From a virus: a DNA stretch of 39,064 bases. The notes under the pieces are model-generated. The model was given only the letters and a program-made list of their open reading frames with translations, searched no databases and was not told where the DNA came from. The translations under genes were made by a program, and so were the position numbers. Below, piece after piece: positions 1 through 39,064 of the stretch. The DNA is taken from the IMG/VR virus record IMGVR_UViG_3300029951_000066; one strand, written 5' to 3'. Each line of letters opens with the position of its first letter. Positions within the stretch are counted from its first letter, which is position 1.

Positions 1-127
1 GTCAGCACCTCGTGACGCTGGTCGCCAAAGATCACGCTCGGGTGCTGGCGGTCAAGCCACATCATTCGTCCACCGCAGCACGGGTCGAGAATTGTCTTTT
101 CGGCTACGTCGCTCACGCTCCGCTCCC
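1..127. repeat. Terminal redundancy, copy 1 (identical to 38938-39064); consistent with a circular assembly overlap or a permuted/terminally redundant genome
   Basis: Direct comparison of the first 127 nt with the last 127 nt shows an exact match. Confidence 0.9.
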
Positions 128-1957
128 AGTAGCGCTAGCAGCAGCGATGCGGTCGATGCGCTCAATTTCGGCAAGGATCAATGCCCCGGCTTTAATAAGC
201 ATCCAACGCAGCGTGTCAGGTTTCCACCACTCGCGGCTCCAAGGCCACCATGGAGGAGGCTCGCAAAATGCACGCATAGGATCATTGGGCCATCCGATCG
301 CTATGTTTCCTGCATTCAGTGCATATGCTGCGGCAGCTTTCGCCATCTCCCCATTTGTATGCTCGTCATCGTGCTCGACCGTCCAACCTTCAACATTCAC
401 CTGACGAACTCGCTCGGCCAGCACATCGCGTACCGCATCACTCAGCCCGCTCGGCGCTGCTGTCTGATCGCCCATGCCAGCCGCGTAAGCATCCCGCGCT
501 ATCTGCTTGGGACTCGCGCCGTGCGCACGGTAGTCCGAATACCAACCTTCGAACCTGGAATCGCCAACGTGCCGAGTATCAGTGCTCGGCGCTGCTTGCG
601 GCTGGGCGGCGAAATAGAGAGGGAGTGTCGGGTAATGCTTCGGACGATCACCGACATCGAGCAATGGCACCGTGTTGGCCCACAACGGCCCTTGCGTCGG
701 ATGAATCGGAACATGCGCCACCACTCCCCCAGCCTCACCGATAGGGGCGCCGTGGGTTTTAAGGTGATTCTCAAATCTTGCGAATGCCTGTTGTGACTCA
801 GCACCGCGCCGGGATAATCTCCAGTTTCGAGCAAGGCTTTTTGCCGTTTCAATCCAATCTTCGCTTAAGTTTTTTTCGTGCCAAAACAGGTGCCCCGCAT
901 CAAATGACAGCGAAGAAATTTCCTTTGCCGGCATCCCGGAAAAGTCTTGTGCGGCATACCACTTCGAAAACTGCACGAGTGCGCCTCCTTCGGGGCCTGC
1001 CGTTCCTACCGGCGCAGCCTCACCGCTATGGGGCACGGGGGCGCTAGCTTGCATCCGTTCTATCTGGAAGCGGATCTGACCCAGCACCGAAAAGAGAGAG
1101 TCAAGCAGTTCAGCATCGTCCGCTGGAATAGCGCTCTCTAAACCCAGCGTCTTACAGATGCCACGCAAACGGGTTGCAGCGTAATCGTCCGTGCTCGATG
1201 CTACTTGCGGTGCCTTGGCGATCAGCGCGTCTGCATAGCCCAAGTCATATCCGAAGCTCCATGCTTCATGCATTCCTGCTGGGCACGTCATAGCCCCGTT
1301 CGGGTCGAGGCAATACCCCTCTGGCCATTTGATCTGTTTCGAGTAGCTCGGCGCTGCCGCAGGGACTATCACAGGTCCGTCAAATATGCGGTCTAGAACC
1401 GCATCCAATTGCTTGACTTGGCCCGTCGTCATGGAAAGCCGATCAGCAATCTGCGCATTAAGCAGCGCCTTCAATGCCGGGTCGCGCTTCGTATCGCCGT
1501 TGTACATAATCGGTGGAATGCTCGCATCTACCGGCACAGCGACGGGCGCAGCAGGTGCTGTTCCCGTTCCTGAGCACGATTTACACAAGTCAGCAGGCGC
1601 TTCGTCTATCCCGGTCCAAATCGAACCGTAGCCATCACATGCTTTGCAGGAGACAGCGACGAGATTGTGTTTCGCAAGCCATACTGCCAAGCTTAGAAGT
1701 GTTCCCTCGAACACTTGCTTAGCGGTGTGATCGGCCGATATTTGACCTTGCTGGTACATTTCCCAGCAATGATCCAATACGTCTTGTGTCAACCGCACCT
1801 TAACTCCCTCGCTCTTGTGGGCGATAGCTGCTTGCCAGCCGAGCCAGCAGATTTGCGCTTCGGTCGATGGGTAGTCATCGACCATCAGTGGGCCGGTATA
1901 GTTGTCAGCCCAATATTTCTCAAACGCCTCTCGGCTATCGCTAAGTTCTTTGCTCAT
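113..1957 (-). CDS. Large multidomain hypothetical protein (about 614 aa from ATG at 1957); CxxC...CxxC zinc-ribbon-like segment, three internal F-x-K/G-W-Y repeats, C-terminal acidic EHDDEH..GE motif reminiscent of MazG/DUF550-like NTP pyrophosphohydrolases
   Basis: 638-aa ORF in track; internal ATG (MSKELSDS) preceded by AGGAA RBS; stop overlaps the methyltransferase start (GTGA) in the circular sequence; domain call from motifs only. Confidence 0.6.
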   Translation of the reverse strand: MSKELSDSREAFEKYWADNYTGPLMVDDYPSTEAQICWLGWQAAIAHKSEGVKVRLTQDVLDHCWEMYQQGQISADHTAKQVFEGTLLSLAVWLAKHNLVAVSCKACDGYGSIWTGIDEAPADLCKSCSGTGTAPAAPVAVPVDASIPPIMYNGDTKRDPALKALLNAQIADRLSMTTGQVKQLDAVLDRIFDGPVIVPAAAPSYSKQIKWPEGYCLDPNGAMTCPAGMHEAWSFGYDLGYADALIAKAPQVASSTDDYAATRLRGICKTLGLESAIPADDAELLDSLFSVLGQIRFQIERMQASAPVPHSGEAAPVGTAGPEGGALVQFSKWYAAQDFSGMPAKEISSLSFDAGHLFWHEKNLSEDWIETAKSLARNWRLSRRGAESQQAFARFENHLKTHGAPIGEAGGVVAHVPIHPTQGPLWANTVPLLDVGDRPKHYPTLPLYFAAQPQAAPSTDTRHVGDSRFEGWYSDYRAHGASPKQIARDAYAAGMGDQTAAPSGLSDAVRDVLAERVRQVNVEGWTVEHDDEHTNGEMAKAAAAYALNAGNIAIGWPNDPMRAFCEPPPWWPWSREWWKPDTLRWMLIKAGALILAEIERIDRIAAASATGSGA

Positions 1958-2163
1958 GATTGTTCCTTTTCCGGGTGTGGGACTGGTTCCGAGATGCCGC
2001 AGTCCATCGGGGCCCATCCCGACGTCCACCCATCCTCTAGCTGACCATTGCGGCGTGTGTGAGGACCCATAGCAGACCGATATACGTAGAGCCCTCCCTG
2101 CTCATCGAGCCCGTACAGGTCTCCGTCTTCCCCTCCCATAGCTTGTATCTGAATGATTTTCAT
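1954..2163 (-). CDS. Hypothetical small protein (69 aa)
   Basis: ORF with strong AAGGAG RBS upstream of ATG at 2163; stop overlaps the downstream ATG (ATGA). Confidence 0.5.
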   Translation of the reverse strand: MKIIQIQAMGGEDGDLYGLDEQGGLYVYRSAMGPHTRRNGQLEDGWTSGWAPMDCGISEPVPHPEKEQS

Positions 2164-2465
2164 CCCAACTCCTTCTCAGCCTTAATAGCTGCGCGCATCG
2201 ATTCCAACTTGCCCCATGTGCTATTTGGCTTATCTGGGCATGGATACGTGTTCTTGGCGATAATCGCTTCGGCTTCCTCAAGCGCTGCTAGCAGTGCTGC
2301 ATGTGATGCAGAGAGACGCCGCAATTTGTCAAACTTCCTGTTGATATACTCGGTAAGTACCTGCGCCTCTTCTCGATTCTCTCCAAGACGCAGTCAATCG
2401 AACCCATTTCCTTTGATGGTTGGCCGTTCGTCAGCGCTGTAGTGGCGAACCACGAAATCTTCCAT
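2160..2465 (-). other. 101-codon reading frame interrupted by a single in-frame TGA (plus-strand 2394-2396); flanked by ATGA overlaps with both neighbouring genes
   Basis: Manual translation of the minus strand: MEDFVVRHYSADERPTIKGNGFD-TGA-LRLGENREEAQVLTEYINRKFDKLRRLSASHAALLAALEEAEAIIAKNTYPCPDKPNSTWGKLESMRAAIKAEKELG. Confidence 0.35.
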
Positions 2466-2689
2466 CATGCACCTCCCTTAGACGCCGACTGGGTGAGCAC
2501 CTCATCGGTCTGCTCGCTCGCCTTCGGATGCAAATGCGCAGGCTTGTGCAGCTCGACCGATTCGTATGCTGCCAATGTTGACCAAAGCTTTCCCATACCA
2601 TATACGGTGACACCGTCGAGCCGCACGTGATTCATATCAATCACATCATGCGCGGCTGCTATGAATGCTTCTAGCTCTTTGGTTTTCAT
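2465..2689 (-). CDS. Hypothetical protein (74 aa)
   Basis: ORF with AAGGAG RBS; ATGA overlap with the upstream gene. Confidence 0.5.
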   Translation of the reverse strand: MKTKELEAFIAAAHDVIDMNHVRLDGVTVYGMGKLWSTLAAYESVELHKPAHLHPKASEQTDEVLTQSASKGGA

Positions 2690-2913
2690 TTCTTGCTCCT
2701 TACGATGTCGTCAGCCCAGTGTGGGAAATGTGGCTCACCGCCCGCGCGCATCTGTGCGTGGTATTCATCAAGCATGATCTGAGCTGTACGTTCAATTGAA
2801 GGATCGGGCTTCGGCTCTGAACGCAAACATCGCTCATCAGCACCGCGGATGAATACACACAAGAAGGTAACAAGCAGCGAGACTAGTCCGAAAATGTATA
2901 TCCATCCGATCAT
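2686..2913 (-). CDS. Small membrane protein (75 aa, N-terminal hydrophobic helix)
   Basis: ORF with GGAG RBS; hydrophobic N-terminus IGWIYIFGLVSLLVTFLCVFI. Confidence 0.5.
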   Translation of the reverse strand: MIGWIYIFGLVSLLVTFLCVFIRGADERCLRSEPKPDPSIERTAQIMLDEYHAQMRAGGEPHFPHWADDIVRSKK

Positions 2914-2925
2914 GGCGAACTCCGG

Positions 2926-3213
2926 TTATGTGGCGGATGATTCAATGCACTTGAGGTCTTGCAGGCGACTGTTGATCGGCGTCACGCGTCTCTTGAATTC
3001 CAAGGTCAACTCTGCTTTTTTGCGCTTCAGCGCCTGCGTCTCGATAGCGATTGGGTTTAACTCGCCAGGAACCTCAAAGGTTAGTTCGTGCTCGCATACG
3101 AACACCCAGCCGATACAAGTCATGTCTTGGTAAGTGGCGAATTTGTATTCGAGCAGCTTCGTGTAATCGTCTACGGCGGCGTGGATAAAACCCTTCTGCG
3201 TGATGGTTGGCAT
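2926..3213 (-). CDS. Hypothetical protein (95 aa)
   Basis: ORF with GGAG RBS upstream of ATG at 3213. Confidence 0.5.
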   Translation of the reverse strand: MPTITQKGFIHAAVDDYTKLLEYKFATYQDMTCIGWVFVCEHELTFEVPGELNPIAIETQALKRKKAELTLEFKRRVTPINSRLQDLKCIESSAT

Positions 3214-3268
3214 GCCTATCTCCAGCGAAGAAAAAGAGGCGCCGGGGATGCGCGCCCAACGGGGTTGG

Positions 3269-4033
3269 TTATGCGCCTAGCAATTCTTCGCGGCGCTGGT
3301 GGTAACGCTCGGTCGCTTCTTCGCGGTCGGCTTCGGGCAATTCGCTGATCAGGGTGGCGTCGGCGTCGAGTGCGTCGATGTCCATGCGGCTGTTCATGGT
3401 GTCGATGAGGTGCTTGGTACCGACGCTGAGTGCGGCAGGTTGGGGCTCGACGGGCGGTTGGGCGCTCGTCACACCGCCGCGCAACTCTTTCGCGCGTTCA
3501 GCATAAGCATCACTAGCTGCCTGCACGTCGCTCTCGGAGGTGAGCTTCATTGCCATCACCTTCGCCGCGTTCATCGCGTTGCGACCAGTAGCGGCCTTGA
3601 TTGCCTTGAGCACGTCATCGAGCGTTACGACCGTGAGTGGCAATATCGTATGCGTCGCTTTCTTGCCCTTCGTAGAATTCAGCGACAGCGATATTTCGCG
3701 CTCGATATTGCTCAAATGGCTGATGCGAATTCCACCCACGACCATCCCGCCGAACTTCACAGCATGATCGTTGTAAAGCGTCATGGACTTGCCGATCCAC
3801 TCGCGCCCGTCCTCACCCCACGCGAAAATCAGCAACTTGCGCATGGTCTTTCCAGGCTTGAACGGACGCCCCTGATCATCCTTGTAGTGCAGGATCACGG
3901 GCTGTTCATCATTGCCCATGCGCACGTCTGTAACGGTGATCGTCATATCGCCGTCAAGCAGTTGATCGGCGTTTAGTTGATCCGACTTCGGTACGATCGT
4001 ACTGCGAAGATTTGTGATATCAGACGTAGCCAA
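3269..4033 (-). CDS. Hypothetical protein (about 254 aa), probable TTG start; possible recombination partner of the adjacent nuclease (position only)
   Basis: ORF; AGGAGG six nt upstream of the TTG at 4033; overlaps the nuclease stop. Confidence 0.5.
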   Translation of the reverse strand: MATSDITNLRSTIVPKSDQLNADQLLDGDMTITVTDVRMGNDEQPVILHYKDDQGRPFKPGKTMRKLLIFAWGEDGREWIGKSMTLYNDHAVKFGGMVVGGIRISHLSNIEREISLSLNSTKGKKATHTILPLTVVTLDDVLKAIKAATGRNAMNAAKVMAMKLTSESDVQAASDAYAERAKELRGGVTSAQPPVEPQPAALSVGTKHLIDTMNSRMDIDALDADATLISELPEADREEATERYHQRREELLGA

Positions 4034-4931
4034 TTTCAACCTCCTGAGATTTGAATGCGTACGGCGGCAGGTCTATCGTGGTGGTGCTGTCCGCATAGCC
4101 AGGCCATACATTAGTGCGCAGGCATTCCTCGTAGATGTCCAACAGGCGGTGGACTTCGAGAAATCCTTCCTCGCGGCTCTCATTGCCTAGTTCATACGAT
4201 GCCGCGGCATATGGCCATTCGGACTCGACGGCGATAAAAATGAATTTCTCGACAGAAACATTTGCCGCTACACCATAGCCGCCAGAGTAAAAGGCATCCT
4301 GCCGGTGATAGTTCTTGCGTGCTGCGACTCTCGCAAATTCTGCTTTCGATGCGTCGCCACAGGTTTTCACATCGAGCAGCACGACTGAGCTTTTGCTGAG
4401 CGGACGCACGAAGTCAGGACGGCACCTGCATTTCACGTTGGTGATTGAATCGGTCCAGTAGCCCGACACCTCGGCGCGACCGCGCGACAGAAACTCACGA
4501 ATCTCCGGCAAAGCGCGCACGCTCTCAGCCTGCCGCATCGCCACTTCGTACTGACCGAGCGCAATCGGCAACTTCTGTTGGTTCTCAGTGGCCCACGCAG
4601 ACCACCATTCCATAGCCGCGATACTGTCATCGGACGGCTTCTTTGCATTCCACTGGGCTTCGGTGGGCTTGCGTGGCGCATTCTTCGGCGGTACTGCGTA
4701 CCGCTTGCCAAACTCTTCCGGCTCAAGAATCGCGCAGTGCGCAAGGTGGCCCTCAAGTTGCCCGGGCTTAGCGACACGAGCGGGCGCATCGGGCGACTGC
4801 CACGCATGGAAGATTGCTGGCGCCTTGTCGATCAGGTCGAGGCCTGTCTTCGAGATGCTGTCGCGATCGGCATGGTATTTCTCGATGGAGAGGTCGTAGA
4901 CGACCCTACCGGGGAACATGGAGTCATTCAT
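4020..4931 (-). CDS. PD-(D/E)XK family nuclease (phage recombination exonuclease-like)
   Basis: 303-aa ORF; RPDF...VVLLDVKT (D...D/E-x-K) and downstream Q/Y motifs typical of the PD-(D/E)XK fold; ATGA overlap with the upstream gene. Confidence 0.6.
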   Translation of the reverse strand: MNDSMFPGRVVYDLSIEKYHADRDSISKTGLDLIDKAPAIFHAWQSPDAPARVAKPGQLEGHLAHCAILEPEEFGKRYAVPPKNAPRKPTEAQWNAKKPSDDSIAAMEWWSAWATENQQKLPIALGQYEVAMRQAESVRALPEIREFLSRGRAEVSGYWTDSITNVKCRCRPDFVRPLSKSSVVLLDVKTCGDASKAEFARVAARKNYHRQDAFYSGGYGVAANVSVEKFIFIAVESEWPYAAASYELGNESREEGFLEVHRLLDIYEECLRTNVWPGYADSTTTIDLPPYAFKSQEVEIGYV

Positions 4932-5164
4932 TTATGGGCATCCCAACTCTGGTCATCGTCGTAATCGTTTCGCGCGGCGAAGCCTTCGATATATGCCGCG
5001 TTCTGGCCCGTGCGCTTTTCCTGCTTCTTTGCCTTGCACGACTTCGAGCAGAACAAGCCCCAGCCGCGCTTAACATCTGCTTCACGCGCTTGGAAAGGGT
5101 CTCGACACCATGCACATTTACGGCTCACCATCTTCGGCGCCCCATAGTGCTTTTGTGCGTTCAT
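4928..5164 (-). CDS. Small zinc-ribbon protein (78 aa; CAWC...CSKSC)
   Basis: ORF from internal ATG (MNAQKHYG) with RBS; two CxxC pairs. Confidence 0.5.
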   Translation of the reverse strand: MNAQKHYGAPKMVSRKCAWCRDPFQAREADVKRGWGLFCSKSCKAKKQEKRTGQNAAYIEGFAARNDYDDDQSWDAHK

Positions 5165-5343
5165 AACAGCACCACCAGATAAGCCGAAACAATCGCCAGA
5201 AGAGTAGCCAGCACCATCCCGCAGACCGGGTGTGCGCGATCCCATGCGACGAAGCGGCGAAAGGTTGAGCGCAGGAAGCTGCGAGCACGATATAGCGCGC
5301 CCGAGCGGATGCGTTTAAGGTCGACGTTTGGAGAGAGGTTCAT
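5161..5343 (-). CDS. Small membrane protein (60 aa)
   Basis: ORF with GGAG RBS; C-terminal hydrophobic segment; ATGA overlap with the downstream gene. Confidence 0.4.
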   Translation of the reverse strand: MNLSPNVDLKRIRSGALYRARSFLRSTFRRFVAWDRAHPVCGMVLATLLAIVSAYLVVLL

Positions 5344-5525
5344 TCGTCATCTCCGAGGATTGCATCGATAGCTCTGTGAGCGTCGCCGCCCTGGTCGATC
5401 GCGGCCAAACCAGCGGACACAAGCTCAGGCGGATAGCCATAGAGGCCATGCGCTTGCTCGATGCGCAAACAGGCGTCGGTGTCGCCGCGCACCATCGCTT
5501 CGGCGTAAGCTTTGGATTCGCTCAC
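5340..5525 (-). CDS. Hypothetical small protein (61 aa, GTG start)
   Basis: ORF with GAGG RBS; start overlaps the upstream stop. Confidence 0.4.
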   Translation of the reverse strand: MSESKAYAEAMVRGDTDACLRIEQAHGLYGYPPELVSAGLAAIDQGGDAHRAIDAILGDDE

Positions 5526-5887
5526 GCTGCACCTCGCTCGGCAGCCTTCTCAGCCGCAGTCATCAGCTCATCTGCCTTGTTGTCGGCCATCTTGCCGAAT
5601 GCAGTCGCCAGCAGTGTGCGCACAGCAAAGCCGAGACGCGCATCGCGATTCGCTTCGTCGCCGGCCCATGCGCAGCTCAGAATCGTGCCCTCAGCTTGCG
5701 CGAAGTATTCGACAGCGCATTGCATGTCGAGGCCGGTTGGAGCTGCACAGAGGCGCTCGTATTCAGTGCGAGCGAGCTTCTCGTGCTCAGCGTTGTATGC
5801 CTCAATCTGGCCCAGCAAGCGCGTGTAATGCGATGCAGCTTGCTCGTGGCGCGCTTCTGCTATGGATTCGGTACGGGCTAAGTTCAT
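5522..5887 (-). CDS. Hypothetical protein (121 aa)
   Basis: ORF with GAGG RBS upstream of ATG at 5887. Confidence 0.5.
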   Translation of the reverse strand: MNLARTESIAEARHEQAASHYTRLLGQIEAYNAEHEKLARTEYERLCAAPTGLDMQCAVEYFAQAEGTILSCAWAGDEANRDARLGFAVRTLLATAFGKMADNKADELMTAAEKAAERGAA

Positions 5888-5982
5888 GGATACCTCTGAG
5901 AGTGGTGCGGCGTCCCACCGCTGCGGCGTATGGAGCGGCCGTCGCTTAACGCTATTCGGCGTCGATCATCCGCGACAGCAGT

Positions 5983-6648
5983 TCATGCGCGGAGGCTTGG
6001 AGGGTTTTTACTGTAGGCCCCTGCGGCGGCCCATGCGGCGGCCCCTGCGGCGGCCCGTGCGGCGGCCCGTGCGGCGGCCCCTGCGGCGGCCCATGCGGCG
6101 GCCCCTGCGGCGGCCCATGCGGCGGCCCATGCGGCGGCCCCTGCGGCGGCCCATGCGGCGGCCCGTGCGGCGGCCCCTGCGGCGGCCCCTGCGGCGGCCC
6201 ATGCGTTTGCGGCTTCGGTTTTTGCCTTTTCAAGTGCTGGCATCGCAAGACGCAAGTCTTGCTCGCACGTTAAGGGTGGCAGCGCTTTCAGCGCATTAGC
6301 ATGGGGCATGAGTGCCGGCGTTAAAGTGAGCCAGGCAGCGGTATGCACGCGTACCAACCAGTCCATCGCCATCCAAGAACGCTTGCGGGAGAGTTCGGGA
6401 CCCTTGTTCGTGCCAACCAGGCGCACGATGTACTGCTTGAGCTGCTCGCGCTCTTCGTCGCAGTGCATGCCGTCGTTCCACGAGATGCCGAAAGAACGAA
6501 GCACCGGATCGACGCATTCCGGCGTGTCGCCAAACGGTTCGTTAGCGAACATGCTCACGACTTCGAGCAGGCAGTGACCATCGTCGGGCGAGCCGTGACC
6601 GCCATGATTCAGGGCGATTGCATCGAGCATTTCCAGTGTCAGTTTCAT
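5983..6648 (-). CDS. Hypothetical protein (221 aa): unique N-terminal domain of about 145 aa followed by about 16 tandem AAA[W/G/R] tetrapeptide repeats
   Basis: ORF with strong GGAGAGGAAG RBS at its ATG (6648); C-terminal third is encoded by a 12-bp tandem DNA repeat. Confidence 0.55.
   Translation of the reverse strand: MKLTLEMLDAIALNHGGHGSPDDGHCLLEVVSMFANEPFGDTPECVDPVLRSFGISWNDGMHCDEEREQLKQYIVRLVGTNKGPELSRKRSWMAMDWLVRVHTAAWLTLTPALMPHANALKALPPLTCEQDLRLAMPALEKAKTEAANAWAAAGAAAGAAARAAAWAAAGAAAWAAAWAAAGAAAWAAAGAAARAAARAAAGAAAWAAAGAYSKNPPSLRA
6018..6205. repeat. Tandem array of about 15.7 copies of a 12-bp unit (cccNtgcggcgg), with only the 4th base varying (a/c/g)
   Basis: Direct reading of the sequence; unit boundaries checked by position. 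Confidence 0.9.
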
Positions 6649-6665
6649 CTCTTCCTCTCCAGTTA

Positions 6666-6803
6666 TTAGAAATTGAGCCAGCGCACCACATACCGCACGT
6701 ATCCGATTGCTTGTTCCAGCCGATCAGCCAAAGTGTGGGCGTCGTCAGGCGTATCAAAGCCGCCTTCGTCAGCACCGGTTCGGATATCGATTACGTGGTA
6801 CAT
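6666..6803 (-). CDS. Possible small ORF (45 aa) between the repressor and the repeat-protein gene
   Basis: Manual translation; GAGG five nt upstream of the ATG; below the ORF-track size cut-off. Confidence 0.3.
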   Translation of the reverse strand: MYHVIDIRTGADEGGFDTPDDAHTLADRLEQAIGYVRYVVRWLNF

Positions 6804-6842
6804 GACGGCCTCGCGGTTGTTCGTGGTGCTGCGTTGGAATCA

Positions 6843-6871
6843 ACTATAATTCAACGTATGCATTTTGCCAA
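6843..6871 (-). promoter_or_regulatory. Putative sigma70-type leftward promoter (TTGGCA-17 nt-TATAGT on the minus strand) just downstream of the repressor gene
   Basis: -35/-10 hexamers with 17-nt spacer in an AT-rich intergenic stretch. Confidence 0.4.
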
Positions 6872-6894
6872 TGATTTTTGAATAAATATTTGCG

Positions 6895-7188
6895 TCATGG
6901 CAATAGCGGTATTGTCCTTTTCCTCCGCTTGCGGCCTCGGACTATGGAGAACTTGACAATCGATGTGCGGTTGTCGTCGCCATTTCCGAAGTGTGCGACG
7001 AGTTCTTCTATAGACAGATCAAGCACTCGGGCTATCTGTTGAGCCTCGCCGAGCCTGACTTCTCGCTTGCCGCTGAGAGTGAGGGACATGCTTGACGGAT
7101 TCATATGGATCGCGTCCGCCAGTTCCTTCTGAGACATCTTGCGGGTCTTGAGCAATGCGCGGAACCATTTCAGGTCAATGTGTCGCAT
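6895..7188 (-). CDS. XRE-family HTH transcriptional repressor (CI-like)
   Basis: HTH motif SQKELADAIHMNPSSMSLTLSGKR; start at internal ATG (MRHIDLK) with GGAG RBS; divergent from a cro-like gene. Confidence 0.8.
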   Translation of the reverse strand: MRHIDLKWFRALLKTRKMSQKELADAIHMNPSSMSLTLSGKREVRLGEAQQIARVLDLSIEELVAHFGNGDDNRTSIVKFSIVRGRKRRKRTIPLLP

Positions 7189-7246
7189 ATTGGATACTCC
7201 AGTGGGGTAATGACAACTTGACCACCGAAGTATAGGAAAGATTCCC

Positions 7247-7275
7247 TTGAGGTGTTCTTGGTGATACGCTAATAT
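7247..7275 (+). promoter_or_regulatory. Putative sigma70-type rightward promoter (TTGAGG-17 nt-TAATAT) for the cro-like gene
   Basis: -35/-10 hexamers with 17-nt spacer; AGAGGA RBS and ATG at 7300 follow. Confidence 0.5.
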
Positions 7276-7299
7276 CAACGAAACGGAAAGAGGACTGCT

Positions 7300-7530
7300 A
7301 TGACCCCCGCTGAGATTGTCATCAAAGAATTCAATGGAATCGCGCCACTCGCTAGAGCTCTGGGTATAAGCTCAGCAACGGTTTGCCGGTGGCGCAGGCC
7401 TCGCCCGAAAGATCCGCAAGGAGGGCAAGTGCCGGGCAAGCACCATCGTCGCATCATCGAAATTGCGAAAGATCGCAACTTACCGATTGTCTTAAAAGAC
7501 CTCTGGTATGGCCGAGAAGAGCAGGAATAG
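7300..7530 (+). CDS. Cro-like HTH DNA-binding protein
   Basis: 76-aa ORF; motif GIAPLARALGISSATVCRWR resembles Cro/YdaS-type HTH; divergent from the repressor. Confidence 0.7.
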   Translation: MTPAEIVIKEFNGIAPLARALGISSATVCRWRRPRPKDPQGGQVPGKHHRRIIEIAKDRNLPIVLKDLWYGREEQE

Positions 7531-7536
7531 AGCATC

Positions 7537-8352
7537 ATGGCGTGCGCTGAGAAGAACAAGGCCGACATATGGATGCCGATTTATATCGGTAACTATTTGG
7601 CGGACACAACTCGCTTGACCACCGAACAACATGGGGCATATTTTCTGCTCATGATGGACTATTGGCGCTCTGGTCCGCCGCCCGACGATGATGAAATTCT
7701 GCAAAACGTCACGCGTTTATCTGCATTTCTTTGGAAGAAAACGCGGCCTGTTCTAGAGAAATTATTTTATGTCCATGATGGTGCATGGCATCACAAGATA
7801 ATTGATGAGGAAATCGCTGCTGCCCTTGAGGGAAAAGGGGCAGCGAGCGAAAAGGCACGGAAGGCAGCGGAAGCGAGATGGGGAAAAAAGGATGCTCCGA
7901 GCATTGCTCAAGTAGATGCCCCAGAGGTGCTTGAGGAATGCCCTTTACCATTACCATTACCGTTAACACCTAAAACCTTAGCAACAGGCGGAAAAAGTAC
8001 GCATAGCGGTATACCTCGCGCGCAACCTGCCGAATTGTCTGCTGCAATGCGTCGATACAGCATCGCAGCGCAACCCGCAGATCCCCGAATCATCGCAGCG
8101 GCTGATGCCGGTGTTTCCGTCGCAACGGTCGAAGCCGCATGTGCGGAAGCCAAAGCCGCTAAGCCAGGTCAGCGCATAGCGCCGGCGTACGTCCTTCGAA
8201 TCGCCGAGCGATGGACCACCGAAGCAGCTGCGCCACAGGCCCGCGCATCACCCTCTAAGCCTTTGAACGTGCATGACGATCGCAGACGCGCCTACGAAAT
8301 TCTCACCGGAAACACGCCTCATGAACCTGCCAGCGACATCATCGACATCTAA
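7537..8352 (+). CDS. DUF1376-like protein, putative replication initiation protein (lambda O analogue by position)
   Basis: N-terminal WMPIYIGNYLADTTRLTTEQHGAYFLLMMDYW matches the DUF1376 signature; followed by a P-like gene. Confidence 0.6.
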   Translation: MACAEKNKADIWMPIYIGNYLADTTRLTTEQHGAYFLLMMDYWRSGPPPDDDEILQNVTRLSAFLWKKTRPVLEKLFYVHDGAWHHKIIDEEIAAALEGKGAASEKARKAAEARWGKKDAPSIAQVDAPEVLEECPLPLPLPLTPKTLATGGKSTHSGIPRAQPAELSAAMRRYSIAAQPADPRIIAAADAGVSVATVEAACAEAKAAKPGQRIAPAYVLRIAERWTTEAAAPQARASPSKPLNVHDDRRRAYEILTGNTPHEPASDIIDI

Positions 8353-8962
8353 CCCCCTAGCGCCGAGCAATTGGCCGAAGGATGCTGCGCCGGAGCATTG
8401 GGTCACGGGTCTGTTCGAGAAAATGGCCAGGACGTGGGGCGCTCGTTTCCTCGACCAGTGGCGCGGGGTTGACCTCGAAGGCGTTAAGGTCGAGTGGGGC
8501 AGGGCACTCGCGAAACTATCGAACGCTGAGCTCAAAGCCGGGGTTGGCGCGCTTCTTACGCTGAAATTTCCGCCGACGCTTCCCGAGTTCTTCGGCCTGT
8601 GCAAGCAGACGCGGCTTTACGAATCTGCCAGCCATACGCTTCGGCTTGAAAGCGGAGGTCAATCGACGCCGAGTGTTGTTGATGCCCATATCGCGCAGAT
8701 TGGACCGCTGCTCAAGCGGTTGACCAACCCCGAGCCGACCGCTGAGTGGGCATTTAAGCTGCTTCGGCGTGGGATGTCGCTATCTGGCTTGCCACTCACC
8801 TATGAGGTCCGTCGCTGCGCTACTGACGCGATGCTTTCGAGCGCTGGACGCAAGGTGCTCGAGAACTGTGCGGATGAGGATCGCGAGGAATACACGAACC
8901 TGTACCAGATCGCCAGGGCTTTGAAACTGGCCACTGGGCAGAAGATTTGGGAGACACCATGA
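8321..8962 (+). CDS. Lambda P-like replication protein (helicase-loader family); start uncertain (8273 or 8321)
   Basis: Motif WGRALAKLS...LKAGVGALLTLKFPPTLPEFFGLCKQ parallels lambda P (PFLPSPGQFVAWCRE region). Confidence 0.55.
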   Translation: MNLPATSSTSNPLAPSNWPKDAAPEHWVTGLFEKMARTWGARFLDQWRGVDLEGVKVEWGRALAKLSNAELKAGVGALLTLKFPPTLPEFFGLCKQTRLYESASHTLRLESGGQSTPSVVDAHIAQIGPLLKRLTNPEPTAEWAFKLLRRGMSLSGLPLTYEVRRCATDAMLSSAGRKVLENCADEDREEYTNLYQIARALKLATGQKIWETP

Positions 8963-8996
8963 TCACCAGCACACGCGTGCGCGATGGAGCTAAAGC

Positions 8997-9488
8997 ATGA
9001 CTATCGTCATTGGTATCGACCCTGGCATAACCGGTGCTCTCGCCACTCTCGACGGTGAAAGCGTCTACGTCGATGACCTGCCGATCCGCCTCAAGCGAGA
9101 TGTGAGCAAGGTCAAGAACGAGATCGACCCCGTCGCTTTGAAGGCGCTTCTGCTGAAACGCTTGCCAGCTGATCGCAGCGCCATATGCGTCATGGAGGTG
9201 CTAAACACCTTCGCTGGCGGTTCGGTGCAGACGATGGCATCACTGGCGGCTACGAAGGCTGTCATCAGCACAGTGCTCGAACTGTGCGGTGTAGACACGC
9301 TATTCGTCTCGCCCCAGGCATGGCAGAAATGGTATGGCATCCGCAAGAGCGAAATCAGCGATACCAAAGATCAGAGTCTTGCCCATGCGCGAAAGCTGTT
9401 CGGCTCTGCATTCTGTCCGCTCAAGAAGCATCATGGGCGTTCTGACGCTCTGTTGATCGCTAGGTATGCGCAGAGGCATTTCGTATGA
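8997..9488 (+). CDS. RuvC-like Holliday junction resolvase
   Basis: N-terminal IVIGIDPGITGALA motif typical of RuvC-fold resolvases; GGAG RBS. Confidence 0.7.
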   Translation: MTIVIGIDPGITGALATLDGESVYVDDLPIRLKRDVSKVKNEIDPVALKALLLKRLPADRSAICVMEVLNTFAGGSVQTMASLAATKAVISTVLELCGVDTLFVSPQAWQKWYGIRKSEISDTKDQSLAHARKLFGSAFCPLKKHHGRSDALLIARYAQRHFV

Positions 9489-9543
9489 GCAGCCTCGCGC
9501 CGATCAGTTATGCCGTGGCTCAACATTCGTTGGAGATTTTGTG

Positions 9544-9747
9544 ATGACGCCAGAACGATTGAGGGAGAAGCGCACGCAGCATGTAGCGCGTGAGCTTCTG
9601 CGTATGCAGATGGCTGTCGTGGAGCAGAACGCGGTGATGCACTCAGCGATGCTTAAAGAGCAAGAAAATTACATGATCGCCGTTGAAACTGCGTCTCGGG
9701 AGTTCAATGCGATTTGTTTGGCGCTTTCGTTTACGAGATTCGTTTAA
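9544..9747 (+). CDS. Hypothetical protein (about 68 aa)
   Basis: ORF from internal ATG of the 9466 track ORF. Confidence 0.4.
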   Translation: MTPERLREKRTQHVARELLRMQMAVVEQNAVMHSAMLKEQENYMIAVETASREFNAICLALSFTRFV

Positions 9748-9749
9748 CC

Positions 9750-9986
9750 ATGCAGTCCCTCGCACGCCTCTCAGCAATCCTCTGCCGCGACCCTGTGTTT
9801 CGACAATGGCTCGTGCACGACACCGATTTCAATCCGGGGGATGCGGCAGAGGCTGCCGAGGTCGTGCGCGTCGTATGCGGCATAGACAGCCGCCGCGAGC
9901 TGGACACGAATCCGACCGCTGCTGAGCGGTTTCACGAGCATTTGCGCAAGCCGTTCATCGAATGGAGAGATCATCATGAAGGATAG
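9750..9986 (+). CDS. Hypothetical protein (about 78 aa)
   Basis: ORF from ATG at 9750, immediately after the upstream stop. Confidence 0.4.
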   Translation: MQSLARLSAILCRDPVFRQWLVHDTDFNPGDAAEAAEVVRVVCGIDSRRELDTNPTAAERFHEHLRKPFIEWRDHHEG

Positions 9987-10338
9987 TCATCGCAACCTAT
10001 GCCTGGCGGTCGAGGCGAATCCAGGGGCCACGTTCGATGAATTGGCCGAGGTGATGTGCCAGAAGCCGGACGCGATCCGCAAGAAGGCGCTACTACTTAT
10101 CGAGCTGGGCATGCTGCGTGGTGATCGCAAAGGTCGAGCGCAGAAAACTCGTCTATTCCGCACTAGCGAGCCCCTTGGCGACGCTGCCGAGTTCAGGATA
10201 AGCGCCTACACGGCCAAGCGATACGCAGAGGCACAGGCGCGGCTAGCGCCGCCTCCTGTGCCGGATTTAGCGCATCTCATGCCCGAATTCGTTCGGCAGT
10301 CGCTACGATTCACATCAACCCTGGAGCAATCATGCTGA
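9976..10338 (+). CDS. Hypothetical protein with a possible winged-helix DNA-binding domain
   Basis: 120-aa ORF; FDELAEVMCQKPDAIRKKALLLIELGML resembles wHTH. Confidence 0.5.
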   Translation: MKDSHRNLCLAVEANPGATFDELAEVMCQKPDAIRKKALLLIELGMLRGDRKGRAQKTRLFRTSEPLGDAAEFRISAYTAKRYAEAQARLAPPPVPDLAHLMPEFVRQSLRFTSTLEQSC

Positions 10339-10445
10339 AATTCTGCCTTTGCACGCTGTTTGTCGCCTTTTTGGTCGGACTGTTCGTCCATCCGGTGGCT
10401 GCATCGCTCGTTTTCGCGGGTGCTTGGCTAGTCCACACCCGATAA
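10332..10445 (+). CDS. Possible small hydrophobic peptide (37 aa)
   Basis: Manual translation MLKFCLCTLFVAFLVGLFVHPVAASLVFAGAWLVHTR; GGAG RBS; overlaps the upstream stop. Confidence 0.3.
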   Translation: MLKFCLCTLFVAFLVGLFVHPVAASLVFAGAWLVHTR

Positions 10446-10447
10446 TC

Positions 10448-10476
10448 TTGCCAAATCATCAAGATTGAGGTATGAA
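10448..10476 (+). promoter_or_regulatory. Putative sigma70-type promoter (TTGCCA-17 nt-TATGAA) upstream of a small ORF and the HNH gene
   Basis: -35/-10 hexamers with 17-nt spacer; the spacer contains a 6-bp inverted repeat (atcttg/caagat). Confidence 0.35.
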
Positions 10477-10505
10477 TACCGCCATCAACATTTCGGAGAG
10501 TCGCC

Positions 10506-10661
10506 ATGCCAGCAGCTAAACAGGGCGAGAAGCTTTCCGACTTCCTCTCGCGGTTTGTGTCATCGAAACGTGAGGATCGCAAGTACTCGAACGTCAAGCA
10601 GCGCCTTGCTTTGGGCTACTCGGAAGCCAGAGAGCAGGCCAAGAAAGGAGTTAGGTCATGA
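10506..10661 (+). CDS. Possible small protein (51 aa)
   Basis: Manual translation with GGAGAG RBS; stop overlaps the HNH start (ATGA). Confidence 0.35.
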   Translation: MPAAKQGEKLSDFLSRFVSSKREDRKYSNVKQRLALGYSEAREQAKKGVRS

Positions 10662-11152
10662 GACGAATTGCGATCGCTAGGTTACATTTTTTGTTGCGCC
10701 TCGATGAAGCGACCGGGTTCCTGTGCTGGCGAGGGGCTAGCTTAGGGCATCACGCCGACGATCGCGCCGGAAGCCTGAAGAGCGATGGGTATCGCCGGGT
10801 CTACATCGATGGTTCGCGCATCTATGAGCACCGAATCACGTTCGCGATGACAAATGGTCGTTGGCCAGATTTGCACGTTGACCATGCCAACGGAGTACGT
10901 GATGACAATCGTCCCTGCAATCTTCGCGAGGCAACAAGGTCCCAAAACAATGCAAATAGTAAGATTTCTTTGCGTAACACCAGTGGGCTCAAGGGTGTCG
11001 GGTTCCACAAGCAAATAGGTAGATTCAGGGCCGACATACGGATTGAGGGGAGCCTCAAGTACCTCGGCCTATTCGATAGCGCAGAAGAGGCGCATGCCGC
11101 CTATATGCGAGCAGCGCAGCAATTCCATGGCCAATTCGCGAGGGCAGCATGA
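10658..11152 (+). CDS. HNH homing endonuclease with AP2-type DNA-binding domain
   Basis: Motifs HVDHANGVRDDNRPCNLREATRSQN (HNH) and SGLKGVGFHK...YLGLFDSAEEAHAAY (AP2-like); AAAGGAG RBS. Confidence 0.8.
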   Translation: MRRIAIARLHFLLRLDEATGFLCWRGASLGHHADDRAGSLKSDGYRRVYIDGSRIYEHRITFAMTNGRWPDLHVDHANGVRDDNRPCNLREATRSQNNANSKISLRNTSGLKGVGFHKQIGRFRADIRIEGSLKYLGLFDSAEEAHAAYMRAAQQFHGQFARAA

Positions 11153-11300
11153 GCAAAATCTCACAGAAACCGAGTCAACCCAAATCGCAGCCTAGGCTTC
11201 CCACTGGGCACTTCGACCGGAATGGCACCAGCCAAGGCCAGCAGAGCGGCGCAGTACGCAAGTCGCCAGACGCCTACAACGATCGCAAGGAGCAAAAATA

Positions 11301-11765
11301 ATGCCCCGTGACGTCAAAGGAAAGGCCAAGGGCGACGAGACCATGAGCGCGGTCAACATGACCGACATGCGCCGCACCAACGCTGCGAAGAAGGAAGGCG
11401 CGACCAATGCCATGACCAACTCTGACGGCCCCGAGTATCCGTACGGCCTAAAGGTGCATCTCGACCACGACAGCATGAAGAAGATGGGCATGAACGATAT
11501 GCCCGAGGTCGGTAGCGAGGTCACGATGCATTCGAAGGCGCATGTCGTCGGCGCTCGTGCAGAGAAGCGCGAGGGCGGCGATGAAGAGCGCCATGTCGAG
11601 TTGCAGATTACGCACCTTGGCGTTCATCACAAGCCGGATGGCATGACCAAGCAAGCGCAGGCTGGCAGTGGTAAGACGCCGGATGCTGGCAAGGTGACCG
11701 AGAAGAAGGGCGCTAAGCCGGGTTATACGAAGCCTGAGCCGGCATACGGCAGGAAGCGCCACTGA
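11301..11765 (+). CDS. Hypothetical protein (154 aa)
   Basis: ORF with AAGGAG RBS. Confidence 0.55.
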   Translation: MPRDVKGKAKGDETMSAVNMTDMRRTNAAKKEGATNAMTNSDGPEYPYGLKVHLDHDSMKKMGMNDMPEVGSEVTMHSKAHVVGARAEKREGGDEERHVELQITHLGVHHKPDGMTKQAQAGSGKTPDAGKVTEKKGAKPGYTKPEPAYGRKRH

Positions 11766-11941
11766 TGCCTAACCAGCTTATCACCATGGAAGAAATGGCC
11801 GCGGACTTCGATCGGATCTGCCTGGAGAACGGTGTAACGCCGCAGGAGTTCTTCGGGGCTTTGCGCCATGCTGCTGCGACTGAATACGATGCGGATGAGG
11901 ATGCCAGAGTAAGGAAGATTTATGGGTTGGAGGCTTATTGA
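11765..11941 (+). CDS. Hypothetical small protein (58 aa)
   Basis: Manual translation; TGATG overlap with the upstream gene. Confidence 0.4.
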   Translation: MPNQLITMEEMAADFDRICLENGVTPQEFFGALRHAAATEYDADEDARVRKIYGLEAY

Positions 11942-12116
11942 CATGATGCACCTACCTTCGATTGTGAGTCCGCCGCAGCGCAAGTCACACATCTTTTGCG
12001 AGGCTGGGAAGTGGGTGCTGCGCACATTCGGACCTGCTATGGCATGGGATATGCCGTTTGAGTCGGTTACGGATATTCAGCGGTATCACAAGCGCTACAT
12101 ACGGAGATTTCGCTGA
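11922..12116 (+). CDS. Hypothetical small protein (64 aa)
   Basis: ORF with AAGGAAG RBS. Confidence 0.45.
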   Translation: MGWRLIDMMHLPSIVSPPQRKSHIFCEAGKWVLRTFGPAMAWDMPFESVTDIQRYHKRYIRRFR

Positions 12117-12394
12117 TGACTATCGATTATGAGCGTGGAACTGGGCGCACGACAGAGCAAATGAAGGCTGCGCCGCGCGGTGCCGTATATGTTTCTCCGC
12201 ATCCTTTCGCCACCGACTATGTCCGCAAGCTCGCTGCGAAGATTTTGCGGGAAGACCTAAGGATCGTAGAGCCTTCGTGGCTAGACCATGGATGGCACGG
12301 CAAGATTTTGGAGGGCATCGTCGTGGACCATGCATGCCATCTGGATGACCATCATCGACAACTTCTTTTGAATGCCGAAACAAGGATTCGATAA
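12116..12394 (+). CDS. Hypothetical protein (92 aa)
   Basis: ORF with TGATG overlap and GGAGA RBS. Confidence 0.45.
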   Translation: MTIDYERGTGRTTEQMKAAPRGAVYVSPHPFATDYVRKLAAKILREDLRIVEPSWLDHGWHGKILEGIVVDHACHLDDHHRQLLLNAETRIR

Positions 12395-12828
12395 TGGGCG
12401 TCAACCTCAAGACCAATGGCGCTGGCGGGGAGTTGTCTTACGAGACGAAGACCTACGTTGCGCCCGACGAGAAGATCCAGCCGCTTCACGACTACATCGT
12501 GGTCGAGCCGCTGCCGATAGAGCATTCGAAGATTCTGCTTGTTGTCGAAGAGATCAAGCCGGTTCGCGGGATCGTGAAGGCTGTTGGGCCTGGCCACTTT
12601 CCATTGCGATATGACCACCCGGACAAGCACCGTCGCACGAAGATGTGGCGCAGCAAGACATTTTTGCCAACCCAGGTGAAGGTGGGCGATATCGTTGAGC
12701 TCGGCTCGGTGCAGTTGGAAGGCCGGTATGTTGGCTACAGCTTTCAGCAAATTTATTGGGGAAACACGATGCATATCATGTGCCGTGAAGCCGATGTGAG
12801 CGGGATAGTCGAACAGGAGGCAGCATGA
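12394..12828 (+). CDS. GroES-like co-chaperonin (Cpn10 family)
   Basis: Motifs PLHDYIVVEP, GIVKAVGPG, VKVGDIVEL and C-terminal ADVSGIVEQ parallel E. coli GroES (PLHDRVIV, GEVLAVGNG, VKVGDIVIF, SDILAIVEA). Confidence 0.65.
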   Translation: MGVNLKTNGAGGELSYETKTYVAPDEKIQPLHDYIVVEPLPIEHSKILLVVEEIKPVRGIVKAVGPGHFPLRYDHPDKHRRTKMWRSKTFLPTQVKVGDIVELGSVQLEGRYVGYSFQQIYWGNTMHIMCREADVSGIVEQEAA

Positions 12829-13076
12829 ATACGCTCGACAAGATTTGGATCGATGAAACATCGGACTTCGTTGCTTCCAAGGAAAAACTGATCAAGATGA
12901 CAGGAAAAGCACTTCACAAGCTGCGCAAACGTGCGCACATCGCCGCAGCAATCGCTGCTCAAAGCGCCTGGATCGAAGACGCGCTGTATATCAACACAGA
13001 AGATCGCCGTATGCGTGACAAGCTGTTCTGCTATGCACGCGAAATCCAAGCGCGAAAGCAGAATGAAGCGCGCTAA
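12825..13076 (+). CDS. Hypothetical protein (83 aa)
   Basis: ORF in track, coupled to the upstream gene. Confidence 0.45.
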   Translation: MNTLDKIWIDETSDFVASKEKLIKMTGKALHKLRKRAHIAAAIAAQSAWIEDALYINTEDRRMRDKLFCYAREIQARKQNEAR

Positions 13077-13377
13077 CGTCAAGCGTGGTGCGCTGCCAGT
13101 CGAGGCCGTCGATGACGTGCCTACCGAAACCAGCGAGCAGGCGCTAATCGATGACTCCGGCGACGAACTGCGCTACGTCAGCATCCCGTCCGACTGGCGC
13201 AAAGGCAACCTACTCAACGTGCGCAACTACGGGCCGGAATATGTCGTCACGCTCTATCCCGAGGAGCTAGACCACGATAAACCCGAGCGCGCGCTTCACT
13301 TTCCGAATCACGGGCTGTGCCAGGCGTTCGTTTCCGGTTGGTATGCCCGCGAGAGTCATGACCCGAGGGCGAGATGA
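13063..13377 (+). CDS. Hypothetical protein (about 104 aa)
   Basis: ORF from internal ATG of the 12931 track ORF. Confidence 0.4.
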   Translation: MKRANVKRGALPVEAVDDVPTETSEQALIDDSGDELRYVSIPSDWRKGNLLNVRNYGPEYVVTLYPEELDHDKPERALHFPNHGLCQAFVSGWYARESHDPRAR

Positions 13378-13586
13378 TGGCAATCATCAGCGAAGCGTTT
13401 CGCATGTTAATACTGAAAGAGTCGGTAGGTGCTCTCGACCGAGAATATGCTGTATTTCGGGATGCCATTCCACGCCGCCATTCCACTGCGGGATTTATAG
13501 CAAAGCACAGCTACGATATCGCGCAGGATTCGGTTCGTACCTGCATCTCATGCGGCTCCAAAACTCAACCCTGTTGCGGGCACTGA
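13374..13586 (+). CDS. Hypothetical protein (70 aa)
   Basis: ORF with ATGA overlap. Confidence 0.4.
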   Translation: MMAIISEAFRMLILKESVGALDREYAVFRDAIPRRHSTAGFIAKHSYDIAQDSVRTCISCGSKTQPCCGH

Positions 13587-13587
13587 G

Positions 13588-13800
13588 ATGGCAACGATCA
13601 ATAGAGACGGCACGATCAATTTCGGCAACTCGAAGGGGTTGCTCTCGATAAGTGAGATCAATCGGAAGGCGATGGAATTCTTCGTGAAGATGCAGGAAAG
13701 CCAGGACATCTGGGACCGTCAAGAGCGCATCAGTGAGTTGCGCAAATCGTGCGGCGCTGAACCGCAGTACACGAAGATCAAGATCGGCTCAGGAGCGTAA
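13588..13800 (+). CDS. Hypothetical protein (70 aa)
   Basis: ORF in track. Confidence 0.45.
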   Translation: MATINRDGTINFGNSKGLLSISEINRKAMEFFVKMQESQDIWDRQERISELRKSCGAEPQYTKIKIGSGA

Positions 13801-13802
13801 CG

Positions 13803-14201
13803 ATGGCCGGTAAGAAAGGACAAGCGCCGCGTACTGAGTTCTCTCAGAAGCTGTTCGATGAGATATGCGAGCTTATTGCAGACGGCAAGAGCTTGCGCGA
13901 GACGTGCGAACTGAAGGGCATGCCCGACCGGGCGACGTTTAATAAATGGCGCAAGCGTGCGCCAGAACTGCAAGCTCAGTACGATCAGGCCTACAAGGAT
14001 TACGAAGATTCTTGCCTGCAAGATATCGTCTATATCGCGGATACGGAAAAGGACTCGGCGATCGCAAAGAACCGCATGGACGCTCGTAAGTGGGAGCTGA
14101 AGATACGCAACCGCAAGAAGTTTGGCGATAGCGTGCAGCATACCGGCGATCCGGAAGCACCGATGCAGCTCGTGCTCAATGGATCAGACGTACATGGCTG
14201 A
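13803..14201 (+). CDS. Terminase small subunit (HTH-type)
   Basis: N-terminus KKGQAPRTEFSQKLFDEICELIADGKSLRETCELKGMPDRATFNKWRKR matches the common small-terminase HTH family; AGGAG RBS; immediately upstream of the large subunit. Confidence 0.75.
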   Translation: MAGKKGQAPRTEFSQKLFDEICELIADGKSLRETCELKGMPDRATFNKWRKRAPELQAQYDQAYKDYEDSCLQDIVYIADTEKDSAIAKNRMDARKWELKIRNRKKFGDSVQHTGDPEAPMQLVLNGSDVHG

Positions 14202-15546
14202 GTTCAAGCTCACTACTAGGCAGGCCGAAGCCCAGGAGATGCTGAACGGGCCGGCGAAGCACGTGATGCTTGCGGGTGGTTCTAGGTCCGGAAAGACGCT
14301 GCTAATTATTAGGAAGCAGGTCCAACGTCGTCTTAAGGCGCCCGGCTCACGCGGCGCTGTGCTTCGTTTTCGCTTTGGTCACGTCAAGAACTCAATCATG
14401 CTGGACACCTTTCCTAAGGTGATGTCCATATGCTTTCCGGGCGTCCCATATGACGTGAATAAGTCGCTGGGCTATGCGACGTTTCCCGGTGGCAGTGAGC
14501 TGTGGTTCGGCGGCCTCGATGACAAGCAGCGCACTGAGAAGATTCTCGGCACAGAGTTTGCCGACATCTTTTTGAATGAGTGCTCTCAGATTCCATATTC
14601 GGGGCGTGAAATGGTCATGACGCGCTTGGCGCAGAAGGTACGCGACAATGCGACGGGCAACGATCTGATCATGAAGATGTATTACGACGAGAATCCGCCC
14701 GACAAAGGGCATTGGACCTATCGCCTGTTTAAGACCAAGGTGAGTCCCGAAACGCGTGCATCGTTGAGCGAGCCCGACAACTACGCCTTCATGCAGATCA
14801 ATCCTCGCGACAACCAAGAGAATCTGTCCGCCGACTACCTGAAGACGCTGTCCGAAATGTCGCCACGGATGCGCAAGCGCTTCCTCGAAGGAGAGTTCCG
14901 CGATGCCTCGCCTAATGCACTTTTCTCCGAAGAAGTGTTTGAACGTTGGCGCAACATTGATGACGAACTGCCGGACATGTTGCGTATCGTCGTGGCAGTC
15001 GATCCGTCAGGCGCCGATGATGATGACAACGTCGACAATGACGAAATCGGAATTGTCGTGGCTGGTCTCGGAATTGATGGGAATGGGTATGTATTGGAGG
15101 ATCTGACGTGCAAGGCTGGTCCTGCTGTGTGGGGCAAGGTTGCGACGGATGCCTATAAGCGTTGGGGCGGCGATCGCATCGTCGGTGAGGTGAATTATGG
15201 CGGCGCGATGGTCAAGTTCGTGGTACGCACGGCGCTGCCGAATGTACCGTTCAGGCCGGTCACCGCGACGCGTGGCAAGGTCATCCGAGCCGAGCCGATA
15301 TCAGCCCTGGTAGACGCTGGAAAGGTCCGCTTAGCTGGCGTGTTCCAAGAGATGGAAGACGAGTTATGCGCAATGACCACGCATGGCTATACCGGCGAGA
15401 ACAGCCCGAACCGTGCCGATGCGATGATATGGGCTATGACCGATCTATTCCCCGAGCTGGCCAAGCCGGAAGCAATTAAACCAGAGCCAAAGCCGCAGTT
15501 CATTCATCGGCGCCTTGGGTCAAACACAGGCTGGATGAGATCATGA
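14194..15546 (+). CDS. Terminase large subunit
   Basis: Walker A GGSRSGKT near the N-terminus; about 450 aa; between small terminase and portal. Confidence 0.85.
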   Translation: MAEFKLTTRQAEAQEMLNGPAKHVMLAGGSRSGKTLLIIRKQVQRRLKAPGSRGAVLRFRFGHVKNSIMLDTFPKVMSICFPGVPYDVNKSLGYATFPGGSELWFGGLDDKQRTEKILGTEFADIFLNECSQIPYSGREMVMTRLAQKVRDNATGNDLIMKMYYDENPPDKGHWTYRLFKTKVSPETRASLSEPDNYAFMQINPRDNQENLSADYLKTLSEMSPRMRKRFLEGEFRDASPNALFSEEVFERWRNIDDELPDMLRIVVAVDPSGADDDDNVDNDEIGIVVAGLGIDGNGYVLEDLTCKAGPAVWGKVATDAYKRWGGDRIVGEVNYGGAMVKFVVRTALPNVPFRPVTATRGKVIRAEPISALVDAGKVRLAGVFQEMEDELCAMTTHGYTGENSPNRADAMIWAMTDLFPELAKPEAIKPEPKPQFIHRRLGSNTGWMRS

Positions 15547-17723
15547 CCGACCAAGTAACACACGGCGCCAACGAGCCAACCCAGCGCACCGAAGAGGATC
15601 GCGAGTTTGCTGCGATCTCTGACGAAGAAATATGGCTCGAAGCAAAAGACCGCCTGCAGATCGCGGCTGAAGCTTATTCCGATAACCGCAAACGCGCTAA
15701 GGCTGCGATGCTGTTCCGTGACGGCGATCAGTGGGACCACGATACGGGCACGAGCGCTTCCGAGGATTCGCCTGAGCTGACCATCAACCTCACCGATGCA
15801 TTCGTGCGCCGCGTGGTGAACAACATCAAGCAGCAGCGTCCGCGCGGCAAGTGCCATCCGGTAGGCGATGGCGCCGATGTCGAGCTCGCCGAAATCATCA
15901 ACGGCATCGGTCGGCATGTTGAAACGCGTTCCGAAGCGTCGATCGCCTACGATCTGGCCGCCGAGCGTGCTGTAGATGCAGGCGAGGGCTACTTCCGGCT
16001 AGTCGCTGAGTATGTCGACCCGCGCTCGTTCCAGAAGGATCTACGCATCCTGCCGATCCGCAATATTTTCAGTGTGCACATGGACCCGAGCGCCATGATG
16101 CCTAGCGGCGCTGACCAGAACTGGTGCTTGATATCAGTCAAGATGAAGCGGCAGGAGTACCGCCGTCGCTACCCGAACGCGAAGAATGTGCAGTGGAACG
16201 ATATCGACCGCCAGCAGAGCCGCATCGACTGGGAAGACAAAGAGGAAATCCGGCTCGCCGAGTATTTCCGCATCCGTGAGAAGCCAGAGAAGCTCTATCA
16301 GATCGTCGACAAGACTGGCCAAGAGCATATGGTCTACCAGTCGGAGTTGAAGCGGATAACAGGCTCAGTGGCCTCGCTGAAAGATGCTGTCGATAGCTTA
16401 ACGCAGGCAGGCATTCGAATTGTCAACGAGCGTGACTCGGTAAAGCGCCAGGTGGAATGGTTCAGGCTCAATGGCCTGGTCGTAGTCGAGCGCCAGGAGT
16501 TGCCCGGAAGCATGATTCCGGTGTTTCGTGTCGATGGCAACACGATGGATGTGGACGGTGCGATCCGACGCAAGGGCATGGTCGATTCGATGATGGACCC
16601 TCAGCGCATGGTCAACTATGGCGAAGTGGCTAAGATCAAGCGTCTAGGGCTCGCGCCTAAAGCGCCGTGGGTCGCAGCAGAAGGGCAGCTTGACGGCCAC
16701 CCTGAGTGGGATAATGCAAACCAAAAGTCATACTCGGTACTGACATACAAGCCGATCGTCATCGAGACCGGCAGTCTGCCGATCATGATCCCAGCGCCAG
16801 CACGTCAGCCACCGGCACAAATCGAGGCGGGTTTCAGCGAGTTCGTGCAGGGTATGAGGTCTAACTTGGTCGCTGTGGCTGGCATGCCGAACGAGCCCGG
16901 ACAGGATCAGCAGGGTGTCGTTGTATCTGGCCGCGCCATAGACCGTCGTCAGTGGCTCTCAGATCAGTCGCACTTCCAGTATTACGACAACCTGACGCAG
17001 GCCATCGCCCAGTGCTGGCGCGTTATGGTCGAATGGATTCCGACTTACTACTCAGAACCAGGTCGCATGCAGCGCGTGATCGGCGAGGACTCGACGCCGC
17101 AGATGGTCAAGGTCAACGACAAAGAGACCGACGATGGCGGTATCGAGCGCGTCAAGAATGACCTCTCTATCGGCAAGTACGATGTCGTGATGGACACCGG
17201 TCCAGGCTATGAGACGAAACGCGAAGAGGGTGCATCGAATCTGGTCGAGATGATCAAGATCCCGCCGCTAGCAGAGATTATCGCCAAGACTGCCCCGGAT
17301 TTGGTATTCCGTTCGATAGACCATCCGTACATGCAGGAGTTGGCCGACCGGCTGATGGCCTCGAATCCCGAGGGCTTGAAGAAGATCATGGAGGGCCTAT
17401 CGAGCCGCGCCAAGAGCATCGTTCAGGCGCAGGCCAACCAGATCACGACGCTCCAGCAGCAGCTCCAGGCGGTGACAACGGAGATCAAGCAGGGATTGCA
17501 GAAGGCGCATATGGCGGCTGTCGTCAAAGCGCACGACACCGAGACACGTGCCGCTACGTCGCTGCAAGTCGAAGAAATCCGCGCCGGCGGCAAGATCATC
17601 GACTCAAACGCCGACCGTGGCCACGATGCGCGGATGCTCGAAAAACAGCTTTTGCATGATGCATCACAATCTGCGGCCGACCGAGCCGTTCAACCTCAGC
17701 AGCCCACCGGAGAGCAGCAATGA
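15543..17723 (+). CDS. Portal protein (large, about 726 aa)
   Basis: Size and position directly after the large terminase, ATGA-coupled; function inferred from synteny. Confidence 0.7.
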   Translation: MTDQVTHGANEPTQRTEEDREFAAISDEEIWLEAKDRLQIAAEAYSDNRKRAKAAMLFRDGDQWDHDTGTSASEDSPELTINLTDAFVRRVVNNIKQQRPRGKCHPVGDGADVELAEIINGIGRHVETRSEASIAYDLAAERAVDAGEGYFRLVAEYVDPRSFQKDLRILPIRNIFSVHMDPSAMMPSGADQNWCLISVKMKRQEYRRRYPNAKNVQWNDIDRQQSRIDWEDKEEIRLAEYFRIREKPEKLYQIVDKTGQEHMVYQSELKRITGSVASLKDAVDSLTQAGIRIVNERDSVKRQVEWFRLNGLVVVERQELPGSMIPVFRVDGNTMDVDGAIRRKGMVDSMMDPQRMVNYGEVAKIKRLGLAPKAPWVAAEGQLDGHPEWDNANQKSYSVLTYKPIVIETGSLPIMIPAPARQPPAQIEAGFSEFVQGMRSNLVAVAGMPNEPGQDQQGVVVSGRAIDRRQWLSDQSHFQYYDNLTQAIAQCWRVMVEWIPTYYSEPGRMQRVIGEDSTPQMVKVNDKETDDGGIERVKNDLSIGKYDVVMDTGPGYETKREEGASNLVEMIKIPPLAEIIAKTAPDLVFRSIDHPYMQELADRLMASNPEGLKKIMEGLSSRAKSIVQAQANQITTLQQQLQAVTTEIKQGLQKAHMAAVVKAHDTETRAATSLQVEEIRAGGKIIDSNADRGHDARMLEKQLLHDASQSAADRAVQPQQPTGEQQ

Positions 17724-17983
17724 ACTTTACGCATACGGCAAAACCAGTAAAGGTACGAGCTATCGAGATAGTTAGCATTGACAATGAGGCGCACAACAAC
17801 GGTTCATACGACGTGGCTCTCCGAGATGGTACAAACTCGATAATCACCGAAGAAATGACGGCTCGTTACTTTCCGATCGAAGGTGACTATCTGGTAACTC
17901 AGGAGGATGGGTATGTCTATATCAATCCGAAAGAGGTTTTCGAGCGTAAATATTCGCCACTCTTCGTTGGAGAATGCAAATGA
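17720..17983 (+). CDS. Hypothetical protein (87 aa)
   Basis: ORF with ATGA overlap with the portal gene. Confidence 0.5.
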   Translation: MNFTHTAKPVKVRAIEIVSIDNEAHNNGSYDVALRDGTNSIITEEMTARYFPIEGDYLVTQEDGYVYINPKEVFERKYSPLFVGECK

Positions 17984-19014
17984 CCGTAACCGTACTCGAT
18001 AGTACCGATCTGACTGGAATCCTGGCCGATGCCGGAGTCGAGTTGGATCAGCCCCAAGGTGATCAGCAAGTGCAAGCGCAAAAGCCCGAGGGCAAGGATG
18101 CCAGCAAGCCGACCGGGCAGCAGCAGGATCAAGACCAAGACGACGACGAAGATGAAAAAGGTCTGAGTGCCGCCGATAAGGAGGTGCTCACGAAGCGCAT
18201 GCAAAGGGCCGTCGGCAAGCAGCATCGCAAGCGCATGGAAGCCGAAGAGTTCGCCGAGGCCGAGTACAATCAGCGCCATCTTGCAGAGCAGCGCGCCGAG
18301 AATCTTGAGAAACAATTGGCGGCGCTCAAGCAAGGGAGTACCCCGGAGACGGTGGAAAGCACTGCACCGGTACCCCCATTGCGCCAGAATTTCTCCAGCG
18401 AGAACGATTGGGTGGACGCAATGATTCAGTACGGCGTCGACAAACGCCTGGCTGAAAAGGCCGAAGAAGACCGTACTGCGGCGCAAAAGCGCGAGTATGA
18501 CGAGCGTATCGAGACCGCCAAAGGCCGCATTGTGAAGGCCATAGACCTGGTGCCAGACTTCGAAGAAACGATCATGGGCAACGACTCTACGCTGTCGCCA
18601 GCCATCGGTACTTACCTCGAAGAATCCGAGATGGTGGCCGAACTGACCTACTATCTGGCCAAGAACCCGGATGTATTAGTTTCGCTACTGAAATTGTCGC
18701 CACACACCCAATTAGTGAAAATCGGAAAAATTGAGAGTACACTCACGCCATTCGGTGGTAGCACTCAAACCGAGCACGACAGCAAGTCGAGCAAAGAAGC
18801 ATCCAACGGGAAGGTCGCCAAGACCGAGCCGAGCACCAATACAGGCATTGACCTGAGCAAGCCGCGCAGCAAGCCGGCCCCGGTGTTCGCGCCGTTAGAT
18901 GCAGGCGGTAACGCAGCAGCTTCGAAAGATTCGAAGGATATGAACATCCGGGAATCAATCGAGGACTTTGCCAAGCGCAACCGCGTCAATCTCGGTTCAC
19001 GTAAGCGGCATTAA
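17980..19014 (+). CDS. Putative scaffolding protein
   Basis: Acidic, Q/E/K-rich sequence with predicted coiled coil, between portal and capsid; GGAGA RBS. Confidence 0.6.
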   Translation: MTVTVLDSTDLTGILADAGVELDQPQGDQQVQAQKPEGKDASKPTGQQQDQDQDDDEDEKGLSAADKEVLTKRMQRAVGKQHRKRMEAEEFAEAEYNQRHLAEQRAENLEKQLAALKQGSTPETVESTAPVPPLRQNFSSENDWVDAMIQYGVDKRLAEKAEEDRTAAQKREYDERIETAKGRIVKAIDLVPDFEETIMGNDSTLSPAIGTYLEESEMVAELTYYLAKNPDVLVSLLKLSPHTQLVKIGKIESTLTPFGGSTQTEHDSKSSKEASNGKVAKTEPSTNTGIDLSKPRSKPAPVFAPLDAGGNAAASKDSKDMNIRESIEDFAKRNRVNLGSRKRH

Positions 19015-19088
19015 GCCGCATCTCCGGTGGTCCCTAAGCTGCGCTTTTGCGGATGCTTTGCGCCTCATGGCGCGCTTAGGAGCTACAC

Positions 19089-20474
19089 GTGTCAAATCAG
19101 CTACTCACGATCAGCCAGATCACCAACCGGGCACTCCCGGTTCTGGCAAACATGTGCGTTTTGACGGACAAATTCAACCGCCAGTACGACAAAGAATTCG
19201 GGCAAAAGGGCCGCAAGATCGGTGCGACGTGTAACGTCCGCCTGCCCCCGCGCTACCTCGGTACTTTCGGCCCTGCGCTCAATGTCGAGCCCAGCACGGA
19301 GAACTACGTACCGGTCAACATCCTGTATCAGTTCCACGTCGACATCCAGTTCAACACCATCAACATGCTGTTGGACATCGACGACTTCGAAGAGCGCTTC
19401 ATCCACCCGGCTTGCGTCGCAGTGGGTAACCGCATCGATTCGGACGGCGCCTACTTCGCTTTGCAGAACACCGCAAACCGTCAAGGCACGCCCGGTACGC
19501 CCCCCGGCAGCGGCCAGACCGCACAGGCGGCGCTCCAAGCATTCACCAACGCTCGCGCTATCCTCGTGTCGGAAGGCATGCCCAAGGGCTTGATCCCGAC
19601 CGCCGTGATGCACCCAATTGCCAATGCGTTCCTGACGCCGGCACTGTCGGGCCTCTTCAATCCGCAAGCGAACATCAGCGACTACTTCGAGACGGGCATG
19701 ATCGCCTTGAAGACCGCCGGCGCCGACTGGTTCGAAGATCCGAACATCGCCAACTATACGACTGGCACCTTGACTGGTACGCCGGTCTTGGCTGGCGTGA
19801 CTACGGCTTCTGCTGGTTCGGCGTTGCTCACTTCGGGCTGGGCGCAGACGGGTGTGTTGAACATCCAAGGCTTGACCAACACTGCAGCTCAGTGCACGGT
19901 CGGCGACACGATCCAGATCGCCGGTATCTTCCCGGTCAACCCGCAGAACCGCGGCAGCTACGGCACCACGCTCAAGCAGTTCGTGGTGCTTCCTCCGGGC
20001 GGCTACGCGCAACTCACTGGGTCGGCTGCGCCTGGCGGTCCCGGCTTCGCTCCTGCGACGCTCGCGGCTGGCACGTTCAACGCAACGACCGGCGTCTATA
20101 CGTCGAGCGGTACCGGCACGCTGTCGGTAACGATCGGCGAGTGCGTGATCACGGGCGGCCAGTTCCAGAACTGCCAAGCGCGTGCTGCATTCACTGGGAA
20201 CCCGGCTGTGACGATCAACGGCGGCGCAGCAGCGGCGACCTCCTCGACGGAAAATCTGTACTTCCATCGGGATGCCTTCGCACTGGCCTTCGTCGATTTG
20301 CCGCTGCCGCGCACCGCGGTCGAAGCAAGTCGAGCATTCGATGAAGATCTCGGTCTATCGATCCGGGTTGCAACGCAATATACGATCAATAACGACGCGG
20401 AACCGACACGTATGGATGTGGCATACGGATTTTCGAGCCTCTATCGTTCGCTGGCTTGCCGCGTGTCGGGCTAA
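19089..20474 (+). CDS. Major capsid protein (GTG start)
   Basis: 461-aa ORF after the scaffold; AGGAG RBS six nt upstream of the GTG; followed by a small gene and a terminator. Confidence 0.7.
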   Translation: MSNQLLTISQITNRALPVLANMCVLTDKFNRQYDKEFGQKGRKIGATCNVRLPPRYLGTFGPALNVEPSTENYVPVNILYQFHVDIQFNTINMLLDIDDFEERFIHPACVAVGNRIDSDGAYFALQNTANRQGTPGTPPGSGQTAQAALQAFTNARAILVSEGMPKGLIPTAVMHPIANAFLTPALSGLFNPQANISDYFETGMIALKTAGADWFEDPNIANYTTGTLTGTPVLAGVTTASAGSALLTSGWAQTGVLNIQGLTNTAAQCTVGDTIQIAGIFPVNPQNRGSYGTTLKQFVVLPPGGYAQLTGSAAPGGPGFAPATLAAGTFNATTGVYTSSGTGTLSVTIGECVITGGQFQNCQARAAFTGNPAVTINGGAAAATSSTENLYFHRDAFALAFVDLPLPRTAVEASRAFDEDLGLSIRVATQYTINNDAEPTRMDVAYGFSSLYRSLACRVSG

Positions 20475-20486
20475 GGAGAAAATATC

Positions 20487-20894
20487 ATGGCATTCCCTTC
20501 AAGCACTAACGTCGATGGCTCGAATCCTGGGCCGAACGTAGCGACTCAGCCGGATACCGTCCAGTCGCCGATCGGTAACGTCCAGAAGACGGGGATTTTC
20601 TCCATCGCTCTGACGCCCACCGCTGTGGCGGCAAACACGACTGCCGAACAGACCTTTGCTGCAACCGGCATTGGCCTGTTGGTTACCGACAATGTGGATG
20701 TGAGCAAGCCGAGCTTCCAAGCTGGTTTGGGTATCGTGAACGTTCGCGTGTCGGCAGTCGATACGCTTGCGATCACTTATATCAACGCAACCGCATCGCC
20801 GATCACGCCCACCGCTGAAACGTATCAGGTCAACGTTCTGCGCGTCCAACCCAACTGGATCAAGCCCGCTTCTGGCAACCAGATGGACTGGTAA
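20487..20894 (+). CDS. Putative head decoration or minor capsid protein (135 aa)
   Basis: ORF with AAGGAGA RBS immediately after the capsid gene; beta-rich. Confidence 0.5.
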   Translation: MAFPSSTNVDGSNPGPNVATQPDTVQSPIGNVQKTGIFSIALTPTAVAANTTAEQTFAATGIGLLVTDNVDVSKPSFQAGLGIVNVRVSAVDTLAITYINATASPITPTAETYQVNVLRVQPNWIKPASGNQMDW

Positions 20895-20925
20895 TCGAGT
20901 CTCCTCGGGTGGCCTCGGGGCCTTG

Positions 20926-20955
20926 GGGCCGCCTTAGGGCGGCTCTTTTTCTTTC
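20926..20955 (+). terminator. Putative rho-independent terminator
   Basis: GC stem gccgcc/ggcggc with ttag loop followed by tctttttctttc. Confidence 0.45.
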
Positions 20956-20961
20956 GGATGA

Positions 20962-21300
20962 ATGGGTATGGCGACGATGCCGAATCTGGTTGGCCTGAAC
21001 TATCGAGCGGCTACCGTGGCGCTGATCGAGGCCAATATCGTTCCGAACGATGGCTCTGTGCCGAACGCTCAGACTTCTGCGCCGACAGTTGGATATTTCT
21101 CCCCTTGGCCGGTGGCCATCGTGTGGCAACCCGGAGCGCCGGTAGACGTCGTAACAGCGCAATCGCCAGCAGCAGGGCAACCGGTCACAGTGACCAACAC
21201 GACTCCGGTGAGCGAAGCCTACACGCCGCCAATAACGCTTACGGTCAATGCGCCGAAGATGGCCGTGTCCAGCCAGTTCACCGCGGGAGCTTTTTCATGA
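20962..21300 (+). CDS. Hypothetical virion-associated protein (112 aa)
   Basis: ORF whose stop overlaps the next ATG (ATGA). Confidence 0.5.
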   Translation: MGMATMPNLVGLNYRAATVALIEANIVPNDGSVPNAQTSAPTVGYFSPWPVAIVWQPGAPVDVVTAQSPAAGQPVTVTNTTPVSEAYTPPITLTVNAPKMAVSSQFTAGAFS

Positions 21301-22289
21301 CCATTGGAACCACTACGGCAGAGAGCCTCATCAAAGGGGCGCTGCGTCGCATCAATTCGTATCAGTCTGGCGAGCAGCTCGCGGAGTTCGACGCTGCGGA
21401 TTGTTTGGACACGCTGAACGATTTGCTCGACTCGCTCAGCCTGGATAAAGACCATATATTTGGCTCGCAGGAAAACATTCTTTCGTGGACGGCGCAGCAG
21501 CGCCTGTACAAGATAGGCAATCCGGTATGCACCCTGCTCGGACTGCAGCCTTTTACCGGGACTCTAACGGCAGGCTCACCGGTCATAGCCGGAATTACCA
21601 ACCTGCCGCCGCAGCTTGTCTCCGGACAGAATCCGGCTTTTCAGGTTGGCTCCGGCTCGATCCTGTCAGATGCGCAGGGACTGATTCCGGTCAATGCCAC
21701 AGTGCTGTCGGTAACGCCGACGACCATAACGATGTCTGCGCCGGCGATCGGAAACTCTGCCGGCCTGGATAGCATCACCTTCACAGTCCCCGGTGACTTG
21801 CCGATTCCGCGCCCGCTGCGCATCACGCACGGATTCACACGCTTCAATGCGCTCGATTTCACGCTTGACGTCTACGCTACGGAAACACAGTACACGCAAT
21901 TCCTATACAAGGCCCAGCCTGGGCCGTGGCCTACCGTGGCATGGTACAACAATACGTTCCCGTATGGCCTTCTGAATGTCTACCAGACCCCGGGTAACAG
22001 CACAGAGTGCCATCTGTTCACGGATACGATCCTACAAAATCTTACGTTGCAGCAAGTCCTTGTCATGCCTCAGGGCTACAGCCGAATGCTCAAGTGGCTG
22101 CTCGCGAAAGAAATCTGTGCGGAGTATGGCTTCCCGCTTACTCCGGCCATCACGTTGAATGCGAAGGAGGCGCGAGAGTTTGTAAAAGCGCTCAATGCGA
22201 AGCCGGCGAACGTGTCGAACTATGACCGTGAGCTGTCGCGAGGGAACAGGCCCGATGGCGGATGGGTGACTCATGGAGGTTACCGATAA
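21297..22289 (+). CDS. Putative head-tail adaptor or tail tube protein (330 aa)
   Basis: ORF with GGGAG RBS; position in structural module. Confidence 0.5.
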   Translation: MTIGTTTAESLIKGALRRINSYQSGEQLAEFDAADCLDTLNDLLDSLSLDKDHIFGSQENILSWTAQQRLYKIGNPVCTLLGLQPFTGTLTAGSPVIAGITNLPPQLVSGQNPAFQVGSGSILSDAQGLIPVNATVLSVTPTTITMSAPAIGNSAGLDSITFTVPGDLPIPRPLRITHGFTRFNALDFTLDVYATETQYTQFLYKAQPGPWPTVAWYNNTFPYGLLNVYQTPGNSTECHLFTDTILQNLTLQQVLVMPQGYSRMLKWLLAKEICAEYGFPLTPAITLNAKEAREFVKALNAKPANVSNYDRELSRGNRPDGGWVTHGGYR

Positions 22290-23929
22290 TGCCAGGCGGT
22301 AATAACGGACCTCTGAACCTGTTCGGTGATTTTGGCCTGGCTGGCGGTCAGGACAATGCGCCTAACCATCTGCAAGACGATCAGATGTGCATCAACATGT
22401 ACGCCGAGGTCGATCCGGGCAACTCCAAAGAGGTGCTTGGTCTGCTGGGTTGCCCAGGCCTAAACCAACTTGTCGCCGCACCTGTCGCCGGGGCCGGTGC
22501 GCCCGGATTCACTTCGACAATGACCGTGTGGCCCATGCCGTACTCCGGCCCTTCGCTGGAGGTGCGCGGGCTGTGGGAGCTTCCGGCCAATAACGACACG
22601 GTGCCGAACGGGACGGGTAGCACGGTCGATACGACAGCCCTAGCGGTCATTGGAAACACTTGCTATCTCGTCACTGCGACAATGACGGCGCCCACCGTGT
22701 TTCCCACCTTGTCTCTGACTTCGGTCGGTACGCTCCAAACCAGCACCGGCCCCGTGCACATCCGCGACAACAATACGGGCGGCGGCAACGCCGTGATCGT
22801 AGATGGCCCGAACGGTTATCTCTATGACATAGCGACGCAGGCCTTCACTCAGATCAACGATCCGAGTTTTCTAGGCTCAGATACGGTTGCCTATATCGAC
22901 GGTTGGTGGATCTTCAACAAGCCGGGCACACAGACGTTCTATTCGAACTCGCAGCCGTATAGCCTGACGTTCAATGCGCTGTTCTTCGCACTCAAGGATG
23001 CCGCGGCTGACAACCTCGTGGCCGTGATCGAGAACAAAGAGCTGCTGTGGTTGATAGGCGATAAGACGACAGAGATTTGGTACAACGCTGGCGGCGCGCC
23101 AGGTGGTGTAGGCGCGACCTTTGCCTTTCAGCGCATTGTCGGCACCCTTTTGCAGGTCGGTTGCAAGGCTAAACACTCGGTGGCTCGCTATGGGTCCCAG
23201 GGTCAGGAAGGGTTGATCTGGTTCGGGCGGTCGGAGCGCGGCGAGAATGTGATCGTGCGGACGCAAGGCTTTCTCGATCAGGTCATATCTACGCCTTCTT
23301 TCGGTGCGGAGGTGGCCACATACGCGACCACCGACGACGCAATCGGATACACCTATCAGGAAGACACGCATGAATTCTATGTGCTGATATTCCCGACCGC
23401 AGACACGTGCTGGTGCTATGACGGGCAATCAGGGCTGCTGCACAAGCGCCTTTCGTACGATCCGTATGCAAAGGAGTTCCATCGCCACCGTTCGAACGCA
23501 TTCATGAACTTCCAGGGTATGCGCGTCGTTGGCGACTATCAAAACGGGGCTCTGTACCAACTTACGAGAGCCGCCTATACCGATGCTGGCTGGCCACTGC
23601 TGGCAAAGCGACGCGCACCACATATTTGGGACGGCGGGCAACGCGGACGTGTTTTCATGCAAAGCCTACAACTCGATTTTAACGTTGGGGTCGGCAACCC
23701 AAGCGGCATGGGTACGAATCCGCGCTGCGGACTCTCGATCTCTCGCGATGGCGGCAGGACATTCGGCGATCGTATGTATGCGCCGATGGGTGCAATAGGT
23801 GAGTATCGCACACGCACGATGTGGCGCAAGCTAGGCTGGGGCCGGGATAATGTGGTCGATCTGGAAGTGATCGATCCAGTGAATCGCGACCTTGTTGGTG
23901 CAACGATGAAAGCATTCAGTTCAGCATGA
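22289..23929 (+). CDS. Putative tail structural protein (546 aa)
   Basis: ORF with GGAGG RBS at the internal ATG (MPGGNNGP); large beta-rich protein in the tail region. Confidence 0.55.
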   Translation: MPGGNNGPLNLFGDFGLAGGQDNAPNHLQDDQMCINMYAEVDPGNSKEVLGLLGCPGLNQLVAAPVAGAGAPGFTSTMTVWPMPYSGPSLEVRGLWELPANNDTVPNGTGSTVDTTALAVIGNTCYLVTATMTAPTVFPTLSLTSVGTLQTSTGPVHIRDNNTGGGNAVIVDGPNGYLYDIATQAFTQINDPSFLGSDTVAYIDGWWIFNKPGTQTFYSNSQPYSLTFNALFFALKDAAADNLVAVIENKELLWLIGDKTTEIWYNAGGAPGGVGATFAFQRIVGTLLQVGCKAKHSVARYGSQGQEGLIWFGRSERGENVIVRTQGFLDQVISTPSFGAEVATYATTDDAIGYTYQEDTHEFYVLIFPTADTCWCYDGQSGLLHKRLSYDPYAKEFHRHRSNAFMNFQGMRVVGDYQNGALYQLTRAAYTDAGWPLLAKRRAPHIWDGGQRGRVFMQSLQLDFNVGVGNPSGMGTNPRCGLSISRDGGRTFGDRMYAPMGAIGEYRTRTMWRKLGWGRDNVVDLEVIDPVNRDLVGATMKAFSSA

Positions 23930-24729
23930 GCGGTCTGCCTACTCTCATTCCTCCGCAAAGCGTCCCTATCTCGGTCGACGGCCAGGGTGCACCTGCATTT
24001 TTGAACATCAACTGGTATCTGTTCCTCTATAACCTAGGTGTACAGGTGCTGGGGACTGGATCCGGGGGCGGCGGCACTACACCTGTTTCTCCGTTCGACG
24101 CACTGGATGCGGCCAACTTATTCGCGCAAGGTGCGGATGTCCCGCAGGCATACCGAGGACTGGAAAATCTGGCCACGCTTATCGCTGGTGGCGCTCTTGT
24201 AGACCCCTCGCCACGTGCTCAGCCAGCACAGAATATCACTGTCGGTGCATCTCCGTTCACCTATACCGCGCTTCATGACGGAACCCTGTCCGTGAGCAAT
24301 GGCGTCGCGTCATCGATCGTAATTATCCGACAGGGAATTGTTGTTCCTACCGGAATAACGCTTTCCAGCGCAGGTGTTATCGGCGCTCTGACTGATGAGA
24401 AGGGGTCTGGTGGCCTGCCTGGTTTTGTGGCTGGCACCGATTTCACTCCCGGCACGACTACCGCTCTCACTCTTTCCCAGGCCTATGGCAGCGCATCCAA
24501 TCTCTGGATAGCCTTTGATGCGGCTGAGCAGGGGCCAAATACTTATTCATTGAGCGGCACCACGCTGACGTTTAACGCGCCGATTCCAGTCGGAACCGCG
24601 AATGTATTCGTGAAAGGTGCCGTTCCCTCGACGCTCAGTTCGCTTGGTGGGCTAATTCCATTGCGGCGCTTGGATCAAGTTCGTATCACGTATACCGGAT
24701 TGCCTCTCGTCGTATTTCTGCCGGACTAG
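23926..24729 (+). CDS. Tail fiber-like protein (267 aa) sharing an N-terminal anchor module with the tailspike
   Basis: Segment SNLWIAFDAAEQGPNTYSLSGTTLTFNAPIPVGTANVFVKGA is homologous to tailspike residues around 32150-32340. Confidence 0.6.
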   Translation: MSGLPTLIPPQSVPISVDGQGAPAFLNINWYLFLYNLGVQVLGTGSGGGGTTPVSPFDALDAANLFAQGADVPQAYRGLENLATLIAGGALVDPSPRAQPAQNITVGASPFTYTALHDGTLSVSNGVASSIVIIRQGIVVPTGITLSSAGVIGALTDEKGSGGLPGFVAGTDFTPGTTTALTLSQAYGSASNLWIAFDAAEQGPNTYSLSGTTLTFNAPIPVGTANVFVKGAVPSTLSSLGGLIPLRRLDQVRITYTGLPLVVFLPD

Positions 24730-24737
24730 GAGACCTC

Positions 24738-25073
24738 ATGACCACGATTACGCCGGTTCAAATTGTCGCGCCACAGCAACTAGCGGCGGTCGACACGTCC
24801 GTATATACTTCCGGTACGCAGACATCGACCCAAATTGGTCGCGCGGTGTTCACCAACACCACGGCGAGTGCAGTCACAATCACTGCCGGTATCTCTACCG
24901 GTGGAGCACTCGGAGCAACATCAATGATCTCTGCACGCACTATTGCCCCCGGCGAATCCTACGTATCGCCTGAACTCGCGGGCGCTGTCATCCCTGCAGG
25001 CTCACAGCTACGCGCCTTCTCTAGCGCCGCTACGTCTGTGTCATTCACCGCTTCCGGCGTCCTGATCCAGTAG
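24738..25073 (+). CDS. Hypothetical small beta-rich protein (111 aa)
   Basis: ORF with AGGAGA RBS. Confidence 0.5.
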   Translation: MTTITPVQIVAPQQLAAVDTSVYTSGTQTSTQIGRAVFTNTTASAVTITAGISTGGALGATSMISARTIAPGESYVSPELAGAVIPAGSQLRAFSSAATSVSFTASGVLIQ

Positions 25074-25079
25074 GCGATC

Positions 25080-25658
25080 ATGCGGAACTTTCAAAAAATA
25101 TTCGAAGGTGTTACGGTCGCGCCGCTTCTAAATGCGCTGTACCGAAAACCCGAACTATGGAAAGCCGATGACTTCCTTAGAAAGTTTCCACAAGGCCCGT
25201 TTGGCGAGACAGATACGATCTATCTTCGGTTCCAAGACAAATTGCAGGTTATTGATGATTCGGAAGTTAAGGCTTACGAAGAAAATCGCCTAGCAGGCCA
25301 TGACCTCCACGAATGTCCGTGGCGACCAGAAATGAATGAGTTGCCGGAGGCGCGGACACATATCAGCGCTCTAATGAGCGGTATGGGAGCAACTCGGCTA
25401 GGGCGCTGCATGATTAACCGCATCGCTCCAGGCGGGCATATTTTTCCTCATGCAGATACGAAATGGCACGCGGACTATTGGGACCGCTATCACCTAGTTC
25501 TGCAGTCGGAGCCGGGTAACGTTTTCCGATGTGGCAACGAGCAAGTGCACATGCGGCCTGGCGAACTATGGTGGTTCGAAAATGCTATTGAGCATGAGGT
25601 CACGAATAACAGCGCAAATGACCGCATTCACATGATCATCGATCTGAGGTTTTCGTGA
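25080..25658 (+). CDS. Aspartyl/asparaginyl beta-hydroxylase-family 2OG-Fe(II) oxygenase (cupin fold)
   Basis: C-terminal DRYHLVLQSEPGNVFRCGNEQVHMRPGELWWFENAIEHEVTNNSANDRIHMIIDL aligns by eye with the ASPH catalytic core (R.HL.L...G...RC.NE...G...F...EHEV...S..R...D); HxD-like PHAD upstream. Confidence 0.75.
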   Translation: MRNFQKIFEGVTVAPLLNALYRKPELWKADDFLRKFPQGPFGETDTIYLRFQDKLQVIDDSEVKAYEENRLAGHDLHECPWRPEMNELPEARTHISALMSGMGATRLGRCMINRIAPGGHIFPHADTKWHADYWDRYHLVLQSEPGNVFRCGNEQVHMRPGELWWFENAIEHEVTNNSANDRIHMIIDLRFS

Positions 25659-26122
25659 TCACCTTTTCCATCGAGCGGTTCTCCGACGTGTACGGCGAGA
25701 TGAAGCCGTTGCTAGAGGAGCACTATGTGGAAATTTCCACCCACGTGGCGCATGGCGTTCCGCTAAAGCCTAGAACGCAGGTATACGAGGATCGCCAAGC
25801 TGATGGTTCATTGATGATTGTGGTTGGTCGCGAAGCCGGTGATATCGTCTCGTACTTCTTTTGCTTTATCGCTTCCGCGCTCCACTATGAAACCTGCCTG
25901 ACCTGCTCGCCAGACATTTTCTATGTGAAGCCAGATCGACGCAAGGGTCGCTTGGGCATCCGGATGTTTCGATTCGTCGAGGATGAACTTAGACGCCGCG
26001 GCGTAGTGCGGTGGGCGGTGGGTAGCAAGATAGATCACGATGCATCTGCGCTATTCAAGTATCTGGGCTTTGAACCCGTCGAGACCACGCATGAGAAGTG
26101 GTTAGGAGAAAAATCATGGTAG
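25655..26122 (+). CDS. GNAT-family N-acetyltransferase (GTG start)
   Basis: Motif RRKGRLGIRMFRFVEDELRRRGV...ALFKYLGFEPVE (GNAT motif A-like); GTGA overlap with the hydroxylase gene. Confidence 0.7.
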   Translation: MITFSIERFSDVYGEMKPLLEEHYVEISTHVAHGVPLKPRTQVYEDRQADGSLMIVVGREAGDIVSYFFCFIASALHYETCLTCSPDIFYVKPDRRKGRLGIRMFRFVEDELRRRGVVRWAVGSKIDHDASALFKYLGFEPVETTHEKWLGEKSW

Positions 26123-26907
26123 GTGCTGCAATCGCAGTTGGGGCCGCTACGGTTGGCAGCGCTGCTATATCTGCAAGTGGCGCTGAGTCTGCTGCTAATA
26201 CGCAGGCTGGCGCAGATAGCGCTGCCTCTGCTCAGCAGATGGCGATGTTCAATACCATCAACGGGCAGGAACAGCCGTTCATGTCGGCTGGGGTCAGCGC
26301 AACTAATTCACTGTCGCAATTGCTTGGACTGACGCCCGGTGGCTCTGGCAATGGTTACTTGTCGCAAGCTGGGCCAGCGCCGTTTTCATTCAATCCATCG
26401 AGCATCACAAGTTCGCCCGGGTATCAATTTTCTCAAAGCCAGGGATTGCAGCAGACGCAGAACGCAATAGCGCCGAACGTTGGGGCGCTGTCTGGACCTG
26501 CCCTGCAAGCTTTGACCAACTATGCAACTGGTAACGCCGAGCAGTATTACAACAATTATTACAATCAAGCGTTGGGCGCATACACGACGAACTTTAATAC
26601 TCAGCAGACTGCGCAGAATAATATTTTCTCACGCCTTTCCGGCATCGCTGGCTTGGGACAGAATGCGGCGAGCAATGTTGGGACGGCAGGGACGCAACTG
26701 GGAACCGGTGCAGCTCAGGCGACTGCAGCAGGCGGCGCGGCACAGGCGGCCGGTACCGTGGGTGCGGCAAATGCCGCTGGAGCCGGAATAAGTGGCGCGG
26801 GTAACGCTTTTGCTTTGAATAGCATATTGAGCGCTAACCAGGGAGGGAGTGCCATTCAGGGGAGTGCCACTCCTGCCGGCCTAACTGCTGAAGACGCTGG
26901 ATTCTAA
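26116..26907 (+). CDS. Gly/Ala/Gln-rich putative internal virion protein
   Basis: ORF from ATG at 26116 with AGGAG RBS; low-complexity sequence typical of podovirus core or ejection proteins. Confidence 0.55.
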   Translation: MVGAAIAVGAATVGSAAISASGAESAANTQAGADSAASAQQMAMFNTINGQEQPFMSAGVSATNSLSQLLGLTPGGSGNGYLSQAGPAPFSFNPSSITSSPGYQFSQSQGLQQTQNAIAPNVGALSGPALQALTNYATGNAEQYYNNYYNQALGAYTTNFNTQQTAQNNIFSRLSGIAGLGQNAASNVGTAGTQLGTGAAQATAAGGAAQAAGTVGAANAAGAGISGAGNAFALNSILSANQGGSAIQGSATPAGLTAEDAGF

Positions 26908-26916
26908 GGAGAAATC

Positions 26917-28413
26917 ATGCCCGACTTCGGCTCCCCAGTCGCTACCGGTATAACACCGCCGAACCCTAACCAGCTTACACAATCGTTGTCCGGGATCTTG
27001 AGTCTCAAGAATCAGCAGCAACAGTTGCAGGTCGGGCAAGCGCAAGCGCAGCAGGCTCAGCAGCAGATGCAGGAGCGGCAGCTATTGCAGCAAACGTTAG
27101 CAAGTGGCACGGCGCCAGATGGAACCTCAGTAAAAGACTCTAGCGGCCAGATTGATCCGGTTGCGATGTCGAAATTTGCCAATACATCGCTGCCTCTGAC
27201 GGGGCAAGGTGTGCTGCAGTCGATCATCCAAACGCAGGATAATCACATCAAACTGAATGACTCAATCCGCGGACTGAGCCAGAACGTGAACAATGATCTA
27301 TCCGGAATCATTCGCTCAGGCGTCGGCTCGCCCGATCCTGTGGCGACGGTTGGGCCGGCTCTGGATGCGTATGCGCAGCAGAATCCAACTGCTGCTAGTG
27401 CGGTCTCACGCGTCAAAGCACTATCGCAAAACCTCAATCCGCAGATGCCTATGGATCAGCGGAATATGGCAATCCAGCGTCTGGCTCAGCAATTCCAGCC
27501 TGCGGCTACTACGGTGGCGGAACAAACACCGGGCATACGTACTACAACCGGCCCAGGCGGCGGCGTCCAGGCAGTACAGACTAATCCGCTTTCCGCTGTC
27601 CCAATGGGCGCGGTCGGACCAGAAACGGCGCAGGGCATCCCGCTGGGTGAGCGTTCGCAAGTCGGCACCAATGCACTGACCGGTGGCCCCACTGTGGTCA
27701 ACAAGAATGGACAGGGGCAAGTTACCGGGATCACGAATGCGCCGACGCAGAACGTCTACGTCCCGCAACCCGGAGACGCACAAGCGATTCCCGGACTCTC
27801 TGCCGAGCGCGAGGCGGCGCGCAATGCATACACAAGCGCTCCTTCTGCTCACACCAACAATCAACTGGTCCTGCAGAATATCGATAACGTTGCGGCAACC
27901 GGCGCTGTCGGCCAGAAGGCACGCGCCGCCCTCAACGTCTTTGGGCTTGGCCAAGATACCGATGCGGCAACTGCATATGACTTGGTGGGTAAGGGCTTGG
28001 AGCGCTCCGCATTGCAGGCAGCACAGTCGATGGGGCCGAATACAAATGCTGGTCTAGACGCGCAGATCAAGGCTAACGGTTCGCTTGGCTATACGCCCGC
28101 TGCTATCAAAGAAGTGACGAAGCTGAACGATGCTCTTACGACTGGCGTACAGGCGTATCAGCCTGGCCTAGAACGCGCCATCGCTGCGAATCCGTCTGCT
28201 GGCGTTATCGCCAAGCGCCAGTTCGACCAGCAATGGGGCGCGAACTTCGACCCGAACATCTTCAAGTACTACAACGCGATCAAGGCTGGTGACACTGGCG
28301 AGCAGCAGGCTATCGTTAAGCAGTTGGGCGGCCTGAACTCAAAAGGCTACAACGACATGATGCAGAAGGCTCAGAACCTCCAGAAACTGTCTAATACTGG
28401 CGGTTCTCAGTAA
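26917..28413 (+). CDS. Gln-rich putative internal virion protein (498 aa)
   Basis: ORF with AAGGAGA RBS. Confidence 0.55.
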   Translation: MPDFGSPVATGITPPNPNQLTQSLSGILSLKNQQQQLQVGQAQAQQAQQQMQERQLLQQTLASGTAPDGTSVKDSSGQIDPVAMSKFANTSLPLTGQGVLQSIIQTQDNHIKLNDSIRGLSQNVNNDLSGIIRSGVGSPDPVATVGPALDAYAQQNPTAASAVSRVKALSQNLNPQMPMDQRNMAIQRLAQQFQPAATTVAEQTPGIRTTTGPGGGVQAVQTNPLSAVPMGAVGPETAQGIPLGERSQVGTNALTGGPTVVNKNGQGQVTGITNAPTQNVYVPQPGDAQAIPGLSAEREAARNAYTSAPSAHTNNQLVLQNIDNVAATGAVGQKARAALNVFGLGQDTDAATAYDLVGKGLERSALQAAQSMGPNTNAGLDAQIKANGSLGYTPAAIKEVTKLNDALTTGVQAYQPGLERAIAANPSAGVIAKRQFDQQWGANFDPNIFKYYNAIKAGDTGEQQAIVKQLGGLNSKGYNDMMQKAQNLQKLSNTGGSQ

Positions 28414-31046
28414 TGGACGATCTGCTCGCCACGATCCAAAGCGGAAACCCGAGCGCGTCGCCGGCCGGACCAGCGCCGGCTGCGTCGTCGGCTAGTGGCG
28501 CATTCAGTCCCTCCCAGAGCTATGGCACGCCAGCAAAGCTGCTCGACAATCTCGCGTGCGAGGAAAGCAGCGGCGACCAGTATGCTATTAACCCGAAAAC
28601 CCAGGCCATGGGTCCGTACCAATTCACCCCATCCACTGTAGCCATGCTGCAAAAGCAGGGCGTCAAGTTCAACCCATTCGACCCGCAAGAAGCGCGTAAT
28701 GCTGCCGACTACTATTTGCAGCAACTCAAAGGGCAGAACGGCGGCAGCTATGAAGGCGCTTTGAAGGCCTATGGCGGGTTCAAGACCGCCGACCCTACAC
28801 AGTATGTCGCGAAGGCGATGAGCGGTGTAACGGGCCAGCAAAGCGCGCCGGCACCGACGATTCCAGGGCAGTCGAACTCCGGTGCTCAGCCACAGAGCGA
28901 CTCGGGTCCAATGTCGGATCTATTCTCGACGCTCCAGCAGGGTCCATCGCAACCTTCGAAGGTTGCGCAACCTGCCGCGCCCGCACCTGATAAGCAGCCT
29001 CCGGCGCAAGGCGGATTTCTCGCTGGCCTAGGCCGGTCGACGGCTGGACTCGCAGATACAGTGCTAGGCGCTCCTGGCGCTGCTGCTGGCGCCGCTGACT
29101 ACGCTGTTCGTCGTGCATTTGGACAGAATCCCCAGCAAGCGCAGCAGAGCTCCGCAGGCGACTTCGGCGGATCAGTCCATCCTGTCGGCAACGCTTTCGG
29201 CGTGACCAACACGCCCGAGTACCAGAATGAAGCATCACAGCAAGCTACGCAGGCCGTAGGCAATGTGGTCGGGAAAGGCGTTAATGCAGTGGCCAGTGCA
29301 ACCGGTCTACCGCCGCAAGACGTTTCCAATATGGTGGGGTCTGCATCGATGTTGGTCCCCGGTGCGGCTCACCTCGCTGCTCCGCTAGCGAAAGGCGTGG
29401 CGAACGAAATCGGCTACGCCGCTTCTGCTGCTGGCCAAGGCATAAAGGCTGCGGCTGGCGCTGTCGGAGATGCAGCGTCTGATGCCGCGAAAGCAGTTGG
29501 GCAGACAGCGGGCGACCTCAAGAACGCGACCAGCGTGGCGACTGGGATCAAGACGCCTCAACAAGTCGCTACCGAGCAAGCTGCTGGGCAAGCATCTATA
29601 CCTGTTGTAGGCGCTGGTGCTGCAGGCCGTCCGAGTATGGGCGCGGCGGGAACCTCGTTCGCGCAGCAGGCTGCGGCCGAGGGCGTTCCCGATGCGCTTG
29701 TCGGGAAAATTGCCGCGGCGGAAAAGAGTGGCACCTTGAACCCCGTCTCAGCAGGCCGGCACATCGAGGCCGGTTCTTTGCCAGTTCCGATCGATCTGAC
29801 TGCCGGACAAGCGAGTAGCGACGTGCGTTTACTCTCCGACGAATTGAATGCTCGAGGAAAGAACCCTGAACTGGCGAACCGCTTCAATATGCAGAATGGC
29901 CAGATCGCTGACAACCTCAGTGCGATCCGGGATCAAGTCTCGCCAAACGTAAATGTTCCCTCTGGCGCGCCGACGGGACAAGCGCTTGTTGATGCATACA
30001 AGCAGATGGACGCGCCGATCACGCAGCAGATTTCTGATCTGTATTCCAAGGCACGCGGCGCCGACGGCACACCCGCTTTGGTCAACGCTGCGCCGCAGAT
30101 GAAAGATTTCGCTTCGCAGATCGGTCCCACACGGTTCAATGCGCTGCCATCTAACGTTCAACAGATCTTCCGCGACGCAAGCGCCAATCAGGTATCTCTC
30201 CCGGCTGGCTTCGAGCAGAACGGTTCGTCAGTGCGTCCGATGAATGTCGGCGACTTGATGGATATCGATAAAACGCTCTCGGGAGCCATGCGCGGCGCCA
30301 CGGATGGTTCAGTTCGGCACGACATCGGCGCACTGCGCGATAGCGTCGTGAATTCTCAGCTTGACCCTTCGGCGGCGGGATCGGACGCCTTCGCAGCGTA
30401 CAAGACCGCGCAGGCGAGTGCGCGAGCGCGTTTCCAAGCGATGGACTCGGACCCAGCCTACAAAGCCGCAGTGAACGATATAGCGCCCGCGGGAGAGCCT
30501 TCTGCGCTGGCCGATGACTTCGTGCGCAAGTACGTGGCTGGCGGGAAGACTTCAAACGTACAGAACATGATGCAGAACCTGTCGAATGATCCGGTCAATT
30601 CGGAGCTCGTCGCTTCCGGGTTGATGGACCATATCAGGAGCCAGGCCGGTGTCGACCTACGCACTGGGTCGGGGAATATCAGTCAAGCGGGCCTGAATAA
30701 ATCCCTTCAAAACTTGGGCGATAAGACGCGCATTGTGCTCGGTCCAGAGGCATCGCAGACGGTCGAGAAACTCGGCAATGTTGCGCGCTACACGCAGGAG
30801 CAACCGCGAGGCAGCTATGTCAATAACAGCAACACATTTGTTGCGTCGGTCGCAAACGCTGCCAAGTCATCGGCAGAGGGTGCGGCTAACGTTGCGGCTC
30901 ATGGGATTCCCGTTGGAACATGGACCCGGCAGGCACTCGCAAGGCGTGCTGATGCAAAATCCGTGGCCAGCTCGCTTGAGCCGGGTGCCGGACTTAAGTC
31001 GGTTCCGCTCAATCAATTACTCAATAAAACAAAGGGGAATCCTTAA
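28413..31046 (+). CDS. Internal virion protein with N-terminal lytic transglycosylase (SLT) domain
   Basis: Motif CEESSGDQYAINPKTQAMGPYQFTPST (E-S catalytic, AxGxxQF); 877 aa; TAATG overlap with the upstream gene. Confidence 0.75.
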   Translation: MDDLLATIQSGNPSASPAGPAPAASSASGAFSPSQSYGTPAKLLDNLACEESSGDQYAINPKTQAMGPYQFTPSTVAMLQKQGVKFNPFDPQEARNAADYYLQQLKGQNGGSYEGALKAYGGFKTADPTQYVAKAMSGVTGQQSAPAPTIPGQSNSGAQPQSDSGPMSDLFSTLQQGPSQPSKVAQPAAPAPDKQPPAQGGFLAGLGRSTAGLADTVLGAPGAAAGAADYAVRRAFGQNPQQAQQSSAGDFGGSVHPVGNAFGVTNTPEYQNEASQQATQAVGNVVGKGVNAVASATGLPPQDVSNMVGSASMLVPGAAHLAAPLAKGVANEIGYAASAAGQGIKAAAGAVGDAASDAAKAVGQTAGDLKNATSVATGIKTPQQVATEQAAGQASIPVVGAGAAGRPSMGAAGTSFAQQAAAEGVPDALVGKIAAAEKSGTLNPVSAGRHIEAGSLPVPIDLTAGQASSDVRLLSDELNARGKNPELANRFNMQNGQIADNLSAIRDQVSPNVNVPSGAPTGQALVDAYKQMDAPITQQISDLYSKARGADGTPALVNAAPQMKDFASQIGPTRFNALPSNVQQIFRDASANQVSLPAGFEQNGSSVRPMNVGDLMDIDKTLSGAMRGATDGSVRHDIGALRDSVVNSQLDPSAAGSDAFAAYKTAQASARARFQAMDSDPAYKAAVNDIAPAGEPSALADDFVRKYVAGGKTSNVQNMMQNLSNDPVNSELVASGLMDHIRSQAGVDLRTGSGNISQAGLNKSLQNLGDKTRIVLGPEASQTVEKLGNVARYTQEQPRGSYVNNSNTFVASVANAAKSSAEGAANVAAHGIPVGTWTRQALARRADAKSVASSLEPGAGLKSVPLNQLLNKTKGNP

Positions 31047-31054
31047 TGGTTTCC

Positions 31055-31567
31055 CTATGCCTTTGTAAAGCGGCCCGTTCTTTCGTCTCTTCCGCCGCGC
31101 TTATTAGCGAGTTGCTCTTTTCTGGTCGCCCAACGGAAATTATTCGGCGCGTATGGCCCATCATTATCGACGCGATCAATTTCGAGATTCCCGGGCCTTT
31201 CTCCGACGTCAGCGAGAAAATATGGGAAATTCAGCCATCTATCACAGACGACTATTCCCCTGCCACCATAGCAATGGAAGGCTGGATTTTCCGGATTGTT
31301 GCAGCGATCTATCATTGCTCGCCATACCCAATAAAGAGGCGTATTAGATTTTCCGCTCCGAATATACTTCCTTCCTGTCGGAGTAACACATCCGCAAGAT
31401 ATGAGCACGCTTTGCCGGAAACCACTGATGATTTTTTCGTTTCCACAAGAGCATTTACAGAGCCACTGCGTCGACTTCCCATCCCCCGATCCCCTAGGAA
31501 TTCTTCGAATAGCGGTCAGTTCGCCATGAACTTCGCCCGGTTGGATCCGTGTATTTTTATTCGGCAT
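31055..31567 (-). CDS. HNH-type homing endonuclease-like protein, antisense within the virion operon
   Basis: AGGAG RBS; Cys-rich CKCSCGN...CGC plus motif WVWRAMIDRCNNPENPAFHCYGGRGIVVCDRW common in phage HNH/AP2-type proteins. Confidence 0.6.
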   Translation of the reverse strand: MPNKNTRIQPGEVHGELTAIRRIPRGSGDGKSTQWLCKCSCGNEKIISGFRQSVLISCGCVTPTGRKYIRSGKSNTPLYWVWRAMIDRCNNPENPAFHCYGGRGIVVCDRWLNFPYFLADVGERPGNLEIDRVDNDGPYAPNNFRWATRKEQLANKRGGRDERTGRFTKA

Positions 31568-31607
31568 CTACCGCTCCTAACCATAAATACTGTTTCTGGA
31601 TAATATC

Positions 31608-33881
31608 ATGGGAACGTCTGTCGTTCAGGCACCTGACGCAATATTGCAATTTTTCAATAATGCGGGGCTACCAAATGTCGGTGGAAGTCTGCTAACCCAG
31701 GTTGGCGGCGTCAACTATCCAACATTCGAGGATGCTGCTGGTAGCACTCCGCTGCCTAATCCGATCCCTTTGAACTCCCGTGGCGAGATTTCCAATTCGT
31801 CCGGTGTATCGAGTCAGCTTTTCCTTTTCGATGCGGTCGTTTATACCTTCACGCTATTCGATGCACACGGAAATCAAATTTGGGTTGCCGAAAATGTCAC
31901 AAGCGGCGGGGCAGAAACAGGCAGCATGACCGACGAAGGCCCATTCCTGGCCGGACCAACATTTACCGGTTCCATCACTGGAACTGCATTGACTATCAGC
32001 GGAGTGACCGGATCGGTTGCCATTGGTCAGACGTTGTTCGGCGCTGGTGTAACCGCAGGAACGACGATCACGGGGGGGGCCGGTACCTCATGGACCGTCA
32101 GCACACCGCAAACCGTCGCCTCTGAGCCAATGTCCTCGGCAGGCACAGATCAGTTTGCGCCTGGATTCAGCACGGTCCTGACCCTGGTCGGTTTCTATGG
32201 CAGCAAGTCGAATCTATGGATCCAGTTCGATGCTGCCTCGCAGGGAGAGGATACGTTTGGCCTCAATAATTTCACGTTGACCTTCAATGCTCCTATCCCC
32301 ATTGGTGTTCAAGCTATCTACATAAAAGGAGGCACTACAGTCAGTATTGGTGCACCCGGAACAGGGACAGTTACAGATTCCACCGTAGCCGCCAATGCAG
32401 GGATCGAGGCATCCAAGCTTTCCTATACTGCGCCCTACACTGGCGCCGTCGCTGAAACTGTCCAGGCACGGCTTTCAAATTCGGTCTCGGTAAAGGATTT
32501 CGGGGCAACCGGCAATGGTACAACTGACGATACGACAGCATTCCAGAGCGCCATCAACTCGGGCGCCACTCGGATCAGCGTGCCGGCTGGCACCTATCTG
32601 ATTACCAAGACGCTCAACTTCACGAATCGTGGGAGCGTGCCTTTAGTCATAAGTGGCGACGGGGGATACTTAGAACAAAATACGGGGACAACGCTTCTAT
32701 TCCAGACGGGCACATGGATGGCCGATATGACTGGCTGTCAATTCCTACATCTAGAGCATATGCGCTGGTTTTCCAATGGCGCCGCGACTGGTTTTTCGAC
32801 GCTAGGCTGTCTGTACGCGAGGTCAACTGTAGTCGGCTTCGCCATATTCAACTCGATGTTCAAGATGATCATTGAGTTGCCGTCAAGCTCAGGAAGTAGC
32901 GCGGGGTCTATCGCGCTAGCAGACAACTGCATGGAAAATTGTCTGTTCGATATGTGCTGGTTTCTTTCCGACACTCCTTATGCTTCCACATTGGCGAATG
33001 AGTTAAGTTTCGTGTCAACGTACGCGACAGTCGCTAACACTACGTTCAGCAATACCGACAAAACGTTTAGGCAATGTATTTTCTTGGCTAGGAACGGAAC
33101 GGGCTGCTTCTTACAGGGAGTGGCCGATACCACATTTGATCAGTGCAATTGGTCTCTAAATGGCGCTCTAGGCGGCGCCATAGCCGCAGCCATGACGATT
33201 TTGTCATCGGCGGATGGTTACCAGAACTGCTCAAACATACGATTCACTGGGGATTTTGAATCATTCCCAGCAATCGCAGCACTTACCGGAAATACAGAAG
33301 GCCTCGTATTCGACTGCACCTCGGCGGGCCTGACAGGTTCGGCATATATCCTAAACACATCGGGCACCACTCACGATGGCATGAAGGTAAAGGTTAATAC
33401 GCTGTCCGGAGCGCAATTGAAGATGATCCTCACTAGCTCCGGATCATCGATAGTGAACAATGCCGAAGTCCATATGAATAATGGGCAGACACTACTAGAT
33501 GGGGCACTCACGATCAATGGCGGGACGATTTACGGCGGAGCAAATGATCTTTCCAATTCTGGCGTTCTGTCGATCGCTCCAGCATCAAGTTTTATCGCAA
33601 CTTACGAGAACTCAAAGCTGACTGGGAGCGTGTCTTGGGCGCCAGGTTCTGTGCCCGGCAATAGTACCGTTCTGTTTCCCGGAACAGTTACAGTGCCTGG
33701 CGCGGTAGGAGGGTCTTCCGTAGCAGTAAAGGTGCCATATGCGATACCATTTTGTATCGCTAGTGGCTTCGTAACGACCAGCAATCAGGTTGAGCTTATG
33801 CTTTCCAATGTCAACGGCGCTGCATCCGCAGCTTTCGGTACTGGCACTTGGATAGTGGAAGTGAAGAAGGTCTACGCTTGA
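31608..33881 (+). CDS. Tailspike with pectate-lyase-fold (right-handed beta-helix) depolymerase-like domain
   Basis: Motif VKDFGATGNGTTDDTTAFQSAINSGATRISVPAGTYLI typical of Pectate_lyase_3/GH28-type tailspikes; N-terminal module shared with the 23926 protein. Confidence 0.8.
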   Translation: MGTSVVQAPDAILQFFNNAGLPNVGGSLLTQVGGVNYPTFEDAAGSTPLPNPIPLNSRGEISNSSGVSSQLFLFDAVVYTFTLFDAHGNQIWVAENVTSGGAETGSMTDEGPFLAGPTFTGSITGTALTISGVTGSVAIGQTLFGAGVTAGTTITGGAGTSWTVSTPQTVASEPMSSAGTDQFAPGFSTVLTLVGFYGSKSNLWIQFDAASQGEDTFGLNNFTLTFNAPIPIGVQAIYIKGGTTVSIGAPGTGTVTDSTVAANAGIEASKLSYTAPYTGAVAETVQARLSNSVSVKDFGATGNGTTDDTTAFQSAINSGATRISVPAGTYLITKTLNFTNRGSVPLVISGDGGYLEQNTGTTLLFQTGTWMADMTGCQFLHLEHMRWFSNGAATGFSTLGCLYARSTVVGFAIFNSMFKMIIELPSSSGSSAGSIALADNCMENCLFDMCWFLSDTPYASTLANELSFVSTYATVANTTFSNTDKTFRQCIFLARNGTGCFLQGVADTTFDQCNWSLNGALGGAIAAAMTILSSADGYQNCSNIRFTGDFESFPAIAALTGNTEGLVFDCTSAGLTGSAYILNTSGTTHDGMKVKVNTLSGAQLKMILTSSGSSIVNNAEVHMNNGQTLLDGALTINGGTIYGGANDLSNSGVLSIAPASSFIATYENSKLTGSVSWAPGSVPGNSTVLFPGTVTVPGAVGGSSVAVKVPYAIPFCIASGFVTTSNQVELMLSNVNGAASAAFGTGTWIVEVKKVYA

Positions 33882-33883
33882 GG

Positions 33884-34495
33884 ATGAAAATGAAACGACT
33901 ATTTATCTCACTGTTCAGTGCAGCATCGATCTGTGCACATGCTGCCACAAATCTCCCGATCCAACTGATAAGCCCGGTTGGTTCGACAAGTGGACAGGCA
34001 ATAGTTTCAACCGGAGCTTCGAGCGCGCCGGCTTGGACTGCGGTAGTTGGCGCATCATCTCCGACAATCACGACTCCGAATATTATCGGTGTAACTAATA
34101 CATCAAATGCGGCAGCTGGAAGCGTAGGAGAGGTCATAACAGCACAGAGTGGGGCAGTTTCTCTCTCGACATCGACATCGACAAATATCATAAGCATTCC
34201 GCTAACTCCTGGCGATTGGGATGTTCGCGGGAATGTTGAGTATGATCCGGCTGGCACGACGATTTTTGTGCAGTCTGTATCTGGAATTTCTGTTACTTCC
34301 GCCACTCTTCCAAGTTCACCATTGAAGGCCGTGAGTAATTACCCAAGCATAGCTGGCAATCAGCAGTCTTCTTTTTTGCCAATTACCCGCGTCAACATTT
34401 CTTCTCCAACTACAGTTTTTGTAGTTGGATTTGCAGGGTTTACGGTTAGCACTTTGACTGCAACAGCATACATTGCTGCTCGACGTATTCGCTAA
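33884..34495 (+). CDS. Secreted Ser/Thr-rich protein with N-terminal signal peptide
   Basis: N-terminus MKMKRLFISLFSAASICAHAATN (K-rich n-region, hydrophobic core, AHA cleavage-like site); lower GC than the genome average. Confidence 0.55.
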   Translation: MKMKRLFISLFSAASICAHAATNLPIQLISPVGSTSGQAIVSTGASSAPAWTAVVGASSPTITTPNIIGVTNTSNAAAGSVGEVITAQSGAVSLSTSTSTNIISIPLTPGDWDVRGNVEYDPAGTTIFVQSVSGISVTSATLPSSPLKAVSNYPSIAGNQQSSFLPITRVNISSPTTVFVVGFAGFTVSTLTATAYIAARRIR

Positions 34496-34504
34496 GGAAG
34501 CAAA

Positions 34505-34678
34505 ATGAGCCTTGATCAAGCGATTCCATGCCGCTGGTGTTCGCATTTCCACGGCGATATTTGTCCGCATGTTAAGGCGCTAGAATTCGCAGAGGATGGC
34601 GTGACTGTCATTCGCGTTGAGTTCCTAACGCCGAACGATCGTCTGCATACCGATATTCCGCACGGAGCGAAGTCATGA
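34505..34678 (+). CDS. Small Cys/His-rich protein (57 aa)
   Basis: Manual translation with AAGGAAG RBS; ATGA overlap with the next gene. Confidence 0.4.
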   Translation: MSLDQAIPCRWCSHFHGDICPHVKALEFAEDGVTVIRVEFLTPNDRLHTDIPHGAKS

Positions 34679-34992
34679 CATTAGACGGTGGATGGGCCCT
34701 GATCATATCAGGCATCCTAGTGATCGTCGTGGGAGGCGCTAGTGCTCTCATATGGCGCCATGTGGATAATGCACAAGGCGACGCGAATGAGGCCCGCAAG
34801 GAAGTTATAGAGCTTTTGAAAGAGATGCACAGGTTCAAGGAAGAGAGTCTGCGTTTCGAGACATACGTCGAAAAAACGTTTGCACGCGTCTCGGGGGTGG
34901 AGCGCATGGAGACGATTCTATCGGCAACGATGGTGCGCTTTGAAACGAAGCTGGATTCACTTCTAGGCCACAGAGTAACGACTCATGGCTAG
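34675..34992 (+). CDS. Membrane protein with one N-terminal TM helix and a coiled-coil domain (holin- or i-spanin-like)
   Basis: TM segment WALIISGILVIVVGGASALIW followed by a charged helical region; immediately upstream of the endolysin. Confidence 0.5.
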   Translation: MTLDGGWALIISGILVIVVGGASALIWRHVDNAQGDANEARKEVIELLKEMHRFKEESLRFETYVEKTFARVSGVERMETILSATMVRFETKLDSLLGHRVTTHG

Positions 34993-35494
34993 AATATCAA
35001 TCGACCTGGCAGGAGGCCAGAACCGAATTGCATTCTTGGATATGGTCGCAGGGAGCGAAGGCACTGTGACCGATCCTGCAACCCTGGACGATGGGTATGA
35101 TGTACTCGTAACTGGTATGAATGGACCGCAGCGGTTCGATAGCTACGCGTCGCACCCTGACGTGCTGGTGACAGTAAATACCAGCGGACTTCAATCTACT
35201 GCTGCGGGCCGGTATCAGCTTCTCTATCGATACTGGCTCGCGTACCAAGCGAACCTCAATTTGCCCGACTTCAGCCCGATCTCGCAGGATAGGATTGCAT
35301 TGCAGCAGATCAGGGAAAGAGGCGCTCTTCCATTTATCGATGCCGGTAATTTCCCGAAGGCAGTTTCTTTGTGCTCGAATATTTGGGCTAGCCTGCCCGG
35401 AAATGGGTACGGTCAGCATCAGAACACTATCGCGACGCTTATGTCAGCCTATCAGTTGGCTGGCGGCACTTTATCGGTCGGAGTTGCTTCATGA
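34985..35494 (+). CDS. Endolysin, lambda R-like lytic transglycosylase
   Basis: Strong motif-level match to lambda R: AFLDMVAGSEGT, GYDVLVTG, AAGRYQLLYRYWLAY, DFSPISQDRIALQQIRERGALPFIDAG, CSNIWASLPGNGYGQ. Confidence 0.9.
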   Translation: MARISIDLAGGQNRIAFLDMVAGSEGTVTDPATLDDGYDVLVTGMNGPQRFDSYASHPDVLVTVNTSGLQSTAAGRYQLLYRYWLAYQANLNLPDFSPISQDRIALQQIRERGALPFIDAGNFPKAVSLCSNIWASLPGNGYGQHQNTIATLMSAYQLAGGTLSVGVAS

Positions 35495-35706
35495 ATTCAA
35501 CCATAACAACATATATTGTTTCCTGCTTCCTATATAGCTTATGGGCGGCTCTCGTGATCTTGGGCAAGGCAGACTCACAACCGCTTACGATCGCGCTAGG
35601 GGCTGGTGTAGCCACCTTGCTGGGCTTCCACGGCGCATACCAAGCAATCACTAAACTCCAAGCGGTCGAGCCAGACCCTTTGGCCCAGGCCGGTGCGCAG
35701 AAATAG
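35491..35706 (+). CDS. Small two-TM membrane protein (holin-like)
   Basis: Two hydrophobic helices in 71 aa; ATGA overlap with the endolysin; GGAG RBS. Confidence 0.5.
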   Translation: MNSTITTYIVSCFLYSLWAALVILGKADSQPLTIALGAGVATLLGFHGAYQAITKLQAVEPDPLAQAGAQK

Positions 35707-35762
35707 ACGAGACCGGCAAAAAAGTTTTTCCGCAGTCCAACCCTAGTAAAGAGGTGATCACC

Positions 35763-36149
35763 ATGTCCAGCACCACTGCATCATCGATTTTCGCGCAACT
35801 CGCGCAACTCGCCGCATCGGAAGCATTTCCGCCTGTGCTGACGCTCGTCAATTCGACGCTGGCAGATATCGAAGCCAATCCCGCAGAATGGGTGAACCCT
35901 GCATCCGCCACGATCAAAGGAACCGCATTCGTTGCGAATCTGGTAGCTACCCTGCCCGCCATCGAAAACGCCGCTGTTCCGGCCGCTGCTCAGCTCATCA
36001 GTGCCGCGCTCGCCGCCATCAGCGCAAAGCTAGCGGCTCCCGGCGCGCTCACCCCGACTTCGGTGGGAACCGCAATTGGCAACGACATCACCGGCACGGC
36101 TGCTGCGACTCCAGCACCCGCTGCTGTCGCCGGTATCGCAGCGAGCTAA
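35763..36149 (+). CDS. Ala-rich hypothetical protein
   Basis: ORF from ATG at 35763 with AAAGAGG RBS. Confidence 0.45.
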   Translation: MSSTTASSIFAQLAQLAASEAFPPVLTLVNSTLADIEANPAEWVNPASATIKGTAFVANLVATLPAIENAAVPAAAQLISAALAAISAKLAAPGALTPTSVGTAIGNDITGTAAATPAPAAVAGIAAS

Positions 36150-36152
36150 GCC

Positions 36153-36626
36153 ATGGGTGCCGTAACCTTCCAATTCGTCGAGGGGAGGGGCCTCAGCTCC
36201 TCTCTAATTGAATGGTTTGATCACGACCGTTACTCTCATGTCGATCTCGTCTTGCGAGACGGCACGTTGCTAGGCGCCCGCGACGATATGATTCTAGGCA
36301 TACCGGCAGGTGTGCAGATTCGCCCGTCCAGTTATGTGGACGGGGAATCAGTTCTCAGGGTGTCGGTGCCGTGCACAGACGAGCAGGAAGCGGCGTTCTA
36401 CGCCTATGCTCAAGAACAGGTGGGGAAGCCATATGACCAAGAAGCCATTGCCGCCTTTGTGGTGGGTCGGAATTGGCGCGATCCTAACGACTGGTACTGC
36501 TCTGAGCTGGGCGCTGCTTGCACTGAGAAAAGCGGGATTGTTCCGCCGTTGATTGCGCCTTGCAACAAGATAGCGCCTGGAGATTTGGCGCTGCTTTTGT
36601 CTGCTCTGGTTGAGATTCAGCCGTGA
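36153..36626 (+). CDS. Putative permuted papain-fold cysteine peptidase (YiiX/C92-like), possible second cell-wall hydrolase
   Basis: His-then-Cys order (YSHVDLVL ... WYCSELGAAC) reminiscent of the permuted NlpC/P60-like amidase family. Confidence 0.45.
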   Translation: MGAVTFQFVEGRGLSSSLIEWFDHDRYSHVDLVLRDGTLLGARDDMILGIPAGVQIRPSSYVDGESVLRVSVPCTDEQEAAFYAYAQEQVGKPYDQEAIAAFVVGRNWRDPNDWYCSELGAACTEKSGIVPPLIAPCNKIAPGDLALLLSALVEIQP

Positions 36627-37108
36627 TTAGCGAACTCTCCGTGAAGTCTTTCCCTGGCCTCATGAAGAGCGTTGCCAGCCTCTTCCTTCGATATGAAATA
36701 TCCCACGCATTTTTGCTTCCCATTGGATTGAAGTCGAGCTACCCATCTCGCACTGTATTTATGCCAAAACACTCCTTTTATTCCAGAAGTGTTATCAGTT
36801 CTAATCGACGCGTTTTGGGCGTTCTGCGAGTGTGTAGCATGCCTCAGATTAAAGAAGCTATCGTCCGATCTGCAGGTATTGCGATGGTCTATTTCATGTT
36901 CAGGGAAGACGCCGGTCATATATAACCAGGCGAGCCTGTTGGCCTTGTAGTTTTTGTTATCGACCATGATCTTTCTGTAGCCATCCGGCTCTATTGATCC
37001 TGCTAGATCGCCAGGCTTCAGACGATTAGAGGAAGGCTTGACCCAAGTGAATATCCCTGTTTCGGGATCATAGTGAAGGACTTCTTTTAGGCGTTCTTGA
37101 GTAAGCAT
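36617..37108 (-). CDS. HNH homing endonuclease with AP2-type DNA-binding domain (paralogue of the 10658 gene)
   Basis: Motifs ERLKEVLHYDPETGIFTW, EIDHRNTCRSDDSFFNLRHATHSQN, SGIKGVFWHK...VGYFISKEEAGNA; GGAG RBS at ATG 37108. Confidence 0.8.
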   Translation of the reverse strand: MLTQERLKEVLHYDPETGIFTWVKPSSNRLKPGDLAGSIEPDGYRKIMVDNKNYKANRLAWLYMTGVFPEHEIDHRNTCRSDDSFFNLRHATHSQNAQNASIRTDNTSGIKGVFWHKYSARWVARLQSNGKQKCVGYFISKEEAGNALHEARERLHGEFANHG

Positions 37109-37198
37109 TTGATCTCCGGTCAAGGAAGTCTGTGGTGTGCGGCAAGCGTTGACTAGACGCTGTTCGGATGCCTCCTAGCCGCACTAAAATCATACCAT

Positions 37199-37432
37199 TC
37201 AGTCGTCCGACTCGCCGCGCTCAACGTCTAGGGCGCGTATATCCGCTTTACGATGGTTGGTCTTAGTCACCTTGGTCTTAGTGCCAAGGTGGTACTTCCC
37301 GCAGACGTGGCAGCGATATGGCACGCGGCGCAGGCTATGGATCCGGTGCTTGCTGCGGTTTGTGACCTTCTTCGCTGCTTCGAGCGATTCGAAGGGCACC
37401 TTACCGATACATAGCTCTGCGTCGTCTTTCAT
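37199..37432 (-). CDS. Small Cys/His-rich basic protein (77 aa; YRCHVCGKYH)
   Basis: ORF in track; CxxC/H cluster. Confidence 0.45.
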   Translation of the reverse strand: MKDDAELCIGKVPFESLEAAKKVTNRSKHRIHSLRRVPYRCHVCGKYHLGTKTKVTKTNHRKADIRALDVERGESDD

Positions 37433-37713
37433 AGGAGTCCCTTTTCAGACATCTTGTGGCAGCATTGCCAACCGGCCATCCAGATTAGCCGGCTTAAAAT
37501 ACCTTGCTTCCATGCCGCATTTCTTCGGCTCGAGTCGCTGCTGATCACATGTTTCATATAAGCCACCACGCTTAGTTCCATCGACAGGATTATAGGTCAC
37601 AGGGGTAGGATTTTTCATGCATTGCGCAGCGACGAAAAATGCGAAACCTGGGAGTAGAATGCCGCCATCGCCTGATGATGACGCTTTGTAGTAAATTCAA
37701 TCTTTACAGAATT

Positions 37714-38010
37714 TCATAGTACCCAGCATATAAGTATCGCCAGCAGGGCGAACAAGCCCAATCTAACGAAGGTGTAAATTCGGTCGTCTTTGGCGTACGT
37801 TTCAGCGCGCCGCTTTTCCCAAGTCTCGTGATCACCACGCCGCTCTTTCGCCAACTTCCAGGCAGCGTAGGCTTCGACGGCTGTGCTGCCCGTACCTACA
37901 ACATCATCGCCGGGGATTGTGCACTCAAGCACTCCGCCGCCTATGTTGCAGTTGAACATCCCGACCAGCGAGTTGTAGTGCCAGCCTGCAGCTTGGATGT
38001 GGGGTTTCAT
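37714..38010 (-). CDS. Tail-anchored membrane protein (about 98 aa)
   Basis: ORF from internal ATG (MKPHIQ) overlapping the upstream stop (ATGA); C-terminal TM IYTFVRLGLFALLAILICWVL. Confidence 0.45.
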   Translation of the reverse strand: MKPHIQAAGWHYNSLVGMFNCNIGGGVLECTIPGDDVVGTGSTAVEAYAAWKLAKERRGDHETWEKRRAETYAKDDRIYTFVRLGLFALLAILICWVL

Positions 38011-38204
38011 TTCGGGTCTGCTCCGTAATAAGGAGGCCCAGCTTGCTGCCCTTGGTTCTGCACACGCTGCATATCTTCTGGCGATTGCACGGTATATAGG
38101 CCACCCCAATGGCGGTTGTGGTCCATGAAGTCTTCAAAATTCCGCCGCCGAGCCAATTCCATCTCTAGTTCGGAGACCGTAAAATTCGCGAGTTTGTTTT
38201 CCAT
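38007..38204 (-). CDS. Hypothetical small protein (65 aa)
   Basis: ORF with AAGGA RBS. Confidence 0.45.
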   Translation of the reverse strand: MENKLANFTVSELEMELARRRNFEDFMDHNRHWGGLYTVQSPEDMQRVQNQGQQAGPPYYGADPK

Positions 38205-38205
38205 T

Positions 38206-38532
38206 TCAAGATCCTTTGGTACGGGCAGCGTCGATAGCTTCGTCTACGGTTTCCGGCTTGAACTTAACGCCATGGAATGCCTTTCCCACTGAAAGGTAGA
38301 ATGCGCATATCCCCGGCTCGCTCTTATCGCGCAGCCACCTATACCGCTCTGCATCAACTGCTAGCGCCTCGACCGCCGAGCGGAGTTTCGCTATTGCTTC
38401 TCGGTGCTTTTTGGAATCAGCCCCAGGAACGTAGCCCATCAGAGGAATTGCCAGGGTCTCGCATTCAAAGGCCAAAAGCATAACCTGCTCGACCGTTGGC
38501 GCTACTGTGGGGTTGGGTGTTGGGGTGGTCAT
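38206..38532 (-). CDS. Hypothetical protein (108 aa)
   Basis: ORF; ATGA overlap with the methyltransferase stop. Confidence 0.5.
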   Translation of the reverse strand: MTTPTPNPTVAPTVEQVMLLAFECETLAIPLMGYVPGADSKKHREAIAKLRSAVEALAVDAERYRWLRDKSEPGICAFYLSVGKAFHGVKFKPETVDEAIDAARTKGS

Positions 38533-39053
38533 GATTTATCTCCATGCGCAGCGGTCTTCATAAAGACGAGCCAGTGTGTGAGCCCTTTGCGGCCGCTTAG
38601 ATGGCCAAAGAGCGGCTTGACCTCAGCCAACGCCAAAACCTCACTCACCTTGATCTGCGTTTCATTCCACTTGAAGATCAAAACGCCATCCACGGAGAGC
38701 ACGCGAAAGCACTCTGCGAAGCCTCTGCGTAGGTCGTCGCGCCAGTCGGGACCGAGTTGGCCATACTTAGCTGCCAACCAACTCTTGGCTCCAGCACGCA
38801 CCAAATGCGGCGGATCGAACGAAACCAGTTTGAAAGCGCCGTCCGAATACGGCAAAGCACGGAAATCCAGCATCACGTCAGGCTCAATGCGGAGCGTGCG
38901 CGTGCCGCTGTCGTTACCATGCGAGCGGTCAGTAACGGTCAGCACCTCGTGACGCTGGTCGCCAAAGATCACGCTCGGGTGCTGGCGGTCAAGCCACATC
39001 ATTCGTCCACCGCAGCACGGGTCGAGAATTGTCTTTTCGGCTACGTCGCTCAC
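38529..39053 (-). CDS. Small SAM-dependent DNA methyltransferase-like protein (amino-methyltransferase motifs I and IV), orphan; GTG start lies in the terminal repeat
   Basis: Motif I-like ILDPCCGG and motif IV-like DPPH (DPPY variant); GGAG RBS; no adjacent restriction endonuclease gene. Confidence 0.55.
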   Translation of the reverse strand: MSDVAEKTILDPCCGGRMMWLDRQHPSVIFGDQRHEVLTVTDRSHGNDSGTRTLRIEPDVMLDFRALPYSDGAFKLVSFDPPHLVRAGAKSWLAAKYGQLGPDWRDDLRRGFAECFRVLSVDGVLIFKWNETQIKVSEVLALAEVKPLFGHLSGRKGLTHWLVFMKTAAHGDKS

Positions 39054-39064
39054 GCTCCGCTCCC
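38938..39064. repeat. Terminal redundancy, copy 2 (identical to 1-127)
   Basis: Exact 127-nt identity with the window start. Confidence 0.9.

Follow-up and report, generated by a model that had tools for sequence, protein, structure and literature searches.

The stretch of viral DNA analysed here (IMG/VR virus record IMGVR_UViG_3300029951_000066; 39,064 nt, hereafter the window) contains, on its minus strand, a frame that overlaps the genes on either side of it and is open along its whole length apart from one internal TGA. The question raised by this locus is whether that codon marks a gene recently broken, a gene whose stop is decoded or bypassed in some programmed manner, a short leader followed by a second start, or simply an error in the sequence. 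The frame (2160-2468, minus strand) begins at ATG 2468-2466 or ATG 2465-2463, ends at TGA 2162-2160 and possesses a single internal stop, TGA 2396-2394, with C as the following base. It comprises 103 codons counting both stops, or 101 sense-plus-internal-stop codons from the second ATG (2465), and translates as MMEDFVVRHYSADERPTIKGNGFD, a stop, LRLGENREEAQVLTEYINRKFDKLRRLSASHAALLAALEEAEAIIAKNTYPCPDKPNSTWGKLESMRAAIKAEKELG and a final stop. From ATG 2465, 23 sense codons precede the internal TGA and 77 come after it, exactly as given in an earlier, preliminary description of this DNA.

Both ends of the frame are tightly packed against their neighbours. The upstream gene (2465-2689, minus strand; 74 aa) terminates at TGA 2467-2465, which overlaps the start of the interrupted gene (gcATGATGg). 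The preliminary description assigned an ATGA overlap to ATG 2465-2463; such an overlap of 4 nt does exist, but it belongs to ATG 2468-2466, whilst ATG 2465-2463 shares only the A with the upstream stop (TGATG). It is nonetheless ATG 2465-2463 that corresponds to the called start of a homologue, P0001. A Shine-Dalgarno sequence for the interrupted gene, GGGAGG (2472-2477, minus strand), is still intact, and is conserved in the closest relative at the DNA level, L001. At the opposite end, the terminal TGA overlaps the ATG (2163-2161) of a downstream gene (1954-2163, minus strand; 69 aa) as ATGA at 2163-2160, again as previously described. This downstream gene harbours its own AAGGAG (2174-2169), five nt upstream of its ATG, so that coupling is not a requirement for its translation. 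In none of the loci shown was a gene called in the 300 nt between the two neighbours, and elsewhere in the window there is neither a second large gap between called genes nor another split gene. A naive longest-ORF caller would choose an antisense ORF of 127 aa with a GTG start (2059-2442, plus strand). This candidate was rejected as spurious, as the matching antisense frames are broken by stops in all relatives.

Comparison with related proteins demonstrates that the two sides of the stop belong together. When the joined frame was searched against 5.8 billion protein clusters, five proteins were returned, the best of which is 67 % identical. Four of these (P0001, P0003, P0004 and P0005; 99-115 aa) are uninterrupted phage proteins that span both sides of the stop, and all read ...RPTIKGNGFD-G-L.VGE.REEA..., placing Gly at the site of the TGA. 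The remaining protein, P0002, is common to the window only in its C-terminal 52 residues (~97 % nucleotide identity) and differs in its N-terminus; the protein is thus built from two exchangeable modules. The second of these, a C-terminal helical module (RLSASHAALLAALEE...KAEKELG; 2163-2318, minus strand), is shared with P0002 as an intact mosaic protein of the loci L005 and L006. The DNA of L001 matches that of the window at ~95 % nucleotide identity between the Shine-Dalgarno sequence and codon 64, and reads GAT GGA CTG CAT GTT where the window reads GAT TGA CTG CGT CTT. The premature TGA (2394-2396, minus strand) accordingly stands in place of a GGA Gly codon and lies a single transversion away from it (G>T at 2396 of the minus strand, which is C>A on the plus strand). 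The preliminary description argued from the coupling that a single gene extends, or until recently extended, over the entire frame, and this is borne out by homologues that read through the site and by a relative that differs there by one base. The comparison of orthologous loci that it proposed returns a sense codon in each case: GGA in L001, and Gly in P0001, P0003, P0004, P0005 and all 151 retrieved members of the wider family. As for two separate short genes at this position, which it named as the arrangement that would tell against a single frame, the relatives hold either one intact gene (L001) or a different mosaic (L005/L006), and the split of the window is seen in none of them.

The residue lost to the stop lies within a strongly conserved domain. 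A profile built from the four homologues was searched against 1.84 billion representative proteins and matched 324 clusters at E ≤ 1e-3 (296 at E ≤ 1e-10), with profile positions 2-46 delimiting a conserved region of ~45 aa, referred to here as the KGNGFDGL domain (2328-2462, minus strand). Its consensus is F-V-V-K-H-Y-x-x-D-E-R-P-x-I-K-G-N-G-F-D-G-L-E-I-G-x-D-R-E-E-A-E-x-F-V-x-W-V-N. Amongst the 151 members retrieved, conservation within the central block is K(151) G(151) N(147) G(149) F(151) D(151) G(151) L(149), and the column occupied by the TGA of the window is Gly without exception (151/151). The window matches the family on both sides of its stop and retains the invariant F, Y, P, K, G, F, D, G, L and N, with the sole exception of the second Gly in this series, the codon for which is the TGA. 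In 38 loci with readable DNA, the invariant Gly is encoded by GGT (10), GGG (10), GGA (9) and GGC (8); as all four GGN codons are used, the constraint therefore acts upon the amino acid and not upon the nucleotide sequence.

Scores against the family profile lead to the same view of the site. With Gly restored at the stop, the window scores 88.8 bits (E = 2e-27), within the family range of 85.6-110.1 and close to the 91.9 bits of P0001; with Trp at the stop it scores 82.6 bits, ~6 bits below the Gly version. Taken separately, the N-terminal 24 residues reach 49.3 bits and the 77 residues beyond the stop 23.2 bits, both in one frame and against one profile; the two halves belong to a single domain, and the frame lies far outside what chance would produce. 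In the AlphaFold2 model of P0001, which has a mean pLDDT of 90.7, three short strands are followed by a long helical hairpin, and the invariant Gly is positioned in a tight turn before the third strand. The domain is accordingly predicted to consist of three short β-strands and the start of a helix, and the TGA would cut it after the second β-strand.

Taken together, the frame is likely a plain and recent knockout of a small accessory gene by a single G>T change, GGA to TGA. Of the options listed in the preliminary description, a recent nonsense mutation is thus the one supported, with GGA in L001, an invariant Gly at the site and no stop at this codon in any of the relatives. The gene appears to lie in the early-left, recombination-side operon of a phage of ~38.9 kb that was assembled as a circle, and its product would have comprised the N-terminal ~45-aa KGNGFDGL domain fused to the helical C-terminal module. 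One G>T transversion would have turned the codon of the invariant Gly, GGA, into TGA, such that ribosomes starting at the intact GGGAGG-ATG would end after 23-24 residues, inside the domain. With translation ending there, the domain presumably could not fold and the protein would be lost; the downstream 69-aa gene, with its own strong Shine-Dalgarno sequence, should still be translatable.

The surroundings of the gene are those in which such a loss may be tolerated. The slot is hypervariable and mosaic, with L001 and L005/L006 holding different modules and extra genes between conserved flanks. In the sister phage represented by L005 (1-1025) and L006 (1-917), aligned to 1823-2617 of the window, the upstream gene is 100 % identical and the downstream gene 97 %, and between these conserved flanks lie an extra 69-aa gene and the gene for P0002. 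The recombination junction between L005/L006 and the window falls at ~2303, at a domain boundary inside the gene. Across 35 other loci, the neighbourhood of the domain gene displays essentially no synteny and so offers no clue to function, and together with the mosaic slot this absence of a fixed neighbourhood fits a dispensable accessory gene. Among 50,697 phage records, megablast, blastn and tblastn with the region and with 20 kb of the window as queries identified no relative of the locus; scattered short matches elsewhere in the window were to phages of Burkholderia, Bordetella and Ralstonia.

The remnant also appears young. No secondary decay, in the form of further stops, frameshifts or relaxed substitutions, is seen, and all 77 codons after the stop remain open. 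A Gly-restored score within the family range and an open downstream frame suggest that the lesion is recent and that decay has not begun; the lack of secondary decay reflects this recency and is not evidence against a pseudogene. Substitution counts relative to L001 over codons 1-64 (4 synonymous, 7 non-synonymous) and relative to L005 over the shared module (7 synonymous, 3 non-synonymous) are uninformative on constraint after the stop, because they are too few and pre-date it.

In its nature the feature is ordinary and of an already known kind, with no sign of programmed recoding. Nonsense pseudogenes of the mosaic regions of temperate phages (nin-region or 'moron' genes) likewise arise by a single-base change from sense to stop in a small gene of unknown function, and likewise occupy a highly variable position within an early operon whose genes overlap, with the genes on either side intact. 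There is no essential difference between these and the window, in which the stop hits a residue invariant in 151/151 members, is fixed and has left an undecayed remnant. The interval 2160-2468 should consequently be annotated as a pseudogene (disrupted, internal stop), and not as two ORFs or a recoding event. The feature itself is of little weight; this phage appears to tolerate the loss of one accessory gene. It also serves as a worked example of how the codon in a relative, residue conservation in the family and reproducibility across assemblies can resolve a coupled ORF with an in-frame stop.

Some observations sit less comfortably with a plain knockout. One is that the 77 open codons may still give rise to a residual product, the C-terminal module being autonomous elsewhere (P0002). 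The reading that builds upon this is one of domain fission, in which the phage has dispensed with the N-terminal domain and makes the C-terminal module by reinitiation at TTG 2324, behind AGGAAG, with ribosomes kept on the message for downstream coupling. We consider this unlikely, although it is the alternative that survives best. The in-frame TTG behind AGGAAG pointed out in the preliminary description is indeed present: the candidate restart (2322-2339, minus strand) consists of AGGAAG (2339-2334), a 9-nt spacer and TTG 2324-2322, from which a putative product of 54 aa would be made. This product equals the C-terminal module almost exactly, approximating to the portion that P0002 carries behind a different N-terminus and hence to an autonomous unit, and its frame is open to the ATGA junction. 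Against this, AGGAAG...TTG is identical in the intact L001, where it encodes NRKFDKL, and so did not evolve as a start; the element is probably just coding sequence. The TTG is also weaker than every neighbouring start, all of which are ATG preceded at 3-6 nt by GGGAGG or AAGGAG; it was accepted by none of the gene callers, and its 54-aa product is not on record as a called gene. Moreover, no standalone version of the module was found among the 5.8 billion protein clusters, and the TTG lies 70 nt from the stop, which is far for reinitiation by a terminating ribosome. The option of a 23-codon leader followed by a TTG restart, and likewise that of read-through, is disfavoured by this identity with coding sequence in L001, by the 151/151 invariance of the Gly and by the lack of conservation of the stop.

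Another observation concerns a potential hairpin at or directly 3′ of the UGA (2358-2396, minus strand), in which nine base pairs form between 2393-2385 and 2369-2361 and the stem can be lengthened as far as 2396/2358. Near the stop the window has three substitutions of its own (2396 G>T, 2389 A>G and 2387 G>C), each of which creates a Watson-Crick pair in this hairpin or its extension, and the hairpin is absent in L001, the single, diverged comparator against which these substitutions were judged. That all three strengthen the pairing is not predicted by plain neutral mutation, yet the fold is within the range of shuffled sequence: its free energy of -16.3 kcal/mol (z = -1.33) is matched by 20 of 200 shuffles, and in a 141-nt context z rises to +0.42. 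The three pair-making changes could reflect chance, hairpin-templated (quasipalindrome) mutagenesis or selection. If quasipalindrome template-switching were responsible, the locus would represent natural hairpin-templated mutagenesis knocking out a gene. As a signal in its own right the hairpin is not favoured, being within shuffle range and not a terminator; indeed, no terminator or above-chance promoter was found in the search for such signals.

One might therefore envisage a maintained arrangement, in which the clustered substitutions made both the UGA and a perfect hairpin behind it so as to tune expression, whether by low-level read-through, by restart of the C-terminal module, or by shielding of the untranslated 230 nt to keep the downstream 69-aa and 614-aa genes expressed. 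To this, routes included, we assign only a slim chance; were it true, a phage widespread in the environment would have been captured in the midst of a domain fission.

Programmed or regulated read-through of the UGA, yielding a low, condition-dependent amount of full-length protein with possible aid from the hairpin, is very improbable. Premature TGA is the leakiest stop in E. coli, at rates that vary with context and stress between less than 1 % and tens of percent, and bacterial UGA read-through inserts mainly Trp, with Cys as a minor product (PMC11126739). The frame beyond the stop is intact, a 9-bp hairpin follows immediately, with all three lineage-specific substitutions strengthening its pairing, and the UGA of the window is followed by C. 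Such a UGA C sequence is reportedly a weak termination context. A trace of full-length protein bearing Trp or Cys in place of Gly is thus probably made. However, either residue would replace a Gly that is invariant in 151/151 members and that is modelled in a tight turn, making function unlikely, and the version with Trp scores 6 bits lower against the profile. Unlike known programmed sites, this stop is found in none of the relatives, and it falls inside the domain rather than at a domain boundary or natural C-terminus. The hairpin, for its part, is not above chance in either context, and comparison with Rfam returned only sub-threshold noise, with no match to a SECIS element even at E ≤ 10.

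The coat protein of phage Qbeta, from which the A1 protein is made by read-through, offers a useful contrast. There too a phage gene contains an in-frame UGA with a long open frame beyond it, and that UGA is naturally leaky and read by tRNA-Trp to give the A1 extension. In Qbeta, however, the stop is conserved and marks the end of a complete protein, with the extension forming a separate functional domain, whereas the stop in the window is unique to its lineage, lies inside a compact domain and replaces a Gly that Trp could not mimic.

Further recoding routes were considered for the same codon and rejected. Selenocysteine insertion lacks a SECIS element, and homologues have Gly, never Cys, at the site. 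For a frameshift or bypass, homology runs on in the zero frame directly after the stop. For a bypass of the T4 gene 60 type specifically, there is no homology gap and no second GAT downstream for landing.

That the stop is a sequencing or assembly artefact, with GGA in the true genome, is extremely unlikely, notwithstanding that it differs from a sense codon by a single base and is judged from contigs. The identical 309 nt, TGA included, is found in nine contigs from nine assemblies produced by two pipelines (JGI and ENA/MEGAHIT-style), comprising the JGI loci 3300030524, 3300028806, 3300029997, 3300030693, 3300030580, 3300028877 and Ga0302220, and the ENA loci ERZ27248754 and ERZ27248691. Proteins identical to the products of the flanking genes are recorded in 77 blocks (upstream, 74 aa) and 69 blocks (downstream, 69 aa) of public assemblies, and no intact allele is present among the 5.8 billion protein clusters, a database that includes the gene calls of at least 69-77 blocks with this phage. 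When close copies were sought by exact pattern, with N in place of the mutated base, T was the only allele recovered (three in viral contigs, one in metagenome contigs and none in genome contigs). By comparison of contigs, the TGA allele is real and fixed in every sampled copy, and the error that the preliminary description allowed for is effectively refuted by the nine independent assemblies.

Over 5-14 kb the contigs do not differ from the window at all (100 % identity), indicating a nearly clonal population, and fixation is therefore silent as to whether the allele is neutral, deleterious or useful. Two genome variants, differing in the module beyond the 614-aa gene, both carry the TGA allele. 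In one of these (L007, L008, L010 and L012), genes of 108 aa and 65 aa at 38479-39064 of the window are replaced by a 161-aa gene and a DNA methylase (PF00145). This methylase variant occurs on contigs of 89,853 and 44,079 bp, lengths that could reflect integration, a concatemer or a larger relative. The ends of the window itself form an exact direct repeat of 127 nt (1-127 and 38938-39064), which is the signature of a circular assembly and gives a true genome of ~38,937 bp; sister contigs of 39,078 and 39,085 bp were recovered from other samples.

Least credible of all, to the point of being negligible, is that UGA is decoded as Gly, whether by a suppressor tRNA-Gly(UCA) of host or phage origin or by a reassignment like that of code 25, leaving the protein intact: the residue required at the site is Gly, the meaning of UGA in code 25 (Gracilibacteria/Absconditabacteria), but this match is explained by the trivial one-step path from the GGA of the closest relative to TGA, and whereas genomes with code 25 or otherwise reassigned stops have many in-frame TGAs, do not terminate at TGA and often carry a suppressor tRNA, the window has a GC content of ~56 % throughout, no tRNA, one in-frame TGA in any recognisable gene and TGA as its main terminator, ending about half of its genes, both neighbours among them (ATGA/TGATG overlaps), and its nearest DNA matches are phages of betaproteobacteria, which use the standard genetic code. 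The earlier remark that TGA serves as a normal stop elsewhere in this genome is in keeping with this, as ~34 of 61 ORFs called by a crude procedure end in TGA, the most frequent ordinary stop of the window.

Beyond the pseudogene, the more useful by-product of this analysis is the KGNGFDGL domain, which is widespread across phyla in phage and prophage proteins and uncatalogued in Pfam, PHROGs, NCBIfam and PADLOC, and which merits a family entry and a functional test. Its occurrences include the 324 representative clusters, 32 IMG/VR contigs, Paraburkholderia sartisoli, a Synechococcus MAG and a Planctomycetaceae MAG. It is found standalone, in proteins of 55-67 aa, or in N-terminal, middle or C-terminal position in proteins of up to 364 aa. 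Scans of the homologues, the multi-domain members and the neighbour genes with Pfam, PHROGs, NCBIfam and PADLOC yielded no family for the domain, and the only matches in the neighbourhood were DUF3799, on a 303-aa gene, and two PHROGs of unknown function. Neither a sequence profile search of the PDB nor Foldseek against the PDB identified a relative of the domain; a structure search of BFVD returned only uncharacterised phage proteins resembling it, and a literature search for the motif found nothing.

Individual members of the family display features of their own. In L021 (4001-4105; Planctomycetaceae MAG PABB01000040.1, the same contig as L037, IMGVR_UViG_2788500020_000001), the member ends early, with ...REEAEEFITGG followed by a stop; this end, inside the domain helix, may represent a second, independent truncation or frameshift. 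In L044 (IMGVR_UViG_3300028806_000051), a 51-aa stretch at 5422-5574 is 75 % identical to part of the 614-aa protein of the window and lies ~1.3 kb downstream of a KGNGFDGL-domain gene. This is a different phage, which shares one sample with the window phage, and the arrangement hints at a recurrent link between the domain gene and the 614-aa gene.

A separate feature of the window is a tandem array at 6016-6205, inside a 221-aa gene (5983-6648, minus strand), which consists of 15.8 copies of the 12-nt unit GGCCCCTGCGGC with 93 % matches. The array encodes an (A-A-A-W/G/R)n repeat within the C-terminal part of this 221-aa early protein; on the opposite strand and in other frames it gives PQGPPHGP and RRP(V/M/L) repeats.

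What the first reader, a model, noticed from the sequence alone, without database searches (positions are those of the whole stretch)
5983..6648. Gene just downstream of the repressor carries a 12-bp tandem repeat array with a single hypervariable position
Bases 6018-6205 hold about 16 copies of cccNtgcggcgg in which only N varies (a/c/g). In the frame continuous with a well-supported start (GGAGAGGAAG RBS) and a non-repetitive N-terminal domain of about 145 aa, the array encodes AAA[W/G/R] tetrapeptides, so the variable base sits at codon position 1 and switches a bulky, a basic and a small residue. A multiple-of-3 unit lets slipped-strand changes alter copy number without breaking frame. The gene occupies the position that rexAB or sie genes occupy in lambdoid phages, making it a candidate lysogen-expressed exclusion/defence or contingency locus. 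The other two frames would encode (GPPH/Q)n or (RRxGRR)n.
Basis: partly seen in the sequence, partly recalled or inferred. Interest (0 to 1): 0.7.

Follow-up and report, generated by a model that had tools for sequence, protein, structure and literature searches.

The report
Expandable alanine-repeat hairpin gene, frameshifted here
The 12-bp repeat is real and codes for a stack of four-residue units that probably form a length-adjustable helical hairpin in a very large, unnamed family of prophage early-region proteins, but the copy in this phage has lost its conserved C-terminal helix to a frameshift, and nothing tested shows it to be a defence or switching locus.

Summary
There are 15 exact and one partial copy of CCCNTGCGGCGG at 6018-6205, against 0.06 expected by chance, and only N varies.

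About 8,400 cluster representatives in public data match the family profile, and every member read has the same layout: an N-domain, then ([A/D]AA[W/G/R]) x 2-50, then a conserved tail LEPTVxxLQASAHxLFxRMI. None has a name, a Pfam family or a solved structural relative.

AlphaFold places the helix break at the midpoint of the array, which I read as an antiparallel helical hairpin. This is an inference, because I could not inspect the coordinates.

This allele is therefore truncated.

Copy number differs (6-17 units) among phages whose N-domains are identical. Across 40 arrays, variation inside an array sits at only two nucleotides per unit. Synonymous sites are uniform within an array but differ between lineages.

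The defence, exclusion or contingency reading has no support. There are no defence-model hits. The same array is found on at least 27 contigs, and a relative's protein is unchanged on 8 Burkholderia multivorans chromosome-sized contigs. Function remains unknown.

The parts
5983..6648 (-). ORF of 221 aa. It is a truncated (frameshifted) allele of the family: N-domain, then 16 tetrapeptide units, then the unrelated tail AYSKNPPSLRA*.
   Evidence: The exact protein is on at least 27 public contigs.
6214..6648 (-). Coding region for the conserved, all-helical N-terminal domain (aa 1 to about 145). Family-invariant residues are E, D, P, N, R and D, and H/C/C are nearly invariant, which may indicate a metal site (inference).
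   Evidence: 120 homologues at E <= 1e-3. Conservation. AlphaFold pLDDT is 92-99 over this domain in relatives.
6018..6205 (-). The 12-nt array, GCC GCC GCA NGG on the coding strand: 15 exact units plus one partial unit, encoding AAA[W/G/R].
6013..6021 (-). Junction between array and tail, GCA GGG G|CC TAC. Relatives have 8 or 11 more nucleotides here, encoding the (A/K)LE linker. Their absence shifts the frame.
   Evidence: Codon-by-codon comparison with L007 and L008.
5952..6017 (-). The conserved C-terminal helix of the family, PTVKTLQASAHELLSRMIDAE*. It is intact but lies in the +1 frame relative to the N-domain, so standard decoding does not translate it.
   Evidence: Among 57 loci only WIN, L026 and L027 (one lineage) have the tail motif in frame +1.
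6651..6660 (-). Shine-Dalgarno-like GGAGAGGAAG, two bases before the ATG.
   Evidence: Read directly from the sequence.
6666..6803 (-). Upstream 45-aa ORF, 17 nt from the target gene. It has no family hit and is probably co-transcribed.
   Evidence: Public gene calls also list it.
6843..6871 (-). Sigma-70-like promoter match (TTGGCA-17-TATAGT, 10 of 12) in the gap between the repressor-like gene's stop codon and the 45-aa ORF.
   Evidence: This is a consensus match only.
6895..7188 (-). CI-like helix-turn-helix repressor (97 aa from the ATG at 7188), facing a Cro-like gene at 7300-7530 (+).
   Evidence: Pfam HTH_3/HTH_26 and PHROG repressor families. Gene calls.

Best explanation
The array is the coding sequence of a repeat module in an accessory early-region protein of a temperate, P22-like phage. 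The protein belongs to a very large, unnamed family with three parts. The first is a conserved helical head domain. The second is a run of 2-50 four-residue units, x1-Ala-Ala-x4, where x1 is A, D or rarely V, and x4 is W, G or R. The third is a conserved C-terminal helix.

The two halves of the repeat run are predicted to fold back on each other as an antiparallel, alanine-packed helical hairpin. The C-terminal helix would then return to the head domain, so that each added unit lengthens the projecting hairpin by about 3 A (my arithmetic, assuming ideal helices). This structural step is inferred.

Copy number changes in register by replication slippage or unequal recombination between the 12-nt units. 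Arrays also act as crossover points between related phages. This is shown by comparison of relatives, with assembly caveats.

Within an array all nucleotides are homogenised except the two that flank the GGG, which are codon 1 position 2 and codon 4 position 1.

In this phage lineage, loss of 3n+2 nt at the array/tail junction has put the C-terminal helix out of frame. The gene as it stands here makes a truncated product and is probably impaired or decaying.

The biochemical role is unknown. My best guess, which is inference only, is a host- or phage-factor-binding protein of the early-left operon whose reach and surface are tuned by the array.
For: Array and frame.

Family and architecture: 120 close homologues. 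A profile search found 8,376 cluster representatives at E <= 1e-3 and 1,698 at E <= 1e-30. Every member read has N-domain, tetrads and tail. The unit census is A/D/V at x1, A at x2 and x3 in more than 98% of units, and W/G/R at x4.

Protein-level selection: the Ala codons keep G-C at their first two positions, while their third positions differ between lineages.

Structure: AlphaFold gives pLDDT 95.7 and pTM 0.89 for a 5-unit relative, and 91.8 and 0.81 for a 24-unit relative. The long model has helices 129-187 and 193-253 separated by a break at 188-192, which is the midpoint of the array (146-231). The tail has pLDDT 96-98.

Copy-number change: 8 variants share identical first 148 aa and carry 6-17 units. 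The shorter ones are single internal deletions of the window's unit string. Multi-unit block duplications are significant in about 9 of 33 arrays.

Hot spot: over 16.65 kb between two contigs of this phage, all 7 substitutions and the one 12-nt indel lie in the array.

Frameshift.

Context: P22-type portal and Sf6-type terminase, an integrase at the end of the prophage in an 89.8-kb contig, and a position in the leftward operon near recombination genes in many relatives.
Against: No expression, proteomic or phenotype data exist. The model coordinates could not be inspected, so the hairpin packing is inferred from secondary structure, pTM and the position of the break, and pLDDT falls to 64-88 along the long arms. 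A 4.0-residue period cannot keep one face in contact along a helix. I also found no W-opposite-G complementarity across the presumed hairpin.

Most copy-number and substitution evidence comes from short-read metagenome assemblies, where repeats can collapse or be joined chimerically. L006 looks like such a join or a true recombinant.

The out-of-frame tail is still perfectly intact, so either the deletion is recent or the tail is still decoded in some way I cannot see.
Confidence: 0.6

Rival explanations
1. The gene is a lysogen-expressed superinfection-exclusion or defence gene, or a contingency locus, analogous to rexAB or sie, whose repeat changes rapidly to alter specificity.
For: The gene is on the same strand as, and downstream of, a CI-like repressor, and no terminator-like site is predicted between them. 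A CI-like gene lies 0.8-5 kb upstream on the same strand in 17 related loci. Copy number and unit order differ among near-identical phages.
Against: PADLOC, Pfam, PHROGs and NCBIfam give no hit. The AlphaFold models are entirely soluble helices, unlike the membrane proteins RexB and Sie (from my own knowledge of those proteins). A promoter-like site lies between the repressor and the gene, and relatives sit among early recombination genes. A 12-nt unit cannot give on/off switching. The same protein is found on at least 27 contigs, and a relative's protein is unchanged on 8 B. multivorans contigs longer than 1 Mb. This allele lacks the conserved tail.
Confidence: 0.12
2. A site-directed diversification mechanism, not simply slippage plus selection, rewrites the two nucleotides flanking each GGG. 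The array would then be a repeat-based diversity generator for a binding surface.
For: In 40 arrays the within-array heterozygosity is 0.43 at unit position 2 and 0.57 at position 10, against 0.00-0.04 everywhere else. That includes synonymous positions 3, 6 and 9, which do differ between lineages. The residues allowed at x4 (W, G, R) share only the codon form NGG, and those at x1 (A, D, V, G) share only GNY. Six of the 7 substitutions between two otherwise identical 16.65-kb phage segments are at these two positions.
Against: The window has no reverse transcriptase hit and no second copy of the repeat that could serve as a template. The adenine of the GCA codon never varies within the array, which rules out DGR-type adenine mutagenesis. 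The 7 substitutions are confined to the first 7 units, as expected for one conversion tract or a chimeric assembly drawing on a co-occurring relative that uses the same codons. Close relatives differ mostly by unit indels. Concerted evolution combined with selection for mixed units would give the same pattern.
Confidence: 0.1
3. The repeat is a selectively neutral, slippage-prone low-complexity spacer. Its length and composition carry no function, and in this phage the whole gene is a decaying pseudogene.
For: Unit order is close to random (adjacent-pair observed/expected 0.83-1.20) and shows no long-range pattern. Lengths range from 2 to 50 units. Frameshifted or otherwise altered tails recur in the family, for example P0087, P0099, P0053, P0066 and L035. 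The window allele is truncated yet the phage is common.
Against: The tetrad pattern is kept across thousands of diverged clusters, with strict Ala-Ala and free third positions. Every full-length member examined retains at least two units. AlphaFold predicts confident helices rather than disorder.
Confidence: 0.15
4. The array acts at the DNA or RNA level, for example as protein-binding iterons, a recombination hot-spot sequence or a structured RNA, and the ORF is incidental.
For: The array is GC-rich and perfectly periodic, with a GGG every 12 nt. It is where all differences between near-identical phages fall, and where a contig with a different N-domain joins this phage's 3' end.
Against: The sequence between the variable sites changes synonymously between lineages while the peptide pattern is kept. 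The array is always in frame between two conserved protein segments. As RNA it folds worse than shuffled controls (z = +5.3).
Confidence: 0.04
5. The array, or its frameshift, is an assembly artefact.
For: Short-read assemblies break or collapse at such repeats. Many database members end inside the array at contig ends.
Against: The identical 221-aa product was assembled on at least 27 contigs from JGI and ENA projects. The array is 188 nt and aperiodic in its variable base, so 127- to 141-mers anchored in the unique flanks can span it (my reasoning). The frameshift lies at the unique junction, not inside the repeat.
Confidence: 0.03

Closest known systems
In-frame coding tandem repeats (VNTR-type repeat proteins, such as streptococcal alpha C/Rib and M proteins, or collagen-like repeats in phage tail fibres). 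This comparison is from my own knowledge.
   Same: The unit length is a multiple of three. Copy number differs between close relatives without breaking the frame. Units are homogenised by concerted evolution. The repeat is predicted to build an elongated structural element.
   Different: The unit is only four residues. The protein appears to be cytoplasmic and encoded in a phage early operon, not a surface or virion protein. Variation inside an array is restricted to two nucleotides per unit.
Lambda rexAB and P22 sieA/sieB (prophage exclusion genes next to the repressor).
   Same: The general map position: leftward, on the repressor's strand, in a temperate phage.
   Different: There is no sequence or model match. 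The product is a predicted soluble helical protein. A 45-aa ORF and a promoter-like site separate it from the repressor. In relatives it sits beside the RecT, ERF or exonuclease genes, which is early-operon territory.
Simple-sequence contingency loci of bacteria (phase variation by repeat slippage).
   Same: A slippage-prone tract lies inside a gene.
   Different: Because the unit is 12 nt, slippage changes length and cannot switch the gene on or off. No evidence of high-frequency change was found: 8 B. multivorans contigs longer than 1 Mb encode the identical protein.
Diversity-generating retroelement (DGR) variable proteins.
   Same: Variation is concentrated at a few defined nucleotides that alter exposed residues.
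   Different: There is no reverse transcriptase and no template repeat, and an adenine inside the unit never varies.
PHROG families 13065, 8332, 18326 and 3416 (all annotated 'unknown function').
   Same: 40 to 62 of 95 family members match these profiles, with best E-values of 7.8e-06, 9.2e-11, 1.5e-09 and 7.5e-13. Distant relatives therefore exist in sequenced phages.
   Different: The window protein itself does not reach E <= 0.01 against any of them, and none has a described function.
Alanine-rich antiparallel helical hairpins ('Alacoil'-type packing and designed helical hairpins).

Membership tests
Unnamed family: N-domain, tetrad array, C-terminal helix | Conserved N-terminal domain of about 145 aa | tested here: met
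   100% to 41% identity to 120 proteins, with E-values from 1.8e-98 to 9.9e-19.
Unnamed family: N-domain, tetrad array, C-terminal helix | Run of [A/D/V]-A-A-[W/G/R] units directly after the N-domain, in the same frame | tested here: met
   16 units of AAA[W/G/R]. Family census.
Unnamed family: N-domain, tetrad array, C-terminal helix | Conserved tail LEPTVxxLQASAHxLFxRMI in frame after the array | tested here: not met
   The tail is present but in the +1 frame (5952-6017). The in-frame product ends AYSKNPPSLRA*.
Rex/Sie-type prophage exclusion genes | Sequence or profile similarity to RexA, RexB, SieA, SieB or any catalogued defence protein | tested here: not met
   No hit in PADLOC, Pfam, PHROGs or NCBIfam.
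Rex/Sie-type prophage exclusion genes | Transcribed in the lysogen together with the repressor | not testable with these tools
   No terminator-like site lies between the repressor and the gene, but a promoter-like site does. There are no expression data.
Contingency (phase-variable) locus | Repeat-length change shifts the frame or promoter spacing, giving reversible on/off states | tested here: not met
   The unit is 12 nt, and all observed length variants differ by multiples of 4 aa.
Contingency (phase-variable) locus | High-frequency change within clonal populations | tested here: inconclusive
   The same array is on at least 27 contigs, and a relative's protein is unchanged on 8 contigs longer than 1 Mb. 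However, 7 other length or sequence variants occur with identical N-domains, all from short-read assemblies.
In-frame coding VNTR | Unit length a multiple of three and copy number polymorphic among close relatives | tested here: met
   6-17 units with identical first 148 aa. A 12-nt indel is the only indel in 16.65 kb between two contigs.
In-frame coding VNTR | Concerted evolution of units | tested here: met
   Synonymous positions 3, 6 and 9 have within-array heterozygosity of about 0.01 but differ between lineages.
DGR variable region | Reverse transcriptase plus a template repeat nearby, with variation at template adenines | tested here: not met
   No reverse transcriptase family among the called genes of the 20.7-kb loci around the gene (about half the genome). 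No second copy of the repeat in the window. The A of GCA is invariant within arrays.

The most novel reading that the evidence does not exclude
The family is a repeat-based diversity system. In this reading the alanine scaffold forms an expandable helical hairpin, and exactly two codon positions per unit (N-GGG-N) are kept hypervariable by a dedicated or structure-induced mutational process, or by strong diversifying selection. This would give temperate phages a rapidly re-tunable binding surface and reach against a host or rival-phage target. It would be a non-DGR route to targeted protein diversification, used by thousands of prophage lineages.
Probability: 0.12. Interest if true: 0.85.

Novelty: new variant of a known kind. 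Interest (0 to 1): 0.55.

Why it matters
This window leads to a very large protein family, with about 8,400 cluster representatives at 50% identity matching its profile, that has no name, no Pfam model, no solved structural relative, and no mention in the literature I could search. Its design is unusually clean: a conserved head, a predicted helical hairpin whose length is set by the copy number of a four-residue unit, and only two freely varying residues per unit.

If the hairpin model and the non-neutral variation hold, the family would be a simple natural example of a length- and surface-tunable protein module. It would also be a likely player in phage-host or phage-phage conflict in Burkholderiales and beyond.

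There are practical points too. The array opens spurious ORFs in all frames, it breaks short-read assemblies, and it is the place where near-identical phages differ and where mosaic joints occur. Annotators and strain-typing efforts should know about it.

For this particular phage, the gene appears to be a truncated allele.

Tried and rejected
- Family libraries. Pfam, PHROGs, NCBIfam and PADLOC scans of the window protein and of several relatives found nothing. A Pfam scan of all 95 aligned members gave only scattered weak hits.
- GenBank phages. megablast of the 3-kb neighbourhood found no match. tblastn found only a hypothetical protein of Ralstonia phage RS-CA1 and one unannotated record.
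- Literature. Five searches by topic, peptide motif and DNA motif found nothing relevant.
- DGR hypothesis: rejected.
- RNA-structure hypothesis: rejected, because the array folds worse than shuffled controls.
- Cross-hairpin W/G complementarity and ordered unit patterns: no signal beyond |z| of about 3 at arbitrary offsets.
- Shared operator motifs between the two intergenic regions flanking the repressor: only a weak 11-mer.
- A conserved neighbouring gene across 40-odd loci: none beyond the usual lambdoid modules.
- P0012/L006 as independent evidence for the shifted tail: rejected, because its 3' end is identical in DNA to this phage. It is a recombinant or a chimera.
- Names for distant members: all are 'hypothetical'.
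- Failed calls. The search for related loci with the 95-sequence alignment found no conserved stretch to search with.

Full report
**Observation.** The repeat is in the sequence as described. Tandem Repeats Finder reports 6016-6205, period 12, 15.8 copies and no indels. The exact pattern CCCNTGCGGCGG occurs 15 times back to back at 6018-6197, against 0.06 expected from shuffles, and a partial sixteenth unit follows. Only N differs between units, taking a, c or g.

On the minus strand each unit reads GCC GCC GCA NGG. This is in frame with the ATG at 6648, which is preceded by GGAGAGGAAG. The ORF 5983..6648 (-) therefore encodes a non-repetitive stretch of about 145 aa followed by AAA[W/G/R] units.

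**Frame and family.** I searched with the N-terminal 150 aa and found 120 proteins, at 100% to 41% identity. Most of those that carry a name come from Burkholderia, Paraburkholderia, Pandoraea, Cupriavidus and other Burkholderiales, or from metagenomes, and every named one is called 'hypothetical'.

Reading their sequences shows one shared architecture. The N-domain comes first. It is followed by a run of tetrapeptides in which positions 2 and 3 are Ala in more than 98% of units, position 1 is A, D or less often V, and position 4 is W, G or R in roughly equal shares. A conserved tail, (K)LEPTVxxLQASAHxLFxRMIDAE, closes the protein.

Unit number runs from 2 to about 50. A profile search of 1.84 billion cluster representatives returned 8,376 proteins at E <= 1e-3, 5,623 at E <= 1e-10 and 1,698 at E <= 1e-30. 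All of the 60 of the 150 listed hits whose sequences I printed have the same layout.

None of Pfam, NCBIfam or PADLOC recognises the family. Forty to 62 of 95 members weakly match four PHROGs, all of unknown function. Five literature searches found nothing. The AAA[W/G/R] frame is therefore the real one, and the gene belongs to a large, undescribed family.

In this window the conserved tail is not in frame. After the last unit the ORF reads GCC TAC AGT AAA AAC CCT ..., giving AYSKNPPSLRA and a stop. The +1 frame of the same bases reads PTVKTLQASAHELLSRMIDAE and a stop at 5952-5954, and it keeps every nearly invariant tail residue.

Close relatives have GCG AAG CTC GAA, or GCT GCG CTC GAG, between the last unit and CCT (L008 and L007). 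The window therefore lacks 8 or 11 nt (3n+2) that encode the (A/K)LE linker.

Among 57 loci, only this lineage (WIN, L026 and L027) has the tail motif in frame +1. A 652-nt contig (L006, P0012) seemed to show the same tail on a different N-domain. Its 3' part is identical in DNA to this phage, however, so it is a recombinant or a chimeric join through the array and not independent evidence.

I found no recognisable recoding signal at the junction, by inspection only. The simplest reading is a recent deletion that truncates the protein. Other members also end in unrelated or GPP-frame tails (P0087, P0099, P0053, P0066, L035), so breakage at the array recurs in the family.

**Structure.** AlphaFold2, run with the family alignment, gave confident models for two full-length relatives. 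P0003 (192 aa, 5 units) reached pLDDT 95.7 and pTM 0.89. P0004 (256 aa, 24 units) reached pLDDT 91.8 and pTM 0.81. Both are all-helical.

In P0004 the last two helices span residues 129-187 and 193-253, and the break at 188-192 falls at the midpoint of the array (about 146-231). In P0003 the break at 155-162 is again in mid-array. The tail has pLDDT 96-99.

I read this as an antiparallel hairpin made by the two halves of the array, with the tail returning to the head domain, so that each unit adds about 3 A of projection. This is an inference, because I could not inspect the coordinates. pLDDT drops to 64-88 along the long arms, and a strict four-residue period cannot hold one face in contact. 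A test for bulky-opposite-small (W/G) pairing across the hairpin was negative, and unit order is close to random.

**How the array evolves.** The exact 221-aa window protein is on at least 27 contigs from JGI and ENA assemblies. Seven other variants fall in the same 90% cluster. All have identical first 148 aa and the same shifted tail, and they carry 6-17 units. The four shorter variants are single internal deletions of the window's unit string, and one longer variant is a one-unit duplication.

I compared 16.65 kb of the window-type contig (L003) with a variant contig (L067). All 7 substitutions and the single 12-nt indel lie inside the array, and none lies outside it. Six of the 7 are at unit positions 2 or 10, and all 7 fall within the first seven units. 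That pattern fits one conversion or recombination tract from a co-occurring relative, or a chimeric assembly, better than it fits independent point mutations.

Significant multi-unit block duplications occur in about 9 of 33 longer arrays. Against rapid switching, one B. multivorans protein is found unchanged on 8 chromosome-sized contigs of more than 1 Mb.

The most striking result is at the nucleotide level, across 40 arrays. Mean within-array heterozygosity is 0.43 at unit position 2 (C/A, giving Ala/Asp) and 0.57 at position 10 (T/G/C/A, giving Trp/Gly/Arg). It is 0.00-0.04 at every other position. That includes synonymous positions 3, 6 and 9, which nevertheless differ between lineages (for example GCA, GCC, GCG and GCT at position 9).

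Units are therefore homogenised within an array (concerted evolution), Ala-Ala is under protein-level constraint, and the two bases flanking the GGG stay polymorphic in every lineage. The permitted residues share codon form (NGG; GNY) rather than chemistry.

This pattern needs either selection for mixed units or an elevated, site-specific input of change, and I cannot separate the two. A DGR is excluded. There is no reverse transcriptase hit among the called genes of the 20.7-kb loci around the gene, no template copy in the window, and the adenine in GCA never varies within arrays. An RNA-structure role is also unlikely, because the array folds worse than shuffled controls (z = +5.3).

**Context.** The window is a circular assembly, since its first and last 127 nt are identical. 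It is a P22-like temperate phage with a P22-type portal and Sf6-type terminase, and it is also found integrated, with an integrase, in an 89.8-kb contig.

On the minus strand the gene order is as follows:
- CI-like repressor (6895-7188)
- a 91-nt gap with a sigma-70-like match at 6871-6843
- a 45-aa ORF
- the target gene
- four small ORFs
- a DUF3799 (exonuclease VIII-like) gene
- a phrog_11517 protein

In relatives the gene lies in the same leftward early region. It is often next to RecT, ERF, YqaJ, NinB or DUF3799 genes, with a CI-like gene 0.8-5 kb upstream in 17 loci, but it has no fixed neighbour. The positional analogy with rexAB or sie is therefore loose. Whether the gene is expressed in lysogens cannot be decided here.

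The best-supported account is a truncated allele of a large, uncharacterised family of phage early proteins, in which a 12-nt coding repeat builds an expandable alanine-rich helical hairpin. Function is unknown. I favour a host- or phage-factor-binding role, which is inference only.

The family's size, its clean architecture and the two-site variability make it worth following up. This particular copy is probably impaired.

Noticed in passing
window 1-127 and 38938-39064: The first 127 nt and the last 127 nt of the window are identical. This is the signature of a circular contig from a k=127 assembly, so the window is a complete genome of about 38.9 kb. The same phage is integrated, next to an integrase, in an 89.8-kb contig (L002).
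   Followed up: partly
L006 (652-nt ENA contig k141_382469): This contig joins a different N-domain (47 of 148 aa differ) through a short array to a 3' end that is identical in DNA to this phage. It is either a natural recombinant with its crossover in the array or a chimeric assembly.
   Followed up: partly
window 5862-6299 (+), 5952-6248 (-), 6008-6202 (-): The array contains no stop codon in several frames on both strands, so it generates spurious ORFs of 64-145 aa (PLRRPMRRP..., GPPQGPPH..., GRRRGRRM...). In GC-rich relatives, antisense ORFs across the array were longer than the real gene and misled a naive gene caller.
   Followed up: yes
L003 10452-10544 compared with L067: Over 16.65 kb of two near-identical phage contigs, every difference (7 substitutions and one 12-nt indel) falls inside the 188-nt array.
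   Followed up: yes
window 10658-11149 (+) and 36629-37093 (-): There are two diverged paralogues (39% identity) of an HNH_3 protein with a faint AP2 match, which look like homing-endonuclease-type genes. One lies in the replication and late-regulation region, and the other is on the far side of the genome.
   Followed up: partly
window 6818-6828 and 7253-7263: A shared 11-mer, TGTTC[G/T]TGGTG, occurs once in the gap downstream of the repressor gene and once in the repressor/Cro intergenic region. It could be an operator half-site or a chance match.
   Followed up: partly
window 13585-13620: A second, small tandem repeat with period 18, 1.9 copies and 88% matches. I did not examine it.
   Followed up: no
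L069 1937-2740: In a B. multivorans prophage, a 267-aa pentapeptide-repeat protein (the fold class of the Qnr/MfpA DNA mimics) sits in the same early-left operon, just upstream of ERF, YqaJ, NinB and the family member. It is another repeat protein in this gene neighbourhood.
   Followed up: no
L068 compared with L034, L035, L037 and L069: In B. multivorans prophages the family gene is an island of about 95% identity within otherwise unrelated flanks. It therefore moves between mosaic phage genomes as a cassette.
   Followed up: partly

Follow-up and report, generated by a model that had tools for sequence, protein, structure and literature searches.

The window, by which is meant the whole 39,064-nucleotide stretch of DNA analysed here, is the genome of a new lambdoid, P22-like phage minus the int module, of a kind already known. 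Its early-control region is, on balance, probably that of an integrase-less member of a temperate lineage, which would grow lytically and whose repressor would afford repression and immunity of no more than a transient, abortive or pseudolysogenic kind. The layout of the switch, with a small repressor gene and a divergent cro-like gene, is observed directly, as are the closed circle and the conserved leftward promoter. Repressor binding at both early promoters, a maintenance promoter, the function of the Cro-like protein and the lifestyle are what we infer from this arrangement.

The genome and its circularity

The window corresponds to JGI contig Ga0302310_10000449, has a GC content of 56%, and ends in an exact terminal direct repeat of 127 bp; it is therefore a circle of 38,937 bp. 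The circle was closed independently in the JGI assemblies, where it occurs twice as a 39,064-bp contig, and by MEGAHIT, where a contig of 39,078 bp is equal to 38,937 bp plus the k of 141. The phage originates from peat metagenomes, and its host is probably a Paraburkholderia or a similar peat-soil bacterium. An identical repressor is present in 88 blocks of the collection, most of them on contigs of 20-50 kb, with five blocks of 50-200 kb and none larger. This abundance, together with the diversification of the integrase-less lineage, would be somewhat unexpected if the repressor had no stable role, and counts against the reading given above.

The window is a P22-like podophage with headful packaging, encoding a P22-type portal (Pfam P22_portal, 1.5e-129), a P22-type coat protein (P22_CoatProtein, 5.8e-21) and an Sf6-type small terminase (Sf6_terminase, 9.2e-25). 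Further Pfam matches identify a large terminase, an internal protein with an SLT domain, and a pectate-lyase-like tail spike. A megablast search with 25 kb of the genome against cultured phages gave no match, and neither a tRNA nor an Rfam family was found in the window. No family could be assigned to approximately half of the ORFs, among them those for proteins of 614, 254, 221 and 213 aa.

The left operon begins with a 45-aa gene (6666..6803, minus strand) that was called in all related contigs and has no Pfam or PHROG match. It includes a PD-(D/E)XK exonuclease (4020..4931, minus strand; DUF3799, 5.3e-22; phrog_412 exonuclease VIII, 1.8e-73), which is adjoined by the 254-aa gene (3269-4039), a possible annealing partner. 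Further along are a homing-type HNH-AP2 endonuclease in the distal part of the operon (36617..37108, minus strand; HNH_3, 3.7e-8, plus AP2; phrog_99, 2.2e-68) and a 174-aa DNA methyltransferase (38529..39053, minus strand; phrog_954, 1.5e-67). On the rightward side, the gene directly after cro encodes a DUF1376 replication or primosomal protein (7537..8352, plus strand; PF07120, 6.1e-17; PHROG primosomal-protein families), with no cII-like gene between the two.

The repressor, the Cro-like gene and the control region

The original prediction was of a lambda-like divergent switch, and the order of elements (leftward promoter, repressor, control region, cro, replication genes) does match that of lambda and P22. 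The repressor gene (6895..7188, minus strand) and the Cro-like gene (7300..7530, plus strand) flank a spacer of exactly the 111 bp that had been stated (7189..7299). The divergent repressor/cro layout, a lambdoid feature, is conserved in two related loci, with the spacer nearly identical in one (L060) and diverged in the other (L059).

The repressor had been called CI-like, a description that holds for its DNA-binding domain. The 97-aa protein belongs to the XRE family (PF01381, PF13443), with HTH matches above the gathering score (HTH_26, 2.2e-8, 34.6 bits against a cutoff of 22; HTH_3, 1.9e-7, 31.4 bits against a cutoff of 23) and matches to PHROG transcriptional-repressor families. The likeness to CI ends there, as Pfam detects HTH families only and neither an S24 peptidase nor an oligomerisation domain. 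In the AF2 model, residues 1-68 form a five-helix bundle, and the tail of residues 69-96 (the last 29 residues) has a pLDDT below 50. Foldseek matches include C.BclI, HigA, SinR, the N-terminal domain of lambda cI, 434 Cro and P22 C2, the nearest folds being generic XRE proteins, among them restriction-modification controllers and antitoxins. A role as a restriction-modification controller would fit the top fold matches, but was rejected, since the gene adjoins neither methyltransferase. The family is small, with only three clusters in 5.8 billion proteins. All three homologues known, which align at 100%, 88% and 66% identity, have the same recognition helix.

In the case of the Cro-like gene, the ORF and its position are as predicted, whereas similarity to Cro proteins is found only below threshold, with all of the matches pointing one way. 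The 76-aa product, encoded by the first gene of the rightward operon, matches P22_Cro (PF14549) with E=0.026 and 14.7 bits, below the gathering cutoff of 30.2, and its top three PDB matches are all Cro proteins: 5w8y (XPH1, 0.074), 1rzs (P22 Cro, 0.2) and 3bd1 (Xfaso-1 Cro, 0.37). The carph-isopro domain of NCBIfam is matched at 2.8e-9, with 37 bits where the cutoff is 38. The single-sequence AF2 model, with a pLDDT of 53, is too poor to judge a Cro fold. The gene is conserved in both L060 and L059, and its ATG is preceded at 7-12 nt by an AGAGGA ribosome-binding site.

Early promoters lie on both sides of the repressor gene, another lambdoid feature, as judged by matches to consensus only. 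On the left side, the strong promoter that had been predicted just past the repressor gene, TTGGCA-17-TATAGT (6843..6871, minus strand), is a 10/12 match and one of only two sites in the whole genome that score 10/12 or better. Placed 23 bp beyond the stop codon of the repressor gene, it heads the operon that begins with the 45-aa ORF, and its hexamers are identical to those in the sibling L060. The rightward candidate, TTGAGG-17-TAATAT (7247..7275, plus strand), is present as predicted, but its description as a good promoter overstated its strength, as the match is 8/12 and falls under the threshold of the promoter scan. At the same position L060 has TTGAGA-17-TAACAT, a 9/12 match. The weakness of this promoter by consensus is a point against the main reading. 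A possible weak promoter for maintenance of the repressor, AGAACA-18-TATACT (7229..7258, minus strand; 8/12), was missed by the scan and is suggested by its sequence; it would be arranged back-to-back with, and overlap, the rightward promoter.

The recurrence of ATCAAC(G) beside the -10 elements of both promoters had been proposed to mark an operator half-site. The positions are correct: ATCAAC and TCAACG motifs abut the leftward -10 element (6839..6856), with ATCAAC at 6839 and TTCAACG at 6850, and ATCAAC occurs again at 7274, where ATCAACG (7274-7280) abuts the rightward -10 element. The operator role is not borne out by motif counts, as neither motif is enriched in the genome (ATCAAC, 28 against 19.7 expected; TCAACG, 26 against 23.3 expected), and an unbiased motif search over the three homologous control regions gave no significant result. 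Because the recognition helix is invariant across the homologues, the diverged control region of L059 could serve as a test of the motif. An exact ATCAACG is found in that intergenic region, with a probability of approximately 0.01 by chance (our own estimate), and would constitute the only independent, and marginal, support for an operator. In addition, a 27-nt direct repeat (6818..6844, plus strand) is identical at 20 of 27 positions with 7253-7279; 44 of 1000 shuffled sequences gave a repeat as good, and L060 retains the leftward-promoter copy only poorly. As no repeated operator emerges statistically, action of the repressor at both promoters is suggested by position. An inverted repeat at the start of the repressor gene (7173-7184 / 7212-7223) was also considered as a hairpin, and was set aside as it folds no better than shuffled sequences (z = 0.37).

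Integration and maintenance functions

Profile searches covered all ORFs of the early and structural regions with Pfam (E<=0.05), the early region with PHROGs (E<=0.01), and the large unassigned proteins with NCBIfam. In agreement with the claim that the circle holds no integrase, recombinase, transposase, protelomerase or partition gene, these scans of the ORFs found no tyrosine or serine recombinase, excisionase, resolvase, DDE transposase, protelomerase, ParA, ParB or plasmid Rep. The genome has neither the int, xis and attP of a lambdoid immunity system nor the genes of a phage-plasmid or protelomerase phage. Integrase remnants were likewise not found, as tblastn with Int and Xis of phage PBR31 and a Paraburkholderia Int returned nothing in the window at E<=1. 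No tRNA-derived att core could be traced either. With regard to an XerCD route, no dif-like site is present at up to 8 mismatches in 28 to E. coli dif, a weak test given that the dif of the host may differ. Pfam and PHROG searches of the genome also found no antirepressor domain (ANT, KilA or Bro) and no cII-like gene.

The search for an integrated or plasmid-like copy that had been suggested with the original prediction turned up none among 185,579 species genomes, within the sensitivity of the search. In the 24 longest contigs of each look-up, no bacterial flank was found beside window-specific sequence, all of these contigs being continuous from phage to phage.

The sibling phage (L060/L061), whose repressor is 93% identical, has a left operon that is contiguous from the repressor to a convergent spanin and lysozyme, and precomputed Pfam and PHROG annotations of that operon include no integrase. 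As the sibling also lacks int, the integrase-less state is a property of the lineage rather than a single deletion.

A second phage that shares the methyltransferase gene

Several long contigs join the left operon of the window to an integrase-bearing arm, an observation that counts against the main reading. On four of them (L068, L050, L051 and L165), the window left operon and the methyltransferase gene are followed by a Gam-like gene, a C5-methylase, xis, int and the 3' half of a tRNA-His gene, with the excisionase (phrog_4764, 2.8e-10) and integrase (phrog_1, 3.3e-31) assigned by PHROG matches. A further contig of 101 kb (L055) shows the opposite arrangement, with the distal arm of the window and the methyltransferase gene connected to a foreign operon whose first gene encodes a 466-aa protein. 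All joins on the long contigs are at the methyltransferase gene, with breakpoints at approximately 38,524 and approximately 128-148 in circular coordinates. The segment, of about 0.6 kb, exceeds every assembly k in length and has the same sequence (100% identity) wherever it occurs.

The integrase arm most likely belongs to a second, co-occurring phage that integrates at tRNA-His and has only the methyltransferase gene in common with the window. This assignment is based on the observations that follow. First, the late arm of the second phage is foreign: the other arm of the tRNA-His attP is a late region with a patatin-like gene, an HNH gene, a Gp80-like fibre and a 611-aa fibre, and is unrelated to the late genes of the window. 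Second, an integrated contig of 62.85 kb, with dusA and the full tRNA-His gene, lacks the window's repressor, exonuclease and portal, and its terminal gene is similar to the foreign 466-aa gene. Third, on a short MEGAHIT contig (L161) the methyltransferase gene links the foreign operon to the int arm, and window sequence is absent. The attP form of the second phage (int, core, late arm) is seen on L068 and L147, the attL junction (dusA, complete tRNA-His, late arm) on L145, and an attR-like junction (int, core with the tRNA-His 3' fragment, a terminator and non-phage sequence) on L165. A protein search with a 343-aa ORF beyond attP gave no match. Help in trans from the second phage's integrase was considered and rejected, as the window and the tRNA-His attP core have not so much as a 12-mer in common.

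It is unlikely, but conceivable, that the phage is temperate as a population, with true recombinants joining the immunity region and left operon of the window to the Gam-like/C5-methylase/xis/int/attP arm, and with the window as the version of an integrating phage whose arm lacks int. The contigs that suggest this are L068 (52 kb), L050 (89.8 kb, and five similar ones), L051/L160 (41 kb) and L158/L165 (44 kb, from MEGAHIT), all of which are 100% identical to the window over the repressor and left operon before they continue into xis and int; L165 passes in addition through the tRNA-His 3' fragment into the terminator and non-phage sequence, as an attR would. However, the join is always at the identical node of about 0.6 kb, which exceeds any k, and the contigs consist of a tail plus exactly one window circle. 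For instance, every contig of more than 50 kb that carries the window phage is one full circle with a tail; the 52,064-bp and 89,853-bp contigs both stop at window coordinate 38,651, which is 38,524 + 127, the 101,250-bp contig stops at coordinate 1, and the 44,079-bp MEGAHIT contig is the sum of 38,937 bp, a 5,022-bp tail and a 120-bp overlap. The two distal arms could not coexist in one real genome. The foreign late region on the other side of attP, the integrated copy of that region free of window genes, and the parental adjacency of the second phage standing alone in L161 all argue in the same direction.

A related and very unlikely scenario is that the shared methyltransferase gene serves as the site at which the circle recombines homologously, in the manner of a Campbell-type event, into a resident tRNA-His prophage, where the circle's own repressor would keep it silent. 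The 0.6 kb of complete identity would provide the substrate, and the PD-(D/E)XK exonuclease with its adjacent partner gene, or host RecA, could help such recombination; both of the reciprocal junctions that a cointegrate would have are seen, one on L055 and the other on L165, L050 and L068. On the other hand, a single repeat common to a free circle and a separate prophage yields the same graph and the same loop contigs, and there are samples with the free circle only and samples with the second phage's own adjacency only (L161). The hybrid contigs could be real cointegrates or recombinants, or else paths that loop through the assembly graph; these contigs cannot distinguish the two cases because both produce the same graph.

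The converse idea, that the 39-kb circle is an artefact that has dropped an int segment between two methyltransferase copies, was rejected, as the 39,078-bp MEGAHIT contig is the circle plus k and comes from a sample that shows only the window-type arm, and as the sequence past attP is a late region, at least 24 kb long, of another phage.

Fate of the repressed genome

In the mechanism that we favour, the small XRE repressor would be transcribed leftward from the weak promoter inside the 111-bp spacer, and would silence the two promoters that flank its own gene. The leftward promoter (6871-6843) would drive an operon of roughly 9 kb, exonuclease and methyltransferase genes included, and the rightward promoter (7247-7275) would drive cro and the DUF1376 replication genes, followed farther downstream by the late genes. 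The Cro-like protein, as the first rightward product, may counteract synthesis of the repressor. As the replication genes lie behind a repressible promoter and integration and partition genes are lacking, a repressed genome would neither integrate nor be stably inherited, and would be diluted out by cell division.

Stable lysogeny could in principle be provided by a novel recombinase, or by episomal maintenance, encoded among the unassigned proteins (those of 614, 254, 221 and 213 aa, for example), an explanation to which we assign a low probability. Several large early proteins match neither Pfam nor NCBIfam and could hide a recombinase or partition function, which counts against the main reading. 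The C-terminal domain of the 614-aa protein occurs in nine PHROGs of unknown function, the sibling is also integrase-less, and the phage is found in many samples. Such a system would, however, have to escape recognition at lenient E-values, where the ORFs still give no signal of a P-loop partition ATPase, ParB, Rep, or a DDE, tyrosine or serine recombinase; moreover, among the species genomes searched there is no integrated or plasmid-like copy, and the single relative found in a chromosome differs in its immunity region.

That there is no lysis-lysogeny switch at all, and that the XRE and Cro-type regulators merely time early transcription in a strictly lytic cycle, is similarly improbable: the bare 97-aa HTH protein with its controller, antitoxin and generic XRE folds, the lack of recognisable cII-like, antirepressor, int or xis genes, and the finding that P22-like phages can be virulent despite a full set of lysogeny genes (PMC12111858) are in keeping with it, but it is temperate lambdoid phages, PBR31 for example, whose immunity region has the repressor gene between outward-facing early promoters and a divergent cro, and the structural relatives of the window are prophages.

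Implications

A repressor without an integrase is a known situation, to which the one-gene assembly link with an integrating phage adds interest. Genomes of this kind mislead lifestyle predictors that score the presence of a repressor as temperate, and the 41-101-kb contigs that seem to place the phage beside an integrase and bacterial DNA are easily misread as integration. If the joins were real cointegrates, they would document natural lysogeny by recombination into another prophage. The value of the window is as a clean, closed and abundant case (88 collection blocks), with an integrase-less sibling species and syntenic relatives that carry int-xis, that could be used to address the role of a repressor in an int-less lambdoid phage.

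Comparison with known systems

The immunity region resembles those of lambda and P22 (immC) in that the repressor gene lies between leftward and rightward early promoters, the divergent cro is the first rightward gene and is followed by replication genes, and a recombination exonuclease is encoded in the left operon. With P22 the window also shares the type of portal and coat protein, together with the Sf6-type small terminase. It differs from both phages in its 97-aa repressor without an S24 or oligomerisation domain, in having no cII-like gene, int, xis or attP, and in that tripartite operators are not demonstrable.

The structural relatives of the window are temperate, one being a Paraburkholderia prophage in the chromosome and the other a phage with int-xis. 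The latter, Xanthomonas phage PBR31 (MT119766), is the closest cultured phage by portal (37% identity), and its genes follow the window's order around the entire circle, from the c repressor through the cro-like, replication, GroES-like, terminase, portal, tail spike and lysis genes to a convergent left operon. Between the lysis cassette and the left operon, however, PBR31 has an integrase and excisionase, whereas the window has the HNH-AP2 endonuclease and small ORFs; the repressor of PBR31 is 225 aa in length compared with 97 aa. The question of lysogeny has a context: relatives with this architecture keep int-xis where the window has an HNH endonuclease. The prophage of Paraburkholderia sp. 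HD33-4 (NZ_JAJEJS010000002, locus L062) is of one structural lineage with the window, as judged by identity in the coat (86%), portal (76%) and large terminase (72%), and is chromosomally integrated in a 3.27-Mb contig. In its early region it has instead a 156-aa HTH repressor, a DnaB-type helicase and RusA. P0007, tried as a route along this prophage, led to an unrelated small integrative element.

Short, HTH-only repressors that lack a LexA-like domain and are non-autocleavable are represented by P2 C and the Gifsy and 186-type repressors, which belong to antirepressor-inactivated systems, and these phages encode integrases. The small HTH-only repressor of the window is alike, but neither an antirepressor domain nor an integrase was found in the window.

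The Cutibacterium acnes phages have no integrase, encode a repressor-like HTH protein, and maintain their genomes only as unstable episomes (PMC12426086). They differ from the window in that they are unrelated siphoviruses of a Gram-positive host with no divergent cro arrangement described. By analogy with these integrase-less phages, the repressed window genome may, at best, be carried abortively or pseudolysogenically, with immunity.

Two HNH-AP2 endonuclease genes

The window has two paralogous genes for HNH-AP2 homing-type endonucleases: one belongs to the right early operon (10658-11152), and the other lies at the left operon's distal end (36617-37108), the position occupied by int-xis in relatives. 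The latter gene and a 77-aa zinc-ribbon-like ORF lie directly downstream of a promoter-like site, ATGAAA-18-TATAAT (37589-37618, minus strand), that is found within the non-coding gap 37433-37713. Among promoter-like sites of the genome, it alone shares with the leftward early promoter a match at 10/12 positions, and its location just upstream suggests, from sequence, that the zinc-ribbon-like ORF and the HNH-AP2 gene may constitute a module with its own transcription.

A co-occurring phage that integrates at tRNA-His

A xis gene, a tyrosine integrase gene and an attP are carried by a second phage that co-occurs with the window phage, and whose late region includes a Gp80-like fibre gene and a patatin-like gene. 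The attP consists of the 3' half of tRNA-His, and the attP, attL and attR forms can all be found among public contigs, the attL form with dusA and a complete tRNA-His, and the attR form with a terminator and non-phage DNA. The segments with these features lie at 12645-14160 of L068 and 14996-15552 of L165, two contigs that join the left operon of the window to the arm with xis and int, and at 16305-16380 of L145, a contig with dusA and the other phage's late arm.

The 174-aa methyltransferase gene (window 38529-39053, extending in circular coordinates to about 148) acts as a recombination or assembly node and is 100% identical in metagenomes across at least three upstream and at least three downstream contexts; the contigs of 41-101 kb that carry it consist of a tail plus one phage circle.

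Left-operon proteins

The second left-operon protein (221 aa; 5983-6648, minus strand) has an Ala/Gly/Trp/Arg-rich repeat, the product of a 12-bp tandem array (unit GGCCCCTGCGGC, 15.8 copies, 6016-6205). This array looks hypervariable, as the gene encodes 221, 217, 194 or 181 aa in different contigs. The 614-aa protein (113-1957, minus strand) has no match in Pfam or NCBIfam; it carries DnaJ-like CxxCxGxG motifs close to the N-terminus and, at the other end, a C-terminal domain of ~110 aa for which nine PHROGs, all of unknown function, gave hits (best E, 1.5e-37).

Other features of the genome

Downstream of the coat and 135-aa genes is a terminator-like hairpin (20920-20946; 9 pairs, of which 7 are G-C, followed by a T-run), stronger than any other in the genome. 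Amid the genes for tail and internal proteins, the segment 25080-26122 encodes a cupin resembling Asp/Asn beta-hydroxylases (9.5e-17), together with a GNAT-like acetyltransferase. Upstream of the terminase genes, 12394-12828 encodes a protein with a weak match to GroES (Cpn10, E=0.009; NCBIfam GroES, about 1e-3), and Xanthomonas phage PBR31, the closest cultured phage by portal, has an annotated GroES co-chaperonin in the equivalent relative place.

Follow-up and report, generated by a model that had tools for sequence, protein, structure and literature searches.

Three putative free-standing homing endonuclease genes occupy sites that are empty in relatives of a P22-like Burkholderiales phage

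Results

Genome organization and relatives of the phage

The window, by which we mean the whole stretch of DNA that was analysed (39,064 nt, GC 56%, IMG/VR record IMGVR_UViG_3300029951_000066), carries three genes of HNH or HNH-like type, referred to here as HNH1, HNH2 and HNH3 (Table 1). Its first and last 127 nt are identical (1-127 = 38938-39064), and it is therefore a complete, circularly assembled genome of ~38.9 kb. A length of 127 nt is typical of an assembler k-mer overlap, so the identity of the ends is no evidence for physical terminal repeats. The layout follows from PHROG and Pfam assignments. An early arm that is read leftward includes a repressor-like HTH gene, a gene of the RecE/exonuclease VIII-like kind and a DNA methyltransferase. 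The arm read rightward has replication genes of the DUF1376 primosomal type as well as a Holliday-junction resolvase, and a long rightward block encodes TerS, TerL, a portal of P22 type, the scaffold and coat proteins, the ejection proteins, a tailspike and an endolysin. The Gp10-like gene, a member of a capsid-associated family, lies upstream of the terminase genes and not beside the coat gene, and it does so likewise in two related loci (L008 and L038). A small ORF (4928-5245, minus strand) has a weak match to phrog_1271 'HNH endonuclease' (E 4e-7) and a Cys-rich CxxC...CxxxC motif; it was considered as a fourth HNH gene and rejected, as it has no HNH motif, and its product is probably a zinc-ribbon protein.

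Table 1 Coordinates of the features discussed, numbered from the first letter of the window
Feature	Position	Strand	Remarks
Inverted repeat AATCTTG-9-CAAGATT	10444-10466		perfect, 7 nt; arms 10444-10450 and 10460-10466; overlaps -35 hexamer
Sigma-70-like element TTGCCA-17-TATGAA	10448-10476	+	upstream of resident 51-aa ORF
51-aa ORF	10506-10661	+	resident, basic; first gene of block to terminase; not part of a mobile element
HNH1, putative free-standing HNH(N)-AP2 homing endonuclease gene	10658-11152	+	164 aa, intact ORF
HNH_3 domain of HNH1	~10823-10951	+
AP2 domain of HNH1	~10985-11131	+
50-aa ORF	11149-11301	+	resident; in empty-site relatives directly after, or overlapping, the 51-aa ORF
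Gp10-like gene (epsilon15 gp10 / BPP-1 Bbp20 family)	11301-11765	+	resident, 3' of HNH1 insertion; PF21628, E 1e-12
Terminase small subunit TerS	13803-14201	+	Sf6 type
Terminase large subunit TerL	14194-15546	+
HNH3, HNH-like gene	31055-31567	-	170 aa; phrog_374, E 1.6e-50
HNH2, HNH(N)-AP2 endonuclease gene	36617-37108	-	163 aa; ATG start, GGAG upstream
77-aa gene	37199-37432	-	resident, upstream of HNH2; terminal gene of leftward unit in relatives

The nearest cultured phage is Xanthomonas phage PBR31, with a portal that is only 37% identical, and TerL homologues of 70-76% identity occur in Ralstonia, Burkholderia and Paraburkholderia genomes. Sequence comparison places the phage among the temperate, P22-like phages of Burkholderiales. 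Loci are designated below by L numbers. Related viral loci came from alignment-based scans, and a scan with a TerL profile gave 80 of them; a megablast search of positions 9500-12500 against phage records returned no match, and single-protein scans of viral contigs recovered identical copies of the same phage only. Many metagenomes contain this phage nearly unchanged. One copy lies on an 89.9-kb contig (Ga0311357_10000215, JGI 3300030524; L110, L114 and L119) and another source has it on 101 kb; at over two genome lengths, the former contig could represent either an assembled concatemer or host DNA in which the phage resides as a prophage.

HNH1 combines an I-HmuI-like nuclease domain with an AP2 domain

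The assignment of 10658-11152 to an HNH-AP2 endonuclease, made in a sequence-only reading of this DNA, is borne out by matches to Pfam HNH_3 (PF13392; E 2.8e-14, above the cut-off), to AP2 (PF00847; E 1.8e-5, 25.4 bits, under the 33.3-bit cut-off) and to phrog_99 'HNH endonuclease' (E 1.9e-58). An NCBIfam search gave no match for any of the endonuclease genes. The AlphaFold model of HNH1, calculated with 51 homologues as input, is confident (pLDDT 95.7), and the protein consists of an I-HmuI-like HNH(N) nuclease domain and an ERF-like AP2 domain. Residues D75, H76, N88 and N97 of HNH1 align with D74, H75, N87 and N96 of I-HmuI in a HMMER alignment, so that the D-H...N...N constellation is present in an HNH_3-type domain with AP2 at the C-terminal end. 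Among the 51 homologues, D75 and H76 do not vary, and conservation of N88 and N97 is 90% or higher. In I-HmuI, H75 is said to have been identified by Shen et al. in 2004 as the general base, with D74 and N96 as metal ligands. The only cysteines of HNH1 are C23 and C87, and a CxxC motif is absent.

The likeness to I-HmuI (PDB 1u3e), the HNH nicking homing endonuclease of Bacillus phage SPO1, has limits: sequence similarity is marginal (E 0.075), the C-terminus of I-HmuI is a helix-turn-helix region and not AP2, and I-HmuI is encoded within a group I intron whereas HNH1 is free-standing. Neither an intron nor an intein is present at HNH1, and the flanking ORFs are complete and collinear with uninterrupted homologues.

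HNH1 lies between two small resident genes of the terminase block

The start of HNH1 overlaps the stop of the 51-aa ORF as ATGA (10658-10661), and its stop overlaps the start of the 50-aa ORF in the same manner (ATGA, 11149-11152). The 51-aa ORF belongs to a family of basic proteins of 47-54 aa, with the consensus MPxRxxGEKLSxFIGRFVxSKRE..KQRLAVGYSEARE, whose gene stands first in the block towards the terminase in over 30 related phages and prophages of the P22-like kind (for example L123 3001-3141 and L045 1272-1430). Homologues with 41-74% identity were found in 28 distinct metagenomic relatives, in L109 and in five bacterial genomes, among them the Paraburkholderia sp. HD33-4 prophage (L123). 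As to the identity of this family, searches gave only sub-threshold similarity to DUF6496, in 8 of 27 members, and no PDB relative.

In the closest relatives of the window the 50-aa homologue has its ATG 7 nt ahead of the 51-aa stop codon (…cATGcCTAA…). The length difference from relatives with an empty site is explained by the HNH1 ORF alone, with ATGA at both borders, and HNH1 is an exact insertion between two small resident genes. The AAGGAG used by HNH1 is the Shine-Dalgarno sequence of the 50-aa gene in relatives, and GAGGG from the last codons of HNH1 forms a new Shine-Dalgarno sequence for the displaced 50-aa ORF. As HNH1 replaces the Shine-Dalgarno sequence and start of the downstream gene and resupplies both, it is probably transcribed from the resident promoter candidate at 10448-10476 and translated as part of the operon.

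The promoter-like element belongs to the resident block

Upstream of the 51-aa ORF, a 60-nt gap amid tightly packed genes holds the element TTGCCA-17-TATGAA, which had earlier been called a good sigma70-like promoter. That call is confirmed only in part: sequence and position are as described, and nine of 12 positions match the consensus, but position 6 of the -10 hexamer is not T and a consensus scanner makes no call, and with a weighted score of 7.1 it is equalled or bettered by 132 of the 234,210 site/spacer combinations in the genome. The score alone is not above chance. In HNH-free relatives, promoter-like hexamers end 20-31 nt before the homologue of the 51-aa ORF, at a median control percentile of 6.8%, with nine of 27 in the top 5% of control windows; L017 and L025 have TATGAA in common with the window. 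The HNH-bearing L109 reads TATGAC there, so that a promoter-like element precedes the 51-aa ORF both with and without an HNH gene. This positional conservation, together with the intergenic placement, leads us to read the element as a resident block promoter. It probably serves the block from the 51-aa ORF to the terminase, and not an HNH cassette, and may be the late promoter.

The inverted repeat that had been described as 6 bp in length and contained in the spacer is present, with the difference that its arms measure 7 nt and that it overlaps the -35 hexamer. Repeats as long occur in ~3.5% of equal-sized windows of the genome, and as a candidate conserved operator the palindrome over the -35 hexamer is neither conserved nor enriched in the relatives (median control fraction 0.83).

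HNH2 and HNH3 lie on the opposite strand

The second HNH-AP2 gene had been placed at 36617-37108 on the opposite strand, and its coordinates, ATG start and domains are confirmed: HNH2 matches the same two Pfam domains as HNH1 (HNH_3 and AP2) and is 39% identical to it (E 6e-34). A PDB sequence search with HNH2 gave spurious repeat-protein matches only. The gene closes a leftward unit and meets 36153-36626, the last rightward gene, 3' end to 3' end with an overlap of 10 nt. The product of 36153-36626 shows a similarity, below the Pfam cut-off, to permuted papain-like C92 amidases (PF05708, E 8.7e-4); relatives have unrelated genes in its place, as in L089, where a lipase-like gene of 192 aa is found. 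The motif region of HNH2 contains one cysteine, and the best score for a dedicated HNH2 promoter was 4.6, which is not convincing.

HNH3 is a real gene by PHROG (phrog_374), as had been noted for an HNH-like gene at 31055, and that PHROG label is the sole basis for the HNH call, Pfam, NCBIfam and PDB searches having given no sequence match. Homologues occur in 1,172 phage records. The gene takes up an insert of 561 nt that separates the ejection-protein/transglycosylase gene (28413-31046) from the tailspike gene (31608-33881) and has ATGG at both borders. HNH3 ends 8 nt from the neighbouring gene and is oriented against the late operon. Promoter candidates for HNH3, such as CTGAAC-17-TATTAT, straddle the tailspike start. 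In place of the DH of HNH_3, the family to which HNH3 belongs has IDR(I/V)DN, which is IDRVDN in HNH3 itself and three homologues, and the canonical general-base His of the D-H dyad is absent. HNH3 belongs to an HNH-like family separate from that of HNH1 and HNH2.

All three sites are empty in relatives

Presence/absence polymorphism, a check that had been proposed earlier, holds for each of the three sites. For HNH1, 33 loci have an empty site, 28 of them in distinct metagenomic relatives and five in bacterial genomes, and there the next resident gene directly follows the 51-aa ORF. Otherwise the site is occupied only in L109, whose HNH-AP2 gene is 63% identical and has ATGA overlaps like those of HNH1. 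The flanking genes of L109 are 70-74% identical to those of the window, so that its copy has diverged about as much as its flanks, with no sign of recent transfer, which is compatible with vertical inheritance. At the HNH2 site, L089 and L096/L097 have no insertion, and their homologue of the 77-aa gene stands directly beside the last rightward gene. The HNH3 site is empty in L089, L090, L091 and L093, where the stop of the ejection-protein gene and the start of the tailspike gene overlap as TAATG.

Relatives carry HNH genes at other positions, among them one between DUF1376 and DnaB, a NUMOD4-HNH_3 gene, and one that separates head genes of L007. Between the sister contigs L096 and L097 the difference is a single HNH-AP2 gene (L096 5220-5735 versus L097 5684-5698), which lies between the same 113-aa and 99-aa genes and is 40% identical to HNH2. 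Another HNH-AP2 gene, 38% identical to HNH1, is found ~370 nt upstream of the 51-aa ORF in L049 (4002-4472) and L050 (742-1212), and the early/late boundary has thus seen more than one invasion. Within the phage's own population, every contig examined (24 per look-up) has all three genes, and a look-up through the exact 50-aa, 77-aa and ejection proteins found no HNH-less variant among these contigs. Since the population itself is uniform in this respect, the case for mobility comes from the comparison between lineages only.

Origin and number of the endonuclease genes

The best homologues of HNH1 are 63, 56 and 50% identical and those of HNH2 49-51%. The two genes are closer to outside homologues than to each other and were thus acquired independently, with no local duplication. 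The description of HNH2 as a paralogue accordingly stands as far as membership in the same HNH-AP2 family is concerned, and fails as a statement about duplication within the genome, given the low mutual identity and the difference in GC content (54.3% in HNH1 versus 46.7% in HNH2). Because the GC content of HNH1 is typical of the genome (z -0.26) and L109 has a 63%-identical gene in the same place, HNH1 looks like an old resident with mostly vertical descent in its sublineage. The low GC contents of HNH2 (z -2.4, the lowest of all genes in the genome) and HNH3 (49.3%, z -1.65) make these two look like later, independent acquisitions.

The HNH-AP2 family is very large, with ~104,000 clusters at 50% identity (E<=1e-3) and matches in 2,924-3,446 phage records. 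Three endonuclease genes exceed the number in any relative's examined stretch (loci up to ~22 kb). The load had earlier been judged unusually high, a view that does not hold: phage records have up to six family-matching places each, and Xanthomonas oryzae phages of 44 kb carry 6-8 free-standing HNH genes (PMC2248197), next to which three are modest.

Discussion

HNH1 has the fold and the residues of a site-specific HNH nuclease and an AP2 DNA-binding module, and the HNH genes occupy exact insertion sites that are empty in relatives. In our reading, to which we give a probability of roughly 0.8, this temperate P22-like phage of Burkholderiales carries three homing endonuclease genes that are free-standing, selfish and mobile. 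HNH-AP2 proteins are a class of homing endonuclease in that part of PMC10448857 which cites Magnani et al. 2004 (PMC520932), and HNN-AP2 genes are dispersed and variable among Xanthomonas oryzae phages (PMC2248197). By analogy with the family (PMC2248197, PMC10448857), homing would proceed by cleavage of the empty allele and copying by recombinational repair. The setting would be a co-infection or an encounter with a related prophage, in which the enzyme, bound through AP2 and N-terminal DNA-binding parts, would nick or cut the junction in a relative that has no HNH gene to interrupt it. Recombinational repair with the HNH-bearing genome as donor, a step beside which the phage's own RecE/exonuclease VIII-like gene may be noted, would then copy the gene and flanking markers into the cut genome.

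Among the closest known systems are the HNN-AP2 genes of phages Xp10, OP1 and Xop411 (Lee et al. 2007, PMC2248197). There, as here, an N-terminal HNH(N) domain with D-H, DNR, NLRE and EN/QN boxes is joined to a C-terminal AP2 domain, and the genes are free-standing between other genes, are present in several copies per genome and vary in position among relatives. In contrast, those phages are lytic siphoviruses and the present one is a temperate P22-like podovirus with Burkholderiales hosts; unlike their genes, HNH1 is translationally coupled at both ends and its site is common to one diverged relative, and only two copies in the genome are of the AP2 type. The IPA-HNH genes of Vibrio phage ICP1 (Barth et al. 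2023, PMC10448857) likewise combine HNH with AP2, are free-standing and mark variable positions, but they are too divergent for a Pfam HNH_3 match, whereas HNH1 and HNH2 match HNH_3 directly.

Past invasions might instead have left inactive relics among the three genes, HNH3 foremost and perhaps HNH2, which we consider a real if minority possibility. Progressive decay of HNN-AP2 genes is documented in Xanthomonas oryzae phages (PMC2248197). The lack, in HNH3, of a C-terminal extension of 40-60 aa that is found in its homologues suggests that it may be a truncated, decaying homing endonuclease gene, and its IDRVDN in place of DH would fit such a history, as would the absence from HNH2 of the near-invariant N and R of the DNR box. 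Against this, all four aligned members of the HNH3 family have the IDR motif, which is thus a family trait and no lesion, all three ORFs are intact, and HNH2 keeps D-H, N(+12) and N(+21).

It is less probable, and we think unlikely, that HNH1 has been domesticated and is kept for the benefit of the phage rather than as a purely selfish element. Such a protein could act as an AP2-type DNA-binding regulator, or it could cut the late-operon leader of related co-infecting phages or prophages and so serve in exclusion or competition. HNH1 persists at one site in lineages at 63-74% protein identity with its catalytic motif intact, is present in every population contig examined and is translationally coupled into the operon; in addition, homing endonuclease genes mark boundaries of genetic exchange and their DNA-binding domains have repeatedly been co-opted (PMC10448857; bioRxiv 10.64898/2026.02.23.707548). 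Most relatives, however, do without HNH1, and a benefit to the phage is indistinguishable here from marker exclusion by ordinary homing. The odds are similarly long for the idea that HNH1, kept across lineages of ~65-75% identity, is a weapon against related co-infecting phages and resident prophages, whose operon leader it would cut where no insertion interrupts it; if true, this would bias the inheritance of the adjacent packaging and structural module.

That one of the HNH proteins may function with the terminase in packaging had also been suggested; such a cofactor role, in the way of the HK97 gp74 type in cos phages, we consider very improbable. HNH1 does lie in the terminase transcription block, 2.65 kb upstream, and has been retained at its site in two diverged lineages. 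Ten genes separate it from TerS, however, and the TerS of Sf6 type (PF20901), the TerL with Terminase_6N/3/6C and the portal of P22 type indicate headful packaging. The 33 relatives with an empty HNH1 site have a homologous packaging module (TerL 59-89% identical where covered), so that nearly all relatives with the same module lack HNH1, and HNH2 and HNH3 lie 15-21 kb from the terminase genes on the other strand. Terminase-associated HNH proteins are encoded next to cos and the terminase and have [CxxC]2 zinc sites (PMC3592412), which HNH1 does not. The HK97 gp74 type, which is located beside cos and the terminase genes, has CxxC zinc sites, is without AP2 and is conserved among relatives, shares only the HNH superfamily with HNH1 and HNH2; adjacency to the terminase, a cos-type module, conservation in relatives and [CxxC]2 are all absent here.

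Equally remote is the earlier view of HNH1, the 51-aa ORF and the 10448 promoter as a self-contained mobile cassette, which their contiguity and the promoter-like hexamers just upstream had invited: the 51-aa ORF and an equidistant promoter-like element are resident in the 33 loci without an HNH gene, the inserted segment is the HNH ORF alone, embedded in the operon by its ATGA overlaps at both ends, and no unit of promoter, 51-aa ORF and HNH gene was seen at unrelated positions among 127 loci.

The reading that we prefer, that of three free-standing homing endonuclease genes, thus amounts to a correction of the annotation, away from a promoter-bearing HNH cassette and from a packaging factor. 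On this reading the structural gene block of the phage begins with the 10448 promoter-like element and the 51-aa ORF, both of them conserved. The HNH genes are real but ordinary, being of very common types with nothing conceptually new; what is mildly unusual is the neat wiring of HNH1 into the operon and its long persistence at one site. The locus offers unusually clean natural pairs of filled and empty sites, including a cultured Paraburkholderia prophage with an empty site, and such pairs would ease work on the target site and the homing of an HNH-AP2 enzyme.

Follow-up and report, generated by a model that had tools for sequence, protein, structure and literature searches.

A predicted GroES-like co-chaperonin with a short loop and an expanded basic roof accompanies the P22-type head genes of a temperate-type podovirus

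Phage co-chaperonins are the classical case of a virus re-tooling the folding machine of its host. In phage T4, gp31 replaces GroES for the folding of the major capsid protein gp23 (PMC6318259, PMC9576892). Its mobile loop has 22 residues versus 16 in GroES, and it has no roof hairpin; the result is a cage 8% larger for the 56 kDa gp23 (PMC6318259). T4 gp31 (structures 1g31 and 2cgt) and CocO of phage RB49 are experimentally proven phage lids, encoded in genomes without a GroEL of their own, and their long-looped, roofless design is the only one that has been studied mechanistically.

[quoted passage not shown] The GroES clusters of virioplankton (Marine et al. 2017, ISME J, PMC5649160) come from phage genomes with GroES only, some of them predicted to be temperate, and the GroES-carrying pelagiphages HTVC023P and HTVC027P are small. 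Closer to the phage described here is Xanthomonas phage PBR31, where orf017, annotated as "co-chaperonin GroES" (QIN95328.1), lies 5' of a small open reading frame (ORF), TerL, and a P22-type portal, scaffold, and coat. The gene is absent from the text of the PBR31 paper (PMC10975493). Two uncultured podoviruses, MW202674 and MW202520, have a GroES gene at the same genomic position.

We analyzed a stretch of 39,064 nucleotides (IMG/VR record IMGVR_UViG_3300029951_000066), which we call the window. Its first 127 bases (1-127) recur exactly at 38938-39064; read as an assembler overlap, this repeat makes the window a complete genome of about 38.9 kb, circular or circularly permuted. The genome is that of a P22-like podovirus of temperate type, with a lambdoid layout: a leftward recombination block and an HTH repressor region, a rightward block for replication and resolvase, and a run of small genes on one strand that precedes the head block. 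A megablast search with 20 kb of the window against phage records gave no match. The ORFs scanned in the complete genome include no Cpn60/GroEL gene, so any chaperonin function must use the GroEL of the host.

The head block is on the plus strand and runs in the order small terminase, large terminase, portal, scaffold, coat. The small terminase is of the Sf6 type (13803-14201; PF20901, 88.7 bits). The large terminase (14194-15546; PHROG 979; Pfam Terminase_3/6C/6N) is given here with the ATG at 14194, which overlaps the end of the small terminase gene and follows the gene calls in identical contigs; a mechanical ORF list starts it at a TTG at 14122. The P22-type portal (15543-17723; PF16510, 433.6 bits) has a mass of 81.7 kDa, and the scaffolding protein (17974-19014) matches PHROG 8865 at E=3e-29. 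The P22-type coat (19089-20474; PF11651, 76.3 bits; PHROG 283) has a GTG start, 461 aa, a computed mass of 48.4 kDa, and a pI of 5.3. Genes for a head-closure protein, an SLT-domain protein, a tailspike-like protein, and an endolysin lie 3' of the coat.

The gene under study, at 12394-12828 on the plus strand, starts with ATG and encodes 144 aa (16.3 kDa, pI 6.6). A Shine-Dalgarno sequence, AAGGA, can be read directly at 12382-12386 on the same strand, with 7 nt separating it from the ATG. The reading frame shares bases with both neighbors: its start codon with the stop codon of the ORF before it (TAATG), and its own stop codon with the start codon of the ORF after it (ATGA). It thus belongs to a string of closely packed, translationally coupled genes that leads on to the packaging genes. 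A promoter and terminator scan over 9000-14300 gave no signal above shuffled expectation, so the transcription unit and late expression are deduced from gene packing only. The GC content of the gene is 0.556, and that of the genome is 0.560.

Judged by its sequence, the product is a true, divergent Cpn10/GroES homologue across the whole core. The first-pass annotation had proposed a phage-encoded GroES-like protein, and profile and structure comparisons agree with it. Pfam PF00166 (Cpn10) scores 22.8 bits against a gathering cut-off of 21.1, over the N-terminal half only; the NCBIfam GroES models align end to end with residues 27-140, with scores far under their cut-offs of 96-136 bits. An hhalign comparison over residues 24-143 gave 99.0% probability and E=4.7e-18 against a small canonical Cpn10 alignment, a similarity far beyond chance. 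In addition, a profile of 40 homologues matches E. coli GroES chains in the PDB (E=2e-4).

Structure prediction had been named as a check, with the lack of a barrel to count against the assignment; it returned a predicted Cpn10 beta-barrel. The AF2 single-chain model has a mean pLDDT of 75.6, with values of at least 90 at residues 61-100, and the top 29 Foldseek matches in the PDB are all Cpn10/GroES chains (target-normalised TM 0.65-0.86). In the BFVD viral structure library, all top matches that bear a name are annotated co-chaperonins; first among them is A0A6J5KIU6, "GroES chaperonin family [uncultured Caudovirales phage]" (41% identity, TM 0.69/0.74). Three other identities were discarded. 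Matches to the "GroES-like" domain of alcohol dehydrogenases begin only at Foldseek rank 37, with E of at least 0.09; a PHROG "head decoration" match (E=0.12) and a Pfam SHLD2_OB1 match (15.5 bits, under the cut-off of 26) are noise.

E. coli GroES (1aon) and M. tuberculosis Cpn10 (1p3h) share the predicted fold of the window's protein, with homology over the whole core. The features in common with bacterial GroES are I-x-P-L-x-D in the first strand, R-G-x-V-x-A-V-G-x-G, V-K-V-G-D, a C-terminal D-I/V-x-x-I-V-E, and a hydrophobic pair at the positions of I25 and L27. The hallmark motifs quoted in the first-pass annotation are all present, as P30-L-H-D..I35-V-V, G59-I-V-K-A-V-G-P-G67, V95-K-V-G-D-I-V101, and I138-V-E140. 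Identity to bacterial GroES is about 25%, and the sizes differ (144 aa versus 97 aa). The window's protein adds an N-terminal extension, a longer and basic roof, and an extra 9-residue hairpin, whereas its loop is shorter and without the flanking glycines.

The N-terminal extension (aa 1-27; 12394-12474, plus strand) is absent from cellular GroES. It had been put at 25 residues, and this length is real, since I28 aligns with GroES I3. The extension is conserved across the 40 homologues, where L14 never varies and E13 and T20 reach 90% or more; because it is conserved as protein, it is translated.

The mobile-loop equivalent (aa 39-58; 12508-12567, plus strand), placed by alignments, is glycine-free and has the lowest pLDDT of the core. 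This region had been described as longer than in GroES. It has 4 residues fewer than its counterpart in E. coli GroES, and the extra length of the protein belongs to the roof (+15) and the later hairpin (+9). Two 2-residue deletions take out the pairs on either side of the hydrophobic tripeptide, Gly-Gly ahead of it and Gly-Ser behind it. What is retained is the motif S45-x-x-[IL]48-x-[VIA]50, in which the GroES glycine is replaced by S-x, and L48 and V50 are the equivalents of GroES I25 and L27. Among 81 family representatives, S45 is kept in 72, position 48 is I, L, or V in 80, and position 50 is V, A, I, or L in 75; the middle tripeptide position is often charged or polar, and 46 representatives have no glycine in the loop. 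The segment has the alternating pattern of a beta-strand, not that of a floppy loop.

The roof hairpin (aa ~68-94, HFPLRYDHPDKHRRTKMWRSKTFLPTQ; 12595-12675, plus strand) is expanded by a 15-residue insertion in the hhalign alignment. It is the most conserved part of the family and is confidently modelled as a hairpin (pLDDT 90-93). Its net charge is +5, plus 3 histidines, versus -1 for the roof of E. coli GroES. A second, variable hairpin insertion (aa 105-114; 12706-12735, plus strand) adds 9 residues; close relatives have it too, and in the others it is 6-9 residues shorter. The C-terminal strand, CREADVSGIVE (12781-12813, plus strand), aligns with the C-terminus of GroES as the equivalent of "SESDILAIVE"; C130, R131, E132, and D134 are invariant among homologues. 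The first strand (IQPLHDYIVVEP) and this last strand are both conserved, and in GroES they form the inter-subunit interface of the heptamer.

The protein falls outside the gp31 family. In the Foldseek search, gp31 (1g31_A) has the same general fold but ranks 33rd, with weak structural similarity (TM 0.35/0.46) and 13% identity, and its remodelling is the opposite one: gp31 is long-looped and roofless, and the window's protein has a short loop and an enlarged roof. Client size differs as well, with 56 kDa for gp23 and 48 kDa for the window's coat. The first-pass annotation had invoked gp31 as a model. The shorter loop and the larger, basic roof limit the analogy to the general sense that the phage supplies its own lid; the window's genome shares with those of T4 and RB49 the lack of a GroEL gene and may share the link to major capsid protein folding.

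The nearer relatives differ in other ways. PBR31 orf017 (107 aa) has a loop of canonical length with "SAGILV" and a normal roof. The MW202674 protein (94 aa) has a short glycine-free loop and lacks both the N-terminal extension and the roof expansion. The virioplankton and pelagiphage genes have head genes downstream, as in the window; their hosts are marine, whereas the window's family is from soil and peat, with Burkholderiales-type hosts, and the roof change in virioplankton GroES is a deletion (PMC5649160), whereas here it is an expansion. We found no description in the literature of a protein that combines an N-terminal arm with a trimmed loop free of glycine and a roof both expanded and basic, or of strict co-inheritance of such a Cpn10 with one P22-type head clade.

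A word-indexed search recovered 256 clusters at 90% identity, and the family has 73 loci in IMG/VR. The clusters come mostly from soil and peat metagenomes, with some in Burkholderia and Paraburkholderia genomes. Several are already labelled "co-chaperonin GroES" (JGI) or "co-chaperone GroES family protein" (NCBI); the latter is the label of a protein of Paraburkholderia sp. HD33-4 (P0077), with 65% identity. This protein and A0A6J5KIU6 belong to the same family as the window's and carry automatic annotation only. The first-pass annotation considered a co-chaperonin uncommon in a small genome of this type. That view finds no support in these numbers, in the annotated genes of PBR31 and the two podoviruses, or in the reported abundance of GroES-only viral contigs (PMC5649160). 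Phage co-chaperonins are well established and the family already bears a GroES label at NCBI, JGI, and UniProt; the find is a modest one.

The family is a narrow, well-separated clade, as its profile has few matches among 1.84 billion representatives (115 at E<=1e-3, 73 at E<=1e-10) and proteins of GroES length (~90-110 aa) score E=1e-9 or weaker. The long-form relatives have the N-terminal extension. Short forms of 93 aa have the short glycine-free loop without the extension and without the roof expansion, which argues that the short loop is the older trait and that extension and roof are later additions. Species-representative genomes yielded 8 loci only; most belong to Pseudomonadota, and 2 are on acidobacterial MAG contigs with uncertain binning. 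A tblastn search with the protein against 50,697 phage records found none at E<=0.01, and the link to isolate phages was made solely by way of the coat protein and of one relative of the short form. The representative search also returned a single tandem protein, P0129 (231 aa), in which a divergent short-loop Cpn10 is followed by one with a canonical loop ("SGAGIHLAS"); it resembles a Cpn20-type double co-chaperonin.

The gene had been placed immediately upstream of the packaging and head module. The adjacency is looser than that, with four small ORFs (12825-13800) and about 1 kb before the small terminase gene at 13803; the linkage itself is strong. In all related contigs, the Cpn10 gene is on the same strand as the head module and 5' of it. 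Among loci found via the Cpn10 gene, a set of related phages with some near-duplicate contigs, 59 of 59 with enough sequence have a P22-type portal downstream, and 36 of 39 have a coat homologue there. A TerL homologue lies in between in 35 of 74 loci and a TerS homologue in 24 of 79, and the genes upstream in the window are kept in 3 of 57 or fewer.

The linkage also holds in reverse. Starting from the coat alone (63-100% identity) and taking IMG/VR loci that extend at least 9 kb upstream, a Cpn10-like ORF was found in 26 of 26, on the same strand and 5.3-8.4 kb upstream of the coat. One contig, L136, was considered as a phage of the coat clade without Cpn10 and set aside: it stops about 480 nt upstream of the partner ORF described below, and the expected position of the gene is off the contig. 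The large terminase ORF of L136 (1797-4070) is unusual in its own right, at 758 aa compared with the usual ~450; from "...GGSRCLTGDAVIDGH", its extra sequence looks like an intein at the Walker A region.

The Cpn10 gene is thus inherited with the portal-scaffold-coat block, and terminase and early genes are exchanged; the synteny could partly reflect common descent in one phage lineage. In the isolate collection, an annotated GroES gene stands at the same position in each of the 3 records whose coats are closest; coat identity to the window's is 45.5% for PBR31 and 39% and 42% for the two uncultured podoviruses (MW202674, MW202520). The head region lacks a GroES gene in three phages whose P22-type coats are more distant (28-35% identity). 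The canonical loop of the PBR31 protein points to a genuine GroES-type gene as the ancestral state here, from which the window's protein would derive.

Two small neighbors deserve attention. A partner ORF of 104 aa (13063-13377, plus strand) follows the Cpn10 gene in 44 of 80 loci. It belongs to a 22-member family with an invariant W45...WYxRE, and its C-terminal 60-residue domain is highly conserved (P42, W45 ... WYARESHDPRAR). It has no Pfam match, and its AF2 model (pLDDT 70.5) finds nothing in the PDB better than E=0.29. One database protein, P0124 (203 aa), fuses a Cpn10 of this family to the partner domain; the fusion may be an assembly artefact. The second neighbor, a basic protein of 154 aa (11301-11765, plus strand), is a homologue of epsilon15 gp10 (PF21628, 48.6 bits; PDB 3j40_N, E=5e-9), a component of the epsilon15 capsid and its small "staple" or cement protein. 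It is encoded away from the head block, and in 17 of 72 relatives the Cpn10 gene comes directly after it; it is a possible second client or partner.

What does the protein do? We favor the reading that it is a phage-specific lid on host GroEL in head morphogenesis, and we consider this probable, though by no means assured. The Cpn10-like protein would be made along with the late packaging and head genes, from the same translationally coupled string, and would assemble into a heptamer that caps host GroEL, docking by way of the conserved L48 and V50 of its shortened loop. The lid would assist the folding or assembly of a head protein, for which the 48 kDa, acidic P22-type coat is the most plausible candidate and the portal less likely; the coat, at 48.4 kDa, is small enough for encapsulation, and the portal, at 81.7 kDa, is too large. 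With its basic roof extension (about +5 per subunit, about +35 per ring) and its shorter loop, the lid would have a ceiling unlike the acidic one of the host in shape and in charge.

The lid reading is supported by the hydrophobic character of loop positions 48 (80/81) and 50 (75/81), and by the canonical loop of the positional homologue in PBR31. The homology and predicted fold, the lack of GroEL in the genome, the linkage to the head block, and the precedent of gp31 also speak for it. It is weakened by the loss of the glycines that flank the GroEL-binding tripeptide, by a loop that is 4 residues shorter and strand-like in pattern, and by a middle position that is often charged. Classical groES loss-of-function alleles map to the same glycines. 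Wild-type P22 coat is not known to require GroE. A 48 kDa coat would be accommodated by the standard GroEL/GroES cage, so it is not evident why a special lid should be needed; the coat, as the likely client, is under the size that calls for an enlarged cage. Capsid folding may depend on the gene, as the first-pass annotation proposed.

The state of the loop bears on a different account, which we judge unlikely: a ring of Cpn10 fold that makes no use of GroEL and serves as a free-standing head assembly or packaging factor, acting on portal, scaffold, or terminase via its basic roof and N-terminal arm, possibly with the 104-aa partner. A loop that is short, glycine-free, and strand-like would suit such a ring, but the two hydrophobic positions that contact GroEL are almost invariant, and the loop of the syntenic PBR31 homologue is canonical throughout. 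The basic 15-residue hairpin is both the biggest and the best-conserved novelty of the family, and the gene lies just ahead of the terminase genes, as would fit a factor of this kind; however, we found no precedent in the literature for such a phage Cpn10. The conserved partner gene and its one fusion (P0124) also speak for this account, with the reservation that a single fusion may be artefactual.

Should the protein bind GroEL at all, it would by design compete with host GroES, and this opens a further account in which it diverts or blocks GroEL to halt host folding or a GroEL-dependent defense, with no particular phage client. We hold such a takeover or counter-defense function to be quite improbable. 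Early and takeover genes are mosaic in these phages, whereas the Cpn10 gene is co-inherited with portal, scaffold, and coat, and it lies in a same-strand, translationally coupled string that leads into the packaging genes. Phages do acquire host chaperonin genes (PMC5649160), but the idea of a host groES captured not long ago and carried along as a passenger (moron), without any role specific to the phage, is nearly excluded by a family profile that reaches cellular-type GroES only marginally (E=1e-9 or weaker at GroES length), by strongly conserved family-specific insertions, by the presence of the gene in 26 of 26 relatives selected by coat, and by a GC content equal to that of the genome.

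Returning to the lid on GroEL, its architecture invites a more specific proposal, one we regard as speculative and rather doubtful in its full form. The lid would be the opposite of gp31: a short, stiff loop and seven 15-residue basic roofs (about +35 per ring, plus histidines) would lower the ceiling and make it positive, giving a chamber tuned to the acidic coat and possibly to the epsilon15-gp10-like protein, with the N-terminal arm and the 104-aa partner as accessory parts. If true, this would be a second, independent structural solution for the customising of the host chaperonin by a phage. The family alters both functional elements of GroES in the other direction from gp31 and is universally kept with one P22-type head clade. 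If GroEL is bound, the protein would show the tuning of cage geometry and charge for a capsid client; if it is not, the Cpn10 ring would have been put to a novel use. Cultivable handles on these questions are the prophage of Paraburkholderia sp. HD33-4 (JAJEJS010000002.1, about 1.399 Mb) and, in Xanthomonas phage PBR31, the syntenic gene with a canonical loop. At present, the gene has a reasonable annotation and an interesting architecture, and it is no surprise.

Three observations concern other parts of the genome. An HNH endonuclease with an AP2-like DNA-binding domain (10658-11152, plus strand; PHROG 99, E=2e-58) lies about 2.6 kb 5' of the terminase genes; it is seen in near-identical contigs only and is therefore probably a mobile, homing-type insertion. 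A 638-aa ORF at 113-2029 on the minus strand has no Pfam match; its last ~110 residues match about 10 PHROG families of unknown function, with E down to 1e-37, and this part is a widespread phage C-terminal domain. Directly after the lysis region, a 157-aa ORF (36153-36623, plus strand) matches PHROG 1128, "enoyl-CoA hydratase/carnithine racemase-like" (E=5.5e-17), and falls into the moron/auxiliary class.

Follow-up and report, generated by a model that had tools for sequence, protein, structure and literature searches.

An Fe(II)/2OG hydroxylase gene paired with a GNAT gene in the IVP-A slot at the head of a P22-type podophage ejection-protein operon

Why do two genes that look like enzymes, an Fe(II)/2OG hydroxylase and a GNAT acetyltransferase, lie among the virion genes of a phage, and on what might their products act? 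The question is raised by a 39,064-nt stretch of viral DNA (IMG/VR record IMGVR_UViG_3300029951_000066; hereafter the window), in which an earlier note, made from the sequence, had taken the two genes for cargo set into a virion operon. The two translationally coupled ORFs that it reported are both found, with their GTGA overlap at 25655–25658, and the pair has, as described there, small tail-associated genes on one side and the ejection-protein genes on the other (Table 1). The locus makes up the first part of the ejection (internal virion) protein operon in a P22-type podophage module.

Table 1. Position of the hydroxylase–GNAT pair and of its neighbors in the window.
Feature	Coordinates	Strand	Start, size, or basis
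P22 gp10-like tail hub (Pfam 'Phage_stabilise')	22262..23929	+	phrog_578 3.4e-79; PF11134 on identical product
267-aa Gly/Leu/Ala/Thr-rich tail-fiber-like protein, P22 gp26 (tail needle) slot	23926..24729	+	
111-aa Thr/Ala/Ser-rich protein	24738..25073	+	stop codon 6 nt upstream of hydroxylase start
Hydroxylase ORF	25080..25658	+	ATG start, 192 aa; PF05118 Fe(II)/2OG oxygenase
GTGA start/stop overlap, hydroxylase to GNAT coupling	25655..25658	+	sequence
GNAT ORF	25655..26122	+	GTG start, 155 aa; head of ejection-protein operon
P22 gp7 homolog (IVP-B, first ejection protein)	26116..26907	+	phrog_598 'DNA ejection' E=3.9e-22
498-aa protein, P22 gp20 (ejection protein) slot	26917..28413	+	synteny with P22 order 14-7-20-16
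877-aa protein, P22 gp16 slot, N-terminal lytic transglycosylase domain	28413..31046	+	PF01464 SLT, phrog_669

Gene order in the window runs gp10-like, 267 aa, 111 aa, hydroxylase, GNAT, gp7 homolog, gp20 slot, and gp16 slot with the SLT domain; the counterpart order in P22 is 10/26/14/7/20/16, and P22 gp14 is 151 aa long. The family phrog_598 is common to the gp7 homolog of the window (3.9e-22) and to P22 gp7 (2e-95). The start of this homolog is backed by gene calls on identical contigs as well as by the sequence; it begins 7 nt before the end of the GNAT gene, its ATG and the GNAT stop overlapping in ATGGTAG, and its AGGAG Shine-Dalgarno motif is at 26103–26107. In the 877-aa protein the PF01464 (SLT) match is found on an identical product and phrog_669 spans residues 35–122, and the equivalent gene of one relative (L008) has weak SLT and Phage_P22_gp16 Pfam matches. 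Family searches gave no match for the 498-aa protein and none for the 267-aa protein; in the gene of the latter, 206 nt are 70% identical to the 'tail spike protein' gene of Xanthomonas phage PBR31. Relatives encode homologs of the 111-aa protein, 112–113 aa long, at the same position.

The first gene encodes a soluble protein, 192 aa long, with the predicted active site of a catalytically intact Fe(II)/2OG hydroxylase. Its assignment to the Asp/Asn β-hydroxylase family, already made in the earlier note, holds: the match to Pfam PF05118 (Asp_Arg_Hydrox) has an E-value of 9.6e-18 and 64.9 bits, against a cutoff of 22.6, and the AF2 model (mean pLDDT 90.4) has the double-stranded β-helix (cupin-like) fold. 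The hydroxylase profile matches AspH chains (E=8e-10) and aligns with the equivalents of AspH H679/(G681)/H725/R735, the predicted metal triad being H124-x-D126...H172 and the predicted 2OG-binding residue R182; H124, D126, H172, and R182 are invariant among 28 homologs down to 51% identity. The likeness to AspH and to PF05118 lies in the β-helix and in the aligned Fe(II) ligands and 2OG-binding Arg. The protein differs from AspH in being a minimal, stand-alone 192 aa without TPR or membrane domains and in having a canonical H-x-D metal site where AspH has H-x-G, and it has an invariant N-terminal region specific to its own family (W27, P37-Q-G-P-F41). Unlike those of AspH and the bacterial proline hydroxylases, its gene is a phage gene within an operon for virion assembly. 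Its best Foldseek match in the PDB is L-proline cis-4-hydroxylase 4p7w (E=3e-10, TM 0.68), and further matches include the nucleoside-antibiotic hydroxylase 7v4f, AspH, and 1e5s; all four have probability 1.0. No transmembrane-like segment was found in it, the maximum 19-residue Kyte-Doolittle hydropathy being 0.67.

The acetyltransferase call for the second gene also stands, as a call on the fold. The score against PF00583 is marginal (21.0 bits, cutoff 20.7), phrog_1249 'acetyltransferase' is matched with E=1.9e-12, and homologs of the protein match PF00583 or PF13508. When the AF2 model (pLDDT 76.5, pTM 0.75) is compared with the PDB by Foldseek, the best 50 matches are all GNATs, including YncA, RimI, PA4866, and phosphinothricin NAT, and in BFVD it matches phage GNATs such as those of VpV262 and CRP-4. 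The closest solved folds are N-acetyltransferases of the RimI/YncA/PA4866 type (E about 1e-5, TM 0.55–0.64), with which it has in common a single-domain architecture of about 150–170 aa; however, identity to them is only 13%–20%, the acetyl-CoA loop is non-canonical, and the context is one of phage morphogenesis. At the expected position of that loop we find R96-x-G98-x-x-G101, versus the canonical Q/R-x-x-G-x-G/A (R96 is 96% conserved), and the usual catalytic Tyr position is occupied by Phe134. The family comprises 1,657 representatives of 50%-identity clusters at E≤1e-10. Across 131 representatives with no more than 50% mutual identity, 12 polar or charged residues are at least 85% conserved (E7, H23, E26, Y44, R59, Y67, H77, Y78, D87, R96, K125, and E143). 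The GTG start is supported, because the alignment of homologs begins MITF....

The proteins P22 gp14 and T7 gp13 are required for infectious particles, yet they are not virion components, and their role has been a long-standing loose end. The GNAT gene lies directly upstream of the phrog_598 gp7 homolog and downstream of the gp10-like gene, a position that in P22 belongs to gene 14. Across podoviruses, the gene before IVP-B has been described as IVP-A (Hardies et al. 2016, PMC4819975), a small morphogenesis gene whose acetyltransferase-like product is not a virion component; T7 gp13 belongs to this class, 'very standard' homologs in P22 and epsilon15 hold the syntenic position, and in T7 the protein is needed for morphogenesis and is not retained in the mature virion (PMC4819975). 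In another study, a GNAT adjoining the IVP genes was equated with T7 gp13 (PMC6775973). The GNAT of the window is probably this phage's IVP-A-type morphogenesis factor, the counterpart in position of P22 gene 14 and T7 gene 13.

The resemblance to the IVP-A class is one of position, size, and fold: a small gene (138–155 aa) between the tail hub/tube genes and the first ejection/internal virion gene, with an acetyltransferase (GNAT) fold, and with its HMM family in the slot in T7-style as well as P22-style modules. The T7-style case is P0420, where a GNAT of this HMM family (E=1.5e-25) stands in the order capsid/258/980/258/GNAT/196/738. The differences are that this GNAT has no detectable sequence similarity to PF11039 or PF11090 in these tests, and that it is paired or fused with a 2OG oxygenase, which is unreported for T7, P22, epsilon15, and the RIO-1 group. 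BLASTP gave no match to P22 gp14 (PF11039) or to T7 gp13 (PF11090), and T7 gp13 as a single sequence gave none either. The hhalign comparison with the P22 gp14 family had a probability of 0.4% with shallow profiles, and with a GNAT profile of Neff 4.8 the alignment to DUF2824 was colinear over 115 columns (P=0.044, probability 1.2%). Pfam scans of 17 DUF2824 members found no secondary GNAT matches, the only GNAT matched by the DUF2824 profile in the PDB was PseH, weakly (E=0.12; the 'Cake' matches are repeat artefacts), and P22 gp14 was absent among the 50 matches listed in the BFVD fold search with the GNAT model. Literature searches for an acetyltransferase role of P22 gene 14, for DUF2824, and for the related, cultivable Pseudomonas phage PfAn1 returned nothing relevant. 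Because no direct homology was found, the link of the GNAT to P22 gp14 and T7 gp13 rests on slot, fold, and published HHpred.

In a large phage and prophage clade the GNAT has the hydroxylase as its fixed partner. In 151 of 151 IMG/VR loci the two genes stand side by side in one orientation, usually with translational coupling, and they are also adjacent in most bacterial-genome loci (at least 41% identity), in many genera. In one lineage they are fused into a single 368-aa hydroxylase–GNAT protein, identical in three independent assemblies, and the fusion gene again heads a series of genes, here of 272, 489, and 428 aa; from this fusion (P0443) the separate proteins would be predicted to form a heterodimer. 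Hosts of the phages and prophages with the pair include Burkholderiales, Pseudomonas, Xanthomonadales, Acinetobacter, and others, and Burkholderia, Cupriavidus, and Ralstonia carry relatives as prophages. Conservation in 31 loci is 71%–79% for the hydroxylase, versus about 34%–37% for the gp10-like and gp7-like proteins. The slot has exceptions: DC33 has the pair between terL and portal, neither there nor in the L199 group do the genes adjoin the ejection genes, and in five Burkholderiaceae prophages the hydroxylase and GNAT genes are 3.6–4 kb apart. A hydroxylase without a GNAT is seen in MW202665 and in a Variovorax element (L209), and GNAT-only loci also exist. The suggestion that the pairing at this position was undescribed stands for one of the two genes. 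A hydroxylase partner of the IVP-A-slot GNAT appears to be undescribed, a literature search on phage β-hydroxylases beside internal virion proteins having found nothing relevant, but the GNAT slot itself was already known (PMC4819975, PMC6775973).

The lower GC content of the pair had been read as a sign of horizontal acquisition. It is indeed lower, but the values measured are 51.5% for the pair and 57.4% and 58.6% for the flanks (57%–59%), rather than about 50% and about 60%. The window mean is 55.9% (s.d. 3.1% in 1,043-nt windows), 10.4% of equal-sized windows are as low or lower, and several other regions are lower in GC, e.g., 31046–34495 at 50.7%. GC3 of the pair is 0.573 ± 0.026, versus 0.580 in four flanking genes; codon position 2 holds the whole of the GC difference (0.387 for the pair versus 0.521 for the flanking genes), and therefore it is amino-acid composition that lies behind the pair's lower GC. 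Among 84 non-redundant relatives, the GC of the pair follows that of the flanks (r=0.89) and lies systematically about 2 points below it; the offset of the window pair (−6.5 points) is at the extreme of the family. With GC3 equal to that of the flanks and with pair GC following flank GC in the relatives, the argument from GC to horizontal acquisition fails.

The hydroxylase–GNAT pair is not imported cargo. The view of it as non-structural cargo is unsupported, given its translational coupling into the operon, the 151/151 adjacency, and the place of the GNAT in a known morphogenesis slot; because the IVP-A slot has already been described, the GNAT corresponds to a conserved, characterized assembly component. 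Moron or lysogenic-conversion cargo was considered and rejected, the pair being without a promoter or terminator of its own and its junctions being overlaps or a 6-nt gap; no such sites flank the pair, and site counts are at or below shuffle expectation. Cargo of sporadic presence was likewise rejected, as both genes are in 151 of 151 loci and the surrounding structural genes vary far more. For annotation, the lesson is that neither gene should be labelled auxiliary metabolic or lysogenic-conversion cargo.

What the two enzymes do can be approached from this setting. We lean toward the view that the IVP-A-slot GNAT and the hydroxylase act jointly late in infection, the most plausible targets being ejection or virion proteins expressed along with them. 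That virion proteins made alongside are modified post-translationally was the second idea of the earlier note, and it is the most plausible reading of the locus. Both enzymes would be made late and stoichiometrically with the ejection proteins, and in the cytoplasm they would work jointly on a substrate common to both, the best candidates being one or several of these ejection or virion proteins. The hydroxylase would modify side chains with O2 and 2OG, the GNAT would transfer acetyl groups from acetyl-CoA, and the modification might be a step in loading the ejection proteins into the procapsid or in ejection competence. The gp7 homolog, which is rich in Ala, Gly, Ser, Gln, and Asn, would be a poor target for lysine acetylation, because it has one Lys/Arg in 263 residues. 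A more specific proposal, that of a dedicated two-enzyme hydroxylation and acetylation system required for procapsid loading or for later unfolding and ejection of ejection/virion proteins, is one that we advance tentatively, as a possibility about which we have more doubt than conviction.

Because the nearest solved structures include enzymes of free amino acids, a small-molecule substrate is equally compatible with the folds. The substrate might be a free amino acid or similar metabolite, hydroxylated and N-acetylated by the pair to produce, or to detoxify, some compound of use late in infection; the position in the morphogenesis operon would then give late timing only. The best structural match of the hydroxylase to an L-proline/L-pipecolate cis-4-hydroxylase (4p7w/4p7x, E=3e-10, TM 0.68), and then to 7v4f, would fit such a pathway, as would the best matches of the GNAT to amino-acid N-acetyltransferases (YncA, PA4866, phosphinothricin NAT, and ArsN); fusion and tight coupling are commonly seen between enzymes of successive pathway steps, and the genes lie away from the ejection genes in DC33 and the L199 group. 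However, structural relatives that act on proteins, the RimI-type N-terminal acetyltransferases and the hydroxylase AspH, are just as close, no transporter or other pathway genes lie beside the pair, and in podophages as different as the T7-style and P22-style ones the IVP-A slot is filled by the GNAT family on its own, which would be odd for a metabolic enzyme. We consider this explanation unlikely.

It is also conceivable, and we judge it unlikely, that the GNAT is non-enzymatic, serving as a scaffold or chaperone for ejection-protein loading, and that the hydroxylase acts independently, e.g., on a host protein, or else serves as a switch that depends on oxygen and 2OG. In Pfam, PF11090 bears the name 'probable scaffold protein Gp13', and the non-canonical acetyl-CoA loop and the Phe in the usual catalytic Tyr position would agree with loss of catalysis, as the GNAT-only loci and the hydroxylase-only loci (MW202665, L209) would with independent roles. 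The conservation of the 12 polar or charged residues at 85% or more among 131 representatives is, however, a pattern typical of an active or ligand site, and both the fusion protein and the 151/151 adjacency favor a joint function.

Modification of the host envelope by a horizontally acquired, LpxO-like moron, for lysogenic conversion or receptor masking, is already largely refuted and seems to us very improbable. Known LpxO is membrane-anchored. It is a member of the same Pfam family (PF05118) as the hydroxylase; the prophage relatives in Burkholderia, Cupriavidus, and Ralstonia would suit such a role, the excess conservation of the hydroxylase over its neighbors (71%–79% versus about 34%–37% in 31 loci) fits exchange between phages, and the GC offset of the window (−6.5 points) is at the family extreme. 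However, LpxO membership was rejected, the NCBIfam equivalog NF033391 giving 14.6 bits (E=0.013) against a cutoff of 500 bits; the hydroxylase has 192 aa versus the 297 positions of the LpxO model, and no membrane or signal-like segment was found in either the hydroxylase or the GNAT. Lipid A/LPS modification and lysogenic conversion are thus unsupported, and the flank-like GC3, the lack of an own promoter or terminator, the coupling within a late operon, the invariant presence within the clade, and the known morphogenesis slot of the GNAT all count against a moron.

Phage GNATs and 2OG oxygenases serve in several counter-defense and host-modification contexts. On this general ground, and on a very weak PADLOC match to a Cas-associated 2OG model (E=0.036), the two could be anti-defense or host-takeover enzymes whose late-operon location is incidental, but this is scarcely credible given that PADLOC defense models gave no significant match, that late expression comes too late at entry unless the enzymes are packaged and IVP-A is reportedly absent from virions (PMC4819975), and that the strict conservation of the slot points to morphogenesis.

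Joint modification of the ejection or virion proteins remains the preferred reading. The enzyme-like conserved residues of the GNAT, together with its adjacency to, coupling to, and fusion with a hydroxylase, suggest that ejection-protein assembly can involve covalent chemistry. If this is true, the IVP-A proteins (T7 gp13, P22 gp14, and a GNAT family of >1,600 clusters) would act as enzymes rather than as passive scaffolds or chaperones, and protein hydroxylation would join the short list of phage-encoded virion modifications.

Outside this clade, distant homologs of the hydroxylase (30%–34% identity) are found in Alphaproteobacteria and Spirochaetes in non-phage contexts, near porins and a histidine kinase, which are uninformative as to function. 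In the Variovorax element L209, a single case in a primase/helicase context and for that reason not counted as evidence, the hydroxylase gene is near a SET-domain gene, i.e., that of a second protein-modifying enzyme.

The ORF list, the GTGA shared by the hydroxylase stop and the GNAT start (25655–25658, read from the sequence), and matches to Pfam PF05118 (Asp_Arg_Hydrox, E = 9.6e-18) for the first ORF and to phrog_1249 (acetyltransferase, 1.9e-12) for the second therefore bear out the presence, families, and translational coupling of the two genes as called in the earlier note. The second ORF is marginal in the Pfam GNAT model (21.0 bits; cutoff 20.7). The hydroxylase start follows a 111-aa gene after a 6-nt gap, and the GNAT end overlaps the next gene by 7 nt (ATGGTAG; the ATG of that gene is at 26116, with AGGAG at 26103–26107).

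Hydroxylase and GNAT genes of the window, and layouts of a fused and a split pair
Feature	Coordinates	Strand	Details
Hydroxylase (ORF1)	25080..25658	+	ATG start, 192 aa, ORF list
GNAT (ORF2)	25655..26122	+	GTG start, 155 aa, ORF list
Fusion (residues)	hydroxylase 1–186; GNAT 220–367		hydroxylase part E = 4e-71; linker of ~35 residues
Split pair, prophage locus L199	7941–13078	opposite strands	HNH endonuclease beside hydroxylase

P22_portal, P22_CoatProtein, and Phage_stabilise (P22 gp10 tail hub) domains are found on identical or related contigs, where Phage_stabilise is followed by two small genes, the hydroxylase, the GNAT, three ejection-protein-sized genes (the last carrying SLT or glucosaminidase), and the tailspike. 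Directly downstream of the GNAT is a gene of phrog_598 ("DNA ejection"), the PHROG that also holds P22 gp7, and the P22 order is 10 / 26 / 14 / 7 / 20 / 16, which places the GNAT exactly in the slot of gene 14, whose product has 151 aa. This slot, that of the small acetyltransferase-like gene (IVP-A) before the first ejection-protein gene, has been described across podoviruses, and T7 IVP-A is "required for morphogenesis" and "not retained in the virion" (Hardies et al. 2016, PMC4819975). A cobavirus paper also equates an IVP-adjacent GNAT with T7 gp13 (PMC6775973). P0420, which belongs to the same GNAT family as the protein of the window (E = 1.5e-25), is encoded in the T7-style order capsid / 258 / 980 / 258 / GNAT / 196 / 738 at a locus where the hydroxylase is absent, and MW202796 has a GNAT without hydroxylase immediately 3′ of a "stabilization protein." The GNAT thus belongs to an already known and conserved class of assembly-module genes, IVP-A, rather than to cargo. 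Its membership in that class rests on slot, size, fold, and published analysis, and sequence homology could not be shown: BLASTP found no match to P22 gp14 (PF11039, DUF2824; phrog_651, "head morphogenesis") or T7 gp13 (PF11090), and hhalign gave a probability of 0.4% with shallow profiles and a colinear 115-column alignment at P = 0.044 with a profile of Neff 4.8. The sole non-artefact match of the DUF2824 profile in the PDB is the GNAT PseH (E = 0.12).

The reading of the pair as low-GC, horizontally acquired cargo is not supported. Its GC content is 51.5%, compared to 57.4% and 58.6% in the flanks, and 10.4% of equal-sized windows are as low or lower (mean 55.9%, sd 3.1%, 1,043-nt windows); the contrast of about 50% versus about 60% reported earlier is therefore overstated, and the observation is confirmed in part, for its genes, families, and coupling. 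GC3 is 0.573 ± 0.026 in the pair and 0.580 in four flanking genes. The difference sits at codon position 2 (0.387 versus 0.521); the flanking proteins are rich in Ala/Gly/Ser/Thr, and the hydroxylase and GNAT are not. Across 84 nonredundant related loci, the GC of the pair follows that of the flanks (r = 0.89, slope 0.88), averaging 2.1 points lower and lying below it in 90% of loci, with the offset in the window close to the extreme of the distribution. As a systematic offset in composition, the dip is no sign of foreign origin, and a GC-based case for such an origin is rejected on these grounds. No promoter-like or terminator-like sites were found bracketing the pair, regional site counts being not above those of shuffles, which together with the conserved slot of the GNAT and the tracking of flank GC counts against cargo. 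Within the late region, low GC is clearest at 31046–34495 (50.7% overall), which holds a 185-aa gene, a tailspike of the pectate-lyase type (757 aa), and a tail-fibre-like gene of 215 aa (GC 47.5%, GC3 0.366), and which is a better candidate than the pair for a receptor-binding module exchanged recently. The lowest GC among called genes (44.7%, GC3 0.477) belongs to an 87-aa ORF between portal and scaffold (17720–17983), called as a gene on identical contigs too.

Hydroxylase relatives occur in only four of 50,697 GenBank phage records, with an adjoining GNAT in two (Pseudomonas phage PfAn1 and Limnohabitans phage DC33). Among metagenomic viral contigs, 483 stretches encode the hydroxylase, and in all 151 of the 151 fetched loci with both sides visible the two genes are adjacent, co-oriented, and mostly abutting or overlapping. 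Prophages of Paraburkholderia, Cupriavidus, Ralstonia, Caballeronia, Janthinobacterium, Massilia, Achromobacter, Variovorax, Rhodanobacter, Dokdonella, Acinetobacter, and Edaphobacter also carry the hydroxylase, most with the GNAT adjoining. One lineage has a natural fusion, a 368-aa polypeptide identical in three independent assemblies, whose gene stands first, before genes of 272, 489, and 428 aa, in a phage that also encodes a Phage_stabilise protein; as a Rosetta-stone argument, this suggests that the two enzymes work together. There are exceptions. DC33 has the pair between terL and portal; in five Burkholderiaceae prophages (L199, L196, L202, L203, and L206) the hydroxylase is 3.6–4 kb from the GNAT and is followed by the HNH endonuclease, the GNAT being upstream of portal and terL; and MW202665 has a hydroxylase without GNAT directly 5′ of a "DNA ejection" gene. 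At 7077–8645 of a Variovorax robiniae locus (L209, NZ_JBBKZS010000005), the gene before a hydroxylase of 44% identity without GNAT encodes a SET-domain protein (PF00856, E = 7.6e-9), of a family of protein lysine methyltransferases, in an element with primase and helicase genes. Every context other than that in Variovorax is a head-morphogenesis module. The hydroxylase is widespread and appears to be a new element of this module and an undescribed partner of the GNAT; the IVP-A kind is already described, and what appears to be new is its obligate 2OG-hydroxylase partner.

The GenBank taxonomy line of DC33 (L002, PQ492659; 39 kb) says Inoviridae, the filamentous ssDNA phages. This label looks wrong, because the genome carries two genes typical of tailed phages, one for a large terminase (phrog_2, 4e-35) and one for a 567-aa protein matching phrog_332 over its full length (head-tail adaptor by annotation, E = 1.5e-179). 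An exhaustive profile search of the GNAT family with 50% clustering yielded 3,894 representatives at E ≤ 1e-3 and 1,657 at E ≤ 1e-10, almost all of one domain and ~150 aa. A second fusion type (P0437 and P0464, 277–279 aa; a cluster of 24 members on many 35–63 kb contigs) joins the same family to an extra N-terminal domain of ~130 aa, for which no family was identified.

In 31 nonredundant loci with hydroxylase identity of 71%–79%, median GNAT identity is 67% and that of the gp10-like and gp7-like neighbors ~34%–37%, a comparison biased by the choice of loci for similarity to the pair. Against a Cupriavidus prophage the values are 74% for hydroxylase, 68% for GNAT, 29% for portal, and 34% for coat. 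This shows that the pair is either constrained far more than its neighbors or exchanged among mosaic P22-like modules, always into the same slot. At some loci (in L094–L167 versus L014–L093) the GNAT is ~64%–73% identical and the hydroxylase only 41%–50%, so that the two genes have partly separate histories, which suggests recombination also within the pair or two hydroxylase subtypes. The pattern reflects mosaicism among phages in a core module, not uptake of host cargo.

All 28 homologs (down to 51% identity) keep hydroxylase residues H124, D126, H172, and R182 unchanged, together with an N-terminal block, W27 and P37-Q-G-P-F41. The family profile matches bacterial proline hydroxylases and human AspH (E = 8e-10), whose H679/H725/R735 align with H124/H172/R182, although the phage enzyme has Asp where AspH carries Gly. 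The AF2 model (pLDDT 90.4) best matches L-proline cis-4-hydroxylase (4p7w, E = 3e-10, TM 0.68), with a nucleoside-antibiotic hydroxylase (7v4f) and AspH among the further best PDB matches. The enzyme is not LpxO (NCBIfam equivalog, 14.6 bits; cutoff 500). All of the best 50 PDB matches of the GNAT model (pLDDT 76.5) are GNATs, including YncA, RimI, PA4866, and phosphinothricin N-acetyltransferases, and its matches among viral models are phage GNATs such as those of VpV262 and CRP-4. Residues E7, H23, E26, Y44, R59, Y67, H77, Y78, D87, R96, K125, and E143, conserved at ≥85% in 131 GNATs, look like an active or ligand-binding site, and the acetyl-CoA loop is present but noncanonical (R96-x-G-x-x-G101). 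A membrane-like segment is absent from both proteins.

Judged by sequence, the pair encodes two soluble enzymes with apparently intact catalytic signatures, co-translated with ejection proteins and linked by adjacency, coupling, and fusion. We infer that they may work together at a late stage of infection, and such joint action in ejection-protein assembly is an explanation that we mildly favor. The most economical target would be at least one co-expressed ejection or virion protein, while the core is assembled on the portal or the procapsid is loaded, consistent with the reported morphogenetic, non-virion role of IVP-A. However, the folds are equally close to enzymes acting on free amino acids and to protein-modifying ones, and Lys/Arg occurs just once in the gp7 homolog; to name virion or ejection proteins as the specific substrates is a tentative and rather doubtful proposal. 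With this pair, the role of IVP-A proteins becomes open to concrete tests.

The gp7 homolog (26116–26907, 263 aa) is compositionally extreme, with 58 Ala, 39 Gly, 28 Ser, 25 Gln, and 23 Asn but just six Asp/Glu and a lone Lys/Arg, and has a hydrophobic N-terminus; by annotation, host OpdA cleaves the N-terminal 20 residues of P22 gp7. No integrase was seen among ten early and late window proteins scanned. The 443-aa ORF at 20958–22289 in the mechanical listing probably comprises one gene of ~110 aa and another of ~330 aa (21297–22289 for the second, phrog_12985), following the gene calls on contigs with an identical locus. In a 637-aa protein (113–2029, − strand), a widely shuffled domain of ~110 residues at the C-terminus has matches in ten PHROGs of unknown function (best E = 1.5e-37). 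Just 3′ of the coat gene and a 135-aa gene, a strong terminator-like hairpin (20920–20946; 9-bp stem, seven GC pairs, then a T-run) recalls an annotated stem-loop of P22 that likewise follows the coat gene.

Follow-up and report, generated by a model that had tools for sequence, protein, structure and literature searches.

A beta-jellyroll module common to the tailspike and a needle-position protein of an uncultured P22-like phage

In a P22-like podophage represented by a 39,064-nucleotide stretch of viral DNA (IMG/VR record IMGVR_UViG_3300029951_000066; hereafter, the window), the tailspike and a small tail protein of 267 amino acids (p267) carry homologous copies of one beta-jellyroll module, placed in the interior of both proteins. 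The explanation that we favour, with moderate confidence, joins three elements—a mosaic tailspike, a hub-proximal p267 with an inserted jellyroll, and a module that would serve docking. The tailspike would be built of five parts (the N-terminal domain tspN, an interrupted jellyroll module, a neck, a beta-helix and a C-terminal beta-sandwich), and p267 would be a hub-proximal protein at the needle position, in which an N-terminal tip and two helices are followed by a beta 'knob' that carries the jellyroll insert (Table 1). Taken as a whole, the system is of a known type, found here in an uncultured lineage.

Table 1. Features of the p267 and tailspike loci, in coordinates of the window
Feature	Residues	Position	Strand	Basis or remark
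p267, 267-aa tail protein		23926..24729	+	ORF; directly 3' of P22 gp10-type hub gene (needle/adaptor position)
p267 N-terminal tip, two helices and first half of core beta-sandwich	1-145	23926..24360	+	in long and short homologues
p267 inserted beta-jellyroll (shared module, copy 1)	146-240	24361..24645	+	missing from short homologues
p267 conserved C-terminal strands closing the core sandwich	241-267	24646..24726	+	adC HMM match, long and short forms
HNH endonuclease gene, between ejection-protein and tailspike genes		31055..31567	-	phrog_374, E=4.5e-50
Tailspike gene, 757 aa		31608..33881	+	ORF; tailspike PHROGs; 393 homologues
tspN, head-binding-type N-terminal domain	9-100	31632..31907	+	not shared with p267
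Shared module, first segment (MTDE... motif)	100-121	31905..31970	+	aligned to p267 148-171 (hhalign)
'ins', nested ~58-aa mini-domain splitting the module	122-179	31971..32144	+	homologue comparison
Shared module, copy 2, main part	180-250	32145..32357	+	BLASTP/hhalign; AF2 strands
Linker/neck	251-290	32358..32477	+	low pLDDT at 246-270; 8 homologue alignments stop at 256-290
Right-handed beta-helix (pectate-lyase superfamily)	~291-655	32478..33572	+	PF12708, profiles, Foldseek
C-terminal beta-sandwich domain	~660-757	33585..33878	+	AF2 pLDDT >90 for 670-750
p201, signal-peptide-bearing, tail-fibre-tip-like protein		33890..34495	+	phrog_11393, E=6e-19

One jellyroll in two protein contexts

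The homology between the tailspike and the protein encoded from position 23926, first proposed in the initial annotation of this DNA, was confirmed by pairwise alignment: residues 94-241 of the tailspike align with residues 101-231 of p267 at 40% identity (BLASTP E=2e-20), and the two family profiles match with an hhalign E-value of 1.1e-32. The peptides on which the proposal rested correspond to nt 32208-32333 (tailspike residues 201-242) and nt 24496-24621 (p267 residues 191-232), within the nucleotide ranges given for them, and the AF2 strands of the two module copies pair one-to-one with a 10-residue offset. The shared unit is a beta-jellyroll of ~90 residues with adjacent N- and C-terminal strands, as in the ~60-90-residue XD2/XD3 'branching' domains. 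At the DNA level the copies have diverged, as had also been noted, with a single detectable stretch of 51 nt at 72.5% identity. Recent gene conversion between the copies was considered and rejected on the lack of extended DNA identity here; in L037, a prophage of Paraburkholderia sp. HD33-4, and in Xanthomonas phage PBR31, the copies are just ~68% identical over ~200 nt, and protein identity of the module within a genome (0.543) is barely higher than between genomes (0.522).

The segment had been described as a conserved N-terminal anchor common to both proteins, a placement that the residue-level mapping overturns. The shared unit covers residues 146-240 of p267 and residues 100-121 plus 180-250 of the tailspike; the actual anchor-like domain of the tailspike is tspN, which is absent from p267 and related to a domain of the cyanophage Pan3. 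Across diverse tailspikes, tspN has a mean column identity of 76% with 35 invariant columns, it is modelled by AF2 at a pLDDT of ~90, and its profile matches PDB 9VYG, a ~128-residue chain representing the N-terminal part of the Pan3 tailspike, with E=6e-6 (the phages behind PDB entries 9VYG and 7Y22 were identified by tblastn). The nested mini-domain that interrupts the module is missing from 'type II' tailspikes (e.g., P0044-46 and P0070) and sits within another protein in L035, and a PDB search with it returned no significant match.

In p267, the jellyroll can be recognised as an inserted domain because short homologues of ~190 aa, found in addition to about 65 full-length ones, align to residues 1-145 plus 241-267, with residue 145 joined straight to 241. 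The first of these two parts contains a GASPFTYTA motif. The AF2 model of p267 (pLDDT 87.6) has one helix at residues 30-42, a second at 56-87 and then a beta domain at 102-266. Immediately upstream of the gene lies the PF11134 hub (22262-23929), with a 330-aa protein encoded at 21297-22289, and downstream come the genes of an ejection protein (phrog_598) and of an SLT protein—an arrangement that matches both P22-like synteny and the gene order of Pan3, where the needle protein is annotated at this position. Judged by gene order, p267 thus occupies the place of a tail needle or of an adaptor bound to the hub. A homologous relationship with the Pan3 needle was rejected, the hhalign comparison being non-significant (E=0.078, probability <1%), and PDB searches gave no match to gp26 or other needles. 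The two N-terminal helices are at most suggestive of a needle-type hairpin, and the AF2 model has no long trimeric coiled-coil shaft but a single ~32-residue helix ahead of the beta domain. Nor does the N-terminus, helical in the same model, contain a T7 gp17-like anchor (PF03906); the PF03906-related jellyroll is the internal module. Pfam and PHROG searches with p267 found no match, and among cultured phages the module alone has counterparts, in PBR31 and in Burkholderia phages KL4 and BcepC6B.

These observations bear directly on the earlier suggestion of two receptor-binding proteins sharing an attachment module, according to which the segment would be the virion anchor of two independent receptor-binding proteins that compete for, or share, one site on the tail. 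The overlap of the module family with PF03906, the N-terminal domain by which T7 gp17 attaches the fibre to the tail, speaks for this reading, as does the location of the module in the virion-side third of the tailspike, which is conserved. We nonetheless consider it very improbable: the segment is internal in both proteins and never N-terminal, Pfam, PHROG and PDB searches recognise neither a receptor-binding nor an enzymatic domain in p267, and better candidates for its anchor are at hand in its conserved N-terminal tip and its core sandwich. Moreover, many relatives have no module in either protein; it is absent from many p267 homologues and from many tailspikes whose tspN is 70% identical, so that it must be dispensable for attachment. 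Of the proposed virion-attachment module, the idea of an assembly module was right in spirit, because the relatives of the module are known protein-protein docking domains; the N-terminal virion anchor has to be given up.

A mosaic tailspike without a compositional signature

The C-terminal part of the tailspike is, as several lines of evidence support, a beta-helix of the pectate-lyase superfamily, of the type seen in the Sf6 and HK620 tailspikes, and it is presumed to be the polysaccharide-degrading, host-specific part of the protein. The DFGATGNGTTDDT signature, correctly associated with a beta-helix in the initial annotation, occupies residues 297-309, inside a PF12708 match at residues 293-363 (39.5 bits against a curated cut-off of 27, E=7e-10). 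A profile search of the tailspike body against the PDB retrieved GH55 (1.4e-28) and the Sf6 tailspike (2.7e-20), and the best Foldseek matches of the model were the tailspikes of Sf6, HK620, Pam1 and Det7, with E-values down to 1.7e-10; the full-length model yielded matches to the beta-helix only, and none to tspN or the module. Within the beta-helix, the model is weak at residues 400-500, where AF2 confidence is low.

Comparison with relatives supports horizontal exchange of this beta-helix, depolymerase-fold part, as far as homologous sequences can tell. In the relatives L004, L006, L007 and L008, identity runs at 58-87% for every flanking structural gene and for residues 1-250 of the tailspike, and no similarity to residues 341-757 was found. 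Conversely, the helix and C-terminal domain recur in P0002 and P0004 (59-71%) behind an N-terminus that is 33% identical or unrelated, the pattern in P0005 and P0019 is the opposite one, and L033 encodes a 36-40% identical beta-helix at another gene position. The C-terminal beta-sandwich accompanies the beta-helix in P0001-P0004, and both would have been swapped together as a cassette. By the same comparisons, the virion-side part (residues 1 to ~260-390) appears to be kept across P22-like soil phages and Burkholderiaceae prophages. Among cultured phages there is no nucleotide match to the tailspike; protein matches, which span its N-terminal third only, come from PBR31 and one metagenomic phage.

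The alignments also locate the breakpoints. Almost a third of the N-anchored alignments (33/109) stop at residues 330-390 (nt 32595-32777), which marks the main junction zone, and natural junctions fall at residues of about 100-110, 256-290 and 330-390. Recombination junctions cluster behind tspN, behind the module and, with the highest frequency, within the first rungs of the helix, which are conserved. Upstream of the tailspike gene, the gap to the ejection-protein gene is 589 nt here, with the HNH gene inside it, as compared with 27-39 nt in relatives. HNH homologues occupy the identical site in other phages.

It is this comparative evidence, not a compositional one, that makes the tailspike a chimera with a horizontally exchanged C-terminal part: exchange, as initially proposed, is borne out by the relatives and their swapped helix, and the GC basis offered for it is not. 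The GC content does fall from 0.539 (codons 1-375) to 0.503 (codons 376-757), but an equally large difference occurs in 27% of the adjacent window pairs of this genome, and GC3 is nearly the same in both parts (0.549 vs 0.537, Fisher p=0.77); the small drop arises from codon positions 1-2, i.e., from amino-acid composition. Codon shuffling left the best GC change point, at nt 32595, without significance (p~0.43), and tspN has a GC of 0.495, low like the tailspike C-terminus. A foreign origin read from GC or codon signal was thus discarded, none of the tests—GC of the whole gene and of its segments, GC1/2/3, adjacent-window null and change point—having reached significance.

Relatives of the module and candidate docking partners

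The module belongs to a family of 6,396 representative clusters, and profile comparisons link it to a jellyroll superfamily that contains the XD2-XD3 domains of T4 gp10 and CBA120, the C-terminal domain of SP6-type adaptors, the N-terminal domain of T7 gp17, and DUF4183. Its profile matches residues 272-321 of the Kp7 tail adaptor (PDB 7Y22, 7Y22_e) with E=7.8e-7, and the whole-protein profile of p267 does so with E=6.7e-4; the match to residues 192-243 of CBA120 TSP4 is weak (whole-sequence E=0.005, domain i-E 0.6). Relatives of the module (P0238, P0240, P0245 and P0252) pass the Pfam thresholds of PF03906 and PF13799 at module-like repeats, whereas neither copy in the window matches any Pfam family, even at E<=1, and PHROG searches with the isolated copies came back empty as well. 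XD2/XD3 domains have been published as trimer docking modules, and branching domains have likewise been described in KP32/KP34 phages; in CBA120, the XD2 domain of TSP2 is required for TSP4 binding. In the characterised members of the superfamily, the domains form trimeric faces onto which a further tail protein docks.

On this basis, we infer that both copies would offer surfaces for docking within the tail-tip complex, rather than serve as the primary virion anchor. They may dock onto each other, as CBA120 TSP2 XD2 does with TSP4, or onto a common accessory partner. A 1:1 docking of trimers would not fit the stoichiometry, because p267, if it is a central needle trimer, faces six tailspikes.

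A different role, as a generic adhesion or carbohydrate-binding beta-sandwich that aids reversible binding to the envelope, with the second copy owed to duplication and no interaction between the two, is suggested by the tandem arrays in which the family also occurs—reaching 12, 24 and 32 copies within proteins of 2,000-3,400 aa, reminiscent of adhesin repeats—as well as by the spore appendages built by DUF4183 relatives and by the dispensability of the module. This alternative seems unlikely to us, since the module retains a mean column identity of 50% across phages with unrelated beta-helices, which a conserved protein partner explains better than variable glycans; in addition, its nearest solved relatives are protein-docking domains, and no sugar-binding motif was found in it.

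Loci collected with the tspN alignment as the query show how the two copies co-occur. The module is present in both proteins at 11 loci (plus PBR31), in neither at 31, in the tailspike only at three and in p267 only at none; the three exceptions (L028, L035 and L068) combine a tailspike-type protein with the module and a p267 homologue without it, and P0098/P0157, an unverified pair, may have it in the p267 homologue only. On the tspN tree, about four state changes suffice to explain the co-occurrence, which is largely confined to one clade, and the independent events are accordingly few.

The gene that follows the tailspike offers a candidate partner. A p201-like gene is found downstream of nine of the 11 module-bearing tailspike genes and of none of the 40 module-less ones, with the deep-branching lineages PBR31 and L035 among the nine. 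All p201-like proteins have a canonical Sec signal peptide, with a conserved mature N-terminus and a variable remainder, and the C-terminus of p201 matches a tail-fibre family. In L035, the system is split, the tailspike being shortened to tspN and the module, with the beta-helix and the p201-like protein encoded separately after it. All this would fit a branched complex of the KP32/KP34 type in which both module copies are platforms for a p201-like protein. We regard this possibility as doubtful, however, because Sec signal peptides are hard to square with virion assembly in the cytoplasm, L004 carries both modules and no p201 gene, and the association amounts to about 3-4 independent lineages. 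More speculative still is a variant in which the jellyroll on the needle-position protein and on the tailspike recruits the Sec-exported p201-like protein (and, in L035-type systems, an exported beta-helix enzyme too); although quite improbable, it would, if true, mean that part of the receptor-binding apparatus is mounted outside the cytoplasm, either periplasmically or once the cell has lysed, or alternatively that the exported proteins are receptor-masking partners matched to the virion module.

Place among known tail systems and implications

Returning to docking within the tail tip, the closest precedents are CBA120 TSP2/TSP4 and G7C gp66, with their T4 gp10-like XD2/XD3 domains. The present phage is instead a P22-like podophage, in which one copy resides in a small hub-proximal protein and not in a second tailspike, and the tailspike copy carries a nested mini-domain; the sequence similarity of the module to XD2 is marginal, and docking is here predicted from relatives. 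With KP32/KP34 and SP6-type phages, it shares the architectural logic of a short non-enzymatic tail protein beside a full depolymerase tailspike, a second fibre-like gene directly downstream of the tailspike and, in the case of the Kp7 adaptor, a C-terminal docking domain homologous to the module. It differs from them in that p267 has no T7 gp17-like N-terminal anchor and is encoded at the needle position after the PF11134 hub, in that the tailspike begins with a ~90-residue N-terminal domain in place of a ~29-residue docking peptide, and in the signal peptide of the downstream protein. PF03906 and PF13799 (DUF4183) mark the family through the relatives of the module, and not through the two copies in the window.

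P22, Sf6, HK620, Pam1 and Pan3 have the same order of adaptor, hub, needle-position gene, ejection proteins and tailspike, and the same tailspike plan of head-binding N-domain, beta-helix and C-terminal domain. Their needles have a helical plug at the N-terminus and a knob at the distal end; p267, in contrast to P22 gp26 and the Pan3 needle, lacks a long coiled coil and has no detectable sequence homology to either. To our knowledge, no domain common to P22-type tailspikes and needles has been known. The mosaicism itself follows the general pattern of modular tailspike exchange, here with nested breakpoints and no essential difference.

A jellyroll of the gp10/XD type, hitherto discussed for Ackermannviridae, N4-like and T7/SP6-like phages, is thus met here in two tail proteins at once. 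The reading of a shared N-terminal anchor backed by GC was plausible but wrong, and engineering boundaries derived from it would be misplaced. The outcome is a residue-level domain map, with natural junctions, that covers P22-like soil phages and Burkholderiaceae prophages, a large and uncultured group—and conserved attachment modules with exact boundaries are what enables tailspike re-engineering and host-range prediction.

An internal jellyroll common to two tail proteins

The 267-residue tail protein (p267) and the 757-residue tailspike are homologous over part of their length, as the initial annotation had claimed: BLASTP of the two proteins gave E=2e-20, hhalign of the family alignments gave E=1.1e-32, and the peptides it quoted lie where it had placed them. 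The DNA has diverged as stated, with a single 51-nt match at 72.5%. The homologous part, however, is internal. Profile alignment with hhalign pairs tailspike residues 100-121 and 180-250 with p267 residues 148-240, leaving tailspike residues 122-179 as an insertion nested within this ~90-residue β-jellyroll, hereafter the module. About 50 short p267 homologues (~190 aa) cover residues 1-145 and 241-267 with nothing between; since they join these two segments, residues 146-240 of p267 represent a domain inserted in its C-terminal β-sandwich. The domain that is truly N-terminal in the tailspike (tspN, residues 9-100), extremely conserved with 35 invariant columns, is absent from p267. Rather than the N-terminal anchor originally proposed, the two proteins have in common an internal jellyroll of docking type, from a very widespread family.

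Of 121 homologues of each protein, 78 for the tailspike and 79 for p267 gave a hit with a module HMM, and a profile search against 1.84 billion representatives returned 6,396 clusters at E<=1e-3 (1,747 at E<=1e-10). In many of these the copy is tandemly repeated, up to 32 times, and it is precisely at module-like repeats that members pass the Pfam thresholds of PF03906 (the T7 tail-fibre N-terminal domain) and PF13799 (DUF4183); the two window copies fall below both thresholds. Compared with solved structures, the profile matched the C-terminal domain (272-321) of 7Y22_e (E=7.8e-7), a 'tail adaptor protein' identified by tblastn as coming from the SP6-type Klebsiella phage Kp7. It also matched the XD2 domain of CBA120 TSP4-N (residues 192-243; E=0.005). 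XD2 and XD3 are β-jellyrolls with adjacent termini and trimeric faces that dock other tail proteins, and CBA120 TSP2 needs XD2 to bind TSP4, which has an XD2 of its own (Chao et al., PMC8825819). In KP32/KP34-type phages, 'branching domains' are experimentally required to mount a second receptor-binding protein (Latka et al., PMC13352976).

Genome layout and the identity of p267

At 39,064 nt and GC 0.560, the window is the genome of a podophage whose morphogenesis block is P22-like; its gene order is also annotated in Xanthomonas phage PBR31 and cyanophage Pan3. Identical copies of p267 turn up in 85 metagenome-assembly collection blocks, and prophage relatives reside in genomes of Paraburkholderia, Caballeronia, Burkholderia and Ralstonia.

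Features of the phage genome around the tail genes
Feature	Position (nt)	Strand	Remarks
Sf6-type terminase, then P22-type portal, scaffold, coat	15543-17723 (portal)
443-aa ORF in the mechanical ORF list	20958-22289		Divided into 110-aa and 330-aa genes (phrog_12985), upstream of the hub, in gene calls on identical contigs
330-aa protein			Between coat and hub
Hub	22262-23929		PF11134 (P22 gp10-type)
p267, 267 aa	23926-24729		After hub
Two non-structural-looking genes	25080-26122		Between needle-position and ejection-protein genes
Small genes, then three ejection proteins	26098-31046 (ejection proteins)		phrog_598 and SLT domain
HNH gene	31055-31567	-	Antisense; phrog_374, E=4.5e-50; GC 0.493
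Tailspike, 757 aa	31608-33881
Mini-domain (tailspike 122-179)	31971-32144		~58 residues
p201, 201 aa	33890-34495 (ORF list: 33848-34495)		Then holin, lysozyme

The initial annotation envisaged two receptor-binding proteins with one attachment module. No enzymatic or receptor-binding domain was found in p267, which is not a second receptor-binding protein carrying the tailspike's anchor, whether it acts as a needle or as a lateral adaptor. Between these roles, we lean slightly towards the needle-position (needle/plug) assignment. The place of p267 directly after the gp10-type hub is that of P22 gp26, Sf6 gp9 and the Pan3 needle (annotated 'needle protein'), and the structural gene block of the window contains no other needle candidate. 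In the AlphaFold2 model, a conserved N-terminal tip leads into two helices and then a β 'knob', an order seen in knobbed needles. Two points on tailspikes are also counted for the needle: in P22-like phages they bind the hub directly, and tspN shows a relationship (E=6e-6) to the N-terminal part of Pan3's tailspike. Tests for needle homology at sequence level gave negative results, and a lateral adaptor keeps a substantial, if smaller, share of the probability: the protein at this position in PBR31 carries the label 'tail fiber / tail spike adaptor' (annotation only), the module is homologous to the docking domain of an SP6-type adaptor, and module-module docking, if it happens, would give a 1:1 trimer-trimer stoichiometry.

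Further downstream, one of the two non-structural-looking genes encodes a 192-aa PF05118 Asp/Arg β-hydroxylase-like protein and the other a 155-aa protein, at whose position PBR31 annotates an acetyltransferase. Both are absent from the closest relatives (L004, L006-L008), with only distant homologues (25-35%) in L005 and more remote loci, which suggests cargo inserted in the virion gene block.

Mosaic structure of the tailspike

The proposal that the tailspike is a chimera is borne out on comparative grounds, by alignment coverage and by relatives with swapped parts, and the protein reads as a standard modular mosaic. In a BLASTP survey of the best 120 tailspike homologues, 109 alignments started at the N-terminus, with nested coverage: 46/109 ended at residues 80-125, 10/109 at 126-170, 8/109 at 256-290 and 33/109 at 330-390, only 2/109 reaching the C-terminus. 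Four related contigs (L004, L006, L007, L008) match the window at 57-87% identity across portal, coat, hub, p267, ejection proteins and tailspike residues 1-250; identity is 31-54% in the tailspike neck, and over residues 341-757 no similarity is detectable. Conversely, the homologues P0002 and P0004 resemble the tailspike in helix and C-domain (59-71% identity) but have an N-terminal domain that is 33% identical or unrelated. The pattern is inverted in P0005 and P0019, and a 36-40% identical helix, P0043, belongs to another P22-like phage, where its gene occupies a different position and encodes neither tspN nor module.

The alignment ends at residues 330-390 (nt ~32.6-32.8 kb), taken as the commonest junction, fall just past the conserved PF12708 cap. 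A boundary near 32.7 kb had been proposed from a drop in GC; its place agrees with this junction, but the reason given fails. GC is 0.539 vs 0.503 across codon 375, a difference that 27% of neighbouring window pairs in the genome equal or exceed; GC3 is 0.549 vs 0.537 (p=0.77), and the best change point, nt 32595, lacks significance (p~0.43). Within tspN, GC is 0.495, and 31.0-34.6 kb (HNH, tailspike, p201) is somewhat GC-poor as a whole. The GC evidence for a foreign tailspike part is void. The DFGATGNGTTDDT motif, taken earlier as a signature of polysaccharide depolymerases, does lie within a PF12708 match above threshold. Profile matches of the tailspike body in the PDB (GH55, 1.4e-28; Sf6 tailspike, 2.7e-20; AlgE epimerases, ~1e-20) and the best Foldseek matches (Sf6, Pam1, Det7, HK620) identify this body as a tailspike-type β-helix.

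The insertion within the module is a Gly/Thr-rich mini-domain (FTGSITGTALTISGVTG...GTSWTVS..QTV) present in type I tailspikes and missing from type II. It had no PDB or Pfam matches; another β-helix protein, in contig L035 (10747-12234), contains a copy 45% identical to it, and this small domain gives the impression of being independently mobile.

Insertion of the HNH gene separates the tailspike gene from the last ejection-protein gene by 589 nt, against 27-39 nt in close relatives. At the same antisense site, directly upstream of the tailspike gene, four otherwise dissimilar phages (L057, L088, L109, L030) have HNH homologues (38-48% identical). These observations suggest homing beside the tailspike gene's very conserved 5' end, and make the HNH gene a possible driver of tailspike cassette exchange.

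Co-occurrence of the module copies and linked genes

Among 116 loci fetched with p267 and tspN queries, 11 loci and PBR31 had the module in both proteins and 31 in neither; three (L028, L035, L068) had it in the tailspike-type protein alone, and none in p267 alone. The p267-position protein of PBR31 has an N-terminus not recognisably related, yet its C-terminal end is the module, which the PBR31 tailspike also carries. This co-occurrence is suggestive, not proof, of a functional association, since the tspN tree implies only ~4 state changes and most positives form one clade. Against p267 copies, tailspike module copies with the mini-domain reach 42-53% identity and those lacking it 45-81%; the latter, one outlier excepted, cluster with the p267 copies, so movement of the module between these genes probably took place on more than one occasion. 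No trace of recent gene conversion between copies was seen.

A p201-like gene lies downstream of 9/11 module-bearing tailspike genes (PBR31 and L035 among the nine) vs 0/40 module-less ones. All eight p201 homologues inspected have a canonical Sec-type signal peptide (MKRLFISLFSAASICAHA|A in p201) followed by the conserved mature N-terminal motif LPVQLLNPxGSTSGQAxVSTG, and their C-termini match a tail-fibre family (phrog_11393 for the tail-fibre-tip-like end of p201). The signal peptide is kept in PBR31, a Paraburkholderia prophage and metagenomic phages; p201 has the lowest GC3 of the region (0.366). In L035 (Logan SRR14194067 contig, 10001-13613) the tailspike is 'split': a 249-aa protein consisting only of tspN and module precedes first a 495-aa β-helix protein and then a p201-like one of 460 aa, and the N-termini of these two resemble signal peptides. 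Just upstream is an ATP-grasp (PF02843) gene. A module serving as docking platform would fit both the p201 linkage and the split proteins, although it leaves the signal peptides unaccounted for.

The arrangement in the window is a variation on the known branching-domain/XD theme, in an uncultured P22-like lineage. A prophage of cultured Paraburkholderia sp. HD33-4 (NZ_JAJEJS010000002.1, 1408789-1429070) has the full arrangement, combining a module-bearing p267 homologue with a type II tailspike and a p201-like gene; its module copies are 81% identical at the protein level, the highest within-genome value seen, and it would be a tractable experimental system.
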